The notes under the pieces: model-generated | Told to the model about the DNA's origin: nothing | Seen by the model: only the letters and a program-made list of their open reading frames with translations | The model's database searches: none | Source: an uncultured bacterium | Lineage (GTDB): Bacteria; Fidelibacterota; UBA2242 | Reading direction: 5' to 3' | NCBI GenBank assembly: GCA_964588795.1 | Contig: CAZPQN010000009.1 | Coordinates: forward strand, 294-64,293 | Length of the DNA stretch: 64,000 bases | Shown here: positions 1-64,000 of the stretch, piece after piece | How positions within the stretch are numbered: position 1 is the stretch's first letter | How the letters are laid out: the number at the start of each line of letters is the position of its first letter | Translations under genes and position numbers: made by a program

Positions 1-336
1 ATGAGTTATCAGGGCGAGCGAGCAACCGTCGCTCAACGTTCAATCACCACCCCGGCCAACATGGACGATCTCCCGGCCTCGCCGGTTCTGCAGGTTACTC
101 CTAATCCTGTCACAAGAGCTCTTTGCATCAGATTTGCGCCCGTGGTCGCGGGCCCTGTCCGCATTACGATCTATAATCTGGCTGGGCGTCCGGTTAAATC
201 CTACCGAATTTTCCCGAATTCACCGAGTTTGTATTTCGACTTGGCTCCCTTAACTGATTTGAGTACCGGGATTTACTTCGTAGAAGTTCGCAATGGCGCG
301 ACCCAAATACGTACAAAATGCCTGTTGCTGAAGTAA
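1..336 (+). CDS. C-terminal fragment of a secreted protein carrying a type IX secretion (Por) C-terminal sorting domain; the 5' end lies outside the window
   Basis: The last ~90 aa (ITIYNLAGRPVKSY...SLYFDLAPLTDLSTGIYFVEVRNGATQIRTKCLLLK) match the T9SS C-terminal-domain beta-sandwich pattern. The ORF is open to the window edge. Confidence 0.6.
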   Translation: MSYQGERATVAQRSITTPANMDDLPASPVLQVTPNPVTRALCIRFAPVVAGPVRITIYNLAGRPVKSYRIFPNSPSLYFDLAPLTDLSTGIYFVEVRNGATQIRTKCLLLK

Positions 337-374
337 TTCTGCGGTAAATCCACAGCGGCTGATATTAGTCCCGG

Positions 375-2672
375 TTGAAAAACTTGTGCCCGGATAAACC
401 GGAAGTGTTAAATTACTCCGTGCTTAATTTTATCCAATTCCCTAATCGCTTACTCTACATACTGGTAGCATTATTTCTGATGAAGTCCTCCGGACTGCTG
501 GCGGAAGAATTGCGGGGTCGGGTTTGCCATGCCCAAACCCAGCGTCCCCTCACCGGGGTTAACGTCACCATCAGCGGACAGGCAATCGGCGCCGCTACCG
601 ACAGAGAGGGCGTCTTTATTTTACAGGGCGTTTTTACCGACTCTGCCCTGATCAATTTTTCACACGTTGGGTTCCGCACCCGACAAATTTCCGCCGCCGA
701 AGTACGCCAACAGGCGTTGATTTTCCTGGAGCCTATTCCGATTCTGTTCCAGGGTGTCGAAATCACCGGCGAAAAGAAAAAGTTCCAGACCGATTTACCG
801 GTAGATGTACAGGTCATCGAGCAGGCGACCATCCAGGATCGGGCACCCCTCAATTTAGGGGACCTGTTGCGCAGTGAAGCGGCGATTCAGATCGAGAGCA
901 CTTCTCCGGGCTTCCAGTCGGTTTCGATCCGCGGCTGTAATCCGGATCAGGTCATTATCCTTTACGACGGCATCCCACTAAAAAGCACGCGGACCGATGT
1001 CGGCGACATTTCCTGGATTGATCTCAACGACATCCAGGAAATCCAGGTGATCAAGGGCAGTAATACCGCCGTTTACGGTGAAGGTGGCGTTGGCGGAGTG
1101 CTCAATATTGAACCGGTTACGACTTCACCCTATTTCCTGACCTTGTCCGGACGCATAGGCAACTACGCCTTGCGCGACGGCTATGCACGCCTCGGCCATA
1201 CTTTTGGTCCGTTAGAGGCCCACTACAGCTTCAGCCTGCGAAACGCCGACTTCACCGGCCAGGATTTTACCAATGATCTGCAGACCGACACGCGCTCGCA
1301 TAACCTGGCGACGACCTGGCGTATTGGCCCGGTCAATCGTTTCATTTTGCGCGCAATGCGTACCGACCGCGACTTCAAGGCTGTCGGCGCGAAGGATGAC
1401 ACCGAGGAGCAACGCCAGCTGGCCACGCTCCAGTATCGGGGTGATCTGCCGCGGTGCCGGGATGTCGTCCTGCAGGCGATTTACCGCCAGTACTCCGACC
1501 GCAATGTCTATTTTGTACCCACGCAGGTACATCAGCCACAGGCCCGGGATATCACTAACCGTATTGACGATCAGTATCGCGGCGGTCGCCTGGAAAAAAC
1601 CTGGACTTATCCTACCTGGAACCTGAACACTGGCTTAGAACTCAACACCAGCAATTTCTCGGGTCGCACGCTTTGGGATTTCGTGGATGCGGCAGGCATT
1701 GACTCGGTCAATTTCCGGCAGAAATTAAAACGGCGCGGCCTGGGTTCCTTTGTAGTCGTGCGTGTGCATACCGAAACCGGGATGGTGCTTCTGCCGTGGA
1801 TGGATTGGAACTGGAGCATGCGTTACGATCACAGCGCCACCAGCCGGTTCAATTACGATGAAACCCAGCCCTGGCTGGCGCCCCACACCAATACCAAAAA
1901 GTATCAGGCAGTCAACTACAAAATCGGCCTGCAGCTCGGTGGCAAAACCAAGCAGTCCACCTATAACATTTTCCTGAACAACGGTGCCAACAGCCGGTTT
2001 CCCGCCCTCTATGATCTTTACCTCAACGATGTGACGCCTTCGCCCATTTATGCCGATTCGTCCATCCTGCCGGAGCGGGTGATTGGCTCGGAAATCGGGC
2101 TGAGTTGGGACCGGTTTTTCCCCACCGGAACACAGCGCCTCCGGCGCCTGAACCTGAAAATCAGCTATTTCCGCAATGACTTTTCCGATAAAATCTACTA
2201 TAAACCCTGGCAGTACGGCACCCCGGTGACCCTGAATGCCCTGCATGCCGCTATTGACGGCTACGACCTGAATTTTACATTGGGCTTCAGCGGCGATAAA
2301 TTCACACTCAGCGGCGGAGCACTGTGGCTTGATGTTTCCAGCGCGCGGCTCTTTCCCAATAAGCCGGACGTCAAATTTCATCTGGAAGGCAATTTTCAAG
2401 AAAAAAATTTCAACCTGCGTCTGCGCGGCTTCTACGAGGGTCGGCAGTTGGGTTATACCAGCCTGCCGGGCGGAGGCTTGTTCTTTACCAATCTGACCGC
2501 CCGGGCCGATGTCGACTTGCAGGCCAGCTATCGCCTCAGAACCCGGCATGCCGATATTTGGAGCAGTCTGTCGGTAATGAATCTGCTGGCGCGCACCGAC
2601 ACCGGACTGACCTACTCTTTCTTTGATCGCCTGCGCCTGATCCAGTTCAACGTTGGTCTGGGTTTTAAGTAG
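375..2672 (+). CDS. TonB-dependent outer-membrane receptor (CarboxypepD_reg-like N-domain + plug + beta-barrel)
   Basis: N-terminal segment GRVCHAQTQRPLTGVNVTISGQ...DREGVFIL (CarboxypepD_reg-like). Plug signature DLLRSEAAIQIESTSPGFQSVSIRGCNPDQVIILYDGIPL...IQVIKGSNTAVYGEGGVGGVLNIEP. About 550 aa of alternating beta-strand sequence follow. The likely true start is GTG at 420 (signal peptide ...NRLLYILVALFLMKSSGLLA). Confidence 0.8.
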   Translation: MKNLCPDKPEVLNYSVLNFIQFPNRLLYILVALFLMKSSGLLAEELRGRVCHAQTQRPLTGVNVTISGQAIGAATDREGVFILQGVFTDSALINFSHVGFRTRQISAAEVRQQALIFLEPIPILFQGVEITGEKKKFQTDLPVDVQVIEQATIQDRAPLNLGDLLRSEAAIQIESTSPGFQSVSIRGCNPDQVIILYDGIPLKSTRTDVGDISWIDLNDIQEIQVIKGSNTAVYGEGGVGGVLNIEPVTTSPYFLTLSGRIGNYALRDGYARLGHTFGPLEAHYSFSLRNADFTGQDFTNDLQTDTRSHNLATTWRIGPVNRFILRAMRTDRDFKAVGAKDDTEEQRQLATLQYRGDLPRCRDVVLQAIYRQYSDRNVYFVPTQVHQPQARDITNRIDDQYRGGRLEKTWTYPTWNLNTGLELNTSNFSGRTLWDFVDAAGIDSVNFRQKLKRRGLGSFVVVRVHTETGMVLLPWMDWNWSMRYDHSATSRFNYDETQPWLAPHTNTKKYQAVNYKIGLQLGGKTKQSTYNIFLNNGANSRFPALYDLYLNDVTPSPIYADSSILPERVIGSEIGLSWDRFFPTGTQRLRRLNLKISYFRNDFSDKIYYKPWQYGTPVTLNALHAAIDGYDLNFTLGFSGDKFTLSGGALWLDVSSARLFPNKPDVKFHLEGNFQEKNFNLRLRGFYEGRQLGYTSLPGGGLFFTNLTARADVDLQASYRLRTRHADIWSSLSVMNLLARTDTGLTYSFFDRLRLIQFNVGLGFK

Positions 2673-2730
2673 CCTCGCCCATTATCCAGGTCTTTTAACC
2701 ATTTGCCGTTTGACGTATCTAAGGATAGAC

Positions 2731-5274
2731 ATGCATACAACAGGAATACCAATGCAATACCAGTCACGCCGATTCTATTACACTTTCATCTTTGTTCTCA
2801 GTTTGCTATTCACCGGTTCCGTCTGGGGTCAACCCCCGCGGAGTGGGGAGCGTCCGGCAATTGGTAAACTGACCGGGCGCATCGTCGTCGCCGGCACCGA
2901 GAAACCATTAGAATACGCCACGCTCACACTGACGAGTACTTTCGATTCCAATTTAGTCACCGGCGGCATCGCCAACGCCGACGGCTTTATCAGTATTGAA
3001 AAAATCCCGGTTGGGCGCTATCGGGCCACAGTTTCCTTTATTGGGTACAAAAAGCGAGTGCTTGACGATTTGCGCTTTCTGCCGCGCAATCCGGAAGTGA
3101 ATCTCGGCCTCCTGTACCTCGAACCTGCCACGCTCGATCTGAATGCAGTCACCGTGACCGGCGAAAAGAAAGCCATCGAGTACAACCTCGACAAGAAAAT
3201 TGTCACGGTTGATAACAATCTCACCACCATGGGCGGCACGGCCACTGATGTTCTACAGACCATACCCTCAGTAACGGTGGATATTGACGGCACCGTCAGC
3301 CTGCGCGGCTCCAGCAACGTCACGATGCTGATTGACGGCCGCCCGTCCCAGATCATCAGCCTCGACGAAATCCCCGCCAGCATGATTGACCGGGTGGAAA
3401 TCGTCACCAATCCCTCTGCCCGTTACGATCCGGACGGCACTTCGGGCATCATCAACATCGTCCTCAAAAAGAAACGTTCCCCGGGCTACAATGGCATGCT
3501 CCTCCTCAATGCCGGCACCGGCGACAAATACAATGGCTCAGTCAATTTCAACTACCGGGTCAACCGGCTCAACCTGTTCGTCACCTACGACAACCGTTTG
3601 GGACGGATGACCGGCTGGACCAGGCAAGAGCGCGAGGCATTACGCAACGATACCACCTACTATCTCAACCAGAATCGCGACAACTCCCGCCGCATGCAGT
3701 TCAATAATCTGCGGTTCGGCGGCGACTGGTTCATTAATAATCAGAACACGCTGTCACTGTCAGCCCTGGTCAACGGTCGCAGTCATAAAAGTTCGGAATT
3801 TACAAATTACATCAATCGTGACTATCTCTATGAGATAATCAACGGCTATAACCGGAATGTGAAAGGTGCTTCTGCAGACCATGGCTACGAGCTCGCCCTC
3901 AACTACAAACGCACCTACGACCAGTCTTCCAAAGAGTGGACCAGCGACCTGTTCTTTTCCACCGAAAAGGAAAATGACGACCTCGCGACTGTACAGGTCA
4001 ACACCGATTCCGTGCTGACCATTCTACCCTCTGCTCCGTTCCTGCAAAACACCTATTCGGACAATCGCAACCGCCTCCTGACCTTACAAACCGACTACGT
4101 CCAGCCACTCGGTACGACCAATCGTCTCGAAGCCGGGTACAAGAGCACTTTCCGCTACAACGACGCCGATTACGAACTGGTCAATTACGACCACAACCAG
4201 TCAGTCTGGATTTCGGACACCACGGCTACTAACCGTTTCATCACCGATGAACAGATTCATTCCGCTTATGGCGTTCTTTCCAGTATTCTGGGGCGCCTGC
4301 AGGTGCAGGCCGGCCTGCGCCTGGAACTGGCGAGCAATTTGGCCAATCAGGTGACCGCACAGGAGAAAAATCGCTACAGCTACTTTAGCCTTTTCCCCAC
4401 CGTGCACCTGCGCTACAACCTGACCGAATCGCAGGGTCTGCAAACCAGTTACAGCCGCCGGGTCAACCGTCCGCGTGGACGACAATTGAATCCGTTCATC
4501 AATTATTCGGATCCGACCAACATCAGCTTTGGTAACCCGCGCCTCAAACCGGAATACATTGACGCGATCGAAATCGGACATTTTTACGAAACCCGGCAAA
4601 CCGCGATCAACACCAACCTGTTTTACCGGCAGGTCAACGGCATGATCTCCCGCATCACCCGTCTGCGCGACGACGGTGTCACCTACACGACCTTTAAAAA
4701 CCTCAATAACAGCCGCAGTTATGGATTGGAACTTGTCGTCAACCACCAAATCGCCCGCTGGTGGCGGATCAATACCGACATGAGCTACTTCCATACTGAA
4801 CTTTCCGGCACCGGGGTGAACGTCTCCCAGGCCAATGCCAGTTCCAGCTGGCGCGCCCGGGTAAATTCCATGCTCAGATTGTCTCCTACTACCGATGCCC
4901 AGCTCGGAATATTTTACTTTTCACCGGTGGTTTCCTCGATGGCTTTCGGGGGCGGACGCGGCGGTTATTTCATGGGTGGCGGCGGGCAGGGACGCACCAG
5001 CGCCCGCTATGCGGTCAACCTTGGCGTCAAGCAGGAACTGCTGAAAGGCAAGGTCGTCGTTTTCCTGCGGGTGAGCGACCTGCTCAAAACCAAAACCGAC
5101 AACCAGACCACCTACGGCGATAATTTCGAGACCTCTACGCGGCGGTTTCGTGACAGCCGCGTCCTATTTCTGGGCGTTTCCTACAAAATCAATGAAGGCA
5201 TAAAGGAAAAAGACCGGAAAAAACGCGGCGAAGAAGACGAATACGAAATGGAAGAATATCAGGCGACGCCCTGA
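2731..5274 (+). CDS. TonB-dependent outer-membrane receptor (CarboxypepD_reg-like + plug + barrel) with an unusual acidic C-terminal tail
   Basis: Signal peptide FYYTFIFVLSLLFTGSVWGQ. CarboxypepD_reg-like segment GRIVVAGTEKPLEYATLTLTS...DGFISIEKIPVGRYRATVSFIGYK. Plug TVDNNLTTMGGTATDVLQTIPSVTVDIDGTVSLRGSSNVTMLIDGRP...DRVEIVTNPSARYDPDGTSGIINIVLKK. The barrel ends ...VLFLGVSYKI and is followed by a ~28-aa tail EGIKEKDRKKRGEEDEYEMEEYQATP. Start set at ATG 2731, the first Met after the overlap with the upstream gene. Confidence 0.75.
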   Translation: MHTTGIPMQYQSRRFYYTFIFVLSLLFTGSVWGQPPRSGERPAIGKLTGRIVVAGTEKPLEYATLTLTSTFDSNLVTGGIANADGFISIEKIPVGRYRATVSFIGYKKRVLDDLRFLPRNPEVNLGLLYLEPATLDLNAVTVTGEKKAIEYNLDKKIVTVDNNLTTMGGTATDVLQTIPSVTVDIDGTVSLRGSSNVTMLIDGRPSQIISLDEIPASMIDRVEIVTNPSARYDPDGTSGIINIVLKKKRSPGYNGMLLLNAGTGDKYNGSVNFNYRVNRLNLFVTYDNRLGRMTGWTRQEREALRNDTTYYLNQNRDNSRRMQFNNLRFGGDWFINNQNTLSLSALVNGRSHKSSEFTNYINRDYLYEIINGYNRNVKGASADHGYELALNYKRTYDQSSKEWTSDLFFSTEKENDDLATVQVNTDSVLTILPSAPFLQNTYSDNRNRLLTLQTDYVQPLGTTNRLEAGYKSTFRYNDADYELVNYDHNQSVWISDTTATNRFITDEQIHSAYGVLSSILGRLQVQAGLRLELASNLANQVTAQEKNRYSYFSLFPTVHLRYNLTESQGLQTSYSRRVNRPRGRQLNPFINYSDPTNISFGNPRLKPEYIDAIEIGHFYETRQTAINTNLFYRQVNGMISRITRLRDDGVTYTTFKNLNNSRSYGLELVVNHQIARWWRINTDMSYFHTELSGTGVNVSQANASSSWRARVNSMLRLSPTTDAQLGIFYFSPVVSSMAFGGGRGGYFMGGGGQGRTSARYAVNLGVKQELLKGKVVVFLRVSDLLKTKTDNQTTYGDNFETSTRRFRDSRVLFLGVSYKINEGIKEKDRKKRGEEDEYEMEEYQATP

Positions 5275-5293
5275 GCCATTCCCGCCTCCGTAC

Positions 5294-6157
5294 TCAGCGA
5301 CACGCGTAACAATAAAGACAGGCGTGGCGACAGGTATTGTATTGCCCGATGTCAATGCTTTTATAACAGCCGCAACCATGGCGGGTCGGGCGGAGTTCCG
5401 CCTCCAAAACCACTCCGGGATATAATTCCTGCAATAAAATTGCATCGACGCAATGCCCCGGCGTAATGCCTGCCTGCGCGCCAATCGCATCCTCGCAACA
5501 GGTGTACAGCGGCATCCGTAAGGCTTGGGCCGTCCGGCGCAATTCTTCCGCGAAGGCGACCTGCTCCGCCAACGACGGTTTTTGACAGTAGAGCCCACCG
5601 CGACTCTCGACCGCTCTCAGCCGGCGCGCAACCTTGCCGTACAGGTCGACAAAACTGATATGACAACGTCCCACTAGGTCACATAATTTTTCCGCCAAAA
5701 TCTTGAAAGTCTCCAGCCGTTCCGTGTACGGAGTCAGATTAGAAAATATAATAGGATCGAAACGCCAGCTGATACATTCGCGACCAAAGCGCGACAGTAA
5801 TTCTTTCAACGTAGCAAGGGAGATTTCAGCGGGCGGCACGCCGGGTTCCAGCAGGCGGGCGGCCTCGGCATGGAAGCCATTAAGCGTGTAGTGAAACAGA
5901 AACCGGTGATGGTAGACCCCAGCCAGAAAGTCGAGAGTACTTAAAAATGGCTGGTAGTTTTTCGACCAGAAAACCCACGCGCCCACCGCGGCCGGATTCA
6001 GGTCAACCCGCCGGATGCGCCGGCTGAATGGCTGGGGTAATTCGACATAGCCCTGCCTGACCTGCGCCTGCAACCATTCTCCGTAAAAAGCGGGAAGATC
6101 GGTGCGCCGACTGGCGGAAATGATCGGACGCAGGTAAATGTTAGCGGACTGTGGCAA
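5294..6157 (-). CDS. Conserved hypothetical protein with a C-terminal Cys/His cluster (resembles the DUF1848 family)
   Basis: 287-aa ORF with good coding statistics. C-terminal CCEDAIGAQAGITPGHCVD...HGCGCYKSIDIGQYNTCRHACLYCYACR cluster. The DUF1848 assignment is from memory, not from a search. Confidence 0.4.
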   Translation of the reverse strand: MPQSANIYLRPIISASRRTDLPAFYGEWLQAQVRQGYVELPQPFSRRIRRVDLNPAAVGAWVFWSKNYQPFLSTLDFLAGVYHHRFLFHYTLNGFHAEAARLLEPGVPPAEISLATLKELLSRFGRECISWRFDPIIFSNLTPYTERLETFKILAEKLCDLVGRCHISFVDLYGKVARRLRAVESRGGLYCQKPSLAEQVAFAEELRRTAQALRMPLYTCCEDAIGAQAGITPGHCVDAILLQELYPGVVLEAELRPTRHGCGCYKSIDIGQYNTCRHACLYCYACR

Positions 6158-6172
6158 AGCCCCGCTGAACTT

Positions 6173-6547
6173 TTATTTCAAAAGCGTATCATCCGCACCC
6201 GCGGAGAGCGCCGGTTCCAACACCTGTTTCTGCCTGATGAGCTGAATCAGTTTGTAAGCTTCGTCAGACGGATGCAGTTCAAAGGACATTTCGGCTTCTT
6301 TCAGGGCATAGTCGTACCAGCCTTTTTTGGTATAGGCAATTGCCAGGCTGTGGTGGGCCTGGTAAAATTCAGGATCGAGCCGGGCCGCGGCCTTGAATTC
6401 GAGAATGGCTTCATTGGTCAAGCCCTTCTCGGTGTACCATTGGCCAAGTTCATAATGTTTCTGGGATTGCCGGGCGCAACCGGACAGGCTGGTCAATATC
6501 AAAATCACGGAAAGGATCAACGTTGAAAGAACCGGATTATATTTCAT
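6173..6547 (-). CDS. TPR-repeat lipoprotein
   Basis: Signal peptide plus lipobox MKYNPVLSTLILSVILILTSLSGC. TPR-like helical repeats (EAILEFKAAARLDPEFYQAHHSLAIAYTKKGWYDYALKEAEMSF). Start set at the internal ATG giving MKYNPV. Confidence 0.65.
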   Translation of the reverse strand: MKYNPVLSTLILSVILILTSLSGCARQSQKHYELGQWYTEKGLTNEAILEFKAAARLDPEFYQAHHSLAIAYTKKGWYDYALKEAEMSFELHPSDEAYKLIQLIRQKQVLEPALSAGADDTLLK

Positions 6548-6772
6548 GTGAGTACTCCTGTGCTTGCTCGCCATTTGTCGGCAAATTTTCATCAACTACC
6601 GGATAAAAACAAGTTAAAAAAAATAACCGACCGATTCCCGTCCCGCCATCGGTTTGGCTCCGGCGGTCCGGAAATCAATTCTAAGAAGAATGCCAAAGAA
6701 TTTTTATATTTGTATGATGAGTATCGTGCAATACAGCAAAACCGGAGTCGGCGCAGACTCCGCTTGGCAGGG

Positions 6773-9700
6773 ATGAAAATCAATCGCCTCCATGCGCTGT
6801 TCGTCGGCCTCATGCTTTTCGCGGCACTTGGCTCTGCTCAGGCCCAAAACCAGGAACGTCTGCGCCTGGTACGCGCCGACAAACTGGAACAATTCATGCG
6901 CGGCAACGTACCGGTCAAGAAACTGACCGGCAACGTGCTGTTCGAGAAAGGGCAACTGCAGTTAGCCTGCGAACTGGCGTACTGGTTCGAGCAGGAGCAA
7001 CGCGCAGAGTTTTTACGCAAGGTCGTGGTCACCAAAGAGAAAAAAGTCCTGAAGGCCGATACACTGACCTTTTACAACGACCGTGATTTGCTGGTGGCGC
7101 ATGGTCAGCCTGTACTTACCGACGACAGCCTGCTGATCAGGGCTAAAAACCTGAGCTATTTGTCGAAGGATGAAATCGCTCATGCACGCGGCGCAGTTTA
7201 CCTCGAGGATGGCCCGCGCAACGTCACCGCCCAGCGGGTTACTTACTTTTCCAGGGAGAAAAAATCCATCGCCCGGGAGCAGGCGCAGATCAACGATGCC
7301 CACCGCCGCACCGCGCTGGCGGCCGACAGTTTAATTTACTTCAACGACACCGGCAACATCGAGGCTTTTTTAAAGCCGGTTCTGACGCGCTTCGATTCGA
7401 GCGGAGCCGAGACTTTTCGCATTCGCGCTGAACTGATTTCCTTGAACGAGAAAGACGGCAATTTCCTGGCTCAGGAGAAGGTCGAAATCTGGCGCGAAGA
7501 TTTCACCGCCTACGCGCGTACTCTGACCTATCTCGATTCGCTCGAAATCGCCACTCTGACCGAAAATCCGCGTGTCGTCAGCGACGGACAGGAATTGACC
7601 GGGAAGCTGATGACCCTGCACTTTCGCGACGAAAATCTGCATACCCTGCGGATTGACGCCAATGCCCGCGCCAATGCCGTCGGCAAAGCTTACTTGCCGG
7701 CCGATACGACGGGCAAAACGCGCGGCGACTCAGTCAAAACCTACGATGAAATCACCGGCAAATTCATGGAAATCTACTTCCGGGAAGGACAGGCGGACTC
7801 GGTGCTGGTCTATGGCATGGCCACCAGTCAGTACAATGTCCTGGAAGACAGCCTGTTAAAAGGTCTGAATGAGATCAGCGGCGATACGATCCGCATGAAA
7901 TTCCGCGACCGGAAATTGGCCACGATCGTGGTCATCGGCGGCACCGAAGGACAGTTTGTGCCGCATGCCACCAACCGCGACCTCGACACGACCGTCGTTT
8001 ACCGTGCTCAGCGCATTGATTATTTCTTCGATACCAAGCTTACCGATCTCTACCAAAATGCCGCCATCCGGGCGGGTGACGTGGAATTGACCGCCGGCAA
8101 AATCTCAGTCCACTGGAACGAAAACCTGCTGTACGCCAATCCGCTGTTTCCGCCGCCCTACGATTCCGGCGGCACCGATCTGCCGACTCTCTATCAGACC
8201 AACCGCGAGCCATTTGCCGGCGAAAACATGGTCTATAATCTCAAAACCCAACGCGGGCGTATCATCGAGGGCAAGACCCGCGAACAGGATGGCTATTACT
8301 ACGGCGACAATATCGCCAAGGTCGACAAAAAAGTCTTTTACGTTTCGCAGGGACTCTATACTACCTGCGACGCCCCCGAACCGCATTTCTACTTCCGCAG
8401 TAATCAGATGAAACTGATTTTCAAAGACAAGATCATCGCCCGCCCGATTGTGCTTTATATTCACGGCATTCCTCTGCTGGGTTTGCCCTTCGGCATCTTT
8501 CCCAATCAGGGAGGGCGCCGCCATTCCGGCTGGCTGATGCCGACCTATGGCGATAACAAAAACACCGGCGGCTACATCCGCGGTCTGGGCTATTTCTGGG
8601 CGCCCAGCGATTATTACGATTTCCGGTTAACGACCGATTTCTACGATAAAAAGGGCGTGATCTTCGAGTACCGTACCCGCTACGCCCTGCGCTATAAATT
8701 CGATGGCTCAATCGGCGGACGCTACACCAACAGTTTCTTTGCCGACATCCCCGAACGCAAGTGGACCCTGGACATCCAGCACCATCAGCCGCTCAGCCCC
8801 ACCATGCGACTCAACGCCGACGGACATTTCGTCAGTAAAAATGACGATTATTACCGGCGGATGGGGATCAATCGCGACACGCGCCTCGACCAGCAACTGA
8901 TCAGCAACGCCACGCTGAGTAAGTCCTGGCCAGGCACACCCTATGCCATGTCCATGAATCTTAACCAGACCGTCAACCTGCAAGCCAAAACTCTCAAAGC
9001 TGCCACCCCAACCCGCGTCGGCGAAAAATTCACCTATATCAGCCGTGCCCTGCCGAATGTCTCCTTCACCCGCAGTCAGAAACCGCTGGTACCTTTGAAA
9101 GCCTACCAGGAACGCTCCCGCGCCAGGTGGTACAACAACATCTACTTCAGCACCAGCTCGCAGTTGCGCAACCGTCAGGATATTTTCTATCAGAGCAACG
9201 ATTCTCTTGACTGGGTGGAAAATGATATTAAAAAAAGCGCCATCACCCATGCGCTGGCTTTCAACACCTCGCAGAAACTTTTGGGCTTTATCACGCTCAA
9301 TCAGAACGCCAATTTCGACGAGGGCTGGGTCTTTGAATACGACGAGCCACTGCGGGACTCGACAGGCGGTTTTGTGATCGAACGCGGCGCGATCAAGAGT
9401 CGCACCGTCAGCGGGTTCAAAGCCCGTCATACCGGAAGCGCCTCACTGAACGCGCAAACCAAAGTCTACGGATTGTTTCCCCTGCGGGTGGCGGGCTTAC
9501 AGGCCGTCCGGCACGTGATGACGCCTTCTGTCGGGCTGCGTTATCAGCCGGATTTCACCAAAACCATCTTCGGCTGGAATCCGGGCTACGTGCAAAGTTG
9601 GACTGATTCCACCGGGCGGATCTGGACTTTCGATCCTCTGCGCTCGACCATGTTGGGGGCGACGCCTTCCGGTGAACAGAAGTCGCTGACCATGGGCCTG

Positions 9701-10471
9701 AGCAACATTGTCCAGGCCAAAGTCGGCAAAGGTGCCGCGTCACGCAAGTTCGATCTGTTCACCCTGAACTCTTCCACCAGCTACAACTTCGCCGCGGATA
9801 GCCTGCGCTGGGCGCCGATCTCGACTAATTTCCGAACCCAAGTTACCAAAAAGATCGCCATCAATCTCAGCGCCCATCATGATCTGTATGCTTTCGAAAA
9901 TAACCGCCGTGTCAACAAATGGCATCGGGTGGTCAAAGGCATTCCTCTGCCGCGCCTGACTTCCGTCAGTGCTTCGACCGGTTTTACCCTGAATGGTAAA
10001 CGCTTCGGCACGCGCCTGCCTACTCCATCGCCGACCGGTGAATTGACCGACACCACCGAAACCGATCTGCTGAATCCTTCTTACAGCAACGCTCCCCGCA
10101 CACCCGGCACCAGTTCCGGCGCGAGCGAGGGCGGTGAACTCTGGAGCGCCAGCTTCAGCCTGCGTTACAGCCAATCCAGCTACGATCCCGCCAAGGTCAC
10201 CAAAACCTTCTGGATGTCAACCTCTCTGCGCTTGAATGTGACCAGTAAATGGCACGTCAGTCACAACGCCAGCTTCGACCTGATTACCAAGCGCCTGGTC
10301 AATCAGGACTTCCGGGTCGAGCGCGACCTGCACTGCTGGGATCTGGCATTCAGCTGGACGCCATCGGGATTCGGCAAGCAGTACAGCCTGTTGATCAATG
10401 TCAAATCGCCCACCCTGCGCGACCTGAAGTATGAGGAACGCGGCGGACGGCGCCGGGGATTCGGTTTCTGA
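6773..10471 (+). CDS. lptD: LPS-assembly protein LptD (OstA family), long form with an extended N-terminal OstA/LptA-like region and a C-terminal beta-barrel
   Basis: Signal peptide MKINRLHALFVGLMLFAALGSAQA. Central region YVSQGLYTTCDAPEPHFYFRSNQMKL...GLPFGIFPNQGGRRHSGWLMPTYG parallels the E. coli LptD block YTTCEPGSNSWSVKGSEV...PVGDKRRSGFLIPNAKYT. The N-terminal 500 aa is repetitive LptA/OstA-like beta-jellyroll-like sequence. Start set at the ATG giving the signal peptide; the track ORF opens further upstream. Confidence 0.75.
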   Translation: MKINRLHALFVGLMLFAALGSAQAQNQERLRLVRADKLEQFMRGNVPVKKLTGNVLFEKGQLQLACELAYWFEQEQRAEFLRKVVVTKEKKVLKADTLTFYNDRDLLVAHGQPVLTDDSLLIRAKNLSYLSKDEIAHARGAVYLEDGPRNVTAQRVTYFSREKKSIAREQAQINDAHRRTALAADSLIYFNDTGNIEAFLKPVLTRFDSSGAETFRIRAELISLNEKDGNFLAQEKVEIWREDFTAYARTLTYLDSLEIATLTENPRVVSDGQELTGKLMTLHFRDENLHTLRIDANARANAVGKAYLPADTTGKTRGDSVKTYDEITGKFMEIYFREGQADSVLVYGMATSQYNVLEDSLLKGLNEISGDTIRMKFRDRKLATIVVIGGTEGQFVPHATNRDLDTTVVYRAQRIDYFFDTKLTDLYQNAAIRAGDVELTAGKISVHWNENLLYANPLFPPPYDSGGTDLPTLYQTNREPFAGENMVYNLKTQRGRIIEGKTREQDGYYYGDNIAKVDKKVFYVSQGLYTTCDAPEPHFYFRSNQMKLIFKDKIIARPIVLYIHGIPLLGLPFGIFPNQGGRRHSGWLMPTYGDNKNTGGYIRGLGYFWAPSDYYDFRLTTDFYDKKGVIFEYRTRYALRYKFDGSIGGRYTNSFFADIPERKWTLDIQHHQPLSPTMRLNADGHFVSKNDDYYRRMGINRDTRLDQQLISNATLSKSWPGTPYAMSMNLNQTVNLQAKTLKAATPTRVGEKFTYISRALPNVSFTRSQKPLVPLKAYQERSRARWYNNIYFSTSSQLRNRQDIFYQSNDSLDWVENDIKKSAITHALAFNTSQKLLGFITLNQNANFDEGWVFEYDEPLRDSTGGFVIERGAIKSRTVSGFKARHTGSASLNAQTKVYGLFPLRVAGLQAVRHVMTPSVGLRYQPDFTKTIFGWNPGYVQSWTDSTGRIWTFDPLRSTMLGATPSGEQKSLTMGLSNIVQAKVGKGAASRKFDLFTLNSSTSYNFAADSLRWAPISTNFRTQVTKKIAINLSAHHDLYAFENNRRVNKWHRVVKGIPLPRLTSVSASTGFTLNGKRFGTRLPTPSPTGELTDTTETDLLNPSYSNAPRTPGTSSGASEGGELWSASFSLRYSQSSYDPAKVTKTFWMSTSLRLNVTSKWHVSHNASFDLITKRLVNQDFRVERDLHCWDLAFSWTPSGFGKQYSLLINVKSPTLRDLKYEERGGRRRGFGF

Positions 10472-10503
10472 TGCACCCGACCCAGCATCTAAAGGAGGAA
10501 AAT

Positions 10504-11571
10504 ATGCATCCCACAGCCTCACGCTTTGTGCGCCTTTTTCCCGGGCTTTTCGGGCTTCTGGCCTGTTGCCTGCTTCTTTCCTGCGCCCGCAAGATTTACA
10601 ACATCGCCCATCCGGCGCTCGCTGACGGCCGCTACGACACCGAGTTCCCCTACGGCGCCTGCTCCCGTGAAATCGCCACCGTCGGCAGCACCACGCACCT
10701 GCTGAATTCGATTGCCTACTACAAAGCCTACCTATTACCCGAAAATGAACAGTGGAAACTGGGCGAAATCAATCGCACCGTCCTGGAAAAACGCACCACC
10801 AAAATAATTTATTTCAACAATACCGCCTCCGGAACCGCCACCGTCATCCTGAGCGAACCGCACCGCATTGCCCTGATGACCTGTGCCCATATCGTGGATT
10901 TCCCCGATACGATCGTCCGGTACAACCGCAACGAGCAGAACCAGCCTGTTTCAGTGCAGAGCATCGCCTTTAAGGAGAAACAAAATAATTATATCACCGA
11001 TATTACGGAAGGCGGGGAAATGAGCATCCTGTATCTGAATCGCGAGGCGGATTTCGCCATCGTCGCGCGTGAATTTTCCGCTTTTATGACCAATTTAGCC
11101 CCGGTGTTCGACTTCCCGCGTGGCAAAGCCAGCGAACTTGACTGGGGCAATTATGTCTATCTCTTGGGTTTTCCCCGCGGCAACAAAATGGTCACCAGCG
11201 GGCTGGTCAGTCTCAGCGACCGCGAACGGAGCGGCGATTTTTTAGTCGATGCGCCTTTCAACCGCGGCTTCAGCGGTGGACTGGTACTGGCGATCCGCGA
11301 CGGCGTGCCACACTTTGAACTGGTCGGCATGGCGAAGTCCGCCGCCGCCGAGTACGAATACGTCATTCGCCCGCCGGATAACATCAATTTCGACCGCTTC
11401 GATGAACGCACTCCCTACCGCGGCGAACTGTTCGTGGACTACAAAGCCAACATCCAGTACGGTGTCACCAATGTCACCGCGCTCGAAACCATCATCCGCC
11501 TGCTCCGGCAGAACGAAAAAACATTCCTCGGCCGCGGCTACGACTTCAGGAAATTCTACGGAGAAAAGTGA
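10504..11571 (+). CDS. Lipoprotein, putative trypsin-like (S1 family) serine peptidase
   Basis: AGGAGG RBS 6 nt upstream of the ATG. Lipoprotein signal LFPGLFGLLACCLLLSC. His-Asp-Ser order consistent with a chymotrypsin fold (MTCAHIV ... EADFAIV ... NRGFSGGLVL). Confidence 0.45.
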   Translation: MHPTASRFVRLFPGLFGLLACCLLLSCARKIYNIAHPALADGRYDTEFPYGACSREIATVGSTTHLLNSIAYYKAYLLPENEQWKLGEINRTVLEKRTTKIIYFNNTASGTATVILSEPHRIALMTCAHIVDFPDTIVRYNRNEQNQPVSVQSIAFKEKQNNYITDITEGGEMSILYLNREADFAIVAREFSAFMTNLAPVFDFPRGKASELDWGNYVYLLGFPRGNKMVTSGLVSLSDRERSGDFLVDAPFNRGFSGGLVLAIRDGVPHFELVGMAKSAAAEYEYVIRPPDNINFDRFDERTPYRGELFVDYKANIQYGVTNVTALETIIRLLRQNEKTFLGRGYDFRKFYGEK

Positions 11572-11818
11572 TCTTTTTCTGATCAACCAGGTGAATTATC
11601 CTCAGCATAATTTCTAGTATTGTACTCAAGTCCCCTTGATTCAACCCCACAATTCAGCCTAGCCTTCCGGCATTTAATAATCCCGTACCGCTTTAGCGGT
11701 TTACAGATCATAAAATCCTGCTCCATCGTCTAGCTTCCGTTCTCCATTCCTTCCCTTACCGTTTTTCTTGGAAGTCTGTGGAGAAAAAAATAAATTCCTG
11801 TTCGATTTTTCACAGTGA

Positions 11819-12865
<1,047 letters not shown>

Positions 12866-12872
12866 ACGCGAC

Positions 12873-14993
12873 GTGAAATCCGTCAACTTCATATTCGGGA
12901 TTCACAATCATCAGCCGGTAGGCAACTTCGACTTCGTACTCGAGGATGCCTACCGGCAAAGCTATCTGCCCTTTATGGAAATCATCGCGGAATTTCCCCG
13001 CGTCGCCATCACCTTCCACTTCAGTGGCTGTCTGCTGGAATGGCTGGAAGCCCATCATCCTGAATATCTCGACCAGATCGCCCAACTCGTCGCCCGGGGC
13101 AATGTCGAAATCATTTCCGGCGGCTTTTTCGAACCGGTTCTGGCCATGATCCCCGACGACGATAAGGTCGGACAGATCCGCATGCTGAATGATTATATCA
13201 AGCGGCGTTTCCATTATGAGGCCACGGGGCTCTGGCTAACCGAACGCGTCTGGGAACCGCATTTAGCCAAACCCATTGCCGAAGCCGGCATCAAATACAT
13301 CACCGTGGACGACTACCACTTCCTCAGCAATGGCAAATCTGCCGAGGAACTCACTGGTTACTTTCTGACGGAAGAGCAGGGGCAGACGCTGGGAATTTTT
13401 CCCATCAGCCAGAAACTGCGCTACGCCATTCCCTTTCAGGAGCCGCAGGTCACGCTCGACCACCTGGCGCAATATGCTACCGACAACGGCGGGAATTGCA
13501 TCGTTATGGCGGATGACGGCGAGAAATTCGGCGTCTGGCCCGGCACTCATGAACAGGTTTTCAAAGCCGGCTGGCTCAGAAAATTCCTCCAGGCCCTCGA
13601 TGCGAATCGCGATTGGATTCACACTATGACCTTCGCCGATTGGTACCAGCACCAGCCACCCAAAGGGCGCATCTACCTGCCCACCGCTTCCTATTTCGAG
13701 ATGAGCGAGTGGGCTTTGCCGTGGGCGGCGGGGGAAAAATTCAGTGACCTGATCCATGAATTCGAGCATAAAAACCGTATCGACGAGGTGCGTCCATTCC
13801 TCAAGGGTGGCATCTGGCGCAATTTCCTTTTCAAATATGACGAGGGCAACTGGATGCAGAAAAAAATGCTCCGGCTGTCCCTGCGTCGCCGGCAACTCGC
13901 CTCCGGGCCATTGTCCGCCCACCAGAAAAAAATGCTCGACGACGCCCGCCAGCATCTCTGGCGCGGCACCTGCAATTGCGCCTACTGGCATGGTATTTTC
14001 GGCGGGCTGTATCTGCCGCACCTGCGCCAGGCAATCTATCAGGAACTGCTCAAATGCGAAGCCCTGCTGAACAAGATCGAAAATCGCAGCGCCTTTCACT
14101 CCGTGGTCGGTGACTGCGACGCCGACGGCGAAAACGAAATCCTCATTGATTACGGCAATCTGCATGCCGCCTTCGCCCCGCATCGCGGCGGATGCATGCA
14201 GGAGCTCTCGCTGATGGATAAATCCTTCAACCTGCTCAATACCATCAAACGCTATCGCGAATCCTACCACCGCAAGGTCTTTTTGGCCGACAAAGAGGAA
14301 AATTCCCCGACCAGCGGCAGTATTCACGACCTGGTATTGGCCAAGGAAAAGGGTTTGGAAAAGTACCTCAAGTACGATCAGTACCCGCGCAAGAATCTGC
14401 TCGATCATTTTATCCACCATTCCGTCTCACTCGAAAAGTTCCGCGACGGCGAATACTTCGAGGACAGCGACTTCATCTTCGGCAAATTCGATTTCGCCGT
14501 TGACGCCAAAACCCGTACCGTGACGCTGACCAAAACCGGCGGCGTCAACTGGCAGAAATTCAAGCTCCAGAAGGCGATCACCTTCGAGAAAAACGCCTTG
14601 AAAATCGTCTACCACCTCACCAGTCTCAGCGAGCGCGAGAACATCTTCCGCTTCGGGCCGGAGTTCAATTTCGCCCTGCTGGGTGGCAATTCCCCCGACC
14701 GCTACTACATCGCCGACGGACAGAAAATAGCCCAGCCGGCACTCAACAGCCAGGGTATTCAAACCGGCATCGAGGCACTGGGCGTAGTCAATGAATGGGA
14801 CAAATTCCAGGCAGAGGTTCGGGCCCCGCAGGCGGTCGAATTCTGGCACTTCCCTGTCGAGACCGTCTCACTCTCCGAAGCCGGCTTCGAGCGTGTTTAC
14901 CAGAGCTCGGTCATCATCCCGTGGTTCGATGTTAAAATTCAACCCGGGGCGACGATCGTGGCCGAACTGGAATTAAAAATCACGAACCTTTAA
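12873..14993 (+). CDS. Glycoside hydrolase family 57 protein (alpha-glucan-active; amylase, 4-alpha-glucanotransferase or branching-enzyme type)
   Basis: N-terminal FIFGIHNHQPVGNFDFVLEDAYRQSYLPFMEIIAEFPRVAITFHFSGCLLEWLE is the GH57 signature region, and the 705-aa length is typical. GTG start 8 nt after the gap stop codon; the track ORF opens earlier inside gap. Confidence 0.75.
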   Translation: MKSVNFIFGIHNHQPVGNFDFVLEDAYRQSYLPFMEIIAEFPRVAITFHFSGCLLEWLEAHHPEYLDQIAQLVARGNVEIISGGFFEPVLAMIPDDDKVGQIRMLNDYIKRRFHYEATGLWLTERVWEPHLAKPIAEAGIKYITVDDYHFLSNGKSAEELTGYFLTEEQGQTLGIFPISQKLRYAIPFQEPQVTLDHLAQYATDNGGNCIVMADDGEKFGVWPGTHEQVFKAGWLRKFLQALDANRDWIHTMTFADWYQHQPPKGRIYLPTASYFEMSEWALPWAAGEKFSDLIHEFEHKNRIDEVRPFLKGGIWRNFLFKYDEGNWMQKKMLRLSLRRRQLASGPLSAHQKKMLDDARQHLWRGTCNCAYWHGIFGGLYLPHLRQAIYQELLKCEALLNKIENRSAFHSVVGDCDADGENEILIDYGNLHAAFAPHRGGCMQELSLMDKSFNLLNTIKRYRESYHRKVFLADKEENSPTSGSIHDLVLAKEKGLEKYLKYDQYPRKNLLDHFIHHSVSLEKFRDGEYFEDSDFIFGKFDFAVDAKTRTVTLTKTGGVNWQKFKLQKAITFEKNALKIVYHLTSLSERENIFRFGPEFNFALLGGNSPDRYYIADGQKIAQPALNSQGIQTGIEALGVVNEWDKFQAEVRAPQAVEFWHFPVETVSLSEAGFERVYQSSVIIPWFDVKIQPGATIVAELELKITNL

Positions 14994-15013
14994 TCCTGCT
15001 TTAGTTACCACAT

Positions 15014-15044
15014 CCCCGCCCAGTCACTACGGCGGGCTTATTTG
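15014..15044. terminator. Putative bidirectional Rho-independent terminator between the convergent GH57 and glnE-like genes
   Basis: CCCCGCC-cagtcactac-GGCGGGC hairpin followed by TTATTTG on the plus strand. Confidence 0.4.
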
Positions 15045-15053
15045 CCCGGGCGC

Positions 15054-18044
15054 TCAAACGTTATTAGCGGACAGGAGGCGTTCCTCTTGTACAAGAAGCG
15101 TTTCGATCAGAGTGCTGTTGCTCTGGAGGGTATTCTGCAAAATCCTGCACAGGTGTTTCCCATCGGTTATCGGTTGTTCCAGAGCTTTAGTCAGCGGTTT
15201 GACGATTTGCGAGAGGTGCTCGATCTGCAACTGGTCGGTATTGGAAACCATGAGCCGGTACAGATCGCGGGCATGCTTCAGCAGGTGGTAGCCTTCCGTC
15301 AGCTGTCGCAGGTTTGCCTTTTGCTCCGGCAGAAGCCGGCAGATATTTGCGATCAGTTCGCCAGAGATAGGAGCGCTAATCGCGAGGCGGGCTTTCAAAA
15401 TAAATAGGCAATTTTCATAGTCGCGCAAACCGCCGGGGCTCTCTTTCAGGTCCAAGACATCCGGCGCAAAGGTCGCCTGACGACGCAGGCGGATGTCCCT
15501 GATCAGGGCGGCGATGAATTGCTCCCGCCGGGCAAAAATATAGGGTTCGACAATTTCGCGCAGGAAGCTTTCCTGAAAGTGGAGACTGCACACCACCGGG
15601 CGAGCACCGAGCAGTTGCGACTGGTCAATGTACAGGTTTTCATCGGGAGCGGCAAACAGATTGCGCAGAGCGGTGAAGGTTGTAACGTAATACCGGAAGC
15701 GATCGGCAAACCGGTACTGCGGTATTATCGAGCGGCGGATGATGCGCTCGTTCATTTTTTGAATAACCCGATTGCTGAAGGCATGCATGCTTTTATCATC
15801 GCTGTTCAGTAAAATGATCAGGTCGTAATCGTCATCAAAAGCCTGACCGCGGGCATGTCCGCCGGCAACAAACAACGCGAGCAGGTCACGGGTCGCGGCG
15901 GTGAAATTCATGGCGCGGGCGACTTCCTCGCGGCAGAGTTCGAACAGCACCTGCAGGTAGTTGTCGGAGAAAGTCGTGAACTCGCGGCTGACCTTGGCAA
16001 AGGGGGCGCCGTTGATCAGACTGATGCCGTGGCGCACATATTCGAAATCGTAATAGTCGCCGAGGCGTTCCGTTTTCTCTTCCAGGGAATCGAAATTATC
16101 AATGTTATGAAAAAGTCCTTCGGCCAGCTGACTGAGTTTCAGTTGATTGCTCAGGGAGGTCAAGTAATCCGCATAGGTATTGAAGACCCGCTGGACGAAA
16201 CGTTTGAAATAATAACTGCTGTCGCGGTACAGGCGGCAGAGCAGAATCGTGGTATTCTTGAGGATCTCAATTTCCGGTTTCCAGGCGGGTTGTTCGAATA
16301 TGGAAATGATGTTTTCCAGTAATTCCACCGATAGCAGTGCTAAAAAATTATTCAGGGTTTGCGGCGCGAATCGCAGAATCTGGCTGATGCGCGTAACCGT
16401 TTCGAGCGTGCTCTCAAGCCCTTGGACGAATTCCCGGATGAATCCCCGGTAAAAATCGGTCTCCGTGATCTGCGGGCGACGGTGAGCGAGAATCGTGAAC
16501 AGGGTGATCAATGAATATGGTGAACCGACACCCCAGCGGACGAAGGTTTTAATCAGGGCGGTCTGTTTGTCAGACGGCAGGCGGTTGAAGTCCTCGACAA
16601 AGCGCCGCAGAAGCACCTGGTTGGGATTGTTCAGGCTGTTCAGCAGATCATCCCAGAATCGCACTCCCTGGAAAAACCGACTGGTCCTGATAAAATCCAT
16701 GGGTACGTTGAGTGCCGTAACCGGTTGCGCTTCGCGGGTATTAAAATGCGTGATGGGATGAAAAACAGAAATCGCCGCCAGATGCTCGGTGCTATCCAGC
16801 AATAGTGTTTCGATTCCCTGGCGCGCCAGCTGATGATGATCGTAATAATTGGTCAGCATCTGGGTGACGGCATCGGCATAACTCTTATCAGCGTAGCCCA
16901 AAGCCTGCGCCACCGGTCGGAGATTCGCCCGTACTCCGGGATTATCCAAATGAACTTCCTCTTCCTGGACGACCATCATCTGGTACAGAAAACGGAACGA
17001 CTCCAAAAAGGTCAGGGCTTTGAATATCTGATGATAACTTTCTAAGCTGGCGCCATTGCTCTGGAGTAAAACGTCCAGCACCTCCAGCGAAGTGTTGCCC
17101 GCGAGCCCTTTCCAGGTTTTGAGCGCAAACAAGATCGCTTTCAGCATCCGCAGTCCGTCGCGCTTGGGATTCAGGATATTTTCCAGCGGCTCCTTGTACA
17201 TTAGATCGCGTATCTCACCCAATAGTCCGCGTAAAAAGCCCTCATGATAACGGTTGTCCTGGCCGTGGCGATAATAATAGCGGCTAAGAATTTCGTTCCG
17301 GAAATCAGCGAACAGGTTGACGTCGCCGAGAATCGGAACGGCGTTGACCATTTCGCTCAAGATGACGAAATCCCCGATCTCATCGTCCAGCAGGGCATGA
17401 TAATCCGCCACGGAAGCCGAATAACCGCTGGTGCCGACATGCTCAGAAAGATGGAAATGCAGGGCGCAGGCGTACTTGAGCATCTCGGTATTCAGTGCGC
17501 CGAATGCAGTCGTCAGCATCATACGCTGCGCCTCGCCGGTGTCTATGATGCCGAGGTCAATATCGTCCTGATCCACCCGCGTGCCGACCCCGCATACGAC
17601 GAATCCAGGGCGGGTTTCGCCGGACAGAAACAGGTTCAGCAGGGTCTGCATATAAGCGGCCGTGAGCCGGCGAAAATCGTTGCCGGTGCGCATCAGGAAG
17701 GTCCGCAAGCCCTGATAGCGGTCCAAGCCGGTGCTCATTTTCATCTGCAGGACATCGAGGGCTTTGATATCCAGCAGTAAAAACTGCAGACCGTAGTAGC
17801 AACCTAATAGTTCCTGACGCAGTCCCGCTTCGGGAATTATTTCGACAATCACCTGCATTTCCCGGCGCGGTTGGGGCGCCAACCGCAATAGATGCACCTG
17901 ATCCACCAGCCCGCGTTCATCAAGCAGATTAATCAGGTCATCAAAACGCTGACGGATATTGAAGATGTATTTGCTGAAATGGTTGCCTAACTCCGCCGCT
18001 CTGGCGAGCAGGTCATTCAGCGAGTAGTGAATGGCGGATTTCAC
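15054..18044 (-). CDS. glnE: GlnE-like bifunctional glutamine synthetase adenylyltransferase / adenylyl-removing enzyme (two nucleotidyltransferase domains)
   Basis: 996-aa protein with two pol-beta-type NTase motifs about 550 aa apart (GFVVCGVGTRVDQDDIDLGIIDTG and ALFVAGGHARGQAFDDDYDLIILLN). Each is followed by a helical region; a GG.RD.E-like motif (SPGGLRDYENCLFIL) follows the second. Size and architecture match GlnE. Confidence 0.55.
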   Translation of the reverse strand: MKSAIHYSLNDLLARAAELGNHFSKYIFNIRQRFDDLINLLDERGLVDQVHLLRLAPQPRREMQVIVEIIPEAGLRQELLGCYYGLQFLLLDIKALDVLQMKMSTGLDRYQGLRTFLMRTGNDFRRLTAAYMQTLLNLFLSGETRPGFVVCGVGTRVDQDDIDLGIIDTGEAQRMMLTTAFGALNTEMLKYACALHFHLSEHVGTSGYSASVADYHALLDDEIGDFVILSEMVNAVPILGDVNLFADFRNEILSRYYYRHGQDNRYHEGFLRGLLGEIRDLMYKEPLENILNPKRDGLRMLKAILFALKTWKGLAGNTSLEVLDVLLQSNGASLESYHQIFKALTFLESFRFLYQMMVVQEEEVHLDNPGVRANLRPVAQALGYADKSYADAVTQMLTNYYDHHQLARQGIETLLLDSTEHLAAISVFHPITHFNTREAQPVTALNVPMDFIRTSRFFQGVRFWDDLLNSLNNPNQVLLRRFVEDFNRLPSDKQTALIKTFVRWGVGSPYSLITLFTILAHRRPQITETDFYRGFIREFVQGLESTLETVTRISQILRFAPQTLNNFLALLSVELLENIISIFEQPAWKPEIEILKNTTILLCRLYRDSSYYFKRFVQRVFNTYADYLTSLSNQLKLSQLAEGLFHNIDNFDSLEEKTERLGDYYDFEYVRHGISLINGAPFAKVSREFTTFSDNYLQVLFELCREEVARAMNFTAATRDLLALFVAGGHARGQAFDDDYDLIILLNSDDKSMHAFSNRVIQKMNERIIRRSIIPQYRFADRFRYYVTTFTALRNLFAAPDENLYIDQSQLLGARPVVCSLHFQESFLREIVEPYIFARREQFIAALIRDIRLRRQATFAPDVLDLKESPGGLRDYENCLFILKARLAISAPISGELIANICRLLPEQKANLRQLTEGYHLLKHARDLYRLMVSNTDQLQIEHLSQIVKPLTKALEQPITDGKHLCRILQNTLQSNSTLIETLLVQEERLLSANNV

Positions 18045-18063
18045 GGGATGAGCGAGGAGCGTC

Positions 18064-18624
18064 TCAGACCGGATGGGACTGCAACCAGTCCGTCGCCATG
18101 TCTACTCCGAGCTGAAAAGCATGGAGATTCAGCTCTTCGGTACCTTTGGGGACGCGCGCCCGAATAGCCGATTTGATGGCACCCTCGGAAACTATCCCAA
18201 CCAGTTTGAAGATGGCCCCCAGGGCAACGATGTTGGCGACCATGGCTTTTCCGATTTTGTCGGTCGCCTGCTGAATGATCGGCAGGCTCACCACGCGGAA
18301 ATCACCTTCCGGAATCCGGGTCACCATCTGGGCATCAACGATCAGGATGCCGCCGGGTTTCAAATCGCCGATATATTTCTGGCAGGCTTCCTGAGTCAGA
18401 GCCAGCATGATATCAATTTCCTCGGCTTTAGGATAGTCAATTTCACCATCGGAGATGATGACTTCCGAGCGACTCGCTCCGCCGCGCGCTTCCGGCCCGT
18501 AGGATTGACTCTGAGTGGCATTCAGATCGTCATAAATTGCGGCGGCTTCGGCTAAGACTTTTCCGACCAGGATCAAGCCTTGACCACCGGCGCCGCTCAA
18601 CCTGATTTCATAACGGAATGGCAT
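18064..18624 (-). CDS. 2-oxoacid:ferredoxin oxidoreductase, gamma subunit
   Basis: MPFRYEIRLSGAGGQGLILVGKVLAEAA...YGPEARGGASRSEVIISD is the POR/KOR gamma-subunit signature. Confidence 0.85.
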   Translation of the reverse strand: MPFRYEIRLSGAGGQGLILVGKVLAEAAAIYDDLNATQSQSYGPEARGGASRSEVIISDGEIDYPKAEEIDIMLALTQEACQKYIGDLKPGGILIVDAQMVTRIPEGDFRVVSLPIIQQATDKIGKAMVANIVALGAIFKLVGIVSEGAIKSAIRARVPKGTEELNLHAFQLGVDMATDWLQSHPV

Positions 18625-18641
18625 AATTGCTCTCCTACCTT

Positions 18642-19457
18642 TTAGGCTTTTTGCGGTTGGGCAAAATTTATAATTTGCTGGTAGTTGGTCTGATAATCCG
18701 CCTGTTCGCGGTCAACCAGAACTCCGACGATAATTTTGTCGGTCAGTTCTTCGGGAGTCATTTTGGCGGCTTTTTCGAGACTCACGGTATGGTCTTTCTG
18801 GAAAAGGAGCATTTCCACCGGACCGCCGGCCTTGTTCATCCGTCCGTAGGCGGTAGGACACGGGGAAAGCACCTCCACCACCGAGAAGCCGCGCTTGGTC
18901 AGCGCCTGCTCGATGAATTTATCGAGTCGCGCGGTGTGATAGATCGTCGAACGCGCCACGTAGCTGGCTCCGGCCGCGGCCGCTAAACGAGCGATGTCGA
19001 AGGGTGCGTCCGGGTTACCGTAAGGGGCCGTGGTAGCTTTCTTACCCGTCGGCGTAGTCGGCGAAACCTGTCCCCCGGTCATTCCATAAATGTTATTATT
19101 GTAGATAATGGTCGTGATGTCAATGTTGCGCCGGGCGGCGTGAATGAAATGGTTGCCACCGATAGCGACGGCGTCGCCGTCTCCGGTGACCACAATGACA
19201 TGCAAGCGGGGTTTGGCGATTTTCAGACCGGTCGCAAAGGCCAGGGCTCGCCCATGCGTCGTGTGCAGGGTGTTGAAATCCACGTAACCGGGGGTGCGGC
19301 TGGAGCAACCGATTCCGGAGACGACGGCAATGTCGTCTTTCTGCCAGCCCAATTTGGCAATACAGCGCAATAATGATTTCAGCACCATTCCATGCCCGCA
19401 ACCGGCACACCAGATATGCGGCATCTTGCTCTGACGCAGATAGTGTAAATAATCCAT
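18642..19457 (-). CDS. 2-oxoacid:ferredoxin oxidoreductase, beta subunit (TPP-binding)
   Basis: HIWCAGCGHG..., GIGCSSR, TPP motif VVTGDGDAVAIGGNHFIHAARRNIDITTIIYNNNIYGMTGGQ. Start set at the internal ATG (MDYLHYL) so the gene does not overlap the alpha subunit. Confidence 0.85.
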   Translation of the reverse strand: MDYLHYLRQSKMPHIWCAGCGHGMVLKSLLRCIAKLGWQKDDIAVVSGIGCSSRTPGYVDFNTLHTTHGRALAFATGLKIAKPRLHVIVVTGDGDAVAIGGNHFIHAARRNIDITTIIYNNNIYGMTGGQVSPTTPTGKKATTAPYGNPDAPFDIARLAAAAGASYVARSTIYHTARLDKFIEQALTKRGFSVVEVLSPCPTAYGRMNKAGGPVEMLLFQKDHTVSLEKAAKMTPEELTDKIIVGVLVDREQADYQTNYQQIINFAQPQKA

Positions 19458-19461
19458 GGCA

Positions 19462-20622
19462 TTACCCTGCAATTGCTGAATAAATTTCACGCGGCGTGAT
19501 CGGCTCACCATTGACCCGATTGACGCGCATGACGGGGCGGCTCCGTCCGATCGCCCATTCGACCTCATGCGCAATTTGTCCGAGGTTCAACTCTGGAACG
19601 ACGATTGTCTGAACGGAAGACAGGACGGCCAGAATTTCCTTTTCCGGAAAGGGCCAGATGGTTTTCAGTTTCAGCAAGCCGGCTTTAATTCCTGCTTCCC
19701 GGGCCATCAGTACGGCTTTCTTGGCGGAACGGGCGGTGGCACCGTAAGCGATCACCAGCACCTGTACATCGTCCGTCTGAAATTGTTCAACCTCTACAAT
19801 CTCGTCGCGATAGCGTTCGATCTTGCGGTTAAGGCGTCGCATCTGCTCTTCCACCTTGTCGGGATTATTGGTCGGGAAACCGCTTTCGTCGTGGGCCAAA
19901 CCCGTTATATGATAGCGGTAGCCCTCGCCGAAATTGGCCATGGGTGGAATATCAGAAGGCGTCATGGCATAGGGCAGATATTGTTCCGGCGGCCCAGCGG
20001 GTTTGAGGCGTTCAATGATCTCCAGTTCCGTCTGGTCGGGAATCTCGATTTTCTCATAGAGATGGCCGGTGATCTCGTCCGTCATTATTAAAACCGGAGT
20101 CCGAAATTTTTCCGCCAAGTTGAAAGCGCGCACGGTCAGGTCAAAGGTCTCGCGTACTGTGGACGGGCACAGCGCAATGATGCCATGGTCGCCGTGCGTT
20201 CCCCAGCGCGCCTGCATCATATCACTTTGGGAAACGTGGGTGGGCAAACCGGTGCTCGGCCCGCCGCGCTGAACATCAACGACCACCACGGGGATTTCTG
20301 CCATCGCCGCAAATCCGATATTTTCCTGTTTGAGACTAAAGCCCGGTCCGCTGGTAGCTGTCATGGACTTGACCCCTGCAATGGAAGCACCCAATACCGC
20401 CCCCATGGCGGCGATCTCGTCTTCCATCTGGATAAAATTGCCCCCGGCTTTGGGCAAGCGCGCCGCCAAGACCTCGGCGATTTCCGTAGAGGGCGTAATC
20501 GGATAGCCGGCAAAAAAGCGGCAACCGGCCGCGATGGCGCCCTCGGCACAGGCAGTATTGCCCTGCATCATGCGTATGTCTTTTTTTAATGTAGCCACGA
20601 TTGCATTCCCTTTACTTGACAA
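19462..20622 (-). CDS. 2-oxoacid:ferredoxin oxidoreductase, alpha subunit
   Basis: GNTACAEGAIAAGCRFFAGYPITPSTEIAE...TATSGPGFSLKQENIGFAAMAEIPVVVVDVQRGGPSTGLPT. The track start is a TTG overlapping the delta-subunit end; an ATG (MMQGNT) lies 17 codons downstream. Confidence 0.85.
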   Translation of the reverse strand: MSSKGNAIVATLKKDIRMMQGNTACAEGAIAAGCRFFAGYPITPSTEIAEVLAARLPKAGGNFIQMEDEIAAMGAVLGASIAGVKSMTATSGPGFSLKQENIGFAAMAEIPVVVVDVQRGGPSTGLPTHVSQSDMMQARWGTHGDHGIIALCPSTVRETFDLTVRAFNLAEKFRTPVLIMTDEITGHLYEKIEIPDQTELEIIERLKPAGPPEQYLPYAMTPSDIPPMANFGEGYRYHITGLAHDESGFPTNNPDKVEEQMRRLNRKIERYRDEIVEVEQFQTDDVQVLVIAYGATARSAKKAVLMAREAGIKAGLLKLKTIWPFPEKEILAVLSSVQTIVVPELNLGQIAHEVEWAIGRSRPVMRVNRVNGEPITPREIYSAIAG

Positions 20623-20830
20623 CTTCCGGTTCTGCTTCCGCCACCTGCACCGTAATGGCGAAATCCGGACAGAGATTCTCGCACATGCGACAACCGATAC
20701 ACAGTTCCGGATGCGCCACCTGCGCCGTGAAAGTGCCCAGTACTAAAACTTTCTTGGGACAGACGGCGACGCACACCCCGCAGCTTTTACACCAGGCCTC
20801 GTTGATTTGCACTTCCGACGTTTTTTTCAA
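20612..20830 (-). CDS. 2-oxoacid:ferredoxin oxidoreductase, delta subunit (2x[4Fe-4S] ferredoxin)
   Basis: 72 aa with two CxxCxxCxxxCP clusters (CKSCGVCVAVCP and CIGCRMCENLCP). First gene of the delta-alpha-beta-gamma operon. Confidence 0.8.
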   Translation of the reverse strand: MKKTSEVQINEAWCKSCGVCVAVCPKKVLVLGTFTAQVAHPELCIGCRMCENLCPDFAITVQVAEAEPEVVK

Positions 20831-20951
20831 GATCAGTCTCCGTTTTCAGGTTACGCACCAATTCACTCGCCAAACTTAATAAATTAAATTGAATTTTCCG
20901 TACTTGCCGGCATCCTGGCTTGGTCAAGTGGTGGACTTTGATCTGGTTATC

Positions 20952-21881
20952 TTATACTCCGAGCAAAGTTATGCGCGGTGGTGCGGTTTCCAATCTGACC
21001 CGTACCCCAATCGGCAGGGTCAGACGCTGTTTGAGATGTCCATAGGCTAAATTGGTAAGAACTGGAAAATCGTAATCCTGCAGAGCAACGGTCAGATAAT
21101 CATGCAGCGTAAAGGAACGGTGCGGATTCTTCGGCAGGCAGTCGGTAAACTGCCCAACAATCATTCCGGCGATCTGCTTGAAAATACCGTGCAGGCGCAT
21201 GATCTGCAGATGCTTGTCCAAATGGTAGGTCTTCTCACCGATGTCCTCAATGACCAAAATCGCGCCCTTGAACGACGGCGCCCACGGAGTGCCGAGCAGA
21301 GGCGTGATCAGCGACAGACACCCCCCGATCAACGGTCCGGTCGCCTCTCCGCCGCGCCAGACTTGCAGGGGTTGCTCTGGTGGATTAGTCAGTTCGATTG
21401 GATAGGGATGTTCCATCACCATGCGCCATAGCCACTTGGCGCTGTAGTCGCTGAAATCACCACCCATGTCCGATGCGACCATCGGTCCACTGTAAGTCAC
21501 CCAACCGCACTGGGCCAGGAGCGCCAGCTGCAGGGCAGTGATGTCCGAATAGCCGACGAAAACCTTGGGCGGTCGCGCCGCCAGCCGGTCATAATCCAGC
21601 TTGTCCACCAGGCGGATCAAACCGTAACCACCCCGCACACAAATAACCGCGTCGATTGTGGGATCGAGTAAATATTCCTGCAGGTACCGCAACCTGAGCG
21701 TGTCGGAACCTGCCAAAAAAAACTTCCCCCGGTTCAGGTTGGGAGCACATTGCACCCGAAATTTCTGCTCTTGGAGATAGGCAAGGCCCCGCGTGGTGGA
21801 GCGGCGTTTGGCGGCGCTGGCTGGCGCTATGACTCCGATCTTAGCTCCTGTGCGCAAGGTCGGAGGAAGACGATACTGCAT
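20952..21881 (-). CDS. ldcA: LD-carboxypeptidase (peptidase S66, murein tetrapeptide carboxypeptidase)
   Basis: GAKIGVIAPASAA..., RLRYLQEYLLDPTIDAVICVRGGYG, nucleophile region VFVGYSDITALQLAL. Start set at the ATG giving MQYRLPP. Confidence 0.8.
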   Translation of the reverse strand: MQYRLPPTLRTGAKIGVIAPASAAKRRSTTRGLAYLQEQKFRVQCAPNLNRGKFFLAGSDTLRLRYLQEYLLDPTIDAVICVRGGYGLIRLVDKLDYDRLAARPPKVFVGYSDITALQLALLAQCGWVTYSGPMVASDMGGDFSDYSAKWLWRMVMEHPYPIELTNPPEQPLQVWRGGEATGPLIGGCLSLITPLLGTPWAPSFKGAILVIEDIGEKTYHLDKHLQIMRLHGIFKQIAGMIVGQFTDCLPKNPHRSFTLHDYLTVALQDYDFPVLTNLAYGHLKQRLTLPIGVRVRLETAPPRITLLGV

Positions 21882-22071
21882 ACTAACCTCTTTTGATTGT
21901 ATCCGGATTCCCGAGTATTTGCAGTTAATATAACCAGAAAAGGTCAAATGCAAACTGAAAAAGTTCGGCGTAGTAATAAAAAATTTACGACACAGGTTTG
22001 AGTTTTATAACGATTTGTCCTAATTTACCTATTGTGAGACCAGGCAGTATCTTAACACAAGGGAGTTTAAG

Positions 22072-23682
22072 ATGAAAGGCATGCAAAACAGCGGATTATT
22101 GATCATCCTGCTCTGGAGCGGACTGTTACCGCGGCAACTGACCGCCCAGCAAGCCACGCCCTTCGACCGGGTTGCCGGTCAGCAGGACTACGAGTTTCAG
22201 AAATCCATCGAGGAACAAGCCCGCGGTGACCTGAGCACCCTGCGGCAATTCATCGCCGATTCCCTGCGCCTGCTTTACGATGAACGGTATCACCAATTGC
22301 TTGATTCCCTTGAATCCCATTACGAAAATCAGATCCAGAACCTGGTGGCGGAACAAACGGACCTGAAAGCTCTTAACCAATCTTTGCTGGACAGCCTGCG
22401 CATCCAGAAATCACGTTTCAGTCTCCTGCAGAGCGGGCCGGTGAGTTTTGATCCGGTGCAGGAGGAAAAGCTCTTTCAGTTTACCAAAATGCTCAAGATG
22501 GAGACCAACAAGCGCAAAACCGGGAAATTGTTCTCCTCCGAAATCGAAAATATTGCTCCCTACCAGCTGGATGAGCTGGCTTTCTACTATCGCCTGTATT
22601 ACCCGGATGCCCGCGCAGATTCGGTGCTGGATTTCATTACGCAGGTTTATATCCGCACCGCGGACTGGGCCAAAGCCGAATTATACCTGATCAAATTTCT
22701 GTATCTGCACTCTGGTTCGCCACTATATGAGGAAGTAAAAAATATCCGCAGTGCCATATTCCAGACCGAGAAATATTTCAAACCGTACATGGCTTTTCTG
22801 TCCGATTTGGTGAATAGCGTTCCGCAGGAAGCCGACCAGGAAAAGGCCAATTTCCAATTTGTGGAGATGCTCAAAGATTGGCCGGATGCGGCCGTGCGCG
22901 AAAATTTCATCGCCGAAGGACGGCAATTCCTTCTGCTCTACCCTTATTCCGCTACGGCTCCACTCGTCCAGCAATGGATAGCAGAAACGCAGTTGCAGAA
23001 AGGCCAGCCGCATAGCGCATTCCTGACCTGGCAGAAAATCATGCTCCTTTATCCCGACAAACCCGTTTTCCAGAAAGGTTTGTATCTCACCGGGCAAATT
23101 CAGCAACAGCATTTCGCCGAATTTGAAAATGCCATCAAAACCTGTCGCGAATATATCCGGCGCTTTCCCGACGACACGCTCGCGGCGGACTGCCAGTACC
23201 GGCTGGCCAAAATGTACGATGAAAACCTGAACAACTGGGAAGCGGCGACGCAGGAGTACCTCAAATTTGCCGACCGCTATCCGCAAGCGCCCCAGACCAT
23301 TGCGGTTCTCAACCGACGGGCGGTGATCCAGGCCACGCAGATGAGCATGGTCGAGGAAGCAGTAACGACCTATAAACTGATCGATCAGCGTTATCCCGAC
23401 ACGCCCGCGGCACAAGAGGCATTATTGGCCGCTGGTAATTTGTATAACTCCAAGGCACGCTACGAGCAGGCGATCGAGGTCTACCAAAGCATTTTTCAGA
23501 AGTACCCGCAATCGGACAAAGCCGTCCAGGCTCTGGAAAAAACCGTCGTGATCTACAACAAAAAGATTAAAAACCTCGAGAAGACCATCGAGACCCTCAA
23601 CCTGATCATCGCCAATTATCCGGGAACCAAGGCCGAAGTCAACGCTACCAAACTCGTCAAAAAGCTGGAAAAGCCCAAATGA
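22072..23682 (+). CDS. Secreted tetratricopeptide-repeat protein with an N-terminal coiled-coil region
   Basis: Signal peptide MQNSGLLIILLWSGLLPRQLTAQ. Heptad-rich N-terminal third, then many TPR-like units (AKMYDENLNNWEAATQEYLKFADRYPQAPQ...). Sits between murein-recycling and outer-membrane genes; a BamD/YfiO-like role is possible but unproven. Confidence 0.6.
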   Translation: MKGMQNSGLLIILLWSGLLPRQLTAQQATPFDRVAGQQDYEFQKSIEEQARGDLSTLRQFIADSLRLLYDERYHQLLDSLESHYENQIQNLVAEQTDLKALNQSLLDSLRIQKSRFSLLQSGPVSFDPVQEEKLFQFTKMLKMETNKRKTGKLFSSEIENIAPYQLDELAFYYRLYYPDARADSVLDFITQVYIRTADWAKAELYLIKFLYLHSGSPLYEEVKNIRSAIFQTEKYFKPYMAFLSDLVNSVPQEADQEKANFQFVEMLKDWPDAAVRENFIAEGRQFLLLYPYSATAPLVQQWIAETQLQKGQPHSAFLTWQKIMLLYPDKPVFQKGLYLTGQIQQQHFAEFENAIKTCREYIRRFPDDTLAADCQYRLAKMYDENLNNWEAATQEYLKFADRYPQAPQTIAVLNRRAVIQATQMSMVEEAVTTYKLIDQRYPDTPAAQEALLAAGNLYNSKARYEQAIEVYQSIFQKYPQSDKAVQALEKTVVIYNKKIKNLEKTIETLNLIIANYPGTKAEVNATKLVKKLEKPK

Positions 23683-23751
23683 CATCCGGCCTGACCAGGA
23701 GCAGAGCGACCGTCGGACGACGTTGATCCGTCGTACCGCTTTTTTCACAAT

Positions 23752-26184
23752 ATGCTTTTCCGTCTCTATCGCATACCCTGGCTGAAACTTGCCACCTGCC
23801 TGCTGATGCTGAGCGGCCTTCTTGCCGGCGAGACGGAGCCTGCGCGTCCCAAAATCGGCCTGGCGCTCAGCGGAGGGGGCGCGCTGGGTTTCGCCCACAT
23901 CGGCACCCTGAAACTTTTAGACTCGCTCGACATCCCGATTGATTACATCGCCGGCACCAGCATGGGCGGGATCGCCGGAGCCCTGTACGCCGTCGGCTAC
24001 AGCGGAGCCGAAATCGAGACGCTCGCCTATTCTTTAGATTGGCAGGAACTTTTCACCGATCAGCCGACGCGCCCCTTGTTGCCTTTTTTCCAGAAAATAG
24101 ACGCCGAAAAATTCCAGTTTGAATTTGGCATTCGTGATTTTCGACCGGTAGACAAGGGCGGCGTAATCGCCGGCCAGAAAATTGCCCTGACCTTTGCGCG
24201 CTTGGTTCTGCCTTACCTGCACGTCCACGATTTCGGCCAGCTGCCGATTCCTTTCCGGTGCGTGGCAGTGGACCTGATGACCGGCAACGAGGTCGTGCTG
24301 AAAAGCGGCTCATTGCCCAAAGCCATGCGCGCCACGATGGCGGTCCCGAGCATTTTCAGCCCGGTGGAATGGGGCGACTCGCTCCTGGTAGACGGCGGTC
24401 TGCTCAACAACCTGCCGGTGGACGTCGTGCAGGACATGGGCGCCGACTTCGTCATTGCTTCCGTTGTCCGCAACCCCTACAAAGAAAAACAGGAATTGCG
24501 CACCACGTTAGATGTCTTGGCCCAGTCCTTCAATATCCTGCGGGACAATAAATTGGACTATAACGCCGATAAGGCAGACATTCTGATCCGGTGCTACCTG
24601 AAAGGCTCCACGCCGGCGGACTTCATCAATGCCCGCATCGGACGCATAATTTCGACCGGTGAAATAGCCGCCCATAATAATTTAGACAAACTGCTGGCCC
24701 TCAAACAGCAGTACCACCTGACCCGTTCGACTATTAAACAATCCCGGCCATCTCCGCAGGCGGTTACGGTCATCGGCAAAATTTCCATCACCGGTAACCA
24801 AACCATCCCGCAGACCGCCATCCGCGCCTGCCTGAACCTCACCGAAGGCGATCCTTATGTCGCCGACACCCTGAAAGTGAGATTGGACCGCTTAGCGGCG
24901 CTCGGCGATTACCGCCAGATTCGTTCCGAGGTTGTCAACCTTGAAGATGGCACCGTCGAGATCATCATTCGCCTGTTAGAAGAACTGCGCCCCATCATCT
25001 ATGCCGTGGATATTCGCGGCAACAAACGGCTGTCATTTGATTTCATTTACCGGTCGTTCGGGGTAGAGCCCGGCGATATTTTTGCGGTGCGCGAAATCGA
25101 GGAACGCATCAATTACTTGAACGGACTGGGGTATTTCAAGAACATTTACTACGAAATCGAGCCGCTCAACCGCACCTACATTCGCCTGATACTGCAGGTC
25201 ACCGAACTGCCACCCCAAAAACTGCGCGTCGGCGTCCGCTACGACGATTACCACCAGTTAATTGCGGCGCTCGATTACCAGTCCACCAGCGCCCTGATCC
25301 GCGGCTTGCGCTGGGATGCCGAGTGGCAATTCATCGGTTTAGACCAATTCAAGCTCCGCGCGCTGTATCCCTCGCGGCGCCTGAGTTATCCTCTTTACCC
25401 GTTTGCACACTTCGACACCCGGCATATTCCCACCTACCTTTACAGCCTGCGCGGTAACAAGATTGCCCGCTACTTCGACCGTTCCACCCAGGCGGGAGTC
25501 GGATTCGGCCTGCTCTGGAAAAATTACTGGAATTTCGAAGCCGAGGGTCTGTTCGAACATGTGGATATCCGCCCGGACATTGCCGCAGAAAACAGCCTGG
25601 ATTTCAGTAACTGGAAAGACCGGCTCTGGAAAATGGTCCTGGCTTCTAATTTCGACTTACTGGATAATGCTTTCGCGCCCCGGACGGGCTTACAGGCCCA
25701 TTTCAGCTACGAGCGCGCCTATCGCGACGATTGGAAAGATTCCAAATACACCCGGGTACAGTTTTATTTCAATCAGCATTTTTCGCGACATCATCATTAC
25801 CTGCGGCTGTACGGCTACTATGGCTATGCCTACCTGCAGGGCTTTTCCAACCGCTTCGTCTATCAGGGCGGACCGGAATGTTTTACCGGCGTGGAGTACG
25901 ACCAGCTCATCGGGACGCGGTTAGGTGTCGCCCGCTGTGACTATGCTTATGAACTGCTGAAAAACCTCTTTCTGCGGCTCAGTTTCAATACCGCCTTCAA
26001 TCTGCGCAACAGCTGGTTGGCGCCGGGACTGAAACCGCCGCCGATATACGGCTATGGCTGCGGGGTGAAATTTGTCTCGCCGGTCGGGCCATTCAATCTA
26101 CTGCTCGGTTACGGCGATAAGAGCGTCTTTTACCCCGGTAAAAAGCGCCTTTTGCTGTACTTTACCGCCGGGTACAATTTTTAA
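23752..26184 (+). CDS. Patatin-like phospholipase fused to POTRA + Omp85-type beta-barrel (PlpD-like, type Vd secretion architecture)
   Basis: Patatin motifs GLALSGGGALGFAHIG (oxyanion hole) and GTSMGG (GxSxG). The catalytic Asp region follows (LVDGGLLNNLPVD). A POTRA-like middle region and a C-terminal bacterial-surface-antigen beta-barrel ending ...LLLYFTAGYNF (aromatic terminal residue) complete the architecture. Confidence 0.75.
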   Translation: MLFRLYRIPWLKLATCLLMLSGLLAGETEPARPKIGLALSGGGALGFAHIGTLKLLDSLDIPIDYIAGTSMGGIAGALYAVGYSGAEIETLAYSLDWQELFTDQPTRPLLPFFQKIDAEKFQFEFGIRDFRPVDKGGVIAGQKIALTFARLVLPYLHVHDFGQLPIPFRCVAVDLMTGNEVVLKSGSLPKAMRATMAVPSIFSPVEWGDSLLVDGGLLNNLPVDVVQDMGADFVIASVVRNPYKEKQELRTTLDVLAQSFNILRDNKLDYNADKADILIRCYLKGSTPADFINARIGRIISTGEIAAHNNLDKLLALKQQYHLTRSTIKQSRPSPQAVTVIGKISITGNQTIPQTAIRACLNLTEGDPYVADTLKVRLDRLAALGDYRQIRSEVVNLEDGTVEIIIRLLEELRPIIYAVDIRGNKRLSFDFIYRSFGVEPGDIFAVREIEERINYLNGLGYFKNIYYEIEPLNRTYIRLILQVTELPPQKLRVGVRYDDYHQLIAALDYQSTSALIRGLRWDAEWQFIGLDQFKLRALYPSRRLSYPLYPFAHFDTRHIPTYLYSLRGNKIARYFDRSTQAGVGFGLLWKNYWNFEAEGLFEHVDIRPDIAAENSLDFSNWKDRLWKMVLASNFDLLDNAFAPRTGLQAHFSYERAYRDDWKDSKYTRVQFYFNQHFSRHHHYLRLYGYYGYAYLQGFSNRFVYQGGPECFTGVEYDQLIGTRLGVARCDYAYELLKNLFLRLSFNTAFNLRNSWLAPGLKPPPIYGYGCGVKFVSPVGPFNLLLGYGDKSVFYPGKKRLLLYFTAGYNF

Positions 26185-26273
26185 TCCTGCCGGCACATTT
26201 ATTAATTCTCCGGAACCCTCCGTCGCCTCCAGCAGGCTAAGCCGATCAGAATTATTACGGCGAGCTCAGCGGA

Positions 26274-27170
26274 TTATTTGTTTAATTTCAATCCGGCAAT
26301 CTCCCCGGGCAGGATGATCCGGCCGGGCGTGTTCAATTCCTCGCGGATGCGCATGAAGCACAATCCGAGATATTTGTCCTTGGACAAAAGGTTCTTGACC
26401 CATTCTTGGTAGGGTGTATCGAAAGTCGTCATCTTGCTATTGGATGATTCGCGGATGAAAAGCTGCCCATCCTTTTCGATTGCCATCAGCATATGCGCGG
26501 AGAAGATGTCGGTTTTGTTGGCAAACAGCAAAGAGAGGATATCGCCATTGCGGATGTTCAAGGCGACTTTCAGGAGTTCTTCTTTGGGCACGTAGTCGAG
26601 CGTGAGGGTGCGGTCGGGCAGGACGTAGCGCAAATCGGTAATGCCTTTGCCGGCGAAGAATTTCTGGTGTGAGATTGTACGCGTGACCTGGCGTGTGGCC
26701 GGACCGCCGACCCTGGCGCTGACATGCTCGAGAAGCCAGCTGTTTTCGGGCATCCAGTCCGCCATGGTGTAGTGGTTGCGGGTGCGCATCCCGATGAGGC
26801 CGTCCCTGTAACGGATGTGCTGGAGATTGTTAAAAAAGTTATCCCAGCTGTCCGAAATGGCGAGCGCCAAAACATGCTCGCAGAAAACCATGCAATTGGT
26901 CTCATTGAAATTGACCAGTGGCCAGGCTTCGTAGAGCGCGTAGGGACCGTCGCCGGCGCAGGTCAAATTGTACGGCATGCCGAGAAATTTTTCAGAATAG
27001 AGGCTGATGCGCTCGGTGATCGTCAGGTTGCGCTGACTGACGGCGGTCAGCAGTGAGTCAATTTCCCGGTTACTCATACGGTAAACCGGTTTATCGCCGG
27101 CCGGATTCTGGGCCATTATAAACGACGCCCAGATTAACAGGAGTAAGCCCCAGCGCCTTATCATCACCAC
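26274..27170 (-). CDS. Secreted hypothetical protein with conserved Cys/His (possible DUF1460 / amidase-like permuted papain fold)
   Basis: Signal peptide MVMIRRWGLLLLIWASFIMAQ. Conserved NETNCMVFCEHVLALAISDSW region. Immediately downstream of, and co-directional with, the T9SS amidase gene. The family assignment is tentative. Confidence 0.35.
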   Translation of the reverse strand: MVMIRRWGLLLLIWASFIMAQNPAGDKPVYRMSNREIDSLLTAVSQRNLTITERISLYSEKFLGMPYNLTCAGDGPYALYEAWPLVNFNETNCMVFCEHVLALAISDSWDNFFNNLQHIRYRDGLIGMRTRNHYTMADWMPENSWLLEHVSARVGGPATRQVTRTISHQKFFAGKGITDLRYVLPDRTLTLDYVPKEELLKVALNIRNGDILSLLFANKTDIFSAHMLMAIEKDGQLFIRESSNSKMTTFDTPYQEWVKNLLSKDKYLGLCFMRIREELNTPGRIILPGEIAGLKLNK

Positions 27171-27209
27171 CTCGATTTTTTTGGGTTTATCCGTTAGTCA
27201 AGCCGCGGT

Positions 27210-29699
27210 CTATTTCACCAGCACCATTTTGCGGGTCAGCACGCTCGTCCCGGCTTTCAGCGTATAGAAATAGGCGCCGGTCGGTAATAGGCTGGCATCG
27301 AATTCCACGGCATGGTAGCCGCCTTCTCGTTCTTCATTGAGCAACTGCCGGATTTCTTCCCCGAGCACGTTGAAAATGCTGAGCGTCACCCGCGTCCGTT
27401 CCGGCAGATAAAACGGCAAAGTCGTGGTGGGATTGAACGGGTTAGGATAATTCGGCAGGAGCTGCGGGTGCTCGGCCAAAAGCGGTTTTTCCGGTTTGAT
27501 CCCAACGCTGACTTTCTTCGCCAAACGCAGGTCGTCGAAATAAATGGTGCCGGTTGCGGTGGCGCCCGGGATATAGGTCAGTTGAAAACTGTCAATGCGC
27601 AGGGGATTGGTAAGCGTTCCGTCGCCGATCCAGGTGCCACAGCCGTCATTGGCCATGTCCCAGGTGATCAGTTTCCAGCCGATCCAGTTGATTGTATACC
27701 AGGGGCTGACCTCGTGGCCGGCGGCGTCATCCACAGCGAAGCGGAACTGGTTGCCGCTGCCATCGCCAAAGACATAGACCTGCAACAGGTAAGTGTTGTC
27801 GAAGGTAACGTCGCGCGGCGCCCCGCCCGTCAGGTACTCGCGGATCAGCCAGGCGCCGGCACCGGTATCCCAGGCATAATTCAACGCGAGGGATTTGGTG
27901 CTGTTGACGGACAAATTCAGGTAGGCCGTGTTTTCCGCCCGACTGGTCGCGGGCAGAATCCCGATCGTAGAGCCGCTGGTTTGAGGAGTCCACCAGTTAC
28001 TGGTCAGTCCCGTTTCGAAATTGTCAATCGTCGTCACCTGATAATCCGTAGTGCCGGTTTTAAAGGAATAGCTGGCGGCGGTATTGATACGGTTGCCGAA
28101 GATGTCGGTCAGGCCGGCGGGAATGGAGATGGTGTGGGTTTCGTTGGCACGCAGGTTTTCGCTCGGAAAGAATGTCAGAACACTTTTCGTGCCGACGATA
28201 TAATGTACCAATTGTCCCGGAACAACTGTCTGGGTGTTGAAGTGCTTGAGGATTACCGAGCCGGGGTGCACGCTCGTATCGGCCAGGAGTTCATTGTAGA
28301 TGATCGTGACGAGCGGGCGCAACTCGATATTGGTCGCGGTCTGCGCCGGATAGACCGACGCCACTTTGGGGGCGGTGACATCGCGGCTGGTGCGGAAGGT
28401 GATTACCAGGCTATCGCCGCCGACTCCGTCATGATTGCCATCAAACAAATGACCGTACTTGCCTATTGCCAGACCGCCAATCGTGAGCCGGTAAGTCGTC
28501 ATATTATCAAGACTGTCGGTGGTGAAGGTCAGCTGGCGGCTGTCGGTGGACCATTTGAAAACCCCGGGTTCCGCCGGCACTAAACTGAAATTGGCCTCAA
28601 CCGAGGCCCGATCCATCGGACGACTGAAATTGAGCGTGATTTTGGTGCCCACGATGAAAGCCGTATCGCCGTCAACCGGAGTCGTCGAAACGAGATAGGG
28701 CGGGACGGTCGAAATCAGATTGAAATCGCGGAAGGTGAAGAAATCGGGGCGGATGATCACGTCGGCTGAATCGCCGACATAATTGGGCGCGTTGACATTT
28801 AACCTCAGGGTATCGTTGGGCAGGTCGTCGAAGAAGTAAAAACCGTTGTGTAATTGTTCGGGATCAGTCGAATATTTGTAAAAAAGTGTGGCGTAGGTGT
28901 CGGTAGTGTAAGTCTCGCCATTCAAGCGGAGCGTCGCTCCGTTGATCGGCACGCCGGTCTCGATGTCGTAGACAATCCCGGTGCAGATGCCGATCGGGGG
29001 AATCGTGATGTGGTGATATTTAAGAATTGACCAATAGTAGGTATAAGCCTGCAGGAGTTTGAATTCGGCGTTCATGTTCAACTGGTTTTGGACGGCGTTG
29101 GTATGAAAGCCGGCTTCGGCGAGTTCAGAGGCCATGACCGTCTCGCGGTTGACGTGCAAATACGGGTACTTGTTGGCGTGATTGTCCGGGAAACCCTGGT
29201 AGAAAGTGCGGTCGGCGTAATTGCCGCGCGTGGGGGCGCGCATGCCGCGCGTCAGCAGATCCACCATGTAATCTGCCATGACCTTGCCACCCTTCGGATT
29301 CTTCTCGACGGTTTGTCCGTTTTCCCGCCAGCCGCCGTACATTAATAATGTGCTGGTATAGGTGGCGTCACCGGCGTCGCTGTGGATCGAATGGTACCAG
29401 GCCATTCCCAGGCTATTGGCATGATTGGTACGGGCAGTAAGGGTAACATTTTCGGTGTCGGTATAACGACAAAGCACGACGGTGTCAATGTCGGTATTTT
29501 GCACCAGAAGGTCGCGCAGACAAAGTGCCACCCGCAGGTTTTTCTCAGCTTCGGAAAGGCCGTAAATACCCGGGTTTTCCTTCTGGCTGTGACCCGGGTC
29601 GAGGAAAATGTTCCAGCCGCTCAAACCGGTCACCTGCTGAGCAGATAGCCTCAGGCTGGTACCGAGCAGTAACCCCATCGTTATTATTCTAATTTTCAT
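27210..29699 (-). CDS. T9SS-sorted N-acetylmuramoyl-L-alanine amidase (Amidase_3 catalytic domain + Ig-like/beta-sandwich repeats + Por C-terminal sorting domain)
   Basis: Signal peptide MKIRIITMGLLLGTSLRLSAQ. Amidase_3 zinc-binding motifs IFLDPGHSQ and AWYHSIHSDAG. Long beta-rich middle region. C-terminal ...RTRVTLSIFNVLGEEIRQLLNEEREGGYHAVEFDASLLPTGAYFYTLKAGTSVLTRKMVLVK is a T9SS C-terminal domain. Confidence 0.7.
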   Translation of the reverse strand: MKIRIITMGLLLGTSLRLSAQQVTGLSGWNIFLDPGHSQKENPGIYGLSEAEKNLRVALCLRDLLVQNTDIDTVVLCRYTDTENVTLTARTNHANSLGMAWYHSIHSDAGDATYTSTLLMYGGWRENGQTVEKNPKGGKVMADYMVDLLTRGMRAPTRGNYADRTFYQGFPDNHANKYPYLHVNRETVMASELAEAGFHTNAVQNQLNMNAEFKLLQAYTYYWSILKYHHITIPPIGICTGIVYDIETGVPINGATLRLNGETYTTDTYATLFYKYSTDPEQLHNGFYFFDDLPNDTLRLNVNAPNYVGDSADVIIRPDFFTFRDFNLISTVPPYLVSTTPVDGDTAFIVGTKITLNFSRPMDRASVEANFSLVPAEPGVFKWSTDSRQLTFTTDSLDNMTTYRLTIGGLAIGKYGHLFDGNHDGVGGDSLVITFRTSRDVTAPKVASVYPAQTATNIELRPLVTIIYNELLADTSVHPGSVILKHFNTQTVVPGQLVHYIVGTKSVLTFFPSENLRANETHTISIPAGLTDIFGNRINTAASYSFKTGTTDYQVTTIDNFETGLTSNWWTPQTSGSTIGILPATSRAENTAYLNLSVNSTKSLALNYAWDTGAGAWLIREYLTGGAPRDVTFDNTYLLQVYVFGDGSGNQFRFAVDDAAGHEVSPWYTINWIGWKLITWDMANDGCGTWIGDGTLTNPLRIDSFQLTYIPGATATGTIYFDDLRLAKKVSVGIKPEKPLLAEHPQLLPNYPNPFNPTTTLPFYLPERTRVTLSIFNVLGEEIRQLLNEEREGGYHAVEFDASLLPTGAYFYTLKAGTSVLTRKMVLVK

Positions 29700-29865
29700 T
29701 ACATCTCACTCATTAGTTATTAAGTACGTCCAAATTTACGATAATCGCCCAAATCGCCAAGCGCAAAAAGGGCTAACGGCGACGGTTCGGGTCGGTAGAA
29801 TGGTAAAAATTCGCTTTTTAAATCGTTTGGTTTAAATTACTGCCGGATTTTTCAAAAAGGGTAGT

Positions 29866-30687
29866 TTGAGGCATTTAACAGATTCCACAACCAGCTGGCG
29901 CAAGGTGGCGATTGCGACTTATGGAGCCCCTTTCGACAGCCGCATTTACGGCACTTACGAGATTGACGTAACCGAGACGGTGCGTTACATCGCCGAGCGG
30001 CGAGCGTTGGGCCAGCGCCTGACCATCACGCATTTCGCCGCGGCGGCTCTGGCGCGCACGTTATTCGAAGACGTCCCGGACATCAACGGTTTCGTGCGCC
30101 GCGGAAAAATGGTGTACCGCGCGGACGCGGACGTTTTTATCACCATCAATATCGCGGGCGCCAACATGTCCGGTATGGTGCTGAAAAAGTGCCAGGAACT
30201 CTCCGCGTCCGAGATTGCCGAGCAGATTAAACAGACGGCCGAGCGCAAGCGCGCCGGAGAGGAAAGCGGCGCCTTCGCCGCCAAGGACGTCATCGCCCGC
30301 ATCCCCTGGCCGTTCCGTCGCCCCTTTTTCCAATTCATCAAGTGGTGGATATTCGACATGGGCTGGACGTTTCCCTTCCTGAGAATTCCACCCGATCCTT
30401 TCGGCAGTATCATGCTGACCAACATCGGCAGTTTCGGTCTGCAGTACGGCTTCCCGGCGCTTTTTCCCATCGGTAAATTGCCGGCGGTCATCGCCATGGG
30501 CACGCTCACCCGCAAACCGGTCGTCATTGACAACGAGATAAAAATCCGCGACATCCTGCCGCTGGCCGGCACTTTCGATCACCGCATCGTGGACGGCGCC
30601 CAATCCGGAAAACTGACCAGCGGCGTGATTGCCCGCCTGCAGAATCCGGTGGCGCTCGATCTCCCCCATCGCTGTACAACCACTTAA
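29866..30687 (+). CDS. 2-oxoacid dehydrogenase E2-type acyltransferase catalytic-domain protein (stand-alone; no lipoyl or subunit-binding domain)
   Basis: C-terminal LPLAGTFDHRIVDGAQSGKL is the DHRxxDG catalytic His motif of the 2-oxoacid dehydrogenase acyltransferase / CAT-like fold. Only 273 aa, with a TTG start. Confidence 0.55.
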   Translation: MRHLTDSTTSWRKVAIATYGAPFDSRIYGTYEIDVTETVRYIAERRALGQRLTITHFAAAALARTLFEDVPDINGFVRRGKMVYRADADVFITINIAGANMSGMVLKKCQELSASEIAEQIKQTAERKRAGEESGAFAAKDVIARIPWPFRRPFFQFIKWWIFDMGWTFPFLRIPPDPFGSIMLTNIGSFGLQYGFPALFPIGKLPAVIAMGTLTRKPVVIDNEIKIRDILPLAGTFDHRIVDGAQSGKLTSGVIARLQNPVALDLPHRCTTT

Positions 30688-30712
30688 CTATTAAATAGTG
30701 TAGAGGCGAATT

Positions 30713-30892
30713 ATGACTGAAAAGGAAATCAAAGTATTAGAAGCCATGAAAAAAGCCGGCCAGCCGGTCAAGGCGGGTGACGTGGCCGAGATGCTCGGCA
30801 TGGACAAAACCGAAGTCGCCAAGCTCATCGCCGCGCTGAAAAAGCAGGGCAAGGTCACTTCACCCAAAGTGTGCTTTTACACACCCAAATAG
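30713..30892 (+). CDS. Small winged-helix DNA-binding protein (59 aa; BirA-N / HTH_11-like); below the 60-aa cutoff of the supplied ORF track
   Basis: GAGG RBS 7 nt upstream of the ATG. Product MTEKEIKVLEAMKKAGQPVKAGDVAEMLGMDKTEVAKLIAALKKQGKVTSPKVCFYTPK. The pattern GDVAEMLGMDKTEVAKLIAALKKQG parallels the BirA N-terminal wHTH (GEQLGETLGMSRAAINKHIQTLRDWG). Fills an otherwise empty gap with clean coding frame. Confidence 0.5.
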   Translation: MTEKEIKVLEAMKKAGQPVKAGDVAEMLGMDKTEVAKLIAALKKQGKVTSPKVCFYTPK

Positions 30893-31004
30893 CATCTGTT
30901 CATCGCCGGTTGCTAAATTATTAATCACCGAACATATCCGATTCTGATACACGGCGGGCCGATACTGACCCGCTCAGGATTCTCACCAAGGTAAGGAGGT
31001 CAGT

Positions 31005-32459
31005 ATGGGGCTATGGGATTTTCAGTTGAGTTTCAAGGAGCTGGTCCTGGACTTTTCGTTTATGAGTGTTTTCCTGATCGTCGGCACGATTTTCCGGCGC
31101 TACGGATTGTTCTTTCAGAAGTATCTGATTCCGAACAATCTGATTGCCGGGTTCATCGGCCTGCTGATCGGGCCGCAGATTCTCGGGCATGTCCCGTTCG
31201 AAAAACTGTGGTCTGCCATCGGACTCGGCGGCCTCATCGGACGCATTTTCGTCCCGCTCGACGGCCAGCGCATGGGGCTGTACGTCTATCATCTCCTGGC
31301 GCTGACCTTTGTCGCCATTGGCCTGCGCGGGGAAAAGACGAGCTGGGGCAAAGGACCGCTGAGTTTCAGTCTCTCGATGCTCACCAGCTACATCATTCAG
31401 GGCACGCTGGGGCTTCTGGTATGTTTCATTTTCGTTTATACCACCAAACCCGAACTGTTTCCCGGCTTGGGTCTGTTATTGCCGATGGGTTTCGGGATGG
31501 GGCCCGGGCAGGCCTTTACGATTGGCAGCAGCTGGGAAAAATTCGGTTTCGAGGGAGGCGGCATGGCGGGCCTGACTATCGCCGCCGTGGGCTACCTGAT
31601 TGCCTATTTTGCCGGAATGGTCATCGTCAACAAGGGCATCAAGAACGGCGAAACGGCGCTGATCAAGGGCATTGACAGCATCTCAAGCGATATGCGCACG
31701 GGCGTCGTCAAGTACGGCGACAAACAGATCGCCGGCTTCCTGACCCTCTCGCTGGAGGCCATCGAACCACTGGCCTATCAGGTGGGGGTGATCGGCGTGG
31801 TGTACCTGGTGTCGTTCTGGGTTGCCAAGGGGTTAGCCTGGTGCCTGGTCAGCATCAATGCCGCTGGCTTTGTGTCGACGGTCTGGGCGTTTCATTTCGT
31901 CATCGCGCTATTGGTGGCACTCGCCTGTCGTAAGATCATGGACAAAATGAAAAAAGGCTATCTGATTGACCGGGGACTGATGACGCGCACCGCGGGATTG
32001 TTCGTGGACTACCTGATTGTCGGTTCCATCTGCGGCATCAGTCTGGCGGTAGTCTGGAAATACTGGGCGCCGATTCTGCTCATGTCCATTCTGGGCGGGA
32101 TTGCGACCTATTATATGCTCCGCTATGTCTGCTACCGCGCTTTCGACGACTATCACTTCGAACGCTTCGCGGCGGTGTTTGCCGAAATGACCGGCACCCT
32201 GAACTCCGGACTGGTGATGATCCGCGTGACCGATCCAGAATTCAAAACGCCGGTGGCGGAAGATTTGGTTTATTCCAGCGGCATCGCCCTCTTTTTCGGC
32301 CTGCCTCTGCTTATCCTGCTGAACGTGCCGATGAACTTCTTCAACAATAGCCTGTTCGGCTACTGGGTGACGTTCGGGTTGATGCTGTTGTACGGGATCA
32401 TCCTGTGGATTTTCTGGCGCGTGATTGGCTTTATCAAGTTCAAACGGGAGCGCGTGTAA
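31005..32459 (+). CDS. Polytopic membrane transporter, sodium/glutamate symporter (GltS/ESS) family-like
   Basis: AAGGAGG RBS. 12 or more predicted TM helices. N-terminal FFQKYLIPNNLIAGFIGLLIGPQILG resembles E. coli GltS FLKKYTIPEPVAGGLLVALA, and a later GFGMGPGQAF segment resembles GltS GGHGTGAA. Confidence 0.5.
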   Translation: MGLWDFQLSFKELVLDFSFMSVFLIVGTIFRRYGLFFQKYLIPNNLIAGFIGLLIGPQILGHVPFEKLWSAIGLGGLIGRIFVPLDGQRMGLYVYHLLALTFVAIGLRGEKTSWGKGPLSFSLSMLTSYIIQGTLGLLVCFIFVYTTKPELFPGLGLLLPMGFGMGPGQAFTIGSSWEKFGFEGGGMAGLTIAAVGYLIAYFAGMVIVNKGIKNGETALIKGIDSISSDMRTGVVKYGDKQIAGFLTLSLEAIEPLAYQVGVIGVVYLVSFWVAKGLAWCLVSINAAGFVSTVWAFHFVIALLVALACRKIMDKMKKGYLIDRGLMTRTAGLFVDYLIVGSICGISLAVVWKYWAPILLMSILGGIATYYMLRYVCYRAFDDYHFERFAAVFAEMTGTLNSGLVMIRVTDPEFKTPVAEDLVYSSGIALFFGLPLLILLNVPMNFFNNSLFGYWVTFGLMLLYGIILWIFWRVIGFIKFKRERV

Positions 32460-33104
32460 AATAGAGTCGAACTAATCCAGCATTGCCAACATTACGCGCT
32501 CTGACCGGCTAAAGCCATCTTTTATATACAATTTTTTATATTCTATTGGAGTTTGCGCTGTTTACCGCGAAGGCGACGCCGATTATGCGGCTGTGGTTTC
32601 TACCGACCGGCATGGCAATCTGCGCTGGCGTTATTATCTCGAGAAACTGATTGAATTCTTAACCTTGATTGGGGATGCAAAGGGCAAGGCTTAAAGCGTG
32701 GCTGGTAAAAAAATCTACTGCATTGCGCGGGGCGGCGATCTGCTCTGAACCCAGCATTATGCCGAAGCGGGATTCATCACCGAAACGATGAATTTAGCGA
32801 TTAACTCGCGGGATGAACTGACAGCCTGTATTGGTCATGGGCTGTAGCTTCGGCAGTAATCGGTTGAACTAAAATTAATCCGGTTAATGAGTAGCCCGGC
32901 CGTAAGTTGCGGGGGCAGGTATTCCCTGCCCGCCCAGCAGGCTCTCCGGAACGGGAACAAATGACCGCGCCTTCCCAATCGTGCAAAACGAATGGCAAAT
33001 TGCGTACCTGAAATATTTTGAGGGAATTTTCTCAAAACAGGGTTTGATATTTTATTTTTTTTTATTAATATTGCCGCCGTTGAATTGAATTTTGGGAGCA
33101 GTGA

Positions 33105-34298
33105 GTGAAAAAACGTATCGCAATCCTGACTGGTGGAGGTGATGTCCCGGGGCTCAACCCGGCGATCCGCGGGGTTACTTTACGCGCTTTGAAGGAAGGC
33201 TTTGAAGTCATCGGCATCCGGCGGGGCTGGGGTGGCATGCTGGACATCATCCGCGACAAGGACGCCGACAACAGCAACAACTTCCAAATACTCAATGCCG
33301 AAATCGTCAACAAGGCCGGCCGCACCGGCGGCACCTTCCTGCACACTTCGCGCACGCGCCCCAGCCACGTCGCCGCAGACGCCGTGCCCCCGCACCTGAA
33401 GGACAAGTACAACGCCAAAAGCAACGATCTGACTCCGGAAGTATTGAAGAATCTCGAATTTTTAGGCGTCGAATATCTGATCCCGATCGGCGGTGATGAC
33501 ACGCTCAGCTACGGCGTCACCCTGCATAAAGCCGGTTTCAAGGTCGTCGGCATTCCCAAAACCATGGACAACGACGTCCCCGGCACCGACTACTGCATCG
33601 GCTTCAGCACCTGCATCACCCGCACGCTCGAACTGACCCACAGCCTGCGTACCTCAGCCGGTTCGCATGAACGCTTTCTGGTCATCGAGGTTTTCGGGCG
33701 TTACGCCGGCTTCACGGCACTCCTGCCGACCATGGCGGGCGCCGCCAATCGTTGCGTCATTCCCGAATACAAATTCGACATGGAGCGTCTGGCCCAATTA
33801 CTGGTCGAAGATCGGTTTACCAATCCCAGCCACTATGCCGTCGCCATCGTTTCCGAAGGCGCACTGCCGAGCGGGCAGGACGAAATGATCACGCAGGGCG
33901 AGGAAAAAGACGCCTACGGACATAAGAAATTGGGCGGCATCGGTGAAATTGTTGCCAAGTTACTGAAAGACATGTCCGCCAAGTACAATCAGGGGCGCAA
34001 GATCAACGTCATTGGCCAGAAACTCGGCTACCTGGTGCGCTGTGGCGACCCGGACGCCTTCGATTCCATCGTGCCCATGGTCTACGGCAACATTGCCTTC
34101 GACCTGATTCTGAAAGGGCGCAGTGGGCTATTGGTGAACCTGAAAAACGGCGTTTACGGACATACCAATTTGGAAGTCGTAACCAGTTATAAAAAGGTCG
34201 TGGATGTGGAAAAGTTTTATGATACGGAGCGCTATCGTCCGCAGTACAAGAGCTTCGAACATAAACCGTTCTTCATCATGACCAGCAACAAAGCATAA
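33105..34298 (+). CDS. pfp: Pyrophosphate-dependent 6-phosphofructokinase (PPi-PFK, pfkA family)
   Basis: ILTGGGDVPGLNPAIRGV and IPIGGDDTLSYG carry GGDD instead of the GGDG of ATP-PFKs. GIPKTMDNDV has the Lys that marks PPi-dependence (ATP enzymes have Gly). GTG start after a GGGAG RBS. Confidence 0.8.
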   Translation: MKKRIAILTGGGDVPGLNPAIRGVTLRALKEGFEVIGIRRGWGGMLDIIRDKDADNSNNFQILNAEIVNKAGRTGGTFLHTSRTRPSHVAADAVPPHLKDKYNAKSNDLTPEVLKNLEFLGVEYLIPIGGDDTLSYGVTLHKAGFKVVGIPKTMDNDVPGTDYCIGFSTCITRTLELTHSLRTSAGSHERFLVIEVFGRYAGFTALLPTMAGAANRCVIPEYKFDMERLAQLLVEDRFTNPSHYAVAIVSEGALPSGQDEMITQGEEKDAYGHKKLGGIGEIVAKLLKDMSAKYNQGRKINVIGQKLGYLVRCGDPDAFDSIVPMVYGNIAFDLILKGRSGLLVNLKNGVYGHTNLEVVTSYKKVVDVEKFYDTERYRPQYKSFEHKPFFIMTSNKA

Positions 34299-34538
34299 CA
34301 TTTCCCTCCTCCCTCCTCTCAAAGAGGTCAAGCAAACAGGGCGACCAAATCGCCCTGTTTGCGTTTTTAGGGGAGACGGAAATGTTTCCTCCGCGGGTGA
34401 AGGCGTGGGTTGGGTTTTGGTACCTCGCGGGGGGAAGGGGGGCATTTGAATTTCTGCGGATTAATGCCTAATTTTACCGATGACAGGACTATTTGGCATT
34501 CAGAGCACGCACAAGAGAATTGCCGTGTCAATTATTAA

Positions 34539-38072
<3,534 letters not shown>

Positions 38073-38077
38073 TTTGG

Positions 38078-38124
38078 CTCTCCGCCTGACTGGCGTTTCT
38101 GCCGCCAGGCGGAGAGTTTTATTT
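38078..38124 (+). terminator. Rho-independent terminator downstream of PFOR
   Basis: GGCTCTCCGCCTG-actggcgtttctgccgc-CAGGCGGAGAG inverted repeat (11-bp GC-rich stem) followed by TTTTATTT, 6 nt after the stop codon. Confidence 0.7.
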
Positions 38125-38178
38125 GCCTGTCTGGCGTAGTGATTCGCCAGTGGACTTAAAGGCACTTATTTATAATCA

Positions 38179-39783
38179 TCAGCACTGGTTGAGCCATAGC
38201 GGATTGGTCAGGGCAAAATGACCGGTGCGGGTGTACAATTCCGCCCGCCAGTAACCTCTTGCGGGTACTTCGGCGAGGCCGATTTGGCGCTGAATACTCA
38301 ATGCCCCGCCCGGAAAGTCGAAAGTTTTATATTCCTGTTCGCGCCCCCGATCAACGTCACCGGCATAAATAATTAAGCGGCGCAGAGAACCAAAATGGTA
38401 ACTGGAACGGACATCCAATTTCAACAATCCGCCGGCGGAGCAATTCGCGTCAGCGGCTTTTTCCCAGTCGATAGCCAAAAAGGGGCCATTGGAAACCAGG
38501 CTGGGTGCGGACTTCAGGCTGTTGCTCAACTGCGTTACAGCGAGCGGACCGGCCACCTTGACGCCGGTGACGAATGCACCGCAGACCTGGTGATCGTGTT
38601 CATGCATTGACCAGAGTGGCACCTTTATCTGGCGGAAGCGGTTGAAATTGCCGTGGGCATCATTGCCGGCGAATATGCGCAGGCGCCGACCCGCCAGCAA
38701 ATGCTTGATCCAGTGCCGTTTGCCCGTCTCAAAATCGTCACCCGTGTGTCCGTTCAGGATCTGCCAGCCGCTCAGGTTGCGGTGCCAGTCGCAGGGGTTC
38801 CAGGTGTCGCGCCGGATGATCAGGCGGTGGCTGAAAACCGGGTGGGTAAAGGGATGCGTGGCAAAAGCCAGACTCGTTTCCGGAAGAAGGTCTAATATCC
38901 GGGCAAAATGCGACTCGGAGGCGTAACCGAGTGATTTTTCCAGCCCGTCGCCGGTGCCGGGGAAAAATTGCGCAGAATTGAGGACTGCCATATGCACGTT
39001 GCGTCCCAGGCCGTTGTCCACCGAGACTTCCTCGCCGGGAAGCAGGACGAAAGCCGGATTACTGCGATTGATTTCCTGCACCTCGGCCAAATAATCCTGC
39101 CACTTGTGGAGCTCGGGATCATTTGCAAACCAGGAATCCGGTTGGTCATCAAGATCATAGGAATGTTCAATCAGGGCTCCGAATGATAGACCCATGGGTT
39201 GCGCGAAAGCGGGGATGTAAGCCGCCGGCAACCCGAATTCCACGGCATCCGCGGTCCAGTGGGAATGCAGATGCAGGTCGCCCCAGTGCCAGCCGGGCGC
39301 CGCCGGACGAGGTTCGTCGTCAATAAAAGTCGTCAGGGGGCGGTGTGACAACGTCGCATAGTTATCGTTGTGCACCTGGAAAGCACGCCGCGCGGTACGC
39401 AGAAAAGCCCGACCGCAGACAGTGACTTGCTGTTGTTTCAGGTGCGCGACGGGCAGGTTGTATATTCTGACCAGCCATTTCTGATTGATGGTCAGGTTTT
39501 CCGGGAAGCAGAATTCCTGACGGTCAGCTTGGTCGAGTGTTTTGATGGTCAGGCAAACCTTTGCGAGCGTCACCGGGAACCAGTGTGCGTCTTTGATGAC
39601 GAGGGCGACCGGCAGATAGTCGGTTTCGACGCGCCGGGGTGCGTCGAAGACGATTTCGGGCTCTTTTTTGAAGAGTCGTCCACGCCAGAAACGGGTGCGC
39701 AGGTGCATCTCGGCGTACAGCCAGACAATCATCAGCGCCGCGATCCAGCCCGGCTCTATCGCTATCCCAACAGATACCTGCAT
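38179..39783 (-). CDS. Membrane-anchored PHP-domain protein (putative metal-dependent phosphoesterase, CehA/McbA-like)
   Basis: N-terminal hydrophobic anchor (GIAIEPGWIAALMIVWLY). GWHWGDLHLHSHWT is the DLHxHS PHP-domain metal-binding motif, with further His/Asp-rich segments (FATHPFTHP, GNDAHGNF). Confidence 0.45.
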   Translation of the reverse strand: MQVSVGIAIEPGWIAALMIVWLYAEMHLRTRFWRGRLFKKEPEIVFDAPRRVETDYLPVALVIKDAHWFPVTLAKVCLTIKTLDQADRQEFCFPENLTINQKWLVRIYNLPVAHLKQQQVTVCGRAFLRTARRAFQVHNDNYATLSHRPLTTFIDDEPRPAAPGWHWGDLHLHSHWTADAVEFGLPAAYIPAFAQPMGLSFGALIEHSYDLDDQPDSWFANDPELHKWQDYLAEVQEINRSNPAFVLLPGEEVSVDNGLGRNVHMAVLNSAQFFPGTGDGLEKSLGYASESHFARILDLLPETSLAFATHPFTHPVFSHRLIIRRDTWNPCDWHRNLSGWQILNGHTGDDFETGKRHWIKHLLAGRRLRIFAGNDAHGNFNRFRQIKVPLWSMHEHDHQVCGAFVTGVKVAGPLAVTQLSNSLKSAPSLVSNGPFLAIDWEKAADANCSAGGLLKLDVRSSYHFGSLRRLIIYAGDVDRGREQEYKTFDFPGGALSIQRQIGLAEVPARGYWRAELYTRTGHFALTNPLWLNQC

Positions 39784-39937
39784 TGGGCAAAATCTATCAT
39801 TTACCCGACCGAACTAACAAGATTTTTCGCAGTCGGTTTATGGCGTTTGGGGTTTAAAACGGGGAAAATTCGTTGACACTTAATTGCATTGCCCTTAAAT
39901 TCACCTGCATTTTTGTCTTTCGAAAGGAGTGAATTTT

Positions 39938-40498
39938 TTGGCAACGACAGCCGACATCCGCAATGGTCTGGTAATCAATTTCAATGGCGAATTGGCACGC
40001 GTCATAGAGTTTCAACATATCAAGCTGGGCAGAGGCGGCGCCCGCATCTGGACCAAATTTAAAAAAATCCGTACCGGACAGGTCATCGAAAATACCTACC
40101 GTTCGGGTGAAAAAATCGAGATTGTCCGTCTGGAAGCGCGGGAAATGCAGTACTTGTACCACGATGGTCATAATTACGTTTTGATGTCCCTGGAAAACTA
40201 CGAACAGATCGCCGTCCCGGGTGAGATATTTGAATCCGCTTCCCATTTTGCCAAGGAAAACGAAATCGTCAGGGTCCTGTTTCACGACGAAACGCCCATC
40301 GACGTCGAACTGCCACCTCATGTTAATTTAGTCGTAAAGTCCACCGAGCCGGGAATGCGCGGCGACACGGTCACGGGGGCCACCAAGCCCGCGGTGCTGG
40401 AAACCGGATTCACCGTGCAGGTACCATTATTTATCAATGAAGGGGATATTGTGCGGGTGGATACCCGTTCCGGCACCTACTGTGAGCGTGTTAAATAA
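39938..40498 (+). CDS. efp: Translation elongation factor P
   Basis: AAGGAG RBS about 9 nt upstream of a TTG start. (M)ATTADIRNGLVINFNGELARVIEFQHIKLGRGGARIWTKFKKIRTGQV aligns with the EF-P N-terminus, including the modified Lys loop (KLGRGGA). Confidence 0.9.
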   Translation: MATTADIRNGLVINFNGELARVIEFQHIKLGRGGARIWTKFKKIRTGQVIENTYRSGEKIEIVRLEAREMQYLYHDGHNYVLMSLENYEQIAVPGEIFESASHFAKENEIVRVLFHDETPIDVELPPHVNLVVKSTEPGMRGDTVTGATKPAVLETGFTVQVPLFINEGDIVRVDTRSGTYCERVK

Positions 40499-40511
40499 AC
40501 ACGGAGGGGTA

Positions 40512-40988
40512 ATGAGGTCAGAAAAAATTCTGGAATTGGTCAAAATTCTCGAGTCGCATAATGTAGACGAGATCGAGGTTTCGCGCTGGGGACAAAAAAT
40601 CCGCGTCGCCAAGAACGTCAGTCGCGGCGTCACGGAAATCGAAACCACATCCGAGACTCACAAGACCAAAAAGCCGCCGCACCACCAGCTGGCGGAGACG
40701 ATCCCGTTTGAACCCAAAGCGGCCGTGACGGAGGAGATCAATCACAATCAGGTCGAAGTCAAGTCGCCGATCGTCGGCACCTTTTACCGCGCGCCGGCGC
40801 CGGATGCCGAACCCTATGTCAAGGTCGGCAGTGCGGTGGCGGTCGGTCAGCCGCTGTGTATCATCGAAGCCATGAAGATTATGAACGTCATCGAAGCCGA
40901 AGTCGCAGGCAAAATTACCCAGATTCTGGTCGAGAACGCCCATTCCGTCGAATACAACCAGACGCTGTTCATCATCGAAAAATCCTGA
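40512..40988 (+). CDS. accB: Acetyl-CoA carboxylase biotin carboxyl carrier protein
   Basis: GGAGGGG RBS. C-terminal biotinyl domain with IIEAMKIMNVIEAE (EAMKM biotin-attachment motif). Ala/Pro-rich linker. Confidence 0.9.
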   Translation: MRSEKILELVKILESHNVDEIEVSRWGQKIRVAKNVSRGVTEIETTSETHKTKKPPHHQLAETIPFEPKAAVTEEINHNQVEVKSPIVGTFYRAPAPDAEPYVKVGSAVAVGQPLCIIEAMKIMNVIEAEVAGKITQILVENAHSVEYNQTLFIIEKS

Positions 40989-41013
40989 GAAGTAAGAAAG
41001 TCAGTCTGAACCA

Positions 41014-42363
41014 GTGATCAAAAAACTGCTGATCGCCAATCGCGGAGAAATTGCTTTAAGGGTCATCCGCGCCTGCAAGGAGCTCGGTATCGCCACCGTG
41101 GCCGTCTACTCGACCGCCGACAAACTTTCTCTGCACGTGCGTTTCGCCGACGAGGCGGTGTGCATCGGCCCGCCGGAAAGCAAGCACAGTTACCTCAAAA
41201 TGGCCCAGATCATCGGCGCCGCCGAAGTGACCAACGCCGACGCCATTCATCCCGGCTATGGCTTCTTGGCGGAGAATGCCGATTTTGCCCAGATGTGCGA
41301 GGATAATGAGATTCTTTTCATCGGCCCGAAACCGGCCGCGATCCGCACCATGGGCGATAAAGCCACCGCCCGGGAAACCGTCCGCAAAGCCGGCGTTCCG
41401 GTCATTCCCGGCTCTTCTACCACGGTGGACAACATCGAAACCGTAAAAAAAATCGCCGAACAGATCGGTTATCCGATCATCCTGAAAGCCACCGCCGGGG
41501 GTGGTGGACGGGGCATGCGCATTGTCCGGCAGATCGCCGAATTGGAAAATGCCTATGCGACCGCCCGGGAGGAAGCCCTCAAAGCCTTTGGTAACGCCGG
41601 GCTTTACGTCGAGAAATTGGTCGAGGATGCCCGTCACATTGAATTTCAGATTATCGGCGACAATTACGGCAACATCATCCATTTGGGCGAGCGTGAATGT
41701 TCCATTCAGCGTCGGCATCAGAAACTGATCGAGGAATCGCCCTCTCCCGCCCTGAACAATGAACTGCGGGAAAAAATGGGCCGGGTAGCGATCCGCGCGG
41801 CTAAGGCGGTCAACTACTCCAGCGCCGGAACCATCGAATTCCTATTCGACAACCGGCAGAATTTCTACTTCATGGAAATGAATACCCGCATCCAGGTCGA
41901 ACATCCAGTCACCGAGATGGTCACCGGCATTGACCTGCTGAAAGAGCAAATCCGCTTGGCGGATGGCGCCAAAATACCCAAATGGATGAAAAAGTTCAGC
42001 CTGCGCGGGCATGCCATTGAGTGCCGGCTGAATGCCGAGGATCCGACCCGCAATTTCCTGCCTGCTCCTGGACAGATTCAGGCCTTTCACGCCCCGGGTG
42101 GGCTGGGCGTCCGCATGGACACGCACGTTTATGCCGGTTATACTATCCCCCCCTACTACGATTCCCTGCTCGGCAAACTTATTACCCACGGTCGCGACCG
42201 CGCGGAAGCCCTGCAGAGGATGCAACGCGCTCTGGAAGAAACCATCATCGAAGGCATTCCGACCACCGTGGCCTTCCACCAGGCCATCTTAGCCGAAGAA
42301 GCCTTTCGGAGCGGCGCTTTCAATATCAATTTCTTAAACACATTCAATTTCAATAAAACTTAG
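41014..42363 (+). CDS. accC: Acetyl-CoA carboxylase biotin carboxylase subunit
   Basis: [39 protein letters not shown]-grasp region, ...[15 protein letters not shown]. Full-length BC. GTG start. Confidence 0.95.
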
Positions 42364-42375
42364 GAGGATGCTCTA

Positions 42376-42753
42376 ATGAACGTTCCTGGAAACCTGAAGT
42401 ATACCAACGACCATGAATGGGCGCTGATCGAAGGCCCCGAGGCGGTGATCGGAATAACTGATTACGCCCAGGGCCAACTGGGTGACGTGGTGTACGTTGA
42501 ACTGCCCCAGATTGGCAGTCGCGTCAACAAAGGCGAATCACTCGGAACGATCGAAGCCGTGAAGACTGTGGCGGATGTCTTTGCTCCGCTCAGCGGCGAG
42601 GTCATCGCCGTCAACGACGCTCTGAAAAATGCCGCCGAACTACTCAACAAGGCGCCCTACACTGACGGTTGGGTCGCTCGCCTGAAAATCAGCCATCCGG
42701 CTGAAGCGGAACAGTTACTGAGTCCGGACGACTATTCGAAATTAGTTGGATAG
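42376..42753 (+). CDS. gcvH: Glycine cleavage system H protein
   Basis: AGGAGG RBS. Lipoyl-lysine motif ESLGTIEAVKTVADVFAPLSGEV. 125 aa. Confidence 0.9.
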   Translation: MNVPGNLKYTNDHEWALIEGPEAVIGITDYAQGQLGDVVYVELPQIGSRVNKGESLGTIEAVKTVADVFAPLSGEVIAVNDALKNAAELLNKAPYTDGWVARLKISHPAEAEQLLSPDDYSKLVG

Positions 42754-42756
42754 ACT

Positions 42757-44097
42757 ATGCATTATATTCCGAACACCCGCGGTGTGGAACAAGAACTCCT
42801 GCGTTCCATCGGCGTGGAACGCTTCGAGGACCTGCTCGCCAACATACCGGACCAATTTTTAAAGCGCTGTCGGATTGACCTGCCTGCGCCGCTCTCTGAG
42901 CCGGAGCTGACGCGCCTGATGCACGATTTGGCGCGGAAAAACGCTCAGGCGGTGGATTACGTATCGTTTTTAGGCGGGGGAGCCTATGATCACTTCATTC
43001 CCGCCGTGGTGGATTTCCTGCTCGCCCGCTCCGAATTTTATACAGCCTACACCCCCTATCAGCCGGAAGTCAGTCAGGGCACCCTGCAATCCATTTATGA
43101 ATATCAATCCCTGATCTGCCATTTGATGGATCTGGAAGTGGCGAATGCCTCGCTATACGACGGAGCGACGGCCCTGGCGGAAGCCGCGATCATGACCGCC
43201 TCGATTACCCGTAAAAACAAATTTCTCGTTTCGCCGCTGATCAATCCGCAGATGTTAGCGGTACTGGAGACCTATCTGAAAACCCGCCGAATGACTTTCT
43301 CTTATCTGGCGGAAAAGAATGGCCTGACCGATTTCGGACAGCTGGCGGAGCAAATTGATGAACACACGGCGGGTGTTTTGGTTCAGTCGCCCAACTTTTT
43401 AGGGCTGATCGAAGACCTCTCCGGGGTGGCGGATAGCGTCCATGCCCGGCAGGCACTGCTGATCATGGCGGTTGACCCTATTGCCCTGGCTCTGCTTAAA
43501 ACTCCGGGCGAATGGGGCGCCGACATCGCCGTCGCCGAAGGTCAACCGCTTGGCCTCCACCAGTCCTGTGGGGGACCTTATCTGGGCGTTTTCGCCACGA
43601 AGCGTCAGTTCGTGCGCTCGATGCCCGGGCGGATCGTCGGACAAACCAGCGACCTTGACGGACGCCGCGGCTTTGTCCTGGTTCTGCAAACCCGCGAACA
43701 ACATATTCGCCGCGAGAAGGCGACTTCGAATATTTGCACAAATCAGGGGTTGATGGCCTTGGCGGCGACTATTTACCTGGCACTGATGGGTAAAAACGGT
43801 CTGCGGCACGCCGCTGAATTATGCCTGCAAAACAGCCACTATCTCGCGGAACAGATTGCCAAGTTACCCGGCTACGCCCTGCCTTACGGAGCGGTTCCGT
43901 ATTTCAAGGAGTTTGTCGTCACTACGCCTCGGCCTGCCGGAGAGATTATCCAAGCCGCGCGCACGGCCGGGTTCCTGGCCGGAATCGATTTGGGGCGCTA
44001 CCGCCCCACCTGGCAGGATCACCTGCTGATCGCGACGACGGAAAAGCGTACCCAGCGTGAAATGCATGATTTTGTAAAATTTTTGGCTAAATTTTGA
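42757..44097 (+). CDS. gcvPA: Glycine dehydrogenase (decarboxylating) subunit 1 (N-terminal half of split P-protein)
   Basis: 446 aa. MHYIPNTRGVEQELLRSIGVERFEDLL... matches the GcvPA family. No gcvPB or gcvT follows. Confidence 0.85.
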   Translation: MHYIPNTRGVEQELLRSIGVERFEDLLANIPDQFLKRCRIDLPAPLSEPELTRLMHDLARKNAQAVDYVSFLGGGAYDHFIPAVVDFLLARSEFYTAYTPYQPEVSQGTLQSIYEYQSLICHLMDLEVANASLYDGATALAEAAIMTASITRKNKFLVSPLINPQMLAVLETYLKTRRMTFSYLAEKNGLTDFGQLAEQIDEHTAGVLVQSPNFLGLIEDLSGVADSVHARQALLIMAVDPIALALLKTPGEWGADIAVAEGQPLGLHQSCGGPYLGVFATKRQFVRSMPGRIVGQTSDLDGRRGFVLVLQTREQHIRREKATSNICTNQGLMALAATIYLALMGKNGLRHAAELCLQNSHYLAEQIAKLPGYALPYGAVPYFKEFVVTTPRPAGEIIQAARTAGFLAGIDLGRYRPTWQDHLLIATTEKRTQREMHDFVKFLAKF

Positions 44098-44101
44098 CAT
44101 C

Positions 44102-44854
44102 ATGAGAATATTTACTGCATTACTGGAAAAAGCACGGCGCCGCGGGGGCGGTTATTTTATCCTCATTGATCCGGATACCCGTTCCCTGCCGGAATTACGG
44201 GATTTTGTCCGCTCAATCTGCGATGACGGAGTAGACGCTTTACTGGTCGGCGGCAGTCTGATCATCGGCTCCGATTTCCAGCAGGCTCTGGAAACGGTGC
44301 GCTCAGTCAGCACGGTTCCCGTCATCATTTTCCCGGGTTCGGTGGCGCAGGTTTCCAGTCAGGCAGATGCCGTCCTGTACATTTCCCTGATCAGCGGACG
44401 CAACCCCAATTACCTTTTCGGGGAACACGTCGTGGCGGCGCCGATCATCCACAAGTTAGGCATCGAACCGATCGCCACCGGTTACATGTTGTTCGAATCA
44501 GGGCGCACCACGACGGCGGAATTTATGAGCAACACCCGCCCCTTGCCGACCAACAAACCGGAAATCGCCATGGCCCATGCCTTAGCCGCGCAGTATATGG
44601 GGATGCAGACGGTCTATCTGGAAGCCGGGAGCGGCGCCGACCAGGCGGTGCCCGATTCGATCGTTAAGGCGGTCAGTAGTTACATCAACATTCCAGTCAT
44701 CGTAGGAGGCGGAATCCGGACACCGGAACAGGCGCACCAGAAAATTGCCGCTGGCGCGACATTTGTCGTCACTGGCAATGTTTTCGACGATGATAATCAA
44801 CTACGGCTGGTTGGTGAATTTGCCCGGGCAATACATACGCGTGAAAATGCCTGA
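44102..44854 (+). CDS. (Gera/hepta)prenylglyceryl phosphate synthase family protein (PcrB / GGGPS family)
   Basis: 250 aa TIM-barrel pattern typical of PcrB/GGGP synthase: GGGYFILIDPD..., DALLVGGS, ...VYLEAGSGA..., IPVIVGGGIRTPEQA. Phosphate-binding Gly-rich loops at the C-terminus. Confidence 0.65.
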   Translation: MRIFTALLEKARRRGGGYFILIDPDTRSLPELRDFVRSICDDGVDALLVGGSLIIGSDFQQALETVRSVSTVPVIIFPGSVAQVSSQADAVLYISLISGRNPNYLFGEHVVAAPIIHKLGIEPIATGYMLFESGRTTTAEFMSNTRPLPTNKPEIAMAHALAAQYMGMQTVYLEAGSGADQAVPDSIVKAVSSYINIPVIVGGGIRTPEQAHQKIAAGATFVVTGNVFDDDNQLRLVGEFARAIHTRENA

Positions 44855-45452
44855 AAAACGTCATCCGGAGCACCTTTTGCTACAGCAAATCATCACCCAG
44901 ATCGAGGAAAGCGCCGAGGTCAAGCGCCGCATGTTGACCACCTGTGCCGCGAGTATCCAGGAGGCGAGTGCAATTTTAATTGATGCAGTCCGCAAAGGGG
45001 GAAAAATCCTGCTGTGCGGCAATGGCGGCAGTGCCGCCGATGCCCAGCATTTAGCCGCCGAACTGGTTTCACGCCTGAAGCTGGAACGCCCTGCGATTGC
45101 GGCCCTGGCCCTGACGACCAATACCTCGATCCTCACCGCCATTGGCAATGATTACCAGTACGATTTGGTTTTTGTGCGGCAGGTTGAGGCGTTTGGCAAG
45201 TCCGGCGATGTACTGATCGGCATCAGCACCAGCGGCAATTCTCCCAACGTCATTCGCGCGATCGAGTACGCCAATATGGCCCAAATCAAGACGCTGGCCA
45301 TGACCGGAGAAACTGGCGGCAAATTAGCCGCAAAAGCCGGTCTGACAATCAGAATTCCCTCAACCAATGTCCAGCGCATTCAGGAAGCGCATATCACCGT
45401 CGGACACATTCTTTGCGACCTGCTCGAGTCCGCTTTGTACGGCAAAAGGTGA
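44847..45452 (+). CDS. gmhA: D-sedoheptulose-7-phosphate isomerase (SIS domain)
   Basis: KILLCGNGGSAADAQHLAAELV..., VLIGISTSGNSPNVIRAIEYA are GmhA/SIS motifs. The ATG overlaps the stop of the preceding gene by 8 nt. Confidence 0.85.
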   Translation: MPEKRHPEHLLLQQIITQIEESAEVKRRMLTTCAASIQEASAILIDAVRKGGKILLCGNGGSAADAQHLAAELVSRLKLERPAIAALALTTNTSILTAIGNDYQYDLVFVRQVEAFGKSGDVLIGISTSGNSPNVIRAIEYANMAQIKTLAMTGETGGKLAAKAGLTIRIPSTNVQRIQEAHITVGHILCDLLESALYGKR

Positions 45453-45467
45453 GATCAGTTGGTTTGA

Positions 45468-46358
45468 ATGCAGAACCTGGTCCAGGATTTTATCAATTAT
45501 CTACGCGTCGAAAGGCATCTATCCGTCAATACCATCCAGGCTTACCGCACCGACTTGGAACGCTACTGCCAGTTTTTAACCGAGAATCAGATTACCGATC
45601 CCTCCGCGATCCGATTCGGTAAGATTCAGGAATATATCAACGTCTTATCCGAGCTGGAACTGGCGCCAGCCAGCCTGGCGCGCAACTTCAGCTCAATCCG
45701 CGCCTTCCATGCCTTTCTGCTGGACGAAAATCTGACCAGTGAGGATCCGACAGTTTTACTGCAGTCGCCCCGCTTGCCACGTCGCCTGCCGCGGGTGCTG
45801 GAGGTAAACGAGATCGAAATGATTCTGGACAGCATTGACCATACGACCCAGAAAGGAATCCGTGACCGGGCGATTATCGAAACGCTTTACTCGACCGGCG
45901 TGCGGGTCTCGGAACTGATCAATTTAAAACTGAGCGACCTGTCTCTGCACCAAGGCATTCTGAGAGTTTACGGCAAAGGGCGCAAAGAACGCATCGTCCC
46001 TTTTGGAGAACGGGCGGCTCAGGAGGTCAAAACCTATCTGACCGCAGTCCGCGGCTTATTGATGCGCTATCAGAAGAGCCGTGACCATTTGTTCCTCAAC
46101 CTGCGCGGTGCGCCCTTGACCAGAATGGGCGTCTGGAAAATTATTCAGGAATATGTCCGCCTGGCTGACATCCGCAAACCGATCAGCCCGCACGTCTTTC
46201 GCCACTCGTTTGCCACGCATCTCCTGGAAGGAGGTGCCAACCTGCGGGCCGTGCAGGAAATGCTGGGACATGCCAATATCGCCACCACGCAGATCTACAC
46301 GCATTTAGACCACGCCTACCTGATCGAACAGCATCGCACATTTCACCCGAGGTATTGA
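45468..46358 (+). CDS. xerD: Tyrosine recombinase XerD/XerC (chromosome dimer resolution)
   Basis: N-terminal SAM-like domain. C-terminal catalytic RHSFATHLLEGGANLRAVQEMLGHANIATTQIYTHL (R..H..R..Y tetrad). Housekeeping context with no phage or IS genes around. Confidence 0.9.
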   Translation: MQNLVQDFINYLRVERHLSVNTIQAYRTDLERYCQFLTENQITDPSAIRFGKIQEYINVLSELELAPASLARNFSSIRAFHAFLLDENLTSEDPTVLLQSPRLPRRLPRVLEVNEIEMILDSIDHTTQKGIRDRAIIETLYSTGVRVSELINLKLSDLSLHQGILRVYGKGRKERIVPFGERAAQEVKTYLTAVRGLLMRYQKSRDHLFLNLRGAPLTRMGVWKIIQEYVRLADIRKPISPHVFRHSFATHLLEGGANLRAVQEMLGHANIATTQIYTHLDHAYLIEQHRTFHPRY

Positions 46359-46993
46359 TGAACCTGCAAACGATCGTTCTGTTACTTCCCCCGATTCTGC
46401 TCGCGTTGACTTTTCATGAATTCATGCACGGCTGGTCGGCCAATCGTCTGGGCGATCCAACCGCCAAACTTGCCGGCCGGCTGACCATGAATCCATTGGC
46501 CCATCTTGACCCGTTCGGGACGCTGATGCTGTTTCTGGTGCGCTTTGGTTGGGCGCGTCCCGTGCCGGTGGATGTGAGCTATTTCCGCAATCCCAAACGC
46601 GACCTTTTGATCGTATCACTCGCCGGCCCGTTAGCTAACCTGTTCCTGGCCGGGTTGAGCGGATTGCTGATCCGGGGTTTTCATGCCGGACTGTTTACCT
46701 GGCTTCCGGGCATCGCTCTGGAGCCGCTTTATCTAATGGTATTACTGAGCCTGCAGATCAATCTCGCCTTGGCGATCTTTAACCTGATCCCGATTCCGCC
46801 GTTAGACGGATCCAAGATCCTGTTCGGACTGTTGCCCGATCGATATGAACACCAAGCACTGTGGTTGGAGCAGTACGGCGGTTATATCCTGATGGGTTTA
46901 ATCCTGTTCGGAATGCTGACCCATGTCTCAATTTTAGGTTTGCTGATCAATCCATTTGTCAGATTTTTCACACATCTGTTGGGAGGTATCTGA
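46355..46993 (+). CDS. Site-2 protease family (peptidase M50) membrane metalloprotease
   Basis: HEFMHGWSANRLGD (HExxH in a TM helix), ...MNPLAHLDPFGT..., multiple TM segments, LDGSKILFGLL (second-site motif). Overlaps the xerD stop by 4 nt. Confidence 0.8.
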   Translation: MMNLQTIVLLLPPILLALTFHEFMHGWSANRLGDPTAKLAGRLTMNPLAHLDPFGTLMLFLVRFGWARPVPVDVSYFRNPKRDLLIVSLAGPLANLFLAGLSGLLIRGFHAGLFTWLPGIALEPLYLMVLLSLQINLALAIFNLIPIPPLDGSKILFGLLPDRYEHQALWLEQYGGYILMGLILFGMLTHVSILGLLINPFVRFFTHLLGGI

Positions 46994-47178
46994 TGGTAAA
47001 ATGGCAACCCCGCCGGTTTTCTATCACCGACAAGCTGGAAGAGCGTCGGGATGGCAAAATTCACTTTGCACGCTTAAGAAGCAATGCGCGACGCGCAGTC
47101 AGCCGTCCGCTATGGTGGACCATATTTCTGATTGTGGTCGTGCTGATTATCTACTTTTACCTGCGCCACTTAGGATGA
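46993..47178 (+). CDS. Small (61 aa) C-terminally anchored membrane protein, translationally coupled to the M50 protease gene
   Basis: GGGAGG RBS 6 nt upstream. The ATG overlaps the M50 stop (TGATGG). Product MVKWQPRRFSITDKLEERRDGKIHFARLRSNARRAVSRPLWWTIFLIVVVLIIYFYLRHLG has a basic N-terminal half and a single C-terminal TM helix. Confidence 0.4.
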   Translation: MVKWQPRRFSITDKLEERRDGKIHFARLRSNARRAVSRPLWWTIFLIVVVLIIYFYLRHLG

Positions 47179-47274
47179 CCCACGCAAGGCAATCATTCGG
47201 AGAAGTGATGCAGGTTCAGCCGCCAAATGTTGAGCGGATGGGGAGAATTTTTACCCAAAATCAGGGAGCAAAAC

Positions 47275-48954
47275 ATGCCGGAAATCATTGAGTGTGTCCC
47301 CAATTTCAGCGAGGGACGCGATCTTAACCTGATCAAAGCCATCACGGCCGCGATCCAGTCCGTAGAAGGCGTCAAACTGCTGGACGTTGATCCGGGTGCC
47401 GACACGAATCGGACGGTGGTTACGTTCGTCGGTTCACGTCAGGGAATCCTGGCGGCGGCGTTTGCGGGCATCGCCAAGGCGGCGGAACTGATTGACATGC
47501 GCCAGCATCACGGTGCTCACCCGCGCCTTGGAGCGACGGATGTTTGTCCGCTCGTTCCGGTCTCCGGCATCAGTGAAGAGGAATGCGTCCGGCTGTCGCA
47601 CGAGCTCGCCCGGCGCGTCGCCGAAGAACTGCACATTCCGGTTTATCTTTACGAAAAATCCGCGCGGTCGCCCGAGCGCGCCAACCTGGCCAACATCCGG
47701 CAGGGTGAATACGAGGGTCTGCCCGCCAAACTCGCCGACCCGCAATGGGCTCCGGATTACGGCGCCGCCGTTTTTAACCCTAAGTCCGGAGCAACGGTCA
47801 TCGGCGTGCGGAAATTTCTAATTGCCTACAACGTCAACCTGAACACCCGCGACCGCAAATTGGCCAATGACATCGCTCTGACCATTCGTGAGAAAGGTCG
47901 CCTGCGGCGCGATGCCGCCGGCGGCATCCTGCGCGATGAAGCGGGTGAGGCACTTTACGAACCCGGGATTTTCAAAGCCACCAAAGCCGTCGGCTGGTAT
48001 CTCGATAAATACAGGATGGCACAGGTTTCCATCAATCTCACGGATTACGAGATTACGCCTCTGCACAGCGTCTTCGAGGAAATCAGAAAATTAGCCGGAG
48101 CGCGCGGTCTGCGGGTCACCGGCTCGGAACTGGTTGGCCTGATCCCGCGGCAAGCCCTGTTGATGGCAGGTCGTTATTATCTGCGGCGGCAGGGTAAATC
48201 GGAAGGCGTTCCGGAAAAAGAACTCGTACGTCTCGCCGCCCAATCCCTGGGCTTGAGTGAAATTGCACCTTTCGATCCATCGAAAAAAATCATCGAGTAC
48301 CAGTTCGGTGAATTCGAACATCCCCTCACCGACCTGAGCGTACGCGACTTCAGCGACGAGCTGTCCAGCGATTCGCCCGCTCCCGGCGGCGGCAGTGTCG
48401 CCGCCCTGTGCGGCGCGCTCGCCGCGGCCTTGACCGCCATGGTTGCCAATCTGACCGTCGGTAAAAAAGGTTATGAACGCCATTTCCGGCGCCTGAGTGA
48501 CGTCGCGGTCAGGGCGCAGGCATTGAAAGACGAATTCCTGCTCGACATTGATCGCGACACCGCCGCGTTCAATGCGGTCATGGACTGCCTGCGTCTGCCC
48601 CGCAAGACGGAGGCCGAGAAAGTCCAGCGTCTGCAAGCCATCCAACAAGCCACCAAGCGGGCAACCGAAGTGCCTTTTAAGGTGCTGGAGTCGGTGCAAC
48701 AGTTGCTGGATCTGACGCTCCAGGTCGCGCGTTTTGGGAATATCAATTCCATCAGCGATGCCGGGGTCGCCGCTCTGACCGCCGAGACTGCGCTCCGGGC
48801 GGCGCGTTTTAACGTGCTCATCAACCTGCCGGGCACCGGTGACGCCCCTTATGCCGCGCTCAAGCGTGAGCAGGTAGACGCTCTTCAGCATCTCGCCCAA
48901 CGCAAGGTACGCCGCATCCTGCGTCTGGTCGAAAAACAAATTTTATCCGTCTGA
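47275..48954 (+). CDS. ftcD: Bifunctional glutamate formimidoyltransferase / formimidoyltetrahydrofolate cyclodeaminase
   Basis: N-terminal MPEIIECVPNFSEGRDLNLIKAI (formiminotransferase domain). C-terminal cyclodeaminase domain with SPAPGGGSVAALCGALAAAL. Confidence 0.85.
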   Translation: MPEIIECVPNFSEGRDLNLIKAITAAIQSVEGVKLLDVDPGADTNRTVVTFVGSRQGILAAAFAGIAKAAELIDMRQHHGAHPRLGATDVCPLVPVSGISEEECVRLSHELARRVAEELHIPVYLYEKSARSPERANLANIRQGEYEGLPAKLADPQWAPDYGAAVFNPKSGATVIGVRKFLIAYNVNLNTRDRKLANDIALTIREKGRLRRDAAGGILRDEAGEALYEPGIFKATKAVGWYLDKYRMAQVSINLTDYEITPLHSVFEEIRKLAGARGLRVTGSELVGLIPRQALLMAGRYYLRRQGKSEGVPEKELVRLAAQSLGLSEIAPFDPSKKIIEYQFGEFEHPLTDLSVRDFSDELSSDSPAPGGGSVAALCGALAAALTAMVANLTVGKKGYERHFRRLSDVAVRAQALKDEFLLDIDRDTAAFNAVMDCLRLPRKTEAEKVQRLQAIQQATKRATEVPFKVLESVQQLLDLTLQVARFGNINSISDAGVAALTAETALRAARFNVLINLPGTGDAPYAALKREQVDALQHLAQRKVRRILRLVEKQILSV

Positions 48955-48963
48955 CAGGTGGGC

Positions 48964-50784
48964 ATGTCCAAAATTCGCATCCTGTCTGAGCAACTCACTA
49001 ATAAAATCGCCGCCGGCGAGGTGGTGCAACGCCCGGCTTCCTTGGTCAAGGAACTGGTCGAAAACAGTTTAGATGCCGGAGCGACGGCAATCACGATTAA
49101 CATCCGCAACGGAGGCAAAACGCTGTGCGAAGTCAGCGACAATGGCGAAGGCATGTCTCGCGATGATCTCCTGCTGGCTTTTGAACGTTACGCCACCAGC
49201 AAAATCAGCACGGTGGAAGACCTGCTCAATATCCGGACGCTTGGATTCCGAGGCGAAGCCCTGGCCAGCATCGCGGCGGTCGCCGTCGTAGAGGCCACTT
49301 CAACCCTACCCGGCGCCGACTCCGGACACACCCTGCGCATCGAAGGCGGCAGTTTTCGCTACATCCAGCCGGCCGCCCCGCAACCCGGTACCACCATCTC
49401 CGCCCGCAATTTGTTCTATAACATTCCCGCGCGCCGCAAATTTTTAAAAAGCGCTGAAGTAGAATACCGCCACGTTTTCGAAGTTGTTCAGAAATTTGCC
49501 CTGAGTCGACCGCTGGTCCAGTTTCAGTTAATCCATAACGAGCAGGAAGTCATGCGCTTGGAACCCCAGCCTCTGCCCGAGCGCATTGCCGAACTGTTCA
49601 GCTCTGAATATGCCACCAATCTCCTGGCTGTCACCCACGGTTCCGCCGACTTGCAGATCAGGGGCTATATCGGTAATCTGAACTTAGTCCGGGCGCGGCG
49701 CGGCGAGCAGTTTCTGTTTGTCAACCAGCGTTTTGTTACCGATCGTCTGTTGAATCACGCCATCGTTAGCGCGTATGGCAGTCTGTTATCGCGCAATGAA
49801 TATCCGTTTTACTGCTTAGAATTAGAGCTCGATCCCCTCGCGGTGGACGTCAATGTTCATCCCACCAAAATGGAGGTCAAATTCCGCGAACAGGAACAGA
49901 TTTATCAGTTCTGTCAGGAAGCCGTTAAAAACAGCCTGCAGGGTATTCTGGCGGTCATTCCGGATTTAGGCATTTTTAGGCCGGAGTACTACTATACTCC
50001 ACCGCCGCCGCCTGCCTCGGGAGTGCCGGTCGAACAGCTGACCCTGACACCTCCTGCAGCGATAATAACCCCGGAAAAAAGGATCCGGCGCATCGCCTCC
50101 CCTCAGAAAACCGATGACGTCGCACCTTCCGAGTCGACTGAAAGCACTTCCAAATGGCAGGAACGTGCACGCCGTTTCAGCGGACAAAATCTACCCGCCG
50201 ACTCCATCGAGCGGCATCCCGGCGCCCAGGTTTTTCAATTACATAACAAGTACATTCTCAGCCAGATTAAATCGGGGCTGGTGGTCATTGACCAGCACGT
50301 AGCCCATGAACGCATCCTGTACGAGGAAGCCCTCGAATCCCTGCAACATACCAGTTGGCGTGCCCAGCAACTGCTTTTTCCGGTGATCCTGGAATTGACT
50401 CCTACCGATTTTTCGGTGCTTTTGGAAATTTTACCGTTTCTCGAAAAACTCGGCTTCCGCATGAAAGAATTCGGCAAACAGACCGTCGCCATCGAAGCGG
50501 TTCCGGCCGGCATGCGCTGGGGAAATGAAAAGACCATCATCAAGGAAATTCTCGATTATTACCAGGAATACGGTACAAAGGATACCAGCCGGCAGGAAAA
50601 AGTCGCCGCGGCCTATGCCTGCAAAGCCGCCATCAAGTCCGGCGACTCCCTGACTACCGAAGAAATGCAGACGCTGGTCGATCATCTCTTCGCCACTCAG
50701 AATCCCTATCACTGTCCGCACGGACGACCGATCATCGTCAATCTTTCCCTGAAGGAATTAGACAAACGTTTTGAACGGATCTGA
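48964..50784 (+). CDS. mutL: DNA mismatch repair protein MutL
   Basis: GHKL ATPase motifs (IAAGEVVQRPASLVKELVENSLDAGA...DNGEGM, GFRGEALASI). C-terminal dimerisation domain. 606 aa. Confidence 0.9.
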   Translation: MSKIRILSEQLTNKIAAGEVVQRPASLVKELVENSLDAGATAITINIRNGGKTLCEVSDNGEGMSRDDLLLAFERYATSKISTVEDLLNIRTLGFRGEALASIAAVAVVEATSTLPGADSGHTLRIEGGSFRYIQPAAPQPGTTISARNLFYNIPARRKFLKSAEVEYRHVFEVVQKFALSRPLVQFQLIHNEQEVMRLEPQPLPERIAELFSSEYATNLLAVTHGSADLQIRGYIGNLNLVRARRGEQFLFVNQRFVTDRLLNHAIVSAYGSLLSRNEYPFYCLELELDPLAVDVNVHPTKMEVKFREQEQIYQFCQEAVKNSLQGILAVIPDLGIFRPEYYYTPPPPPASGVPVEQLTLTPPAAIITPEKRIRRIASPQKTDDVAPSESTESTSKWQERARRFSGQNLPADSIERHPGAQVFQLHNKYILSQIKSGLVVIDQHVAHERILYEEALESLQHTSWRAQQLLFPVILELTPTDFSVLLEILPFLEKLGFRMKEFGKQTVAIEAVPAGMRWGNEKTIIKEILDYYQEYGTKDTSRQEKVAAAYACKAAIKSGDSLTTEEMQTLVDHLFATQNPYHCPHGRPIIVNLSLKELDKRFERI

Positions 50785-51718
50785 GCCAGGCCTGCCGATC
50801 ATCTTTCTGCTCGGCCCGACGGCGGTCGGCAAAACTCTGACTGCTATCGAATTGGCCCGGATGATCAACGCCGAAATCATCTCCCTGGATTCGCGTCAGG
50901 TCTATCGCGGGTTGGACATCGGCACCGCCAAACCGACCCTGCGGCAACGCCGAGACGTTCCCCATCATTTAGTCGACATCCTGACGCTCGACGAAGACAT
51001 TAGCGCCGGACGCTATCGCGAGCTGGCGCTGGCGGCCATCGCCGCGACCCGCTCCCGCGGCCATCACCCCCTGTTTGTCGGCGGCAGTGGCCTGTATGCC
51101 AATGCCCTCATTAAAGGTTTATTCGAGTCCAGCCAGACTGACCCGGGTATCCGGCGCCAGTTGCACCTGGAATTGCAGACCAAAGGCAGTACGGCACTTT
51201 ACAATCGCCTCCTGGAAATCGATCCGGCGACCGCCCTCAAGACCCATCTTAACGACCACAAACGCATCACCCGTGCTCTCGAAATCTATGCCATCACCGG
51301 CCAGCCACCCAGCCAGCACTACCGTCGCCAAAACACACCCTTGCCTTTTCCCTATCAAGTTTTTATCCTGAACATGCCGCGCGAAGAACTCTATCGCCGG
51401 ATTGATCAGCGTGTGCAAAACATGCTGAGCGAGGGTTTGGTCGAGGAGGTCCGGCGTTTGATTGCGGCTGGCGGGCGAGCGCGACTGGAACAGCTGCTGA
51501 CCCTTGGTTATCAGGAAGTCCTGCATTTCCTAGATGGACACTGTACCGAAGAAGAAATGGGCCTTAACATTCAGCGCAATACACGGCGCTATGCCAAGCG
51601 GCAGCTGACCTGGTTCCGCAATCAGTATCCGGAAGCCGTTTGGGTGGAGGTCGCTCCCGACCAATCTCCGCACGCAGTAGCAGAGATTATCAGAAATTCT
51701 CTGACTAAAATTAATTGA
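50771..51718 (+). CDS. miaA: tRNA dimethylallyltransferase
   Basis: P-loop IIFLLGPTAVGKT..., DSRQVYRGLDIGTAKPT, typical MiaA length. The start overlaps the mutL end. Confidence 0.9.
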   Translation: MNGSEPGLPIIFLLGPTAVGKTLTAIELARMINAEIISLDSRQVYRGLDIGTAKPTLRQRRDVPHHLVDILTLDEDISAGRYRELALAAIAATRSRGHHPLFVGGSGLYANALIKGLFESSQTDPGIRRQLHLELQTKGSTALYNRLLEIDPATALKTHLNDHKRITRALEIYAITGQPPSQHYRRQNTPLPFPYQVFILNMPREELYRRIDQRVQNMLSEGLVEEVRRLIAAGGRARLEQLLTLGYQEVLHFLDGHCTEEEMGLNIQRNTRRYAKRQLTWFRNQYPEAVWVEVAPDQSPHAVAEIIRNSLTKIN

Positions 51719-51761
51719 AGTCGTTACCGGGGAATAGACGACGAGCTGTGATCGTCACCGG

Positions 51762-51938
51762 TCAGTCGGCGGGGAGTTGCCCACAATGCTGATCGCAGTG
51801 CGTTCCGCAGGAACAACCTGCTGGCGGCGATGAGTGGCTTTCACCCTTGTAACGGACTAATTTCAGCACGACCATCAGCAAGCCTATACAGACGCTTACC
51901 GCCAACAGCGTCGTTCCGAAAAGCGCCGCTAACTGCAT
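51762..51938 (-). CDS. 58-aa Cys-rich single-TM mini-protein (NqrM-like / FeoB-associated Cys-rich membrane protein-like); below the ORF-track cutoff
   Basis: The ATG overlaps the CBS-gene stop (TAATG). Product MQLAALFGTTLLAVSVCIGLLMVVLKLVRYKGESHSSPPAGCSCGTHCDQHCGQLPAD has one TM helix followed by CxCxxxCxxxC. It is the last gene of the nqr transcription unit. Confidence 0.5.
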   Translation of the reverse strand: MQLAALFGTTLLAVSVCIGLLMVVLKLVRYKGESHSSPPAGCSCGTHCDQHCGQLPAD

Positions 51939-52393
51939 TATCTCCGCTTCCTGCCCCAGCGCCAGTTCTCGTAATACTCCCAGCTGACGCTTTCAAGTTC
52001 CCGGGTACGTTCCATCAGACAAGCGCGGAAAACATCACCGATGGAAAGCAGACCGATGATCTGACCTTCCCTGATCACAAACAGATGCCGGATAAAAAGG
52101 CCCAACATCATATCGGGCAGTTTATAAATCGGTTCATCGTAATTGACACTTTTTATATCCCGGCTCATATAATCGCCGATCAGCGCGTGCTGGACGTCAA
52201 AGTCGGCTTTATTAATGGAGTTCAGGAGGTCGCGCTCGGTCCAGATACCGACATACTGTTCACCTTCCTGGACCGCGATGGCGCCAATCTTGTTGGCGAC
52301 CATGATTTCTATGGCGGCCCTGATGGTTGTTTGCGGCGTGACGCTGATAATCGAACGGTCTTTTTCCAACACTAAATCGATGGCTCGTTTCAT
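51938..52393 (-). CDS. CBS-domain pair protein
   Basis: Two CBS-like repeats (ISVTPQTTIRAAIEIMVANKIGAIAVQEGEQYVGIWTERDLL and SRDIKSVNYDEPIYKLPDMMLGLFIRHLFVIREGQIIGLLSIGDV). 151 aa. 22 nt downstream of nqrF. Confidence 0.75.
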   Translation of the reverse strand: MKRAIDLVLEKDRSIISVTPQTTIRAAIEIMVANKIGAIAVQEGEQYVGIWTERDLLNSINKADFDVQHALIGDYMSRDIKSVNYDEPIYKLPDMMLGLFIRHLFVIREGQIIGLLSIGDVFRACLMERTRELESVSWEYYENWRWGRKRR

Positions 52394-52415
52394 GGCTTAC
52401 GCTTCCTCATAAGAA

Positions 52416-53648
52416 TTAGCCGAAATTATCATAAAGGATATTTTCGGATTCCACTCCTAAATCTTCCAACATGTGGATCACGGCGCTGTTCATCAGCGGC
52501 GGCCCACAGATGTAATACTCGCAGTCTTCCGGTGCCGGATGGTTCAGCAGATAATTATTCAGGACGACGTTATGGATGAAACCGCAATGGCCTTGCCAGT
52601 TATCTTCCGGCAACGGAGCGGAGAGGGCGACATGCCAGTGGAAATTCGGAAATTCCCGCTGTAATTGGTCGAAGTCGTCCTGATAAAACACTTCTTTCAG
52701 GCTACGCGCTCCATACCAGAAAGAAATGCGCCGGTCGGTGCGCAGTCTTTTCAACTGGTCGAAAATGTGTGAGCGCATCGGAGCCATGCCGGCCCCGCCA
52801 CCGATGAAGATCATTTCGCGGTCGGTCTGCCGGGCGAAAAATTCCCCGTATGGACCGGAAATCGTGACCCTGTCACCCGACTGAAGACTGAAAAGATAGG
52901 AAGACATTTTGCCCGGCGGCACATTCGGATGATCGGGCGGCGGGGAGGCGATCCGGATATTCAGCATGATGATTCCTTTTTCTTCCGGATAATTCGCCAT
53001 CGAATAGGCGCGCACCACCTCCTCGTCCACTTTTGACACGTAACGCCACAGGTCATAGCGCTCCCAGTCGCTTCGGTACTCGTCTTCAATCACAAAATCC
53101 TTATAGGCCACGCGGTGCGGGCCGACTTCGATCTGAATATAGCCGCCGGCCCGGAAATCCACGCTTTCACCGGCTGGTAATTCCAATACCAGTTCTTTGA
53201 TAAAAGTGGCGACGTTGCGGTTGGAGCGCACGGTGCAAACCCATTTGCGGATGGCAAAAACCTCGGGAGGAATCGCCAGTTGCAGGTCGCCCTTGACTGC
53301 CAGCTGGCAGGCTAACCGATAACCTTCCCGGGCTTGCCGGCGATTGATATGCGCGGTTTCGGTGGGGAGCAGACTTCCGCCTCCAGCAACCACCCTGACC
53401 CGGCACATGCCGCATGTGCCGCCACCGCCGCACGCGGAAGCGAGGTAGATCTGCCGCCCGGCCAACGTGTTAAGCAGTTTCTCGCCCAGTGGCGTCTCGA
53501 AAGTATATTGCGGATCGTTGTTGATACTGATCTGGGCCTGACCGGTCGGGATTAACTTCGATTTCGCCCAGAGAATCAGCAGTACCAAGCTGAGCACCAC
53601 GAACGTAAACATGCCGACCGCCAGTAAAATCAAACCAGGTGCGCTCAT
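52416..53648 (-). CDS. nqrF: Na+-translocating NADH:quinone oxidoreductase subunit F (2Fe-2S ferredoxin + FAD/NADH domains)
   Basis: N-terminal TM anchor, plant-type 2Fe-2S cluster ([17 protein letters not shown] ... CQ), FAD/NAD reductase motifs (RAYSMANYP..., [15 protein letters not shown]). Confidence 0.9.
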
Positions 53649-53661
53649 GTATTTATCCCGG

Positions 53662-54273
53662 TCATAACTGAATTCCCGAAAACAGCATAAAGGCGATGGC
53701 CATCAGTCCGGCCGTAATGAAAGTGATGCCCAGTCCTCGCAAGCCCGGTGGTACATTGCTGTAGCGCAAACGCTCGCGGATGCCGGCCAGGGCGACAATC
53801 GCCAGGGCCCAGCCCAAGCCGGAACCCAACCCGAAAACCACACTTTCAGGGAAATTGTAACTGCGTTCAACCATAAACAGCGAACCGGCGAGAATGACGC
53901 AGTTCACCGTTATCAGGGGCAGAAAAATGCCCAAGGCATGATAGAGTTTGGGAAAGTAGCGATCCAAGGTCATTTCCAAAATCTGCACAATCGCCGCGAT
54001 TACTCCGATATAGGTGATCAATCCCAAAAAGGTCAGGTCTACCTGACCCAGACCGAGCCAGCCGAGCGCTCCCTCGGATAACAGGTTGCGATATATCAGG
54101 TTGTTGATCGGAACCGTGATAGTCTGGACGATGATCACGGCAATGCCTAATCCAAAAGCCGTTTCCAGGCGCTTGGAAACCGCCAAAAAAGTGCACATCC
54201 CCAAGAAAAATGCCAGGGCCATATTTTCAATGAACACAGCGCGGATGAACAGGCTCAGGTAATGTTCCAGCAT
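53662..54273 (-). CDS. nqrE: Na+-translocating NADH:quinone oxidoreductase subunit E
   Basis: [43 protein letters not shown]. Six-TM NqrE/RnfA-type protein, in the E position between D and F. Confidence 0.85.
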
Positions 54274-54276
54274 TTT

Positions 54277-54894
54277 TTACTCCTTGAGCGTCTCCGGTTT
54301 CCAGGTGCGCAAAGCCCAGATCAGGAGCCCGATCAGGAAAAAGGCGCTCGCGGGCAATACCAATAGACCATTGGGTACATACCAGCCGCCTTCAGTATAG
54401 GGAGTCAACAGGGTCACGCCCAACAATTTCCCGGCGCCCAACAGTTCGCGGAAAAACGCCACCACCAACAAAACCAAACTGTACCCCAGCCCATTACCCA
54501 AGCCGTCCAGCAAACTGGCCCCGGGCGGATTCTTCAAACCATAGGCTTCCGTGCGTCCTAACAGAATACAATTGGTGATGATCAGACCGACGTAAACGGA
54601 TAACTGCTTGCTGATATTGAAGGCAAATGCCTTGATGAACTGATCGGCGATGATGACCAGCGAGGCAATGATCGTCATTTCGACGATAATCCGGATACTG
54701 CCGGGAACCTGCTTCCGGATAAGGCTGACCGCGAAGTTGGCAAATCCAGTCACCAACGTCACGGCCAGCGCCATGACCAGCGCGGTTTCCAACTTCGAGG
54801 TCACGGCCAGGGCGGAGCAAATACCTAAAATTTGTACCACGACCGGATTATCTTTGATGATCGGATTCAGAAAAACGGTGCGCATTTTACTCAT
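54277..54894 (-). CDS. nqrD: Na+-translocating NADH:quinone oxidoreductase subunit D
   Basis: [38 protein letters not shown] is an NqrD/RnfE-type N-terminus. The start ATG overlaps the nqrC stop. Confidence 0.85.
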
Positions 54895-55684
54895 GGTGCG
54901 CCAGAGCCTCCCGCAAGGTTCGAATGACCTGACCATAGCCATTTTCACCCAACCAGAACCGCACCAGGTTATTGACCCCGCGCGTGGTCAGCGTGGCCCC
55001 CGACAATCCATCCACCTGAAATTGAGCCGCCGGAGTTCCAGGAATGACGTGTCCCTTGATGACCTCGATGAGTACCTGTCCTTCGGCATCGAGGGCGCGT
55101 TTGTCAATCCAGCTCTGCCGCCAGCGTGGATTTTCGATTTCGCCGCCCAATCCGGGCGTCTCGCCATGCTCATAAAACACCAAACCCTTGACGGTCTGCA
55201 GGTCCCGGTCGAAAGCGATGAAGCCGTACAGCGTCGACCATAAGCCCTTGCCGTAAACCGGCAGAATGACCCTGTTCGTTTGTCCGGCTTCGACGACGCG
55301 GTAAATCAGCATAAAATTGGGACGCCGCAGAATGTTGGCCGGGTCGTTTTGCGGGGGCAAGGCCGTGCTGTACAGGGGATGTTTGCTGATAACTTTCAGA
55401 TCGAATTTTTGCGGCGATAATAGAGGGGCATCGGCTGGAGTATTGACCACCGCGCCGGTCGTCAGGTCAACTAAATCGGTCCGGATTTTTTCATTATAAA
55501 TTTTCTTGACCGTCGCATCGTTAGTGTATAAATCGGCCGCGATCAAGATGTTTTTCAGACGATCCAGCTGGCGGTTTCTCTCCTGGGTCTGCCTTAACCC
55601 GACCACGGCGGAGGAAACCAATACCGAACATACCAAGCAGACTCCCAGCGCAACGAGCAAAGTCTTGCGGGTTTCAGAGGCCAT
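54887..55684 (-). CDS. nqrC: Na+-translocating NADH:quinone oxidoreductase subunit C (FMN-binding)
   Basis: Single N-terminal TM. Covalent-FMN site [12 protein letters not shown] (S/T-G-A-T). 265 aa. Confidence 0.85.
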
Positions 55685-56876
55685 GGTGCCTCCTTCTTCT
55701 GCGGCTGTGGATATTAATTACCACCCTGTCAATCACCGGGGCAAACATGTTGCCAAACAGGATCGCCAACATCATGCCCTCCGGAAAGGCCGGATTGATC
55801 ACCCTGACCAGTACTACCAACATGCCTATCAGCAAACCATACAGCCATTGGCCGGGAATCGTCACGGCGGCCGTGACCGGATCGGTAGCCATGAAAACCA
55901 TGCCAAAGGCAAAACCACCCAAGACCAAATGCCAGTAGGGAGGCACCTGAAACATCGGATTGGTCGCACTGCCGATTAAATTGAACAGCCCCGAGAGGGC
56001 TACCATCCCGGTCAGCGTGCTTAACATGATCCGCCAGGAACCGACCCCGGTAACGATCAGGATCAGCGCGCCGATTAAGCAAGCCAATGTGGAAGTTTCC
56101 CCCATTGAACCGGGAATGAAGCCCAAAAAGGCTTCCCGCCAGGTCACAGTTAATTGCATCAGTGGATCGGCCAGCTCTGCTAAAGGAGTGGCGCGACTGA
56201 CGCCATCAACGGCAACCCAAACCTTATCACCGGAAATTTGGGCCGGATAGGCAAAAAACAGAAATGCCCGCGCGACCAAAGCCGGGTTGAAAATATTATA
56301 ACCAACGCCCCCGAATACTTCTTTGCCAATTACCACTCCGAAACTGATTCCGAGGGCAACCTGCCAGTAGGGAATGGTCGGCGGTAGTATCAGAGGGAAA
56401 AGCAAACTGGTCACGAAAAAGCCTTCCGCCACTTCGTGCCGCCGCACCGAGGCAAAAAGCACTTCCCAGAAGCCGCCTGCCGCCAAGGTCACAATATAAA
56501 CCGGGAAAAAATAGAATGCGCCGAGTAAAATATTCGACCAGAAATTGGTCGGATCGGGAGCTACACCGAGGCCCGCCACCAGCCGTGCCTGCCAGGACAA
56601 TTCTGCATCTGCGCCAAGTTTGATCAACAGGCTATTTGCCTGCCAGCCGGTGTTATAGAGCGCCATGAAAACCGCCGGAAGCAGGGCGACGAAAACGACA
56701 ATCATCAGCCGCTTCAAATCCATGAAATCGCGGACATGCACCGTTCCGCGGGTGGTCTTGCCGGGCGTGTAGAGAAAAGTATCAACGGCCTCCCATAAAA
56801 AGAATAGGCGGTGCAGTTTCCCGCCTTTTTCAAAGTGCCGCGCCTGCTTATCCAAAAAGGTGCGCACCGCTTTCAC
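55674..56876 (-). CDS. nqrB: Na+-translocating NADH:quinone oxidoreductase subunit B
   Basis: N-terminus MKAVRTFLDKQARHFEKGGKLHRLFFLWEAVDTFLY. Polytopic membrane protein of 400 aa with a flavinylation-type motif region (VDGVSRATPLA). Confidence 0.85.
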   Translation of the reverse strand: MKAVRTFLDKQARHFEKGGKLHRLFFLWEAVDTFLYTPGKTTRGTVHVRDFMDLKRLMIVVFVALLPAVFMALYNTGWQANSLLIKLGADAELSWQARLVAGLGVAPDPTNFWSNILLGAFYFFPVYIVTLAAGGFWEVLFASVRRHEVAEGFFVTSLLFPLILPPTIPYWQVALGISFGVVIGKEVFGGVGYNIFNPALVARAFLFFAYPAQISGDKVWVAVDGVSRATPLAELADPLMQLTVTWREAFLGFIPGSMGETSTLACLIGALILIVTGVGSWRIMLSTLTGMVALSGLFNLIGSATNPMFQVPPYWHLVLGGFAFGMVFMATDPVTAAVTIPGQWLYGLLIGMLVVLVRVINPAFPEGMMLAILFGNMFAPVIDRVVINIHSRRRRRHHGL

Positions 56877-58246
56877 AGATTTTCCTTCGCAATGGCAGCC
56901 AACACCTGACGCAGGTTTTGCCCGTGATCAATTTTTGCCGGACAAACATAGGTGCAAAGCGCCAGGTCTTCTTCTAATAGTTCAAGAGCGCCCAATTTCT
57001 CCGCCTCCTCCAAATCACTCATCGCCAGAGCCCTAAGTAAAAAGGTCGGCAGTAAATCCAAAGGCATAACCTTTTCGTAACTACCGACTGGTATTATCGC
57101 TCGCGCACTTCCATGCGTGGAAGTCGTCAATGCCAACCGGCGCCGTGACAGGAAGCGCGACAACACGACGCGCTTGACGGAATATTCCTGGCGACCCAAG
57201 GTGAGCCAGCCGAACAACCGACGCTGTTGGTCTTCTGCTAAAACTGTGATCTGCCGCTGGAAGCGACCGAGGAAACGTAGTTCATCCGCCGCGGCATGAC
57301 CGTTCAGCACCGAACCGGCGATGACGCGGTTCAAACCCGGACGTAATTCATCAGTCATCAAATCCGTCACCTGCGCACCTAACCGGGTCCGCACTAAGCG
57401 TGGCCTGATCAATCCCGGGCCCGACAGGGCGATTGTGCGTTCGGTCAGCAGTCGTCCCGTGTTAAAAAGATATCCGATGGCGACGACCTCTTCGGCATTG
57501 ATTTGCCAGACTGCTTGCTGCCGACTTACCGGATCTAAAAAATGGATATGGGTGCCCGGCAAACCTGCCGGATGCGGGCCACTGAATTCAGCTACTAGCA
57601 GGCGGCTGTTCTCTATACGCGGTAAATCCACCCCGGGAGCCTGACAGACAAAAACCCGTCCCTCGGTAAGCTGCAGCAGAATCCGCAAACCGTAGGCGAA
57701 CTCGCGTTCCCAGCCTTGCAGTACTACGGCTAAATCAGGCGCGAGGGGACTACTGTCCAGTGCGGTGACGAAAATGGAATGCGGGACAATTTCCGGATCA
57801 GCGACGTAACCAAAGGGACGTTGCCGCAGAGCCACCCATTGCCCGGACTTGAGCAGTAGATCCACAATTGCCGCGCGCGTCAACTCCTGCTCGGGCAAAG
57901 TTTCAAAAACTGCTTCCTCCTGACCTTCCAGCTTAATGACCAGGGACAGAAAAGCCCGCTTCGCTCCGCGATTGAGTTCCACGATGCGCCCACTCCCAGG
58001 AGCCGTGAATCTGATCTGCGGCTTTTTTTTATCCACAAAAAGCGTTTGACCGGTTTGCACATGATCACCCAGACCGACAACGAATTCCGGTTTCAGGCCG
58101 GGGAAATCAATCCCCAAAACTGCGCTCTGGGTTACGGATCGGGTTTCATATACTTTCTGCTCCGGCTCTCCCGTGAGTGGCAGGTTTAAACCCTTGCGGA
58201 TTTTGAAGCGCAACGGATGACTAATAGGCGAGGGCTGGATTTTCAT
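56873..58246 (-). CDS. nqrA: Na+-translocating NADH:quinone oxidoreductase subunit A
   Basis: MKIQ...FKIRKGLNLPLTGEPEQKV is an NqrA-type N-terminus. About 457 aa, first gene of nqrABCDEF. Start set at the internal ATG; the track ORF opens 26 codons upstream. Confidence 0.85.
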   Translation of the reverse strand: MKIQPSPISHPLRFKIRKGLNLPLTGEPEQKVYETRSVTQSAVLGIDFPGLKPEFVVGLGDHVQTGQTLFVDKKKPQIRFTAPGSGRIVELNRGAKRAFLSLVIKLEGQEEAVFETLPEQELTRAAIVDLLLKSGQWVALRQRPFGYVADPEIVPHSIFVTALDSSPLAPDLAVVLQGWEREFAYGLRILLQLTEGRVFVCQAPGVDLPRIENSRLLVAEFSGPHPAGLPGTHIHFLDPVSRQQAVWQINAEEVVAIGYLFNTGRLLTERTIALSGPGLIRPRLVRTRLGAQVTDLMTDELRPGLNRVIAGSVLNGHAAADELRFLGRFQRQITVLAEDQQRRLFGWLTLGRQEYSVKRVVLSRFLSRRRLALTTSTHGSARAIIPVGSYEKVMPLDLLPTFLLRALAMSDLEEAEKLGALELLEEDLALCTYVCPAKIDHGQNLRQVLAAIAKENL

Positions 58247-58277
58247 TAATGCGTTGAAAAATGGCCGCAACAAACGA

Positions 58278-58778
58278 TTAAGTGAAAATAATCTGAGCTC
58301 CGGCGGATAATTCGTAAAACTCACCGACGGTAAGCACCTTCTCCACCTGCGGAATGAAATCCGCCATGGTCAGGTGGAACATATCCACGGTGGCTTTGCA
58401 GGCAAAGATTCTGGCGCCGGCGTCGTGTACCATTTCCAACATCTCCGGAATGGGCGGGATGTCCAATTTCTCCATTTCCTTCTTCATCATCCAGGTCGCA
58501 AAGGCCGACATCCCCGGAATCAAGCCGACCAACGTCGGCAAGGGCAGGCCTTTGGCATCCGGAACGCGCATCGCCGGGTTGCCAACCGTGGCGATTTTAA
58601 TACTGTTGTTATACTTCTTCAAAATGCCATACAAACCGAAAAACGTGAAAAACAAGTTGACGTCGATCCCCTCCATGCGGGCGCCGTTGGCCATGATGAG
58701 CCCGGGATAGATGCCATCCAGGGAACCTTTAGAGACAATGATCGAGACCTTTTTGATCTTTTCAGGATTTTCTGCCAT
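58278..58778 (-). CDS. DsrE/DsrF-like sulfur-relay family protein
   Basis: 166 aa with a YchN/DsrE-like pattern: KVSIIVSKGSLDGIYPGLIMANGARMEGIDVNLFFTFFG and conserved Cys in ARIFACKATVDMF. Confidence 0.6.
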   Translation of the reverse strand: MAENPEKIKKVSIIVSKGSLDGIYPGLIMANGARMEGIDVNLFFTFFGLYGILKKYNNSIKIATVGNPAMRVPDAKGLPLPTLVGLIPGMSAFATWMMKKEMEKLDIPPIPEMLEMVHDAGARIFACKATVDMFHLTMADFIPQVEKVLTVGEFYELSAGAQIIFT

Positions 58779-58843
58779 TGTGCACTCCTAAATTTTGCAT
58801 TATCAATTATTCCAAAGATTTTTACGTTTAATCAAGAGCGCCA

Positions 58844-59158
58844 TCAGACGCAACTGGCGGGTTTCGGCAAGCCGGCGATCTTGGCGGCTTTCTTCAGCGG
58901 CCCACCGGGGAACAGGACATAAAATTCCTTCGTGGGCACGCAGGCGACGTTAATGCGCCGAATGGTGGGCAAGGCGCCTTTTTCGCGATAATCCTGCTGC
59001 AGAAATTCGATGACTTTCCAATGCGCGGGAGTCAGTTCGGGAATCCCTTCCTCTTTTGCGAGTTCCGCGGCGATGGTTTTATTCCATTGGGCGGGATTGG
59101 TCAGATAACCTTCCTCGGTGATGTCCAGCGTTACGCCGGCGATGGTTTTGGTTGCCAT
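58844..59158 (-). CDS. TusE/DsrC/DsvC-family sulfur-relay protein (single C-terminal Cys, TusE-like)
   Basis: 104 aa. GYLTNPAQWNKTIAAELAKEEGIPELTPAHWKVIEFLQQDYREKG...VLFPGGPLKKAAKIAGLPKPASCV matches DsrC/TusE end to end, including the penultimate Cys (...GLPKP.SCV). The DsrC CysB (11 residues upstream) is replaced by Ala. Confidence 0.8.
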   Translation of the reverse strand: MATKTIAGVTLDITEEGYLTNPAQWNKTIAAELAKEEGIPELTPAHWKVIEFLQQDYREKGALPTIRRINVACVPTKEFYVLFPGGPLKKAAKIAGLPKPASCV

Positions 59159-59174
59159 AAATATGCTCCTATTT

Positions 59175-60410
59175 TCAGGTTAATTTTTTACCCAGTTTAC
59201 TCATGCGGGTGGGGATGCCGGGCATTGGCCAGCCGCGCAGTAAAATATTCCAGTAAATGAATTTAAAGGCCAGTTTGCCCCAGTGATTGAGCCGCGTCTC
59301 CTTCAAAAGCGCCATCGGCCCGATAAACGGAAATGGGAAACGCCCGGCGACCGGTTCAACATCGTAATTGAAATCAATCAGAAAAGCCTTGCCAAAACCC
59401 GATTCGATGAAGCAGTTGGCGTGTCCATCGAAGCCTTCTTCCAATGGTTTACCGGCAATATAATTCAGGATGTTGTCGGTCAGGATTTCCGACTGAAAAT
59501 GCGCCACACTGCCGGCTTTGGAGCTGGGCAGGTCGCTGGCATCACCGATCACAAAAATGTTTGCGTACTTTTTCGATTGCAAGGTGTGCTTGTAGGTCGG
59601 GACATAATTCAGTTCGTCGCCCATTCCGCTGCGGGCAATGGCCTCATCGCCCATGTTGGTCGGAATAGAAACCAACAGGTCATAGGCGACCTCCTGTCCA
59701 CCGTAGGAAATGAGCTTTTTGGACGTGCCATCCACACGCTCGGTGTAGAAGTCGGGGACGATCTTGATCTGTTTTTCGGTCAATAGATGACCGAGAACGG
59801 CTGATGATTGCGGTTTGGTAAATGCGCCGCTCGCGGGCGTGACATAGGTAATCTCGACTTTGTCGCGCAGGTTTTTCCCGTGAAAAAAGGCATCCGCCAG
59901 AAAAACAAACTCCAGCGGCGCGACGGGACATTTAATCGGCATCTCGGCGACATGCAACACCAATTTGCCACCCGTCCAGTTTTGTAATTTCTGGGCTAAG
60001 GCGGTTGCGCCTTCGATCGTATAGAAATCGAAAATGTCTTCCCGCCAGCCGCCGTCCAACAAACCGGCTATTTGCTCGGGGGCAATCTTGACCCCCGTGG
60101 CAATGATCAGGAGGTGATAATCGAGGGTCTGGCCGTTTTTCAAAAGCACCTGGCTTTTTGCGGGCTGAATCGTCTCGACGGCCGCCTGAACAAATTCCAC
60201 CGACTCGGGTAAAAACGCCGCTTTTTCACGAATGACGTCTTCCGGCTGATAGATACCAAACGGAATGAACAGGAACCCGGGCTGGTAATAGTGCGTGTGA
60301 TGCTCGTCGACAACGGTGATCTTCCACTGCTTGCGGTCCAGCTTGCGTGCCAGGTGGTTTGCCATCATCGTGCCGCCCGTACCGGCTCCTAAAATTAGAA
60401 TCTTGCGCAT
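59175..60410 (-). CDS. sqr: Sulfide:quinone oxidoreductase-like flavoprotein (FAD-dependent pyridine nucleotide-disulfide oxidoreductase family)
   Basis: Rossmann ILILGAGTGGTMMANHL. SQR-type cysteine motifs IKCPVAPLEF (Cys~160 CPxAP) and GHANCFIE (C-terminal redox Cys). 411 aa. Adjacent to the TusE and DsrE homologues. Confidence 0.65.
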   Translation of the reverse strand: MRKILILGAGTGGTMMANHLARKLDRKQWKITVVDEHHTHYYQPGFLFIPFGIYQPEDVIREKAAFLPESVEFVQAAVETIQPAKSQVLLKNGQTLDYHLLIIATGVKIAPEQIAGLLDGGWREDIFDFYTIEGATALAQKLQNWTGGKLVLHVAEMPIKCPVAPLEFVFLADAFFHGKNLRDKVEITYVTPASGAFTKPQSSAVLGHLLTEKQIKIVPDFYTERVDGTSKKLISYGGQEVAYDLLVSIPTNMGDEAIARSGMGDELNYVPTYKHTLQSKKYANIFVIGDASDLPSSKAGSVAHFQSEILTDNILNYIAGKPLEEGFDGHANCFIESGFGKAFLIDFNYDVEPVAGRFPFPFIGPMALLKETRLNHWGKLAFKFIYWNILLRGWPMPGIPTRMSKLGKKLT

Positions 60411-60511
60411 CGGTTTTCCTCTGGGTTAATAATAATCGAATCCGGTTAAAAAATCAAATACTATGTTTTTAGAGACCGCTTCTGGAAAAGGTTACAAAAT
60501 TTTTATACGAA

Positions 60512-61390
60512 CTACTTTTGGTACTTAGCTTTCCTTCTAGCCGCCGGCAGGTACTGGCTGACGCGCGGATGGTCGGGGGCCAGCTGCAGACACTTTTCCC
60601 AATTGGCGACGACCTCCTTCCATTTTCCCGCCACCCAGCAAACTGAACCAAGGTTATAATAGTAGTCAGCCTCCTGAGGCTTGATCCGGATCGCCTGCTG
60701 GTAATCGCGTACGGCCTCGGGATAATGCCGCAGTTTCTGGTGACAGAAAGCGCGGGCGGCATAATATTCTGCTTGCTCCGGACTCACCCGGAGCATCTGG
60801 TCATAATCCCGAATCGCCGCCGGATAATTGCGACGTTCCTTGTACAGCCGCGCCCGGGCATACAAATATTCGGGTTCAGGACGCAATTCAATCGCGTGCG
60901 AGTAATCGCTCAGCGCATTTGGAAACTGGTGCAGGCGTTCGTAACAAGTGCCCCGGTCGGCATAGGCTTGCGCGTTATTCGGACTCATTTCTATCAGGTG
61001 GTGGTAGTCGTTTAACGCCTCGTCCATTCGTCCGGTCTGTTCCAGGCAAATGGCGTGTTTAAGGTATGCTTCCTCCACCGCCGGATTAAGAGTAATGACC
61101 TGCGCATAATCAGTAAGCGCCGAATCATAATGCTGGAGATCAAAGTAAACGTTGGCGCGTCGCAGGTAGGCGTTGGCGAAGTCCGGTTTGAGGGCGATGG
61201 CCTGGTTGAAATATTCCAATTGCTGTTGCGGATCGTTGGTAGCTGTGCCACGACTGAACCAGGCCGCAGCGGACTGGATCGCTGATTCGGTTTGTGTTTC
61301 CCTGTCTCCGACGGGTAAAATGGCACAGCCGCTCAACCCGATCCCCAGGGCAATCATTGTTCCGGTCAAATGGATTCTAAGGTTTGGCAT
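60512..61390 (-). CDS. TPR-repeat lipoprotein
   Basis: Lipobox MIALGIGLSGC. Eight or more 34-aa TPR units of the form A..Y......Y..AL.DY..AI.L.P. Confidence 0.7.
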   Translation of the reverse strand: MPNLRIHLTGTMIALGIGLSGCAILPVGDRETQTESAIQSAAAWFSRGTATNDPQQQLEYFNQAIALKPDFANAYLRRANVYFDLQHYDSALTDYAQVITLNPAVEEAYLKHAICLEQTGRMDEALNDYHHLIEMSPNNAQAYADRGTCYERLHQFPNALSDYSHAIELRPEPEYLYARARLYKERRNYPAAIRDYDQMLRVSPEQAEYYAARAFCHQKLRHYPEAVRDYQQAIRIKPQEADYYYNLGSVCWVAGKWKEVVANWEKCLQLAPDHPRVSQYLPAARRKAKYQK

Positions 61391-61408
61391 GATGGAAATT
61401 AGTTTTAG

Positions 61409-62917
61409 TCAGGTGGGAAACTGCATGTTCTTGGCAAACAACTCCTGAAATTCCGGGTCGCGGGCTATAGGAAAGTGTTCAACCAGGGGCAGGACTTTCC
61501 GATACTCCGCCCCAGTCAACAGGCTGAGTTTAGCGCCGCGCAGGGCTGTATTGCCCGCCTGTTCGATTTGATCGGGGTGGAAATTTAGCAAGCCGATGCG
61601 GGTGGCACTGGGCAGGCTGACGTAATTCCCAAACGCCCCGGCTAAATAGACTTTTTCGATGTCCGCCGCACGCAGGTGCATCTGCCGAAGCAGGATGTCC
61701 ATGCCCGCCGCAATGGCGCCTTTGGCCAACTGCAGTTCGCGTATATCGGCCTGAGACAAGACGACCGGGGCCGCGAGGCTGATCTGACGATGCGGCGTCA
61801 GAATTTTGCCCGATTTATCAATCCACTGCTGGTCAAGTCCGGTCGCGATGGCATCTACCAATCCGCTGCCGCAGATACCGCGCGGCGTCCCGCCGCCGAT
61901 GACCTCGCTGATTAGTTGACTGTTCCGGACGTAGACTTTCCAAATCGCCCCGGTAGTAGCCCGCATCCCCATACCGATCTGAGCGCCTTCAAACGCTGGG
62001 CCTGCCGCAGTCGAAGCGCACATGATATGCTCGCGATTGCCAATTACAATCTCACCGTTGGTGCCGAGGTCAATCAACCCGACAGGTTGTTTGCTGTGTT
62101 GCATACCGACAGCCATAATTCCGGCCAGGATGTCGCTACCAACGAATCCTCCCAGGCAGGGCAAAAAGCGAATTTCGGGATTGCCGGCAAGTTGCCATTC
62201 GATCTCAGCCGCGAACCAGTGGATTTCCGCGCCCCGGTGCGTCTCAAACGGATAGCGCGCCAAGGCATCGATTGCCTGCCCGCCAAACAGGTGGTGCATG
62301 GCCGTATTTCCGACGAGGTGAATAGCTTTAAGAGGCAGAGCGGAACAGCCACAGTTCGCGATTAGATTCGAGAGCAGCTGCCCGATTTGCCTGCGGATTA
62401 ATTCACGCAGGGTCTGCGCTCCGGAAGCGTGCAGCGCGAAGTTGATCCTACTCATGATATCCGCTCCGTGACGCGCCTGCGGATTGAGCGCGGCCTCAGT
62501 CGCCAGGACAGCTCCGGATCTTAAATCCAGAATTTGGGCGACCAGCGTGGTGGTTCCGACATCCACCGCCACTCCCAGCTCGGCCTTTTTATCAAGGTCT
62601 AGGACGTTGCCGTCTGCTAAAATGCTGGTGTTCCATTGTTCCAGTTCAATCACCATGGGTTCGTCGGCGGTGCACTGACAGGCGAGACGCCAGCCAGTGG
62701 AAAGTTCCGCGGCCGATAGTTGGCGACGTTGTACCTCATTCACCGGCAAATCGCCGTCGAGCAAACGGATGCGGCATTTACGACAAACACCGCGTCCGCC
62801 GCAGGGAAATTCCACCCCCTGTTCAAAAAGAGCGTCATGCAACGGCGTCCCGCGCGGCACTTCGATCGTCCGCCCGAGAGGTTCAAACCTGATTGTTACT
62901 TTTTGTGCGTCGGTCAT
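61409..62917 (-). CDS. 2Fe-2S ferredoxin-domain + ASKHA-fold ATPase protein (RACo-like reductive activator of corrinoid proteins / DUF4445 family)
   Basis: N-terminal plant-type ferredoxin domain (FPCGGRGVCRKCRIRLL ... LACQC) followed by an actin/Hsp70-like ATPase-fold region (VDVGTTTLVAQILD..., LIDLGTNGEIVIG). Divergently arranged with cobO. Confidence 0.6.
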   Translation of the reverse strand: MTDAQKVTIRFEPLGRTIEVPRGTPLHDALFEQGVEFPCGGRGVCRKCRIRLLDGDLPVNEVQRRQLSAAELSTGWRLACQCTADEPMVIELEQWNTSILADGNVLDLDKKAELGVAVDVGTTTLVAQILDLRSGAVLATEAALNPQARHGADIMSRINFALHASGAQTLRELIRRQIGQLLSNLIANCGCSALPLKAIHLVGNTAMHHLFGGQAIDALARYPFETHRGAEIHWFAAEIEWQLAGNPEIRFLPCLGGFVGSDILAGIMAVGMQHSKQPVGLIDLGTNGEIVIGNREHIMCASTAAGPAFEGAQIGMGMRATTGAIWKVYVRNSQLISEVIGGGTPRGICGSGLVDAIATGLDQQWIDKSGKILTPHRQISLAAPVVLSQADIRELQLAKGAIAAGMDILLRQMHLRAADIEKVYLAGAFGNYVSLPSATRIGLLNFHPDQIEQAGNTALRGAKLSLLTGAEYRKVLPLVEHFPIARDPEFQELFAKNMQFPT

Positions 62918-62986
62918 TTTGTATGCTGTTCGATGCGGGTAAGTAATTAAATTTCCAGCAGATTTCAAATAAAAAGGATAACGGGC

Positions 62987-63502
62987 ATGAAAGGATACCT
63001 GCAGGTTTATACGGGCGATGGTAAAGGGAAAACGACAGCGGCTCTGGGCCTGGCGGTGCGCGCCGCCGGTGCCGGATTAAAGGTTTTCATTGGTCAATTC
63101 GTGAAAGGCACTCCCTCAGCGGAAACCACAGCCCTGCAAAAACTGAACGACCAGATTACCCTCCGGCGGTACGGTCGGTCAGCTTTTATCATAAATCAAC
63201 CGACGGCGGCAGATATCAGCGCCGCACAAGCGGGGTTAACAGAAGTACGACAAATCATCCAATCGGGGAACTATGACCTCGTGATTCTGGACGAAGCCAA
63301 TATCGCGGTTCATTACGCACTCTTCAGCATTGACGAGTTAATTGAGACTATCAGCAATCGCCCCGCGCACGTCGAAATCGTCGTTACCGGCCGCTATGCC
63401 CATTCACGTCTCATTGCCACCGCCGATTTGGTTACCGAAATGATCGCCGTCAAGCATTATTTCCAGCAGGGTGTCATCGCTCGTCCGGGAATCGAAAAAT
63501 AA
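62987..63502 (+). CDS. cobO: Cob(I)yrinic acid a,c-diamide / cob(I)alamin adenosyltransferase (CobA/CobO/BtuR family)
   Basis: MKGYLQVYTGDGKGKTTAALGLAVRAAGAGLKVFIGQFVKG (P-loop), ...LVILDEANIAVHYAL... Typical 171-aa size. Confidence 0.85.
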   Translation: MKGYLQVYTGDGKGKTTAALGLAVRAAGAGLKVFIGQFVKGTPSAETTALQKLNDQITLRRYGRSAFIINQPTAADISAAQAGLTEVRQIIQSGNYDLVILDEANIAVHYALFSIDELIETISNRPAHVEIVVTGRYAHSRLIATADLVTEMIAVKHYFQQGVIARPGIEK

Positions 63503-63561
63503 AACCCTGCGCCAGCTGGGGAAGCCGGCGCAGGGCGGGAGACGATAGAGGAGAGGGATCT

Positions 63562-64000
63562 TTAGTTCTTGATGAGGTAGGGCACAGCCCAGTAGGTGGC
63601 ATTGAAAGGCGCCGCTTCATCGAAAATCGCCGCGTAGTCAATCACGTCGAAGAAAATCCGGCACATGCCGGCCCGGTAGCCGTGCAAACCAATGACACCG
63701 TTGAAAACGTCGTCGTTTTCGGGATCCTGCAAGGGACGCCGAAATTTCAAGACGCCGCGCTTAACCCCGTAATGCACCGTAACCAGTTCCCCGGGCGCCA
63801 CCGGATATGGATTGGCATTGGTCAAAGCCAACTCAAGGTCGTACAGACCATTCGGACGCATACCGATCAGCACACTGCGGTCAAGGAAATGATTCAGCAC
63901 ACTGTCTTCGGCATCGTTGACCAACTCCAGCATCGTACTATTGCCGCCATTGCGGGCGATAAGCGAAATGCGACTAATCTCGATGGAATTACCTACTGTG
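63562..64000 (-). CDS. Hypothetical protein, C-terminal portion (N-terminus beyond the window edge)
   Basis: The ORF is open through the 3' window edge on the minus strand (the frame upstream of the first in-window Met has no stop). Coding-like composition; no recognisable motif. Confidence 0.4.
   Translation of the reverse strand, partial: TVGNSIEISRISLIARNGGNSTMLELVNDAEDSVLNHFLDRSVLIGMRPNGLYDLELALTNANPYPVAPGELVTVHYGVKRGVLKFRRPLQDPENDDVFNGVIGLHGYRAGMCRIFFDVIDYAAIFDEAAPFNATYWAVPYLIKN

Follow-up and report, generated by a model that had tools for sequence, protein, structure and literature searches.

The open reading frame at positions 44102 to 44854 (forward strand) of the 64-kb stretch of DNA that was analyzed (the window) encodes a 250-residue geranylgeranylglyceryl-phosphate synthase (GGGPS) that belongs to group II, in the bacterial subgroup IIb of the FCB clade, and is not a PcrB of the Bacillus type. 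It is a native gene of a Marinimicrobia (Fidelibacterota) population genome. We consider it highly probable that the locus as a whole is explained by a native group II GGGPS gene of the FCB type that has been inherited as a pair with the downstream gene gmhA. On the archaeal side of the "lipid divide," the committed step is that catalyzed by GGGPS, and the window protein is a genuine and apparently active bacterial copy of this archaeal-type enzyme, which forms the first ether linkage in isoprenoid glycerol lipids.

The reading frame extends from an ATG to a TGA codon exactly at these coordinates and was assigned on the basis of Pfam and NCBIfam profiles, sequence matches in the PDB, an AF2 model, and functional residues. 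The Pfam PcrB family (PF01884) matched residues 18 to 233 (E = 5e-42; 144.3 bits for a cutoff of 23.9), and the scores exceeded the cutoffs of the NCBIfam subfamily NF003198 (280.7 versus 247 bits) and of the GGGP equivalog TIGR01769 (205.9 versus 161.55 bits). These matches are far beyond chance. Two archaeal equivalogs of narrower scope, NF003202 and NF003201, scored below their cutoffs, and a GGGPS tree located the protein within the bacterial clade, apart from the archaeal enzymes (bootstrap of 99). The best PDB matches were 4mm1 (1.3e-46) and 4jej (2.3e-46), with E values of 1e-46 to 3e-39 for group II chains versus 4e-8 to 2e-6 for group I chains. The AF2 model (pLDDT of 89.5) superimposed on group II GGGPS with a TM score of 0.9 and an rmsd of 1.6 Å, and Foldseek gave TM scores of 0.85 to 0.91 for group II versus 0.71 to 0.81 for PcrB, AfGGGPS, and MoeO5, on the group I side. 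A preliminary description of the locus had recognized a GGGPS/PcrB pattern and called for placement of the protein in group I or II. That family call was correct, as was the accompanying summary of the literature on GGGPS and PcrB, and it is sharpened here to group II (IIb), by PDB E values and Foldseek TM scores, in place of a PcrB-type heptaprenyl enzyme.

These data bear on two other identities. An enzyme of group Ib, in other words a heptaprenylglyceryl-phosphate synthase of the PcrB type that produces a C35 mono-ether like its counterparts in Bacillales, would share the Pfam family PF01884 and the housekeeping-gene surroundings, as for pcrB in Bacillus. However, the HepGPS equivalog NF003197 scored only 32.3 bits for a cutoff of 260, PcrB structures were matched with E values of ~1e-7 versus 1e-46 for group II GGGPS, the fold-search TM scores were 0.72 to 0.77 for PcrB versus 0.9 for group II, and the residue at the limiter position is a Val, as in the C20-specific enzyme of Methanothermobacter thermautotrophicus (MtGGGPS). 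Sequence comparisons and the structural model therefore make a PcrB-type identity very unlikely. Confusion with another phosphate-binding TIM-barrel enzyme (IGPS/TrpC, HisA/HisF, TrpA, or ThiG) might have been suggested by weak C-terminal matches (E values of 1e-7 to 1e-3) to His_biosynth, Trp_syntA, ThiG, and others. All of these matches fell under the Pfam and NCBIfam cutoffs and were confined to residues ~175 to 233, corresponding to the common phosphate-binding β7-β8 segment, whereas the full-length matches were to GGGPS and the TM score of TrpA was 0.56 to 0.58. Pfam, NCBIfam, PDB, and fold searches thus refuted this identity, including the closer match to IGPS/TrpC that the preliminary description had named as grounds for abandoning its assignment, and it is extremely improbable.

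No variation was seen at Y128, Y172, E174, S177, G178, and G203/G204, and almost none at T224, among 48 closely related homologues and 55 diverse sequences. In characterized enzymes, the residues corresponding to Y128, Y172, and E174 form the triad responsible for G1P stereospecificity and catalysis, and T224 corresponds to the group II Thr of loop β-α-8 (PMC9385802). The Tyr/Tyr/Glu triad, the standard phosphate-binding loops, and the group II Thr are all present in the window protein. V84 aligns with V86 of MtGGGPS, a position at which relatives have V, I, or L; the chain length of the products of group II enzymes is limited by a small aliphatic residue on helix α-3′ (V86 in Mt and I90 in Fj), leading to C20 specificity (PMC9385802). 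F141 aligns with the anchor residue W141 of MtGGGPS; an aromatic anchor at the ring interface (W141 in Mt) and its cationic partner typify hexameric group II GGGPS (PMC7888582). The protein is a soluble (β-α)8-barrel prenyltransferase that, by analogy with the characterized relatives, would catalyze the Mg2+-dependent ionization of geranylgeranyl diphosphate, followed by attack of the carbocation by the C3 hydroxyl of sn-glycerol-1-phosphate to give 3-O-geranylgeranyl-sn-glyceryl-1-phosphate. V84, as the small aliphatic limiter, would set C20 specificity, and a hexameric form is predicted from the aromatic anchor F141. Group II enzymes from Bacteroidetes and Cloacimonetes form GGGP from G1P in vitro (PMC7852524).

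The GGGPS gene is located in a co-directional, tightly packed housekeeping array defined by open reading frames and Pfam matches, efp-accB-accC-gcvH-gcvPA-GGGPS-gmhA-xerD-M50 protease-FTCD-mutL-miaA (positions 39929 to 51718, forward strand). As the preliminary description had indicated, GGGPS directly follows gcvH (42376 to 42753, forward strand; Pfam GCV_H) and gcvPA (42757 to 44097, forward strand; Pfam GDC-P; NCBIfam GcvPA NF001696, 605 bits), the latter ending 4 nt upstream of the GGGPS start codon. The nearest homologues, together with 20-odd syntenic loci, carry the labels "Ca. Marinimicrobia," Neomarinimicrobiota, or Fidelibacterota. The part of the array from efp to the M50 protease gene forms a core that recurs in Marinimicrobia loci in which the identity of GGGPS ranges from 56 to 100%; FTCD, mutL, and miaA are absent from the most divergent of these loci, and single genes are missing in a few others. 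Among the loci compared, gcvH and gcvPA were found upstream of GGGPS in Marinimicrobia only. The G+C content near GGGPS (0.544) matches that of the window (0.51 to 0.57), and there is therefore no sign of a recent island. A sigma-70-like site (TTGACA-17-TAAATT, positions 39873 to 39901, forward strand) upstream of efp is the sole 10-of-12 consensus match at the head of the array and constitutes weak evidence. Counts of promoter- and terminator-like sites obtained by consensus scanning of the region were not above those of shuffled sequence, and the scan therefore does not define an operon. A conserved 534-residue open reading frame on the reverse strand (positions 38179 to 39783) had no Pfam or PDB match. 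The window also encodes LptD, TonB-dependent receptors, and T9SS sorting domains, the host being a diderm bacterium.

The gene downstream of GGGPS (44847 to 45452, forward strand) encodes a GmhA-like sedoheptulose-7-phosphate isomerase with an SIS domain, of 201 residues if translated from the ATG at 44847 or 191 residues if translated from the TTG at 44877. It matched Pfam SIS_2 (3e-31) and, in the PDB, GmhA 2xbl (E = 1.8e-52), the type of the best match being phosphoheptose isomerase. The best NCBIfam models were those of gmhA, just under cutoff (205.4 versus 209.45 for TIGR00441 and 220.7 versus 276 for another model), and the DiaA model scored lower (154.8 for a cutoff of 352). The His, Glu, Gln, and His residues of zinc binding and catalysis are kept together with the STSG loop, and all are invariant in 38 GGGPS-linked homologues. 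The 8-nt overlap with gmhA noted in the preliminary description, ATGCCTGA (44847 to 44854, forward strand), was read from the sequence and contains the GGGPS stop codon (44852 to 44854). It exists if gmhA starts at the ATG and is replaced by a 22-nt gap if gmhA starts at the TTG; public gene calls on identical DNA are split between the two starts (ATG in L004 and TTG in L001 to L003).

In 41 of the ~60 distinct loci compared, gmhA lies directly downstream of GGGPS and in the same orientation. The pair was found in Marinimicrobia, Calditrichota, Ignavibacteria, Kryptonia, and KSB1, with spacers of −11 to +32 nt and outer flanks that vary between lineages; it is broken in a Melioribacteraceae subclade and in loci L022 and L030. 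Cloacimonadota and Poribacteria have a polyprenyl synthase-UbiA-GGGPS operon in place of the pair. The GGGPS and GmhA trees (neighbor joining, weakly supported) recover the same lineage groupings, both splitting off Marinimicrobia (bootstraps of 69 and 77) and Kryptonia (100 and 100). This pattern fits co-inheritance of the two genes since before the split of the five lineages, with alaS-GGGPS-gmhA as the probable ancestral string. The operonic coupling with gmhA put forward in the preliminary description is therefore real and spans about four to five phylum-level FCB lineages, more than could have been known at the time. The envelope-lipid role deduced from it is not proven, since alaS, a functionally unrelated gene, is kept upstream of GGGPS almost as widely as gmhA is downstream.

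Selection for co-expression could have preserved the pairing if both enzymes fed a single envelope product, such as a heptose-bearing isoprenoid glyceryl-phosphate glycolipid or anchor, or if LPS-core heptose and ether lipid syntheses were co-regulated. The persistence of the pair despite reshuffled outer flanks, the very short or overlapping spacers, the co-inheritance of the two genes, and the conservation of all catalytic residues of GmhA argue for such a module. There is also a precedent in moenomycin biosynthesis, in which the GGGPS-fold enzyme MoeO5 joins a prenyl group through an ether bond to a three-carbon phosphate acceptor, which later bears sugars, thereby making the lipid-phosphoglycerate anchor of a glycolipid. 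Products of the GGGPS family serve as carrier lipids in the case of PcrB (PMC12345273). Against the module, no GGGPS-GmhA fusion was detected among 150 family representatives, the long members of which were fusions with ACPS, deaminase, or DAO or had unannotated extensions, and the pair has no other heptose-pathway gene or glycosyltransferase gene as a conserved neighbor. GGGPS enzymes with and without gmhA linkage do not differ in their G1P-binding residues, which makes a different acceptor for the linked enzymes unlikely, and this idea was rejected. The adjacency of alaS is about as broad as that of gmhA in spite of having no plausible functional link, which weakens a functional reading of the gmhA linkage, and the close spacing is not specific to the pair since all genes from efp to miaA are tightly packed. 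A literature search connecting gmhA or heptose with GGGPS or PcrB retrieved no relevant paper. A role of GmhA as the source of G1P was rejected on chemical grounds, as we infer that a ketose-aldose isomerase cannot reduce DHAP. On balance, a functional GGGPS-GmhA module appears unlikely, and its more specific version, an undescribed heptose-linked isoprenoid glyceryl-phosphate carrier or anchor in the envelopes of Marinimicrobia, Calditrichota, Ignavibacteria, Kryptonia, and KSB1, is more doubtful still. The linkage may instead reflect inherited gene order without a common function.

The window contains no gene for DGGGPS, GGPP synthase, geranylgeranyl reductase, CarS, or G1PDH, and pathway-partner genes were likewise not found in the syntenic Marinimicrobia loci. 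A Marinimicrobia MAG containing GGGPS and a DGGGPS candidate has been reported (PMC6431249, supplement). Searches with a Cloacimonadota UbiA query and with a profile built from 14 DGGGPS sequences gave no Marinimicrobia-labeled match among the 120 matches listed per search, which were from Cloacimonadota and archaea or from Marinilabiliaceae and other Bacteroidales and none of which lay on a contig equal in length to those bearing the Marinimicrobia GGGPS; the diether branch thus rests on that one published MAG. The GGGPS product could have two fates. In the first, a DGGGPS homologue of the UbiA family, with its gene elsewhere in the genome, would add another prenyl group before activation of the CdsA type, and we tentatively propose archaeal-like diether phospholipids as a possible outcome. 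The second, proposed with similar reserve, would be a low-abundance mono-ether lipid that serves the envelope as a carrier or anchor, by analogy with the PcrB product of Bacillus, an acetyl carrier lipid (PMC12345273).

FCB phyla that have GGGPS, including Marinimicrobia, generally lack G1PDH (PMC6431249), and the in vivo acceptor could therefore be G3P or could come from another route. The preliminary description had regarded the absence of G1PDH from the genome as a refutation of the GGGPS assignment. This argument is invalid, because the lack of G1PDH is general in the GGGPS-bearing FCB phyla (PMC6431249) and Cloacimonetes GGGPS enzymes are active even though a genomic G1PDH is lacking (PMC7852524). 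For FCB bacteria without G1PDH, a catabolic or salvage function has been raised (PMC6431249), according to which GGGPS would act on environmental archaeal lipids or isoprenoid glycerol ethers and not participate in membrane synthesis. The lack of a reported G1PDH in the phylum and of pathway partners within the 64-kb window would agree with salvage, but the gene lies within a constitutive housekeeping array and not in a catabolic cluster, its sequence is strongly conserved over hundreds of Marinimicrobia variants, related enzymes are biosynthetically active (PMC7852524), and the reverse of a diphosphate-releasing prenyl transfer should be energetically unfavorable. A catabolic or salvage function is accordingly very improbable.

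The presence of GGGPS in "Ca. Marinimicrobia" was already listed (PMC6431249). Since the occurrence of GGGPS and a DGGGPS-like gene without G1PDH in this phylum is on record, the core finding amounts to known biology; the novelty of the gene itself is low, and nothing is added to the catalogue of carriers. The sole new point is that, in several related phyla, GGGPS is co-inherited with gmhA, a gene for heptose synthesis. The comparison is modestly useful in that FCB GGGPS loci fall into two types of context, a biosynthetic operon with polyprenyl synthase and UbiA prenyltransferase genes (Cloacimonadota and Poribacteria) and a housekeeping alaS/gcvPA-GGGPS-gmhA string (Marinimicrobia and allies). 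In the second type, the enzyme may yield a minor lipid of the envelope, expressed together with heptose synthesis, and not a bulk diether lipid. If the heptose-lipid module were true, the "archaeal" enzyme of these FCB bacteria would gain a defined role other than bulk membrane synthesis, distinct from the diether pathway of the Cloacimonadota and Poribacteria operon.

Among known systems, MoeO5 (3vk5) has a GGGPS-like fold (TM score of 0.81) but only 18% identity with the window protein, uses 3-phosphoglycerate as the acceptor and farnesyl diphosphate as the donor, and is encoded in an antibiotic gene cluster, in contrast to the housekeeping locus of the window GGGPS. PcrB from Bacillus is a homologous TIM barrel that also prenylates G1P and is encoded among housekeeping genes, and its product is a minor lipid carrying acetyl groups for lipoprotein N-acetylation (PMC12345273). 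It belongs to a different subgroup (Ib), with ~20% identity (E value of ~1e-7), and owes its C35 specificity to a different limiter position, in helix α-4a (PMC9385802). The archaeal group IIa enzyme of M. thermautotrophicus (4mm1) gave the best match both by sequence (E = 1.3e-46) and by structure (TM score of 0.90) and has the same limiter Val, an aromatic anchor, and the same Tyr/Tyr/Glu triad. Unlike in M. thermautotrophicus, the window gene is hosted by a diderm bacterium, with no G1PDH, DGGGPS, or CarS gene nearby, and the product of the enzyme is not expected to be a bulk membrane lipid. The bacterial group IIb enzymes, represented by fjGGGPS of Flavobacterium johnsoniae (4jej) and the GGGPS of "Ca. 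Cloacimonetes" (Villanueva et al. 2021), share the family, fold, catalytic residues, and bacterial clade of the window protein. The synthesis of GGGP from G1P was demonstrated for these relatives (PMC7852524), whereas it is predicted from the sequence for the window protein. fjGGGPS is a dimer with an Arg at the anchor position, which is occupied by Phe141 in the window protein, as in hexameric enzymes. The gene contexts also differ, namely, GGGPS-pnuC-arfB in Flavobacteria-like loci and polyprenyl synthase-UbiA-GGGPS-CpsB in Cloacimonadota versus gcvPA-GGGPS-gmhA in the window.

The open reading frame at positions 44102 to 44854 (+ strand; 250 residues, ATG start) encodes a group II geranylgeranylglyceryl-phosphate synthase (GGGPS) and not a PcrB-type enzyme. 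Pfam searches returned PF01884 (PcrB/GGGPS; E = 5e-42) for residues 18 to 233, whereas matches to His_biosynth, TrpA, ThiG, IMPDH, and other TIM-barrel families were confined to the shared C-terminal phosphate-binding segment and scored under the cutoffs, except for His_biosynth, which was narrowly above (29.4 versus 23.6 bits). In NCBIfam, the protein passed the cutoffs of the GGGPS/HepGPS subfamily NF003198 (280.7 versus 247) and of the GGGP equivalog TIGR01769 (205.9 versus 161.55) and scored 32 against a cutoff of 260 for the heptaprenyl (PcrB) equivalog NF003197. The best match among PDB sequences was the group II enzyme of Methanothermobacter thermautotrophicus (4mm1; 1.3e-46), and the group II enzymes of Flavobacterium johnsoniae (4jej) and Thermoplasma (6jo3 and 6nke) matched at 2.3e-46 and ~1e-39, respectively. 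Group I structures (PcrB from Bacillus, Geobacillus, and Staphylococcus; GGGPS from Archaeoglobus) gave just 4e-8 to 2e-6. An AlphaFold2 model obtained from 48 homologues (pLDDT 89.5; pTM 0.90) matched group II GGGPS with TM scores of 0.85 to 0.91 (rmsd ~1.6 Å), in comparison to 0.71 to 0.81 for PcrB, AfGGGPS, and MoeO5 and 0.56 to 0.58 for TrpA. Since sequence and structure matches both favored group II GGGPS, and since other barrels were matched only partially, an IGPS/TrpC-like identity was rejected, as was a PcrB-type enzyme. Thus, the PcrB/GGGPS family assignment of the preliminary description, including the coordinates of the gene, was confirmed, and the assignment was narrowed to group II.

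G1P (sn-glycerol-1-phosphate) stereospecificity and catalysis are set by a Tyr/Tyr/Glu triad; further determinants are the standard phosphate-binding loops, which include one Thr characteristic of group II, and a small aliphatic residue that limits chain length, V86 in M. thermautotrophicus and I90 in F. johnsoniae (review of archaeal lipid enzymes, PMC9385802). An aromatic anchor (W141 in M. thermautotrophicus) marks hexamers, this position being occupied by Arg in the dimeric enzymes of Flavobacteriales (PMC7888582). In the alignment to 4mm1, the limiter corresponds to V84 and the anchor to F141. Y128, Y172-L-E174, S177/G178, G203/G204, and T224 were also present, and these last residues showed little or no variation across 48 close homologues and across a set of 55 diverse sequences from bacteria and archaea. 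Together, the residues suggest that the enzyme is specific for G1P and for C20 chains and that it is probably hexameric. By reference to characterized relatives, it would catalyze an Mg2+-dependent geranylgeranylation of G1P at the C3 hydroxyl, with GGPP as the donor.

The identical protein was present on ENA and JGI metagenome contigs. The names Candidatus Marinimicrobia, Neomarinimicrobiota, or Fidelibacterota, which denote an FCB-group phylum, are attached to its closest homologues (56 to 78% identity) and to ~20 genome loci with synteny to the window. LptD, TonB-dependent receptors, and T9SS sorting domains, which are hallmarks of diderm and FCB bacteria, are also encoded in the window. 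Coleman et al. (2019) found orthologues of GGGPS and of the second prenyltransferase, DGGGPS, in 12 of 12 FCB phyla surveyed, Ca. Marinimicrobia among them, with GGGPS OIO64010.1 and DGGGPS candidate OIO65800.1 in a Marinimicrobia MAG of the supplement (PMC6431249). The window therefore holds a known enzyme family, correctly called, in a phylum already reported to have it. In our protein searches, no Marinimicrobia-labelled DGGGPS appeared among the matches listed. A missing G1P dehydrogenase, which the preliminary description regarded as refuting, cannot refute GGGPS identity, since FCB carriers of GGGPS, Marinimicrobia among them, generally lack that enzyme (PMC6431249). Villanueva et al. 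showed in vitro formation of GGGP from G1P by group II enzymes of Bacteroidetes and Cloacimonetes, the latter being active although their genomes have no G1P dehydrogenase (PMC7852524).

GGGPS directly follows gcvH (42376 to 42753, +) and gcvPA (42757 to 44097, +; NCBIfam GcvPA match of 605 bits), as initially described, and starts 4 nt past the gcvPA stop codon. On its 3' side, the ATG of the SIS-domain gene gmhA (44847) overlaps the GGGPS stop codon (44852 to 44854) within ATGCCTGA. Public gene calls on identical DNA place the gmhA start at this ATG (201 residues) or, in three of the loci, at TTG 44877 (191 residues), so that the reported 8-nt overlap holds for the former start and becomes a 22-nt gap with the latter. 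The G+C content near GGGPS is the same as in the remaining window. GGGPS stands where gcvPB would follow gcvH-gcvPA, and neither gcvPB nor gcvT was present among the window ORFs scanned, indicating that the genes of the glycine-cleavage system are not all together in this genome.

Comparison of window proteins with 64 loci (tblastn) revealed that the array efp-accB-accC-gcvH-gcvPA-GGGPS-gmhA-xerD-M50 is kept through Marinimicrobia (GGGPS identity of 56 to 100%), often continued by FTCD-mutL-miaA. Outside this phylum, the upstream genes change and gmhA is still directly 3' of GGGPS on the same strand. The pair was present in 41 of ~60 distinct loci with sufficient downstream sequence, including 10/10 Kryptonia-type loci, eight loci of Ignavibacteria and Melioribacteraceae, Calditrichota (L026, L027, and L032), KSB1 (L035), locus L024, and a contig of unassigned lineage (L068). 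It was absent from three Cloacimonadota loci, one Poribacteria locus, a Flavobacteria-like locus (GGGPS-pnuC-arfB), an archaeon locus, a Melioribacteraceae subclade (tex-GGGPS-aconitase), and a few single loci. The spacer was −11 to +32 nt in every lineage except the most divergent Marinimicrobia lineage (L008/L009:10751-11037; GGGPS 56% identical), in which it was 278 nt. In simple neighbor-joining trees, the deep nodes of which were weakly supported, bacterial GGGPS formed one clade (bootstrap 99), within which gmhA-linked lineages clustered weakly, with unlinked Cloacimonadota, Poribacteria, and F. johnsoniae branching outside. The GmhA tree gave the same lineage groups (bootstraps of 77 for Marinimicrobia and 100 for Kryptonia), which fits vertical inheritance of the two genes together. 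In 19 loci, distributed over Kryptonia, Ignavibacteria, Calditrichota, and unassigned lineages (for example, L069:2237-5771 and Kryptonia loci L043 to L052), the gene immediately 5' of GGGPS is alaS, so that the ancestral string was likely alaS-GGGPS-gmhA.

The best PDB matches of GmhA were phosphoheptose isomerases (Burkholderia pseudomallei 2xbl; 1.8e-52), with a weaker match to DiaA (3e-42). Mutant structures among these matches (E68Q and Q175E) point to a functional Glu and Gln. The window protein retains His and Glu in AADAQHLAAELVSR, Gln and two His in RIQEAHITVGH, and the STSG phosphate loop; these residues were invariant in 38/38 GGGPS-linked GmhA proteins examined. In 13 of the 38, including the window protein, the conserved segment LTTDTSILTAIGND has Asn in place of its Asp. 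The gmhA equivalogs were the top NCBIfam matches, just under cutoffs (205.4 versus 209.45), and with this reservation we treated GmhA as predicted to be catalytically competent.

The preliminary description took the coupling to gmhA as a hint of an envelope-lipid role. The pairing is conserved, but it does not establish that role, since alaS, another conserved neighbor of GGGPS, is clearly unrelated in function. Other observations also make a direct biochemical link between GGGPS and heptose improbable: no GmhA-GGGPS fusion was found among 150 family representatives, no other heptose gene or glycosyltransferase was conserved next to the pair in the loci compared, G1P-binding residues were the same in gmhA-linked and unlinked GGGPS, close spacing is shared by all window genes from efp to miaA, and our literature search found no paper linking gmhA with GGGPS.

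Elsewhere in the window, a 534-residue ORF (38179 to 39783, −) adjoins efp throughout Marinimicrobia (43 to 51% identity in relatives) and had no match in Pfam or PDB sequences; its GDLHLHSHW motif may resemble those of PHP-type metal-dependent phosphoesterases. Patatin-like phospholipase, POTRA, and Omp85 domains are combined in an 810-residue protein (23752 to 26184, +), an outer-membrane lipase architecture. The − strand from 52416 to 58324 carries a complete operon of NqrA-F-like genes for a Na+-translocating NADH:quinone oxidoreductase, and the segment from 61409 to 63502 encodes a cob(I)alamin adenosyltransferase along with a RACo-type corrinoid activase.

Among long GGGPS-family representatives, two independent proteins (P0141, 446 residues; P0250, 426 residues) are apparent fusions to ACPS (4'-phosphopantetheinyl transferase), and apparent fusions to a cytidine-deaminase-like domain (P0253) and a DAO domain (P0203) were also seen. 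A Flavobacteria-like locus has a separate ACPS gene (L065:3941-4573) 1.4 kb 5' of GGGPS.

Two fates of the GGGPS product appear about equally likely. A distal UbiA homologue would add a second prenyl group, followed by bacterial CDP-activation to form diether phospholipids, as in the "mixed membrane" model proposed by Villanueva et al. Alternatively, a minor mono-ether lipid may act as a carrier or anchor, for which Bacillus offers a precedent, since Ac-HepG, made there by PcrB/YvoF, ferries the acetyl groups used in lipoprotein N-acetylation (PMC12345273). The additions made here are the synteny across phyla of GGGPS with gmhA, and of alaS with GGGPS, and the division of FCB GGGPS loci into two contexts; they yield a testable hypothesis and would not surprise specialists. 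In Cloacimonadota (L057:~7000-15500; L058:464-6925; L059), polyprenyl synthase and UbiA prenyltransferase genes precede GGGPS, and the Poribacteria locus (L054) likewise has a UbiA gene close upstream, these UbiA proteins being apparently DGGGPS-like. On the 3' side, Cloacimonadota carry genes for a CpsB/CapC-type PHP phosphatase, an NAD-epimerase, a methyltransferase, an LPG_synthase_TM protein, and a MoxR AAA ATPase. Later pathway steps may be carried out by the phosphatase and by the flippase-like membrane protein. A contig of unassigned lineage (L072:1110-5735) has a geranylgeranyl reductase gene (GGR_cat) between alaS and GGGPS. In contrast to the Marinimicrobia-type locus, which has no ether-lipid partners near GGGPS in the window or in syntenic loci, the Cloacimonadota and Poribacteria loci, with UbiA beside GGGPS, and the L072 locus look like dedicated ether-lipid operons.

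Follow-up and report, generated by a model that had tools for sequence, protein, structure and literature searches.

The window analysed here, a stretch of 64,000 nucleotides, comes from an uncultured marine bacterium of the Marinimicrobia (Fidelibacterota). Between positions 51762 and 60410, its minus strand carries eleven packed open reading frames, all present at the coordinates given below, in the order sqr, tusE, dsrE2, nqrABCDEF, a gene for a CBS-pair protein, and a mini-ORF for a Cys-rich membrane protein of 58 aa. Calculated from these coordinates, 16 nt separate sqr from tusE and 65 nt separate tusE from dsrE2; the gap between dsrE2 and nqrA is 31 nt if nqrA begins at ATG 58246, or 64 nt if it begins at TTG 58213. 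Overlaps of 4 nt (nqrA/B), 11 nt (nqrB/C), and 8 nt (nqrC/D) are followed by gaps of 3 nt (nqrD-nqrE), 13 nt (nqrE-nqrF), and 22 nt (nqrF-CBS), and the stop of the CBS gene and the start of the mini-ORF share 1 nt. Four independent assemblies (ENA, JGI, and Logan) contain the identical layout at 100% identity; therefore, the locus is not an assembly artefact. Each component falls in a known family, and all the gene identities proposed in an initial annotation of this DNA proved right.

The sulfide-oxidation cassette

The first gene (59175..60410) encodes a type III sulfide:quinone reductase (SQR) of 411 aa. With 640.6 bits against NCBIfam NF049943 (cut-off 525), the protein is the Cys form of the "selenoprotein subtype" type III SQR family, whose Sec motif, HxxU, equates to H330-A-N-C333 in the window protein. 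It holds exactly two Cys residues, C161 and C333, both invariant in the SQR alignment (A1). The nearest solved structure is that of human mitochondrial SQOR (PDB 6oi5, 6mo6, and 8dhk), to which the protein matches over its full length (E 6e-48), with C161 and C333 aligning with both SQOR active-site Cys. The family score and the SQOR match uphold the initial SQR call and rule out a generic NDH-2 as the first gene. Human SQOR is, however, of a different type (type II), has low identity to the window enzyme, and has no carrier proteins encoded beside it. It requires an external sulfane-sulfur (thiol) acceptor, the acceptors being small molecules, glutathione or sulfite. By analogy, this need suggests a role for the carrier proteins that adjoin SQR at the window locus.

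The tusE gene (58844..59158) encodes a DsrC/TusE-family sulfur-carrier-like protein of 104 aa, which matches PF04358 with 111 bits, above the cut-off, and TIGR03342 with 89.5 vs 53.5, and fails the TusE equivalog score (67.8 vs 191). Its penultimate residue, C103, is the sole conserved Cys and is invariant in 83/83 cassette homologues; the second Cys of DsrC is absent. The dsrE2 product (58278..58778) is a DsrE2-like protein of the DrsE_2 family, 166 aa long, scoring 109.5 bits against PF13686 and 123 bits against the DsrE2 family NF047629, under its cut-off of 210. It has a single invariant Cys, C127 (78/78 homologues), and no predicted TM helix (hydropathy maximum 1.32). The same family pairing, DsrE-type with DsrC/TusE-type and an active Cys in each, forms the DsrEFH-DsrC and TusBCD-TusE relays, in which the Cys of the DsrE-type protein hands sulfur on to DsrC or TusE at their C-terminal Cys. 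The window differs in having one DsrE2-like gene instead of a three-subunit complex, a DsrC-like protein without the second Cys needed in DsrAB chemistry, and SQR as the partner in place of a dsrAB or mnmA context.

As a unit, sqr-tusE-dsrE2 is widespread: it is complete and in this order in 76/80 species-level (GTDB) SQR-III loci across many phyla, the remaining 4/80 being either unresolved or truncated where the contig ends. It is frequent among strict anaerobes (Cloacimonadota, Aminicenantes, Desulfitobacterium, Clostridiaceae, and Kiritimatiellales) and equally so in aerobic Flavobacteriia. In Methylacidiphilum fumariolicum SolV, genes MFUM_v2_0219-0221 are reported to form an operon that H2S induces about 1.7-1.8-fold; its proposed function is oxidation of sulfide to elemental sulfur, feeding the quinone pool (PMC10205796). 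By their published description, they correspond to the window trio: a type III SQR, a putative sulfur carrier, and a DsrE2-like "peroxiredoxin family" protein, in the same order. In that aerobic verrucomicrobial methanotroph, however, no nqr is joined to the cassette. The initial annotation had called the arrangement undescribed; our literature search found no paper describing a linkage of sqr to nqr, but the trio itself is neither new nor rare.

The nqr operon and its 3' genes

All six nqr products exceed the NCBIfam equivalog cut-offs, and their cofactor-binding residues are in place. For nqrA (56873..58246, or from TTG 58213; NF003759, 580.7 vs 505), the TTG start fits the N-termini of homologues better than the ATG (alignment A2, consensus MxRIKLKKGLNLPL). 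Flavinylation sites are found in nqrB (55674..56876; NF003756, 581.4 vs 414) as DGVSRAT with T230, and in nqrC (54887..55684; NF003749, 302 vs 255) as the conserved motif SGAT with T231. The Cys pairs of nqrD (54277..54894; NF006777, 321.3 vs 235) and nqrE (53662..54273; TIGR01940, 334.8 vs 247.55) are conserved, C26 and C109 in 57/57 and C27 and C125 in 53/53 sequences, respectively. The nqrF product (52416..53648; TIGR01941, 672.2 vs 295) combines the Pfam domains Fer2, FAD_binding_6, and NAD_binding_1, and its 2Fe-2S ligands C73, C79, C82, and C114 are conserved in 48/48.

The subunits, their order, and their cofactor-binding residues are thus those of the canonical Na+-NQR operon, nqrABCDEF(-apbE-nqrM), of Vibrio and many Proteobacteria and Bacteroidota. 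Unlike that operon, the window nqr is preceded by the sqr cassette, and a stand-alone CBS-pair protein and a small, Cys-rich membrane protein resembling PF12669 take the place of apbE and nqrM. Canonical NqrM (PF04400), encoded 3' of nqrF in many of the sampled proteobacterial-type loci, is absent from the window. Every Fidelibacterota-type locus has the CBS-pair gene (51938..52393; 151 aa; PF00571 over two matched stretches) directly 3' of nqrF, as do some cassette-less relatives. The mini-ORF (51762..51938) is probably a real gene. Its product has one strong TM helix followed by RYK and then CxCxxxCxxxC, with four Cys, and gives no match in Pfam or NCBIfam. Its position is conserved: counterparts occur after the CBS gene in L005, L089, L090, and L092, and called ORFs of 57 aa (L175) and 54 aa (L177) correspond to it. 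The L089 counterpart reaches 28.1 bits against PF12669 (FeoB_associated; cut-off 27). A function as an NqrM-like maturation factor is possible.

Linkage across relatives and transcription signals

The fusion of the cassette to nqr is clade-restricted yet robust. It occurs in 9/9 Marinimicrobia/Fidelibacterota-type lineages examined, and the block, shared by L005/L008, L009, L088, L089, L090, L175, L176, and L177, is kept across five or more contexts that differ in both flanks. Moreover, the synteny recurs in Cloacimonadota and is not unique to this genome; such uniqueness would, by the initial annotation, have refuted its reading. Two Cloacimonadota lineages carry the fusion, L174 as TetR-sqr-tusE-dsrE2-nqrA-F-ubiA-polyprenyl synthase and L015 as sqr-tusE-dsrE2 with nqrA, nqrB, and nqrC immediately 3' of it up to the contig end; in two more, the cassette lies 5 kb from nqr and adjoins nrfHA. 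In L172, L173, and L091, nqr is divergent from nrfHA-ccsBA-TetR-sqr-tusE-dsrE2. This second association, seen in Cloacimonadota and L176, involves a deeply divergent nqr lineage, with NqrA identity between the two cassette-linked lineages of only 31-39%. Elsewhere, the two units occur apart. About 70 species have the cassette with no nqr nearby, and none of the 80 other nqr loci is linked to a cassette, so any functional dependence is not obligate; in the nearest cassette-less nqr operons (L092 and L095), nqrA comes first, after a divergent gene.

On the minus strand, the AT-rich intergenic region 5' of sqr (60411..60511) is the probable operon promoter, judging from its promoter-like matches. 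It contains TTGTAAC (60497-60491), with TCTCTAA about 17 nt later, and a sigma-70-like TTGATT-17-TATTAT (60457-60429). The window, L005, L088, and L089 all have an invariant TTGTAAC at -82 to -96, despite differing upstream genes. Five relatives have an ArsR-family gene just 5' of sqr; in the three whose sequence before that gene was read (L090, L175, and L177), both a strong terminator, belonging to the preceding gene, and a promoter-like TTGACT site come before it, which puts the start of the unit there. A strong terminator/promoter pair between dsrE2 and nqrA had been named initially as a sign of separate units; at this junction, the scan gave no such pair and no convincing terminator, and folding was not better than in shuffled sequences (z +0.5). 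Weak sigma-70-like matches occur in the tusE-dsrE2 spacer and within dsrE2. Among loci, the dsrE2-nqrA spacer varies from 25 to 171 nt: spacers of 112-171 nt (L088, L090, and L177) leave room for an internal nqr promoter, whereas those of 25-31 nt (window and L089) leave no promoter space outside coding sequence. Read from sequence, the block from sqr to the mini-ORF is apparently one co-transcribed operon.

Two proposed quinone-reducing entry points in one putative operon

We consider it fairly probable that the locus forms one respiratory operon, which arose by attachment of a self-contained sulfide-oxidation cassette 5' of an operon of nqrABCDEF, CBS, and small-membrane-protein genes. The promoter 5' of sqr would drive all eleven genes. 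As a monotopic flavoprotein, SQR would oxidise H2S at Cys161/Cys333 and transfer two electrons via FAD to quinone in the membrane. By analogy with the external thiol acceptor of human SQOR, the sulfane sulfur left on SQR may pass to Cys127 of the DsrE2-like protein and/or to Cys103 at the flexible C-terminus of the TusE/DsrC-like protein, forming a protein persulfide. Na+-NQR would oxidise NADH, reduce the same quinone pool, and pump Na+. Re-oxidation of the quinol would fall to terminal enzymes encoded elsewhere; in Cloacimonadota, NrfHA is encoded alongside. The initial suggestion that both enzymes feed the same quinone pool is the best-supported reading of the predicted functions. If it is true, the operon co-expresses both electron entry points of the pool, and whenever the Na+-coupled chain is built, sulfide is not only detoxified but also serves as an additional electron donor.

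The strongest rival, which we regard as rather unlikely, is that cassette and nqr are two independent transcription units, in tandem since an ancestor and kept by inheritance, not by selection for co-expression. It accommodates the many unlinked cassettes and nqr operons, the operons of L092 and L095 that begin at nqrA, and the variable, unconserved spacer. The association is phylogenetically clustered and may go back to as few as two to four independent events; conservation is therefore partly inheritance. Against descent alone stand the persistence of the block through changing flanks, the short spacers of the window and L089, and the recurrence of the cassette beside the divergent NqrA lineage, in two layouts, with the quinone-linked nrfHA, ubiA, and polyprenyl synthase genes.

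Regulation by sulfide is a further, improbable alternative, according to which a thiol-based repressor encoded 5' of sqr makes Na+-NQR expression responsive to sulfide or persulfide. The repressor would be ArsR/BigR-like in one Fidelibacterota group and TetR in Cloacimonadota, with TTGTAAC as the promoter/operator in the window's group, which lacks ArsR. An ArsR-family gene does lie just 5' of sqr in five relatives (L009, L090, L175, L176, and L177), and TetR directly 5' of it in L091, L172, and L174. Where the ArsR gene was called (L090, L175, and L177), it is 9 nt from sqr and full-length, with three conserved Cys. The closest named NCBIfam family of the ArsR-family protein is BigR, but its 54.7 bits fall far under the cut-off of 155; moreover, no regulator gene adjoins the window operon, and an internal nqr promoter is possible.

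Compared with the favoured reading, in which SQR donates electrons to quinone, a reverse sulfur respiration appears very unlikely. Here, electrons would pass from NADH through Na+-NQR to quinol, and SQR would run backwards, reducing carrier-borne persulfide or polysulfide to H2S. An operon with one enzyme for electron input and another, putatively, for output would be logical, and strict anaerobes commonly have the cassette; yet it is as frequent in aerobic Flavobacteriia. With an E0' of about -270 mV, S0/HS- is far more negative than menaquinone (about -75 mV), so it is unfavourable for a non-electrogenic monotopic enzyme to reduce sulfur with electrons from quinol. Quinol-oxidising NrfHA, adjoining in Cloacimonadota, fits the forward direction. 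Marinimicrobia have been implicated in polysulfide reduction, through Psr (PMC5688066), but the type III SQRs tested so far that are cited in PMC10205796 oxidise sulfide, and the Methylacidiphilum operon is H2S-induced in a sulfide-oxidising aerobe (PMC10205796).

The initial annotation had also proposed sulfur trafficking for NQR cofactor maturation, with the DsrE2-like and TusE-like proteins supplying the Fe-S centres of NqrF and NqrD/E; only adjacency and the Cys-ligated Fe centres of NqrD, NqrE, and NqrF speak for it, and the distribution contradicts it and makes it highly improbable, since the carriers follow SQR, with nqr present or not, and are missing from all 80 other nqr operons. Cysteine desulfurases are the normal source of Fe-S sulfur, and the position of a maturation factor, after nqrF and the CBS gene, is already held by the NqrM-comparable small Cys-rich membrane protein.

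Organization and protein identities of the probable operon

Eleven closely packed ORFs, identified with Pfam and NCBIfam, occupy the minus strand of the window at 51762-60410, and four independent public assemblies carry the identical arrangement, confirming the co-directional packing of sqr, tusE, dsrE, nqrA to nqrF, a CBS gene and a mini-ORF that the initial annotation had proposed. The first gene (59175-60410, minus strand) encodes a type III sulfide:quinone reductase (SQR), which matches NF049943 across profile positions 1-406 of 406 with 640.6 bits (cut-off 525) and displays an N-terminal FAD-binding fold of the pyridine nucleotide-disulfide oxidoreductase type (PF07992, 52 bits over residues 3-292), with GAGTGG at residues 8-13. 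It possesses exactly two cysteines, C161 (IKCPVAP) and C333 (HANCFIESG); both are invariant in our alignment of SQR homologues and align with both active-site cysteines of human SQOR, the closest solved structure (full length, E ~6e-48). The position of C333 is selenocysteine (HxxU) in selenoprotein members of the SQR-III family. The window encodes the Cys-containing form, its motif reading H330-A-N-C333 with a TGC codon and no in-frame TGA. A generic NDH-2, the alternative identity raised for this gene, is excluded by the NF049943 score, the SQR cysteine pair and the partial match to NDH-2 structures, which cover only the nucleotide-binding part in the N-terminal third.

The next two genes encode carrier proteins, each with a single conserved cysteine and no predicted transmembrane helix. 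The DsrC/TusE-family protein (58844-59158, minus; PF04358) passes only the broad TusE/DsrC/DsvC subfamily model TIGR03342 (89.5 bits against 53.5). It falls short of TusE proper (equivalog NF008562, 67.8 against 191) and of DsrC proper, the DsrAB substrate, whose C-terminal arm requires two cysteines: penultimate C103 (CysA) is invariant in 83 of 83 cassette homologues, the CysB position about 11 residues upstream is Ala in the window, and no second Cys is conserved among the homologues. The DsrE2-like protein (58278-58778, minus) is a member of Pfam DrsE_2 (PF13686, 109.5 against 25) and fails the DsrE2 equivalog NF047629 (123 bits against 210); its C127 is invariant in all 78 cassette homologues, as expected of the active-site Cys of DsrE-type sulfur carriers.

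Downstream, nqrA, B, C, D, E and F (52416-58246, minus) follow in operon order, every subunit scoring above its NCBIfam equivalog cut-off for Na+-NQR. The flavinylated threonines of NqrC (SGAT, T231) and NqrB (DGVSRAT, T230, with Arg at the second motif position) are kept here and in the sampled homologues, which also conserve NqrD C26 and C109, NqrE C27 and C125, and the NqrF 2Fe-2S ligands C73, C79, C82 and C114. The block closes with a CBS-pair protein (51938-52393, minus; PF00571 in two stretches) and a 58-aa ORF (51762-51938, minus) combining one strong transmembrane helix with a CxCxxxCxxxC tail.

Spacers of 16, 65 and 31 nt precede tusE, dsrE2 and nqrA, respectively; at every other junction the genes overlap or lie no more than 22 nt apart, and no more than 13 nt within nqrA-B-C-D-E-F. 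No credible terminator was found at the dsrE2-nqrA junction, where a separating terminator would have split the unit; predicted RNA folding there was no better than that of shuffled sequences (z +0.5). The 3' end of the operon likewise yielded no terminator or stable structure above the shuffle background. The nqrA start is ambiguous within 58213-58246 (minus): public gene calls use ATG 58246 (457 aa), and a TTG at 58213, giving the N-terminus MRFKIRKGLNLPL and a 64-nt spacer, fits the homologue consensus better. Neither start is preceded by a Shine-Dalgarno sequence; GAGGA or AGGAG is present before sqr, tusE and dsrE2.

Upstream of the operon lie genes for a TPR protein, a RACo-like corrinoid-activation protein (Fer2 and RACo domains) and a CobA/BtuR adenosyltransferase, together at 61409-62968 (minus), 62987-63502 (plus) and 60512-61390 (minus); UBA2242 has the CobA gene in common and lacks those for RACo and TPR. 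No further sulfur or respiratory genes were found among the window ORFs scanned, whose products are PFOR, enzymes of glycolysis, outer-membrane proteins and the like. The source is a MAG of Marinimicrobia (Neomarinimicrobiota, Fidelibacterota), judging by the names carried by proteins that share a 90%-identity cluster with the DsrE2-like protein and by UBA2242 as the nearest species representative. PFOR, a 2-oxoacid:ferredoxin oxidoreductase and proteins with T9SS sorting tails are consistent with an anaerobic or facultative FCB-group organism.

Conservation of the sqr-tusE-dsrE2 cassette

A search of one genome per GTDB species with the SQR-III alignment yielded 80 loci, spread over at least 10 phyla, among them Bacteroidota, Verrucomicrobiota, Planctomycetota, Firmicutes, Chloroflexota, Calditrichota, Aminicenantes, Desulfobacterota, Cloacimonadota and Marinimicrobia. 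The genes sqr, tusE and dsrE2 follow one another in the same order in 76 of the 80; three of the others end at a contig edge and one is ambiguous. Such constancy identifies the trio as a self-contained, strongly conserved module. No conserved fourth gene that would reveal the destination of the sulfur follows dsrE2 across the SQR-III loci, the neighbours varying among regulators, a FadL-type outer-membrane protein and MsrA. The sole recurring addition is a gene between sqr and tusE in about 12-15 loci, encoding a helical protein of ~235 aa with a C-terminal DUF1641 (PF07849, 37.9 bits); loci of this form are L025, L042, L046, L048, L054, L059, L061, L062, L071, L077, L078, L080-L082 and L087.

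Type III is the least-studied SQR class. All components of the operon fall into known families, and the cassette has been described before: Methylacidiphilum fumariolicum SolV reportedly carries the trio as an operon that H2S induces 1.7-1.8-fold, with an SQR proposed to oxidise sulfide to sulfur (PMC10205796). The near-invariant pairing of a type III SQR with two single-Cys carriers in at least 10 phyla suggests that protein persulfides serve as the physiological acceptor of the sulfur, a promising lead for this class.

The cassette is placed under several unrelated regulators according to locus. Cassettes of other phyla frequently have, upstream of sqr, a MerR-family regulator with a Cys-rich C-terminal tail (in L081 at 9540-9983, and in seven further loci), and TetR and Crp/Fnr types occur elsewhere.

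Linkage of the cassette with nqr in two phyla

Proximity to nqr is confined to 4 of the 80 SQR-III loci, all of Marinimicrobia or Cloacimonadota types, and the cassette was absent from all 80 other metagenomic nqr loci fetched (NqrA 47-55% identical to that of the window). In L092 and L095, the closest two of these cassette-less loci, nqrA comes first, after a divergently transcribed gene. Within the Fidelibacterota type, sqr-tusE-dsrE2-nqrABCDEF-CBS is present in all nine lineages reached: the window, UBA2242 (L005/L008), L009, L088, L089, L090, L175, L176 and L177. The SQRs of the eight other lineages are 67-80% identical to that of the window, and the flanking genes vary by locus. The synteny, whose restriction to this genome would have counted against the initial proposal, thus extends across the group and into Cloacimonadota as well.

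In Cloacimonadota, Ca. Tenebribacter mawsonii (L174) carries TetR-sqr-tusE-dsrE2-nqrABCDEF-ubiA-polyprenyl synthase, and a second locus (L015) has nqrA, nqrB and nqrC directly after sqr-tusE-dsrE2 before the contig ends. A different layout is found in L172, L173, L091 and L011, where the cassette lies 5 kb from a divergently transcribed nqr; gene tables place nrfH-nrfA-ccsB-ccsA-TetR between the two in L172, L173 and L091. This respiratory island spans 1-12126 in L172 and L173 (nqr genes through nqrF) and 1-12128 in L091 (through nqrE), with a ubiA prenyltransferase nearby. Cloacimonadota are usually described as fermentative; the island suggests nitrite ammonification fed by sulfide and NADH.

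The nqr genes of Cloacimonadota and of L176, a Fidelibacterota locus, form a deeply different lineage, with NqrA 31-39% identical to that of the window, compared with about 50% for proteobacterial-type NqrA. L176 additionally has a 65-aa ORF (15703-15900) between nqrE and nqrF. The occurrence of two nqr lineages, two layouts and other quinone-linked genes alongside argues that the linkage was selected rather than accidental, few independent events having been seen so far. An sqr-nqr linkage did not turn up in full-text searches for Marinimicrobia and Cloacimonadota, and is mentioned neither in the principal metabolic reconstruction of Marinimicrobia nor in the paper on Cloacimonadota from Ace Lake. 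What is apparently undescribed, in keeping with the initial annotation, is therefore the conserved joining of the cassette to nqr, by fusion or close linkage, in Fidelibacterota and Cloacimonadota. The operon fusion alone shows no new chemistry.

Expression, proposed function and NQR accessory proteins

A 101-nt AT-rich region containing a promoter-like site precedes sqr in the window. TTGTAAC(C) is invariant upstream of sqr in the window (60497-60491, minus), L088, L089 and L005, at -82 to -96 from the sqr start; TCTCTAA follows 16-18 nt later in three of the four, whose upstream genes are unrelated. TTGTAAC is a candidate promoter or operator travelling with the operon. Its origin as an ancestral nqr promoter, behind which the cassette was inserted, was discarded because the motif occurs at chance level in cassette-less nqrA upstream regions (3 of 73). 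Both the window's contig and UBA2242 (L005) have a gene pair for an ECF sigma factor and an anti-sigma factor ~6-7 kb upstream.

Transcription of the whole unit probably starts at the sqr-proximal promoter; the 25-31 nt between dsrE2 and nqrA in the window and L089 offer no intergenic room for a second one. Under the proposed mechanism, SQR would use C161/C333 to oxidise H2S and would pass the electrons to quinone, and the sulfane sulfur would be taken by C127 of the DsrE2-like protein and/or C103 of the TusE-like protein. Human SQOR requires a small-molecule sulfur acceptor, whereas the acceptor here would be a protein. With NADH as donor, NQR would feed electrons into the same quinone pool and export Na+, and the operon would co-express both electron inputs, providing sulfide detoxification together with a supplementary electron donor. 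For Cloacimonadota, the adjacent NrfHA is a plausible quinol oxidiser, which fits operation in the forward, sulfide-oxidising direction.

Oxygen-minimum and sulfidic waters harbour abundant Marinimicrobia, which to our knowledge have no cultured member. If their main NADH:quinone oxidoreductase is always co-expressed with SQR, sulfide oxidation or tolerance would be built into the respiratory chain, a capacity that current metabolic reconstructions, which stress Psr, Nar and Nos, leave unmentioned. The result is a solid and testable gene-neighbourhood finding of ecological relevance to uncultured OMZ bacteria.

Inheritance of cassette and nqr as mere neighbours, without co-expression, is unlikely but deserves serious weight: dsrE2-nqrA spacers reach 171 nt in relatives, and cassette and nqr each occur independently of the other; against it stand the two nqr lineages and two layouts that argue for selection. 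A broader proposal, which we hold tentatively and also consider unlikely as a whole, is that the cassette was repeatedly recruited into the nqr operon in two uncultured FCB-group phyla (Marinimicrobia/Fidelibacterota and Cloacimonadota), placing the Na+-pumping NADH dehydrogenase under a sulfide/persulfide switch (ArsR/BigR-like, TetR or TTGTAAC) and creating a dedicated sulfide-tolerant, sulfide-fuelled Na+ respiratory chain, wired in Cloacimonadota to nitrite ammonification via NrfHA.

A purely regulatory reading, in which nqr is put under a thiol-based repressor, has its appeal but is improbable. Five Fidelibacterota-type loci carry an ArsR/SmtB-family gene (108 aa) just upstream of sqr, at 9665-9991 in L090, 7854-8180 in L175 and 2136-2462 in L177, and also in L009 and L176; C19, C39 and C47, the last within an FCVGD motif, are conserved in the three full-length copies (L090, L175 and L177). 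The region before this gene, read in L090, L175 and L177, holds a strong terminator, a TTGACT promoter-like site and an AT-rich palindromic stretch. The reading nevertheless leans on weak regulator assignments: the nearest named NCBIfam family, the sensor BigR, scores 54.7 bits, far below its cut-off of 155, and the window's own TTGTAAC subgroup is without an ArsR-family regulator.

Reverse operation of the co-expressed unit, with quinol driving sulfur reduction, is very improbable, being thermodynamically unfavourable on established redox potentials and in conflict with sulfide induction in Methylacidiphilum (PMC10205796). Least credible of all is the earlier suggestion that the carriers relay sulfur for NQR cofactor maturation, which is contradicted by the separate distributions (carriers with SQR in 76 of 80 loci, nqr near 4 of 80, cassette in none of the 80 other nqr loci) and by a different small Cys-rich membrane protein in the NqrM-like position.

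Two further proteins accompany NQR. The CBS-pair protein lies directly downstream of nqrF in the window, L005, L009, L088-L090, L092, L095, L159 and L175-L177, thus with both Fidelibacterota nqr lineages and some cassette-less relatives, and is a partner of NQR in an accessory or regulatory role. Small ORFs are also located after nqrF and CBS in the window (51762-51938, minus), L005 (18493-18663), L089 (18398-18550), L090 (18497-18670), L092 (7743-7904), L175 (16602-16775) and L177 (11006-11170). The sequences read (window, L005, L089, L090 and L092) share one transmembrane helix, a basic R/K-Y/F-K patch and about four cysteines. The window mini-ORF had no Pfam match at E up to 10 and none to PF04400 or NCBIfam, so that its identity as NqrM was rejected: canonical NqrM from the sampled loci, located after nqrF in proteobacterial-type loci, scores 81 bits with PF04400, and the likeness is limited to architecture (a transmembrane helix, then about four Cys) and the post-nqrF position. 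The ORF may encode a protein analogous to the NQR maturation factor. Matches to PF12669, the FeoB-associated Cys-rich membrane protein family, reach 28.1 bits in L089 (cut-off 27) and 19.5 in L090, and a PF12669-like gene follows nqrE in L091 of Cloacimonadota. In L005, the public call of a 91-aa ORF on the opposite strand (18430-18705, minus), overlapping the conserved Cys-rich mini-ORF, is probably a mis-call.

Follow-up and report, generated by a model that had tools for sequence, protein, structure and literature searches.

NqrM (DUF539, PF04400) is the maturation factor of Na+-NQR in Vibrio, Klebsiella and Aeromonas, and a functional Na+-NQR in a foreign host needs both ApbE and NqrM. CcoS/FixS are small membrane assembly factors of the cbb3 oxidase, which serve cofactor insertion rather than catalysis. 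The V. cholerae genes apbE and nqrM are found downstream of nqrABCDEF, in a common transcript with it (PMC12174285), and NqrM seems to be needed to insert the intramembrane [2Fe-2S] centre (PMC12174285; see also PMC6209661). PF12669 proteins are small Cys-rich peptides that either have their gene after feoB or are fused to the C-terminus of FeoB; they carry an iron-type Cys motif, Cx3-5Cx2-3Cx6-8C, and are presumed to have a role in iron handling (PMC8749426). For our comparisons, NqrM sequences were retrieved with an NqrM query; all 120 of the matches listed have PF04400, often with the name '(Na+)-NQR maturation NqrM'. The Aeromonas operon runs nqrABCDEF-apbE-nqrM (PF04400), with nqrM beginning one base past the end of apbE.

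Here we describe an unannotated, divergent NqrM-like family, one of whose more divergent members is encoded in the 64,000-nucleotide stretch of DNA analyzed in this work (the window). The relevant features of the window are listed below; the coordinates of nqrA, nqrB and nqrC were converted from locus L001, and the domain assignments for these three are those of the identical L001 genes.

51762..51938, minus strand, stop included: gene for an NqrM-like small Cys-rich membrane protein, 58 aa, single-pass
51783..51815, minus strand: Cys cluster C42-x-C44-x3-C48-x3-C52 (residues 42-52), presumed metal-binding site
51846..51935, minus strand: helix (residues 2-31), predicted membrane anchor (AlphaFold2 with the family alignment)
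51938..52393, minus strand: CBS-pair protein, 151 aa (PF00571, 73 bits)
52416..53648, minus strand: nqrF (TIGR01941, 672 bits against a cut-off of 295)
53662..54273, minus strand: nqrE (PF02508; Cys27 and Cys125 align with Cys26 and Cys120 of Aeromonas NqrE)
54277..54894, minus strand: nqrD, a 205-aa gene call (PF02508)
54887..55684, minus strand: nqrC (FMN_bind)
55674..56876, minus strand: nqrB (NQR2_RnfD_RnfE)
56873..58246, minus strand: nqrA (NQRA_N/2nd/SLBB)

The window order is thus nqrABCDEF, CBS gene, small ORF, all on the minus strand, and the convergent miaA, downstream of the small ORF, ends at 51718. The ATG of the small ORF, at 51938-51936, overlaps the TAA stop of the CBS gene by one base (TAATG) and is immediately preceded on its 5' side by the purine-rich sequence AGGAAGCGGAG. 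The one-base overlap suggests that the small gene is the last of the nqr unit and that its translation is coupled to that of the CBS gene, and such coupling is probable. A promoter and terminator scan around the small gene gave no relevant signal: the two terminator-like sites that it returned lie within the CBS gene and are at chance level.

The 58-aa product of ORF 51762..51938 (minus strand) is MQLAALFGTTLLAVSVCIGLLMVVLKLVRYKGESHSSPPAGCSCGTHCDQHCGQLPAD. Translation and the TAATG junction bear out an earlier note, made from the DNA alone, which had described a 58-aa ORF starting on the CBS stop codon and encoding a single TM helix followed by the four-Cys motif CSCGTHCDQHCG; the protein has an additional fifth Cys within the helix. 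The same note had called the ORF unannotated, which holds for its name but not for its status as a gene call, since gene callers do not miss it: an unnamed 58-aa gene is called in six public contigs of the same species as the window, and the exact 58-aa sequence is found on 11 contigs in the protein collection. On the opposite strand, a 181-aa ORF (51830..52375, plus strand) overlaps the CBS gene and part of the small ORF in antisense orientation; we rejected it as a coding frame because the CBS gene that it opposes has a strong Pfam match, and it is probably a shadow ORF.

All four NqrD/NqrE cysteines are conserved in the window organism, as judged by alignment with the Aeromonas proteins: in addition to the NqrE pair listed above, Cys26 and Cys109 of the window NqrD align with Cys29 and Cys112 of Aeromonas NqrD. 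The aligned positions are the ligand positions in V. cholerae. The window holds no apbE, as the earlier note had also stated: a tblastn search with KSB1 ApbE returned no match at E<=1e-5.

Upstream of the operon, a DsrE_2-family gene (58278..58778, minus strand) lies immediately before nqrA and is overlapped by the mechanical 483-aa nqrA ORF; in gene calls, nqrA begins at 58246 and has 457 aa. Still further from the operon, a 411-aa flavoprotein ORF (59175..60410, minus strand) looks like a sulfide:quinone oxidoreductase from its sequence.

The AlphaFold2 model of the small protein is a lone helix with mean pLDDT values of 88 (residues 1-10), 97 (residues 11-20) and 86 (residues 21-30), followed by a tail with a pLDDT of about 50 that is not predicted to fold on its own. 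Residues 3-25 of the 58-aa protein contain no charged residue, and the helix ends in the basic stretch K26-L-V-R-Y-K31 (KLVRYK). The positive charges after the helix point, by the positive-inside rule, to a cytoplasmic location of the C-terminal tail. In an alignment of 79 family sequences, C42, C48 and C52 (window numbering) are invariant, and L25, Y30 and K31 are at least 90% conserved; the fourth Cys of the family, in column 43, has its counterpart one residue further on in the window protein, at C44. Variants within the species differ at two helix positions and at Q54, and never at a Cys.

We analyzed the gene neighbourhoods of 80 loci obtained from a scan for relatives of the CBS protein, with one genome per species. 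The closest relatives of the CBS protein come from Candidatus Neomarinimicrobiota/Marinimicrobia MAGs (77%, 62% and 60% identity). At each locus the ORFs downstream of the CBS gene were listed, and nqrE, nqrF and apbE were mapped by tblastn. A small ORF of 48-77 aa is present in all 27 loci that have an nqrF-CBS arrangement (nqrF at >=66% identity, directly before the CBS gene) and sufficient downstream DNA. What these syntenic ORFs have in common is a hydrophobic helix at the N-terminus, the motif (F/L)S(K/R)YK and a tail rich in Cys. As in the window, the small ORF directly follows the CBS gene in six of the 27 loci (L007-L010, L028 and L053), with a start-stop overlap, ATGA, in L007; in the other 21 it follows apbE, which then lies between the CBS gene and the small ORF. 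Such an ORF is found in none of the approximately 48 CBS loci without an adjacent nqrF, which are mostly from Desulfobacterales. The small ORF is thus kept in related and in distant genomes at the same operon position, a check that the earlier note had proposed, and 51762..51938 is a real conserved gene, not a chance ORF.

Since these loci had been chosen via the CBS gene, we also located six members of the family by their own sequences, and each of the six is the last gene of an nqr operon, five of them after apbE. One (L087) has the order nqrABCDEF, two hemerythrin genes, CBS gene, apbE, small gene; four (L088, L090/L091, L094 and L095) run nqrABCDEF, apbE, small gene and carry no CBS gene; and in the sixth (L092/L093) the order is nqrF, CBS gene, small gene. 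As four of the six sampled members lack a CBS gene, the family is linked to nqr/apbE and not to the CBS gene. The ORFs form an unannotated family at the 3' end of nqr operons in several non-proteobacterial phyla, with members in Marinimicrobia, KSB1, Calditrichota, Ignavibacteria, other Bacteroidota-like lineages and Aminicenantes. Most often the small gene comes right behind apbE, the place that nqrM takes in Proteobacteria.

Several features of the surrounding genes are recorded here in their own right. The CBS-pair protein is a conserved passenger of nqr operons, with nqrF directly upstream in 32 of the 80 homologue loci; the nqrF-linked homologues belong to Marinimicrobia, KSB1, Calditrichota, Ignavibacteria, 'Cytophagia' and Aminicenantes and usually lie between nqrF and apbE, and those not adjoining nqr are mostly from Desulfobacterales. 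The two hemerythrin-domain genes of L087 (6447..7376, on a 6.5-Mb contig) stand between nqrF and the CBS gene. In L092 (641..6251; also in L093), five unrelated genes, encoding an unknown 520-aa protein, a GT2 glycosyltransferase, a B12-binding radical SAM enzyme, a methyltransferase and an LPG_synthase_TM protein, split nqrE from nqrF and leave the nqrF-CBS-small gene block intact. In L095 (2460..6924, on a 695-kb contig), nqrB-nqrF appear to be broken into several short ORFs, with apbE and the small gene intact; the breaks probably reflect a frameshift error of the assembly rather than decay.

The window protein is difficult to place from its own sequence. Pfam and NCBIfam scans of the protein gave no match at E<=10, and a word-index search with it found only one 95%-identical cluster. 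An exhaustive phmmer search of 1.8 billion representatives returned this 95%-identical cluster together with long repetitive Cys-rich proteins, the latter with many short matched stretches, for which reason we dismissed them as compositional. Other sub-threshold Pfam and NCBIfam matches among the relatives (to YxzE, PspB, DUF1980, CcoQ and further models) were likewise disregarded, being scattered and confined to single TM helices.

Profiles built from the syntenic ORFs do recognize the protein. Leave-out profiles give it 25.6-30.5 bits; with an HMM built from 24 non-Marinimicrobia ORFs, from which the window protein and its three closest relatives were excluded, it scores 26.6 bits against a maximum of 20.1 among 1000 shuffles that keep the composition of helix and tail separately. 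The small ORF is also the sole match among 1207 six-frame segments of the window (25.6 bits, E 6.5e-7), where the runner-up reaches 8.3 bits. Searching with a family profile of 28 syntenic ORFs retrieved at least 209 clusters at E<=1e-3; among the clusters listed, all are 52-84 aa long, none has a precomputed Pfam domain, and those that the source names are called 'hypothetical protein'. They come from KSB1, Calditrichia, Ignavibacteria/Melioribacteraceae and Chlorobi-like MAGs. Among four Marinimicrobia homologues, pN (0.26-0.52) is lower than pS (0.66-0.85) in all six pairs, a comparison that we report instead of dN/dS because synonymous sites are saturated.

The earlier note had proposed the ORF as an NqrM-like candidate in an operon position equivalent to that of nqrM in Vibrio, and the position is indeed the same slot, which nqrM occupies in Aeromonas as well. 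The HMM search that the note had suggested gave a negative answer for the protein itself, which matches neither PF04400 nor the FeoB-associated PF12669 at E<=10. Nor does PF04400 match any of the 28 syntenic relatives at E<=1, and no NCBIfam model matches them above threshold. The link to NqrM is therefore indirect, by way of the family profile and of synteny, and the best label for the protein is NqrM-like, or NqrM equivalent, rather than PF04400 member.

Profile comparisons suggest a remote relationship of the family to NqrM. An HMM built from 35 real NqrM sequences gives 146 family sequences a median of 12.3 bits and a top score of 22.0, compared with a median of -0.7 bits and top scores of 18.3 and then 14.9 for 730 composition-matched shuffles; the window protein itself scores -0.6 bits. 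Aligning the 79 family sequences with the 35 NqrM sequences in hhalign gives a probability of 95.2% and an E-value of 2.6e-8 over 54 columns, and pairs the helices with each other, SGCCGGG with SGSC33GGL, and three family Cys with NqrM C33, C45 and C51. When only the NqrM tail columns are shuffled, the median score is 34.7 against 43.7 for the real alignment, with two of 150 shuffles reaching the real score; when helix and tail columns are both shuffled, the maximum is 31.2. These controls show that most of the score comes from the position-specific helix and that the Cys motif adds modestly. The Marinimicrobia subgroup alone aligns with NqrM at 22% probability in hhalign; this value and the score of -0.6 bits mean that the window protein is joined to NqrM only via its family.

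Two observations concern the helix as such. A conserved mid-helix Met (M18 of NqrM) stands in the same register in NqrM and in the new family, and the hhalign score falls from about 35 to about 19 once the helix columns are shuffled as well; the helix may thus carry specific contacts.

Based on sequence and gene order, we propose, with a probability of roughly 0.65, that the small protein is a functional equivalent of NqrM, probably a remote homologue, which would deliver iron to the NqrD/NqrE centre. The N-terminal helix would anchor the peptide in the cytoplasmic membrane, and the KLVRYK stretch would set its C-terminus in the cytoplasm. There, at the membrane surface, the flexible four-Cys tail could bind iron or an Fe-S precursor and, while Na+-NQR is being assembled, would pass it on to the four cysteines that NqrD and NqrE hold within the membrane. 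A wider version of this proposal, which we hold tentatively and at slightly less than even odds, is that (i) the family is the NqrM substitute of non-proteobacterial Na+-NQR, with a range that may cover Marinimicrobia, the FCB group, KSB1, Calditrichota and Aminicenantes, (ii) it forms one superfamily with PF04400 and PF12669, whose members may be Cys4 peptides anchored in the membrane that transfer iron to membrane proteins or take it from them, and (iii) the CBS-pair protein is a third nqr accessory factor.

The strict operon linkage and the translational coupling would equally be expected of an NQR subunit, and the CBS-pair neighbour is of a domain type that is often used in regulation. The small protein could accordingly be a permanent small accessory subunit, or a thiol- or metal-based regulator of NQR, that stays bound to the membrane subunits instead of serving transiently in assembly. 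We consider this unlikely, because the solved structures of V. cholerae NQR comprise six subunits and no NqrM-like peptide (PMC12174285), the usual neighbour of the small gene is that of a maturation enzyme, apbE, and not a structural gene, and the predicted disorder of the tail argues against a subunit role.

Affinity to PF12669 raises another possibility, that of a generic iron peptide of the PF12669 type. Judged by Pfam HMM scores, PF12669 is the nearest Pfam family, no further from the new family than NqrM is: 15 of the 28 relatives give matches that span almost all 44 positions of PF12669, with scores of 12-25.2 bits, the best being that of a Marinimicrobia protein (L008), and PF12669 proteins have an iron-type Cys motif (PMC8749426). 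None of these matches, however, reaches the gathering score of 27 bits, and the window protein gives no match at all. The genomic context is NqrM-like: the gene tables of the neighbourhoods examined contain no FeoB domain, no feoB stands beside the gene here or in the approximately 35 loci examined, and the neighbours in those loci are always nqrF, the CBS gene or apbE. The resemblance to FeoB-associated proteins to which the earlier note had pointed thus extends to architecture but not to context, and we regard a generic PF12669-type function as quite improbable. Least probable is an unexpressed ORF that arose by chance in the space separating the converging CBS and miaA genes, for which it may be said that the ORF is short and carries no database annotation, and that single-sequence searches yield near-identical copies or low-complexity Cys-rich repeats. 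This explanation is effectively excluded by the conservation of position and architecture across several phyla, by the three invariant Cys in 79 sequences, by the profile E-value of 6.5e-7, by pN<pS, and by the conserved start-stop overlaps (TAATG here, ATGA in L007). Functional equivalence to NqrM, with probable delivery of iron to NqrD/NqrE, is the reading that we prefer.

In the literature that we searched on NqrM, DUF539, FeoB-associated peptides and NQR maturation in Bacteroidetes, we found no NqrM equivalent described for these lineages; an earlier mention is possible. Bacteroidota-like and other non-proteobacterial NQR systems are without an annotated NqrM equivalent, and this family is the candidate that suggests itself. 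A name for it would fill a gap in the annotation of these nqr operons and would provide a defined gene to add when non-proteobacterial NQR enzymes are expressed. As a second, divergent set of sequences, the family would also help to work out which features of NqrM matter, the candidates being SG-x-CGG, the helix Met and the three alignable Cys, and the analysis draws attention to the CBS-pair protein linked to nqr, a partner that awaits study.

Of the described systems, CcoS/FixS of the cbb3 oxidase resembles the new family in size (about 50 aa), in its single membrane pass and in having its gene next to those of a respiratory complex; the target complex and the cofactor are different, and the comparison is one of concept alone. 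PF12669 proteins share with the family a short TM helix and a Cys-rich tail of about 20 residues, and their motif is similar in kind to the C-x-C-x3-C-x3-C of the window protein but not in spacing; their partner is feoB, or FeoB in a fusion, whereas that of the new family is nqr/apbE and never feoB. The comparison with NqrM reveals both differences and likenesses. The invariant Cys of NqrM (C33, C45, C47 and C51) are spaced C-x11-C-x-C-x3-C, in contrast to C-x-C-x3-C-x3-C for the tail Cys of the window protein (C42, C44, C48 and C52). Unlike NqrM, the new family has a CC doublet, it has (F/L)S(K/R)YK where NqrM has GY-x3-K, and it lacks the lysine- and glutamate-rich C-terminal helix of NqrM; the small gene of the window, moreover, follows the CBS gene and does not have apbE alongside, unlike nqrM. 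Against this, both proteins are small (about 50-90 aa) and have an N-terminal TM helix, basic residues, SG-x-CGG and four tail Cys, of which three are invariant in the new family, and both are encoded by the last gene of an nqr operon, usually right after apbE.
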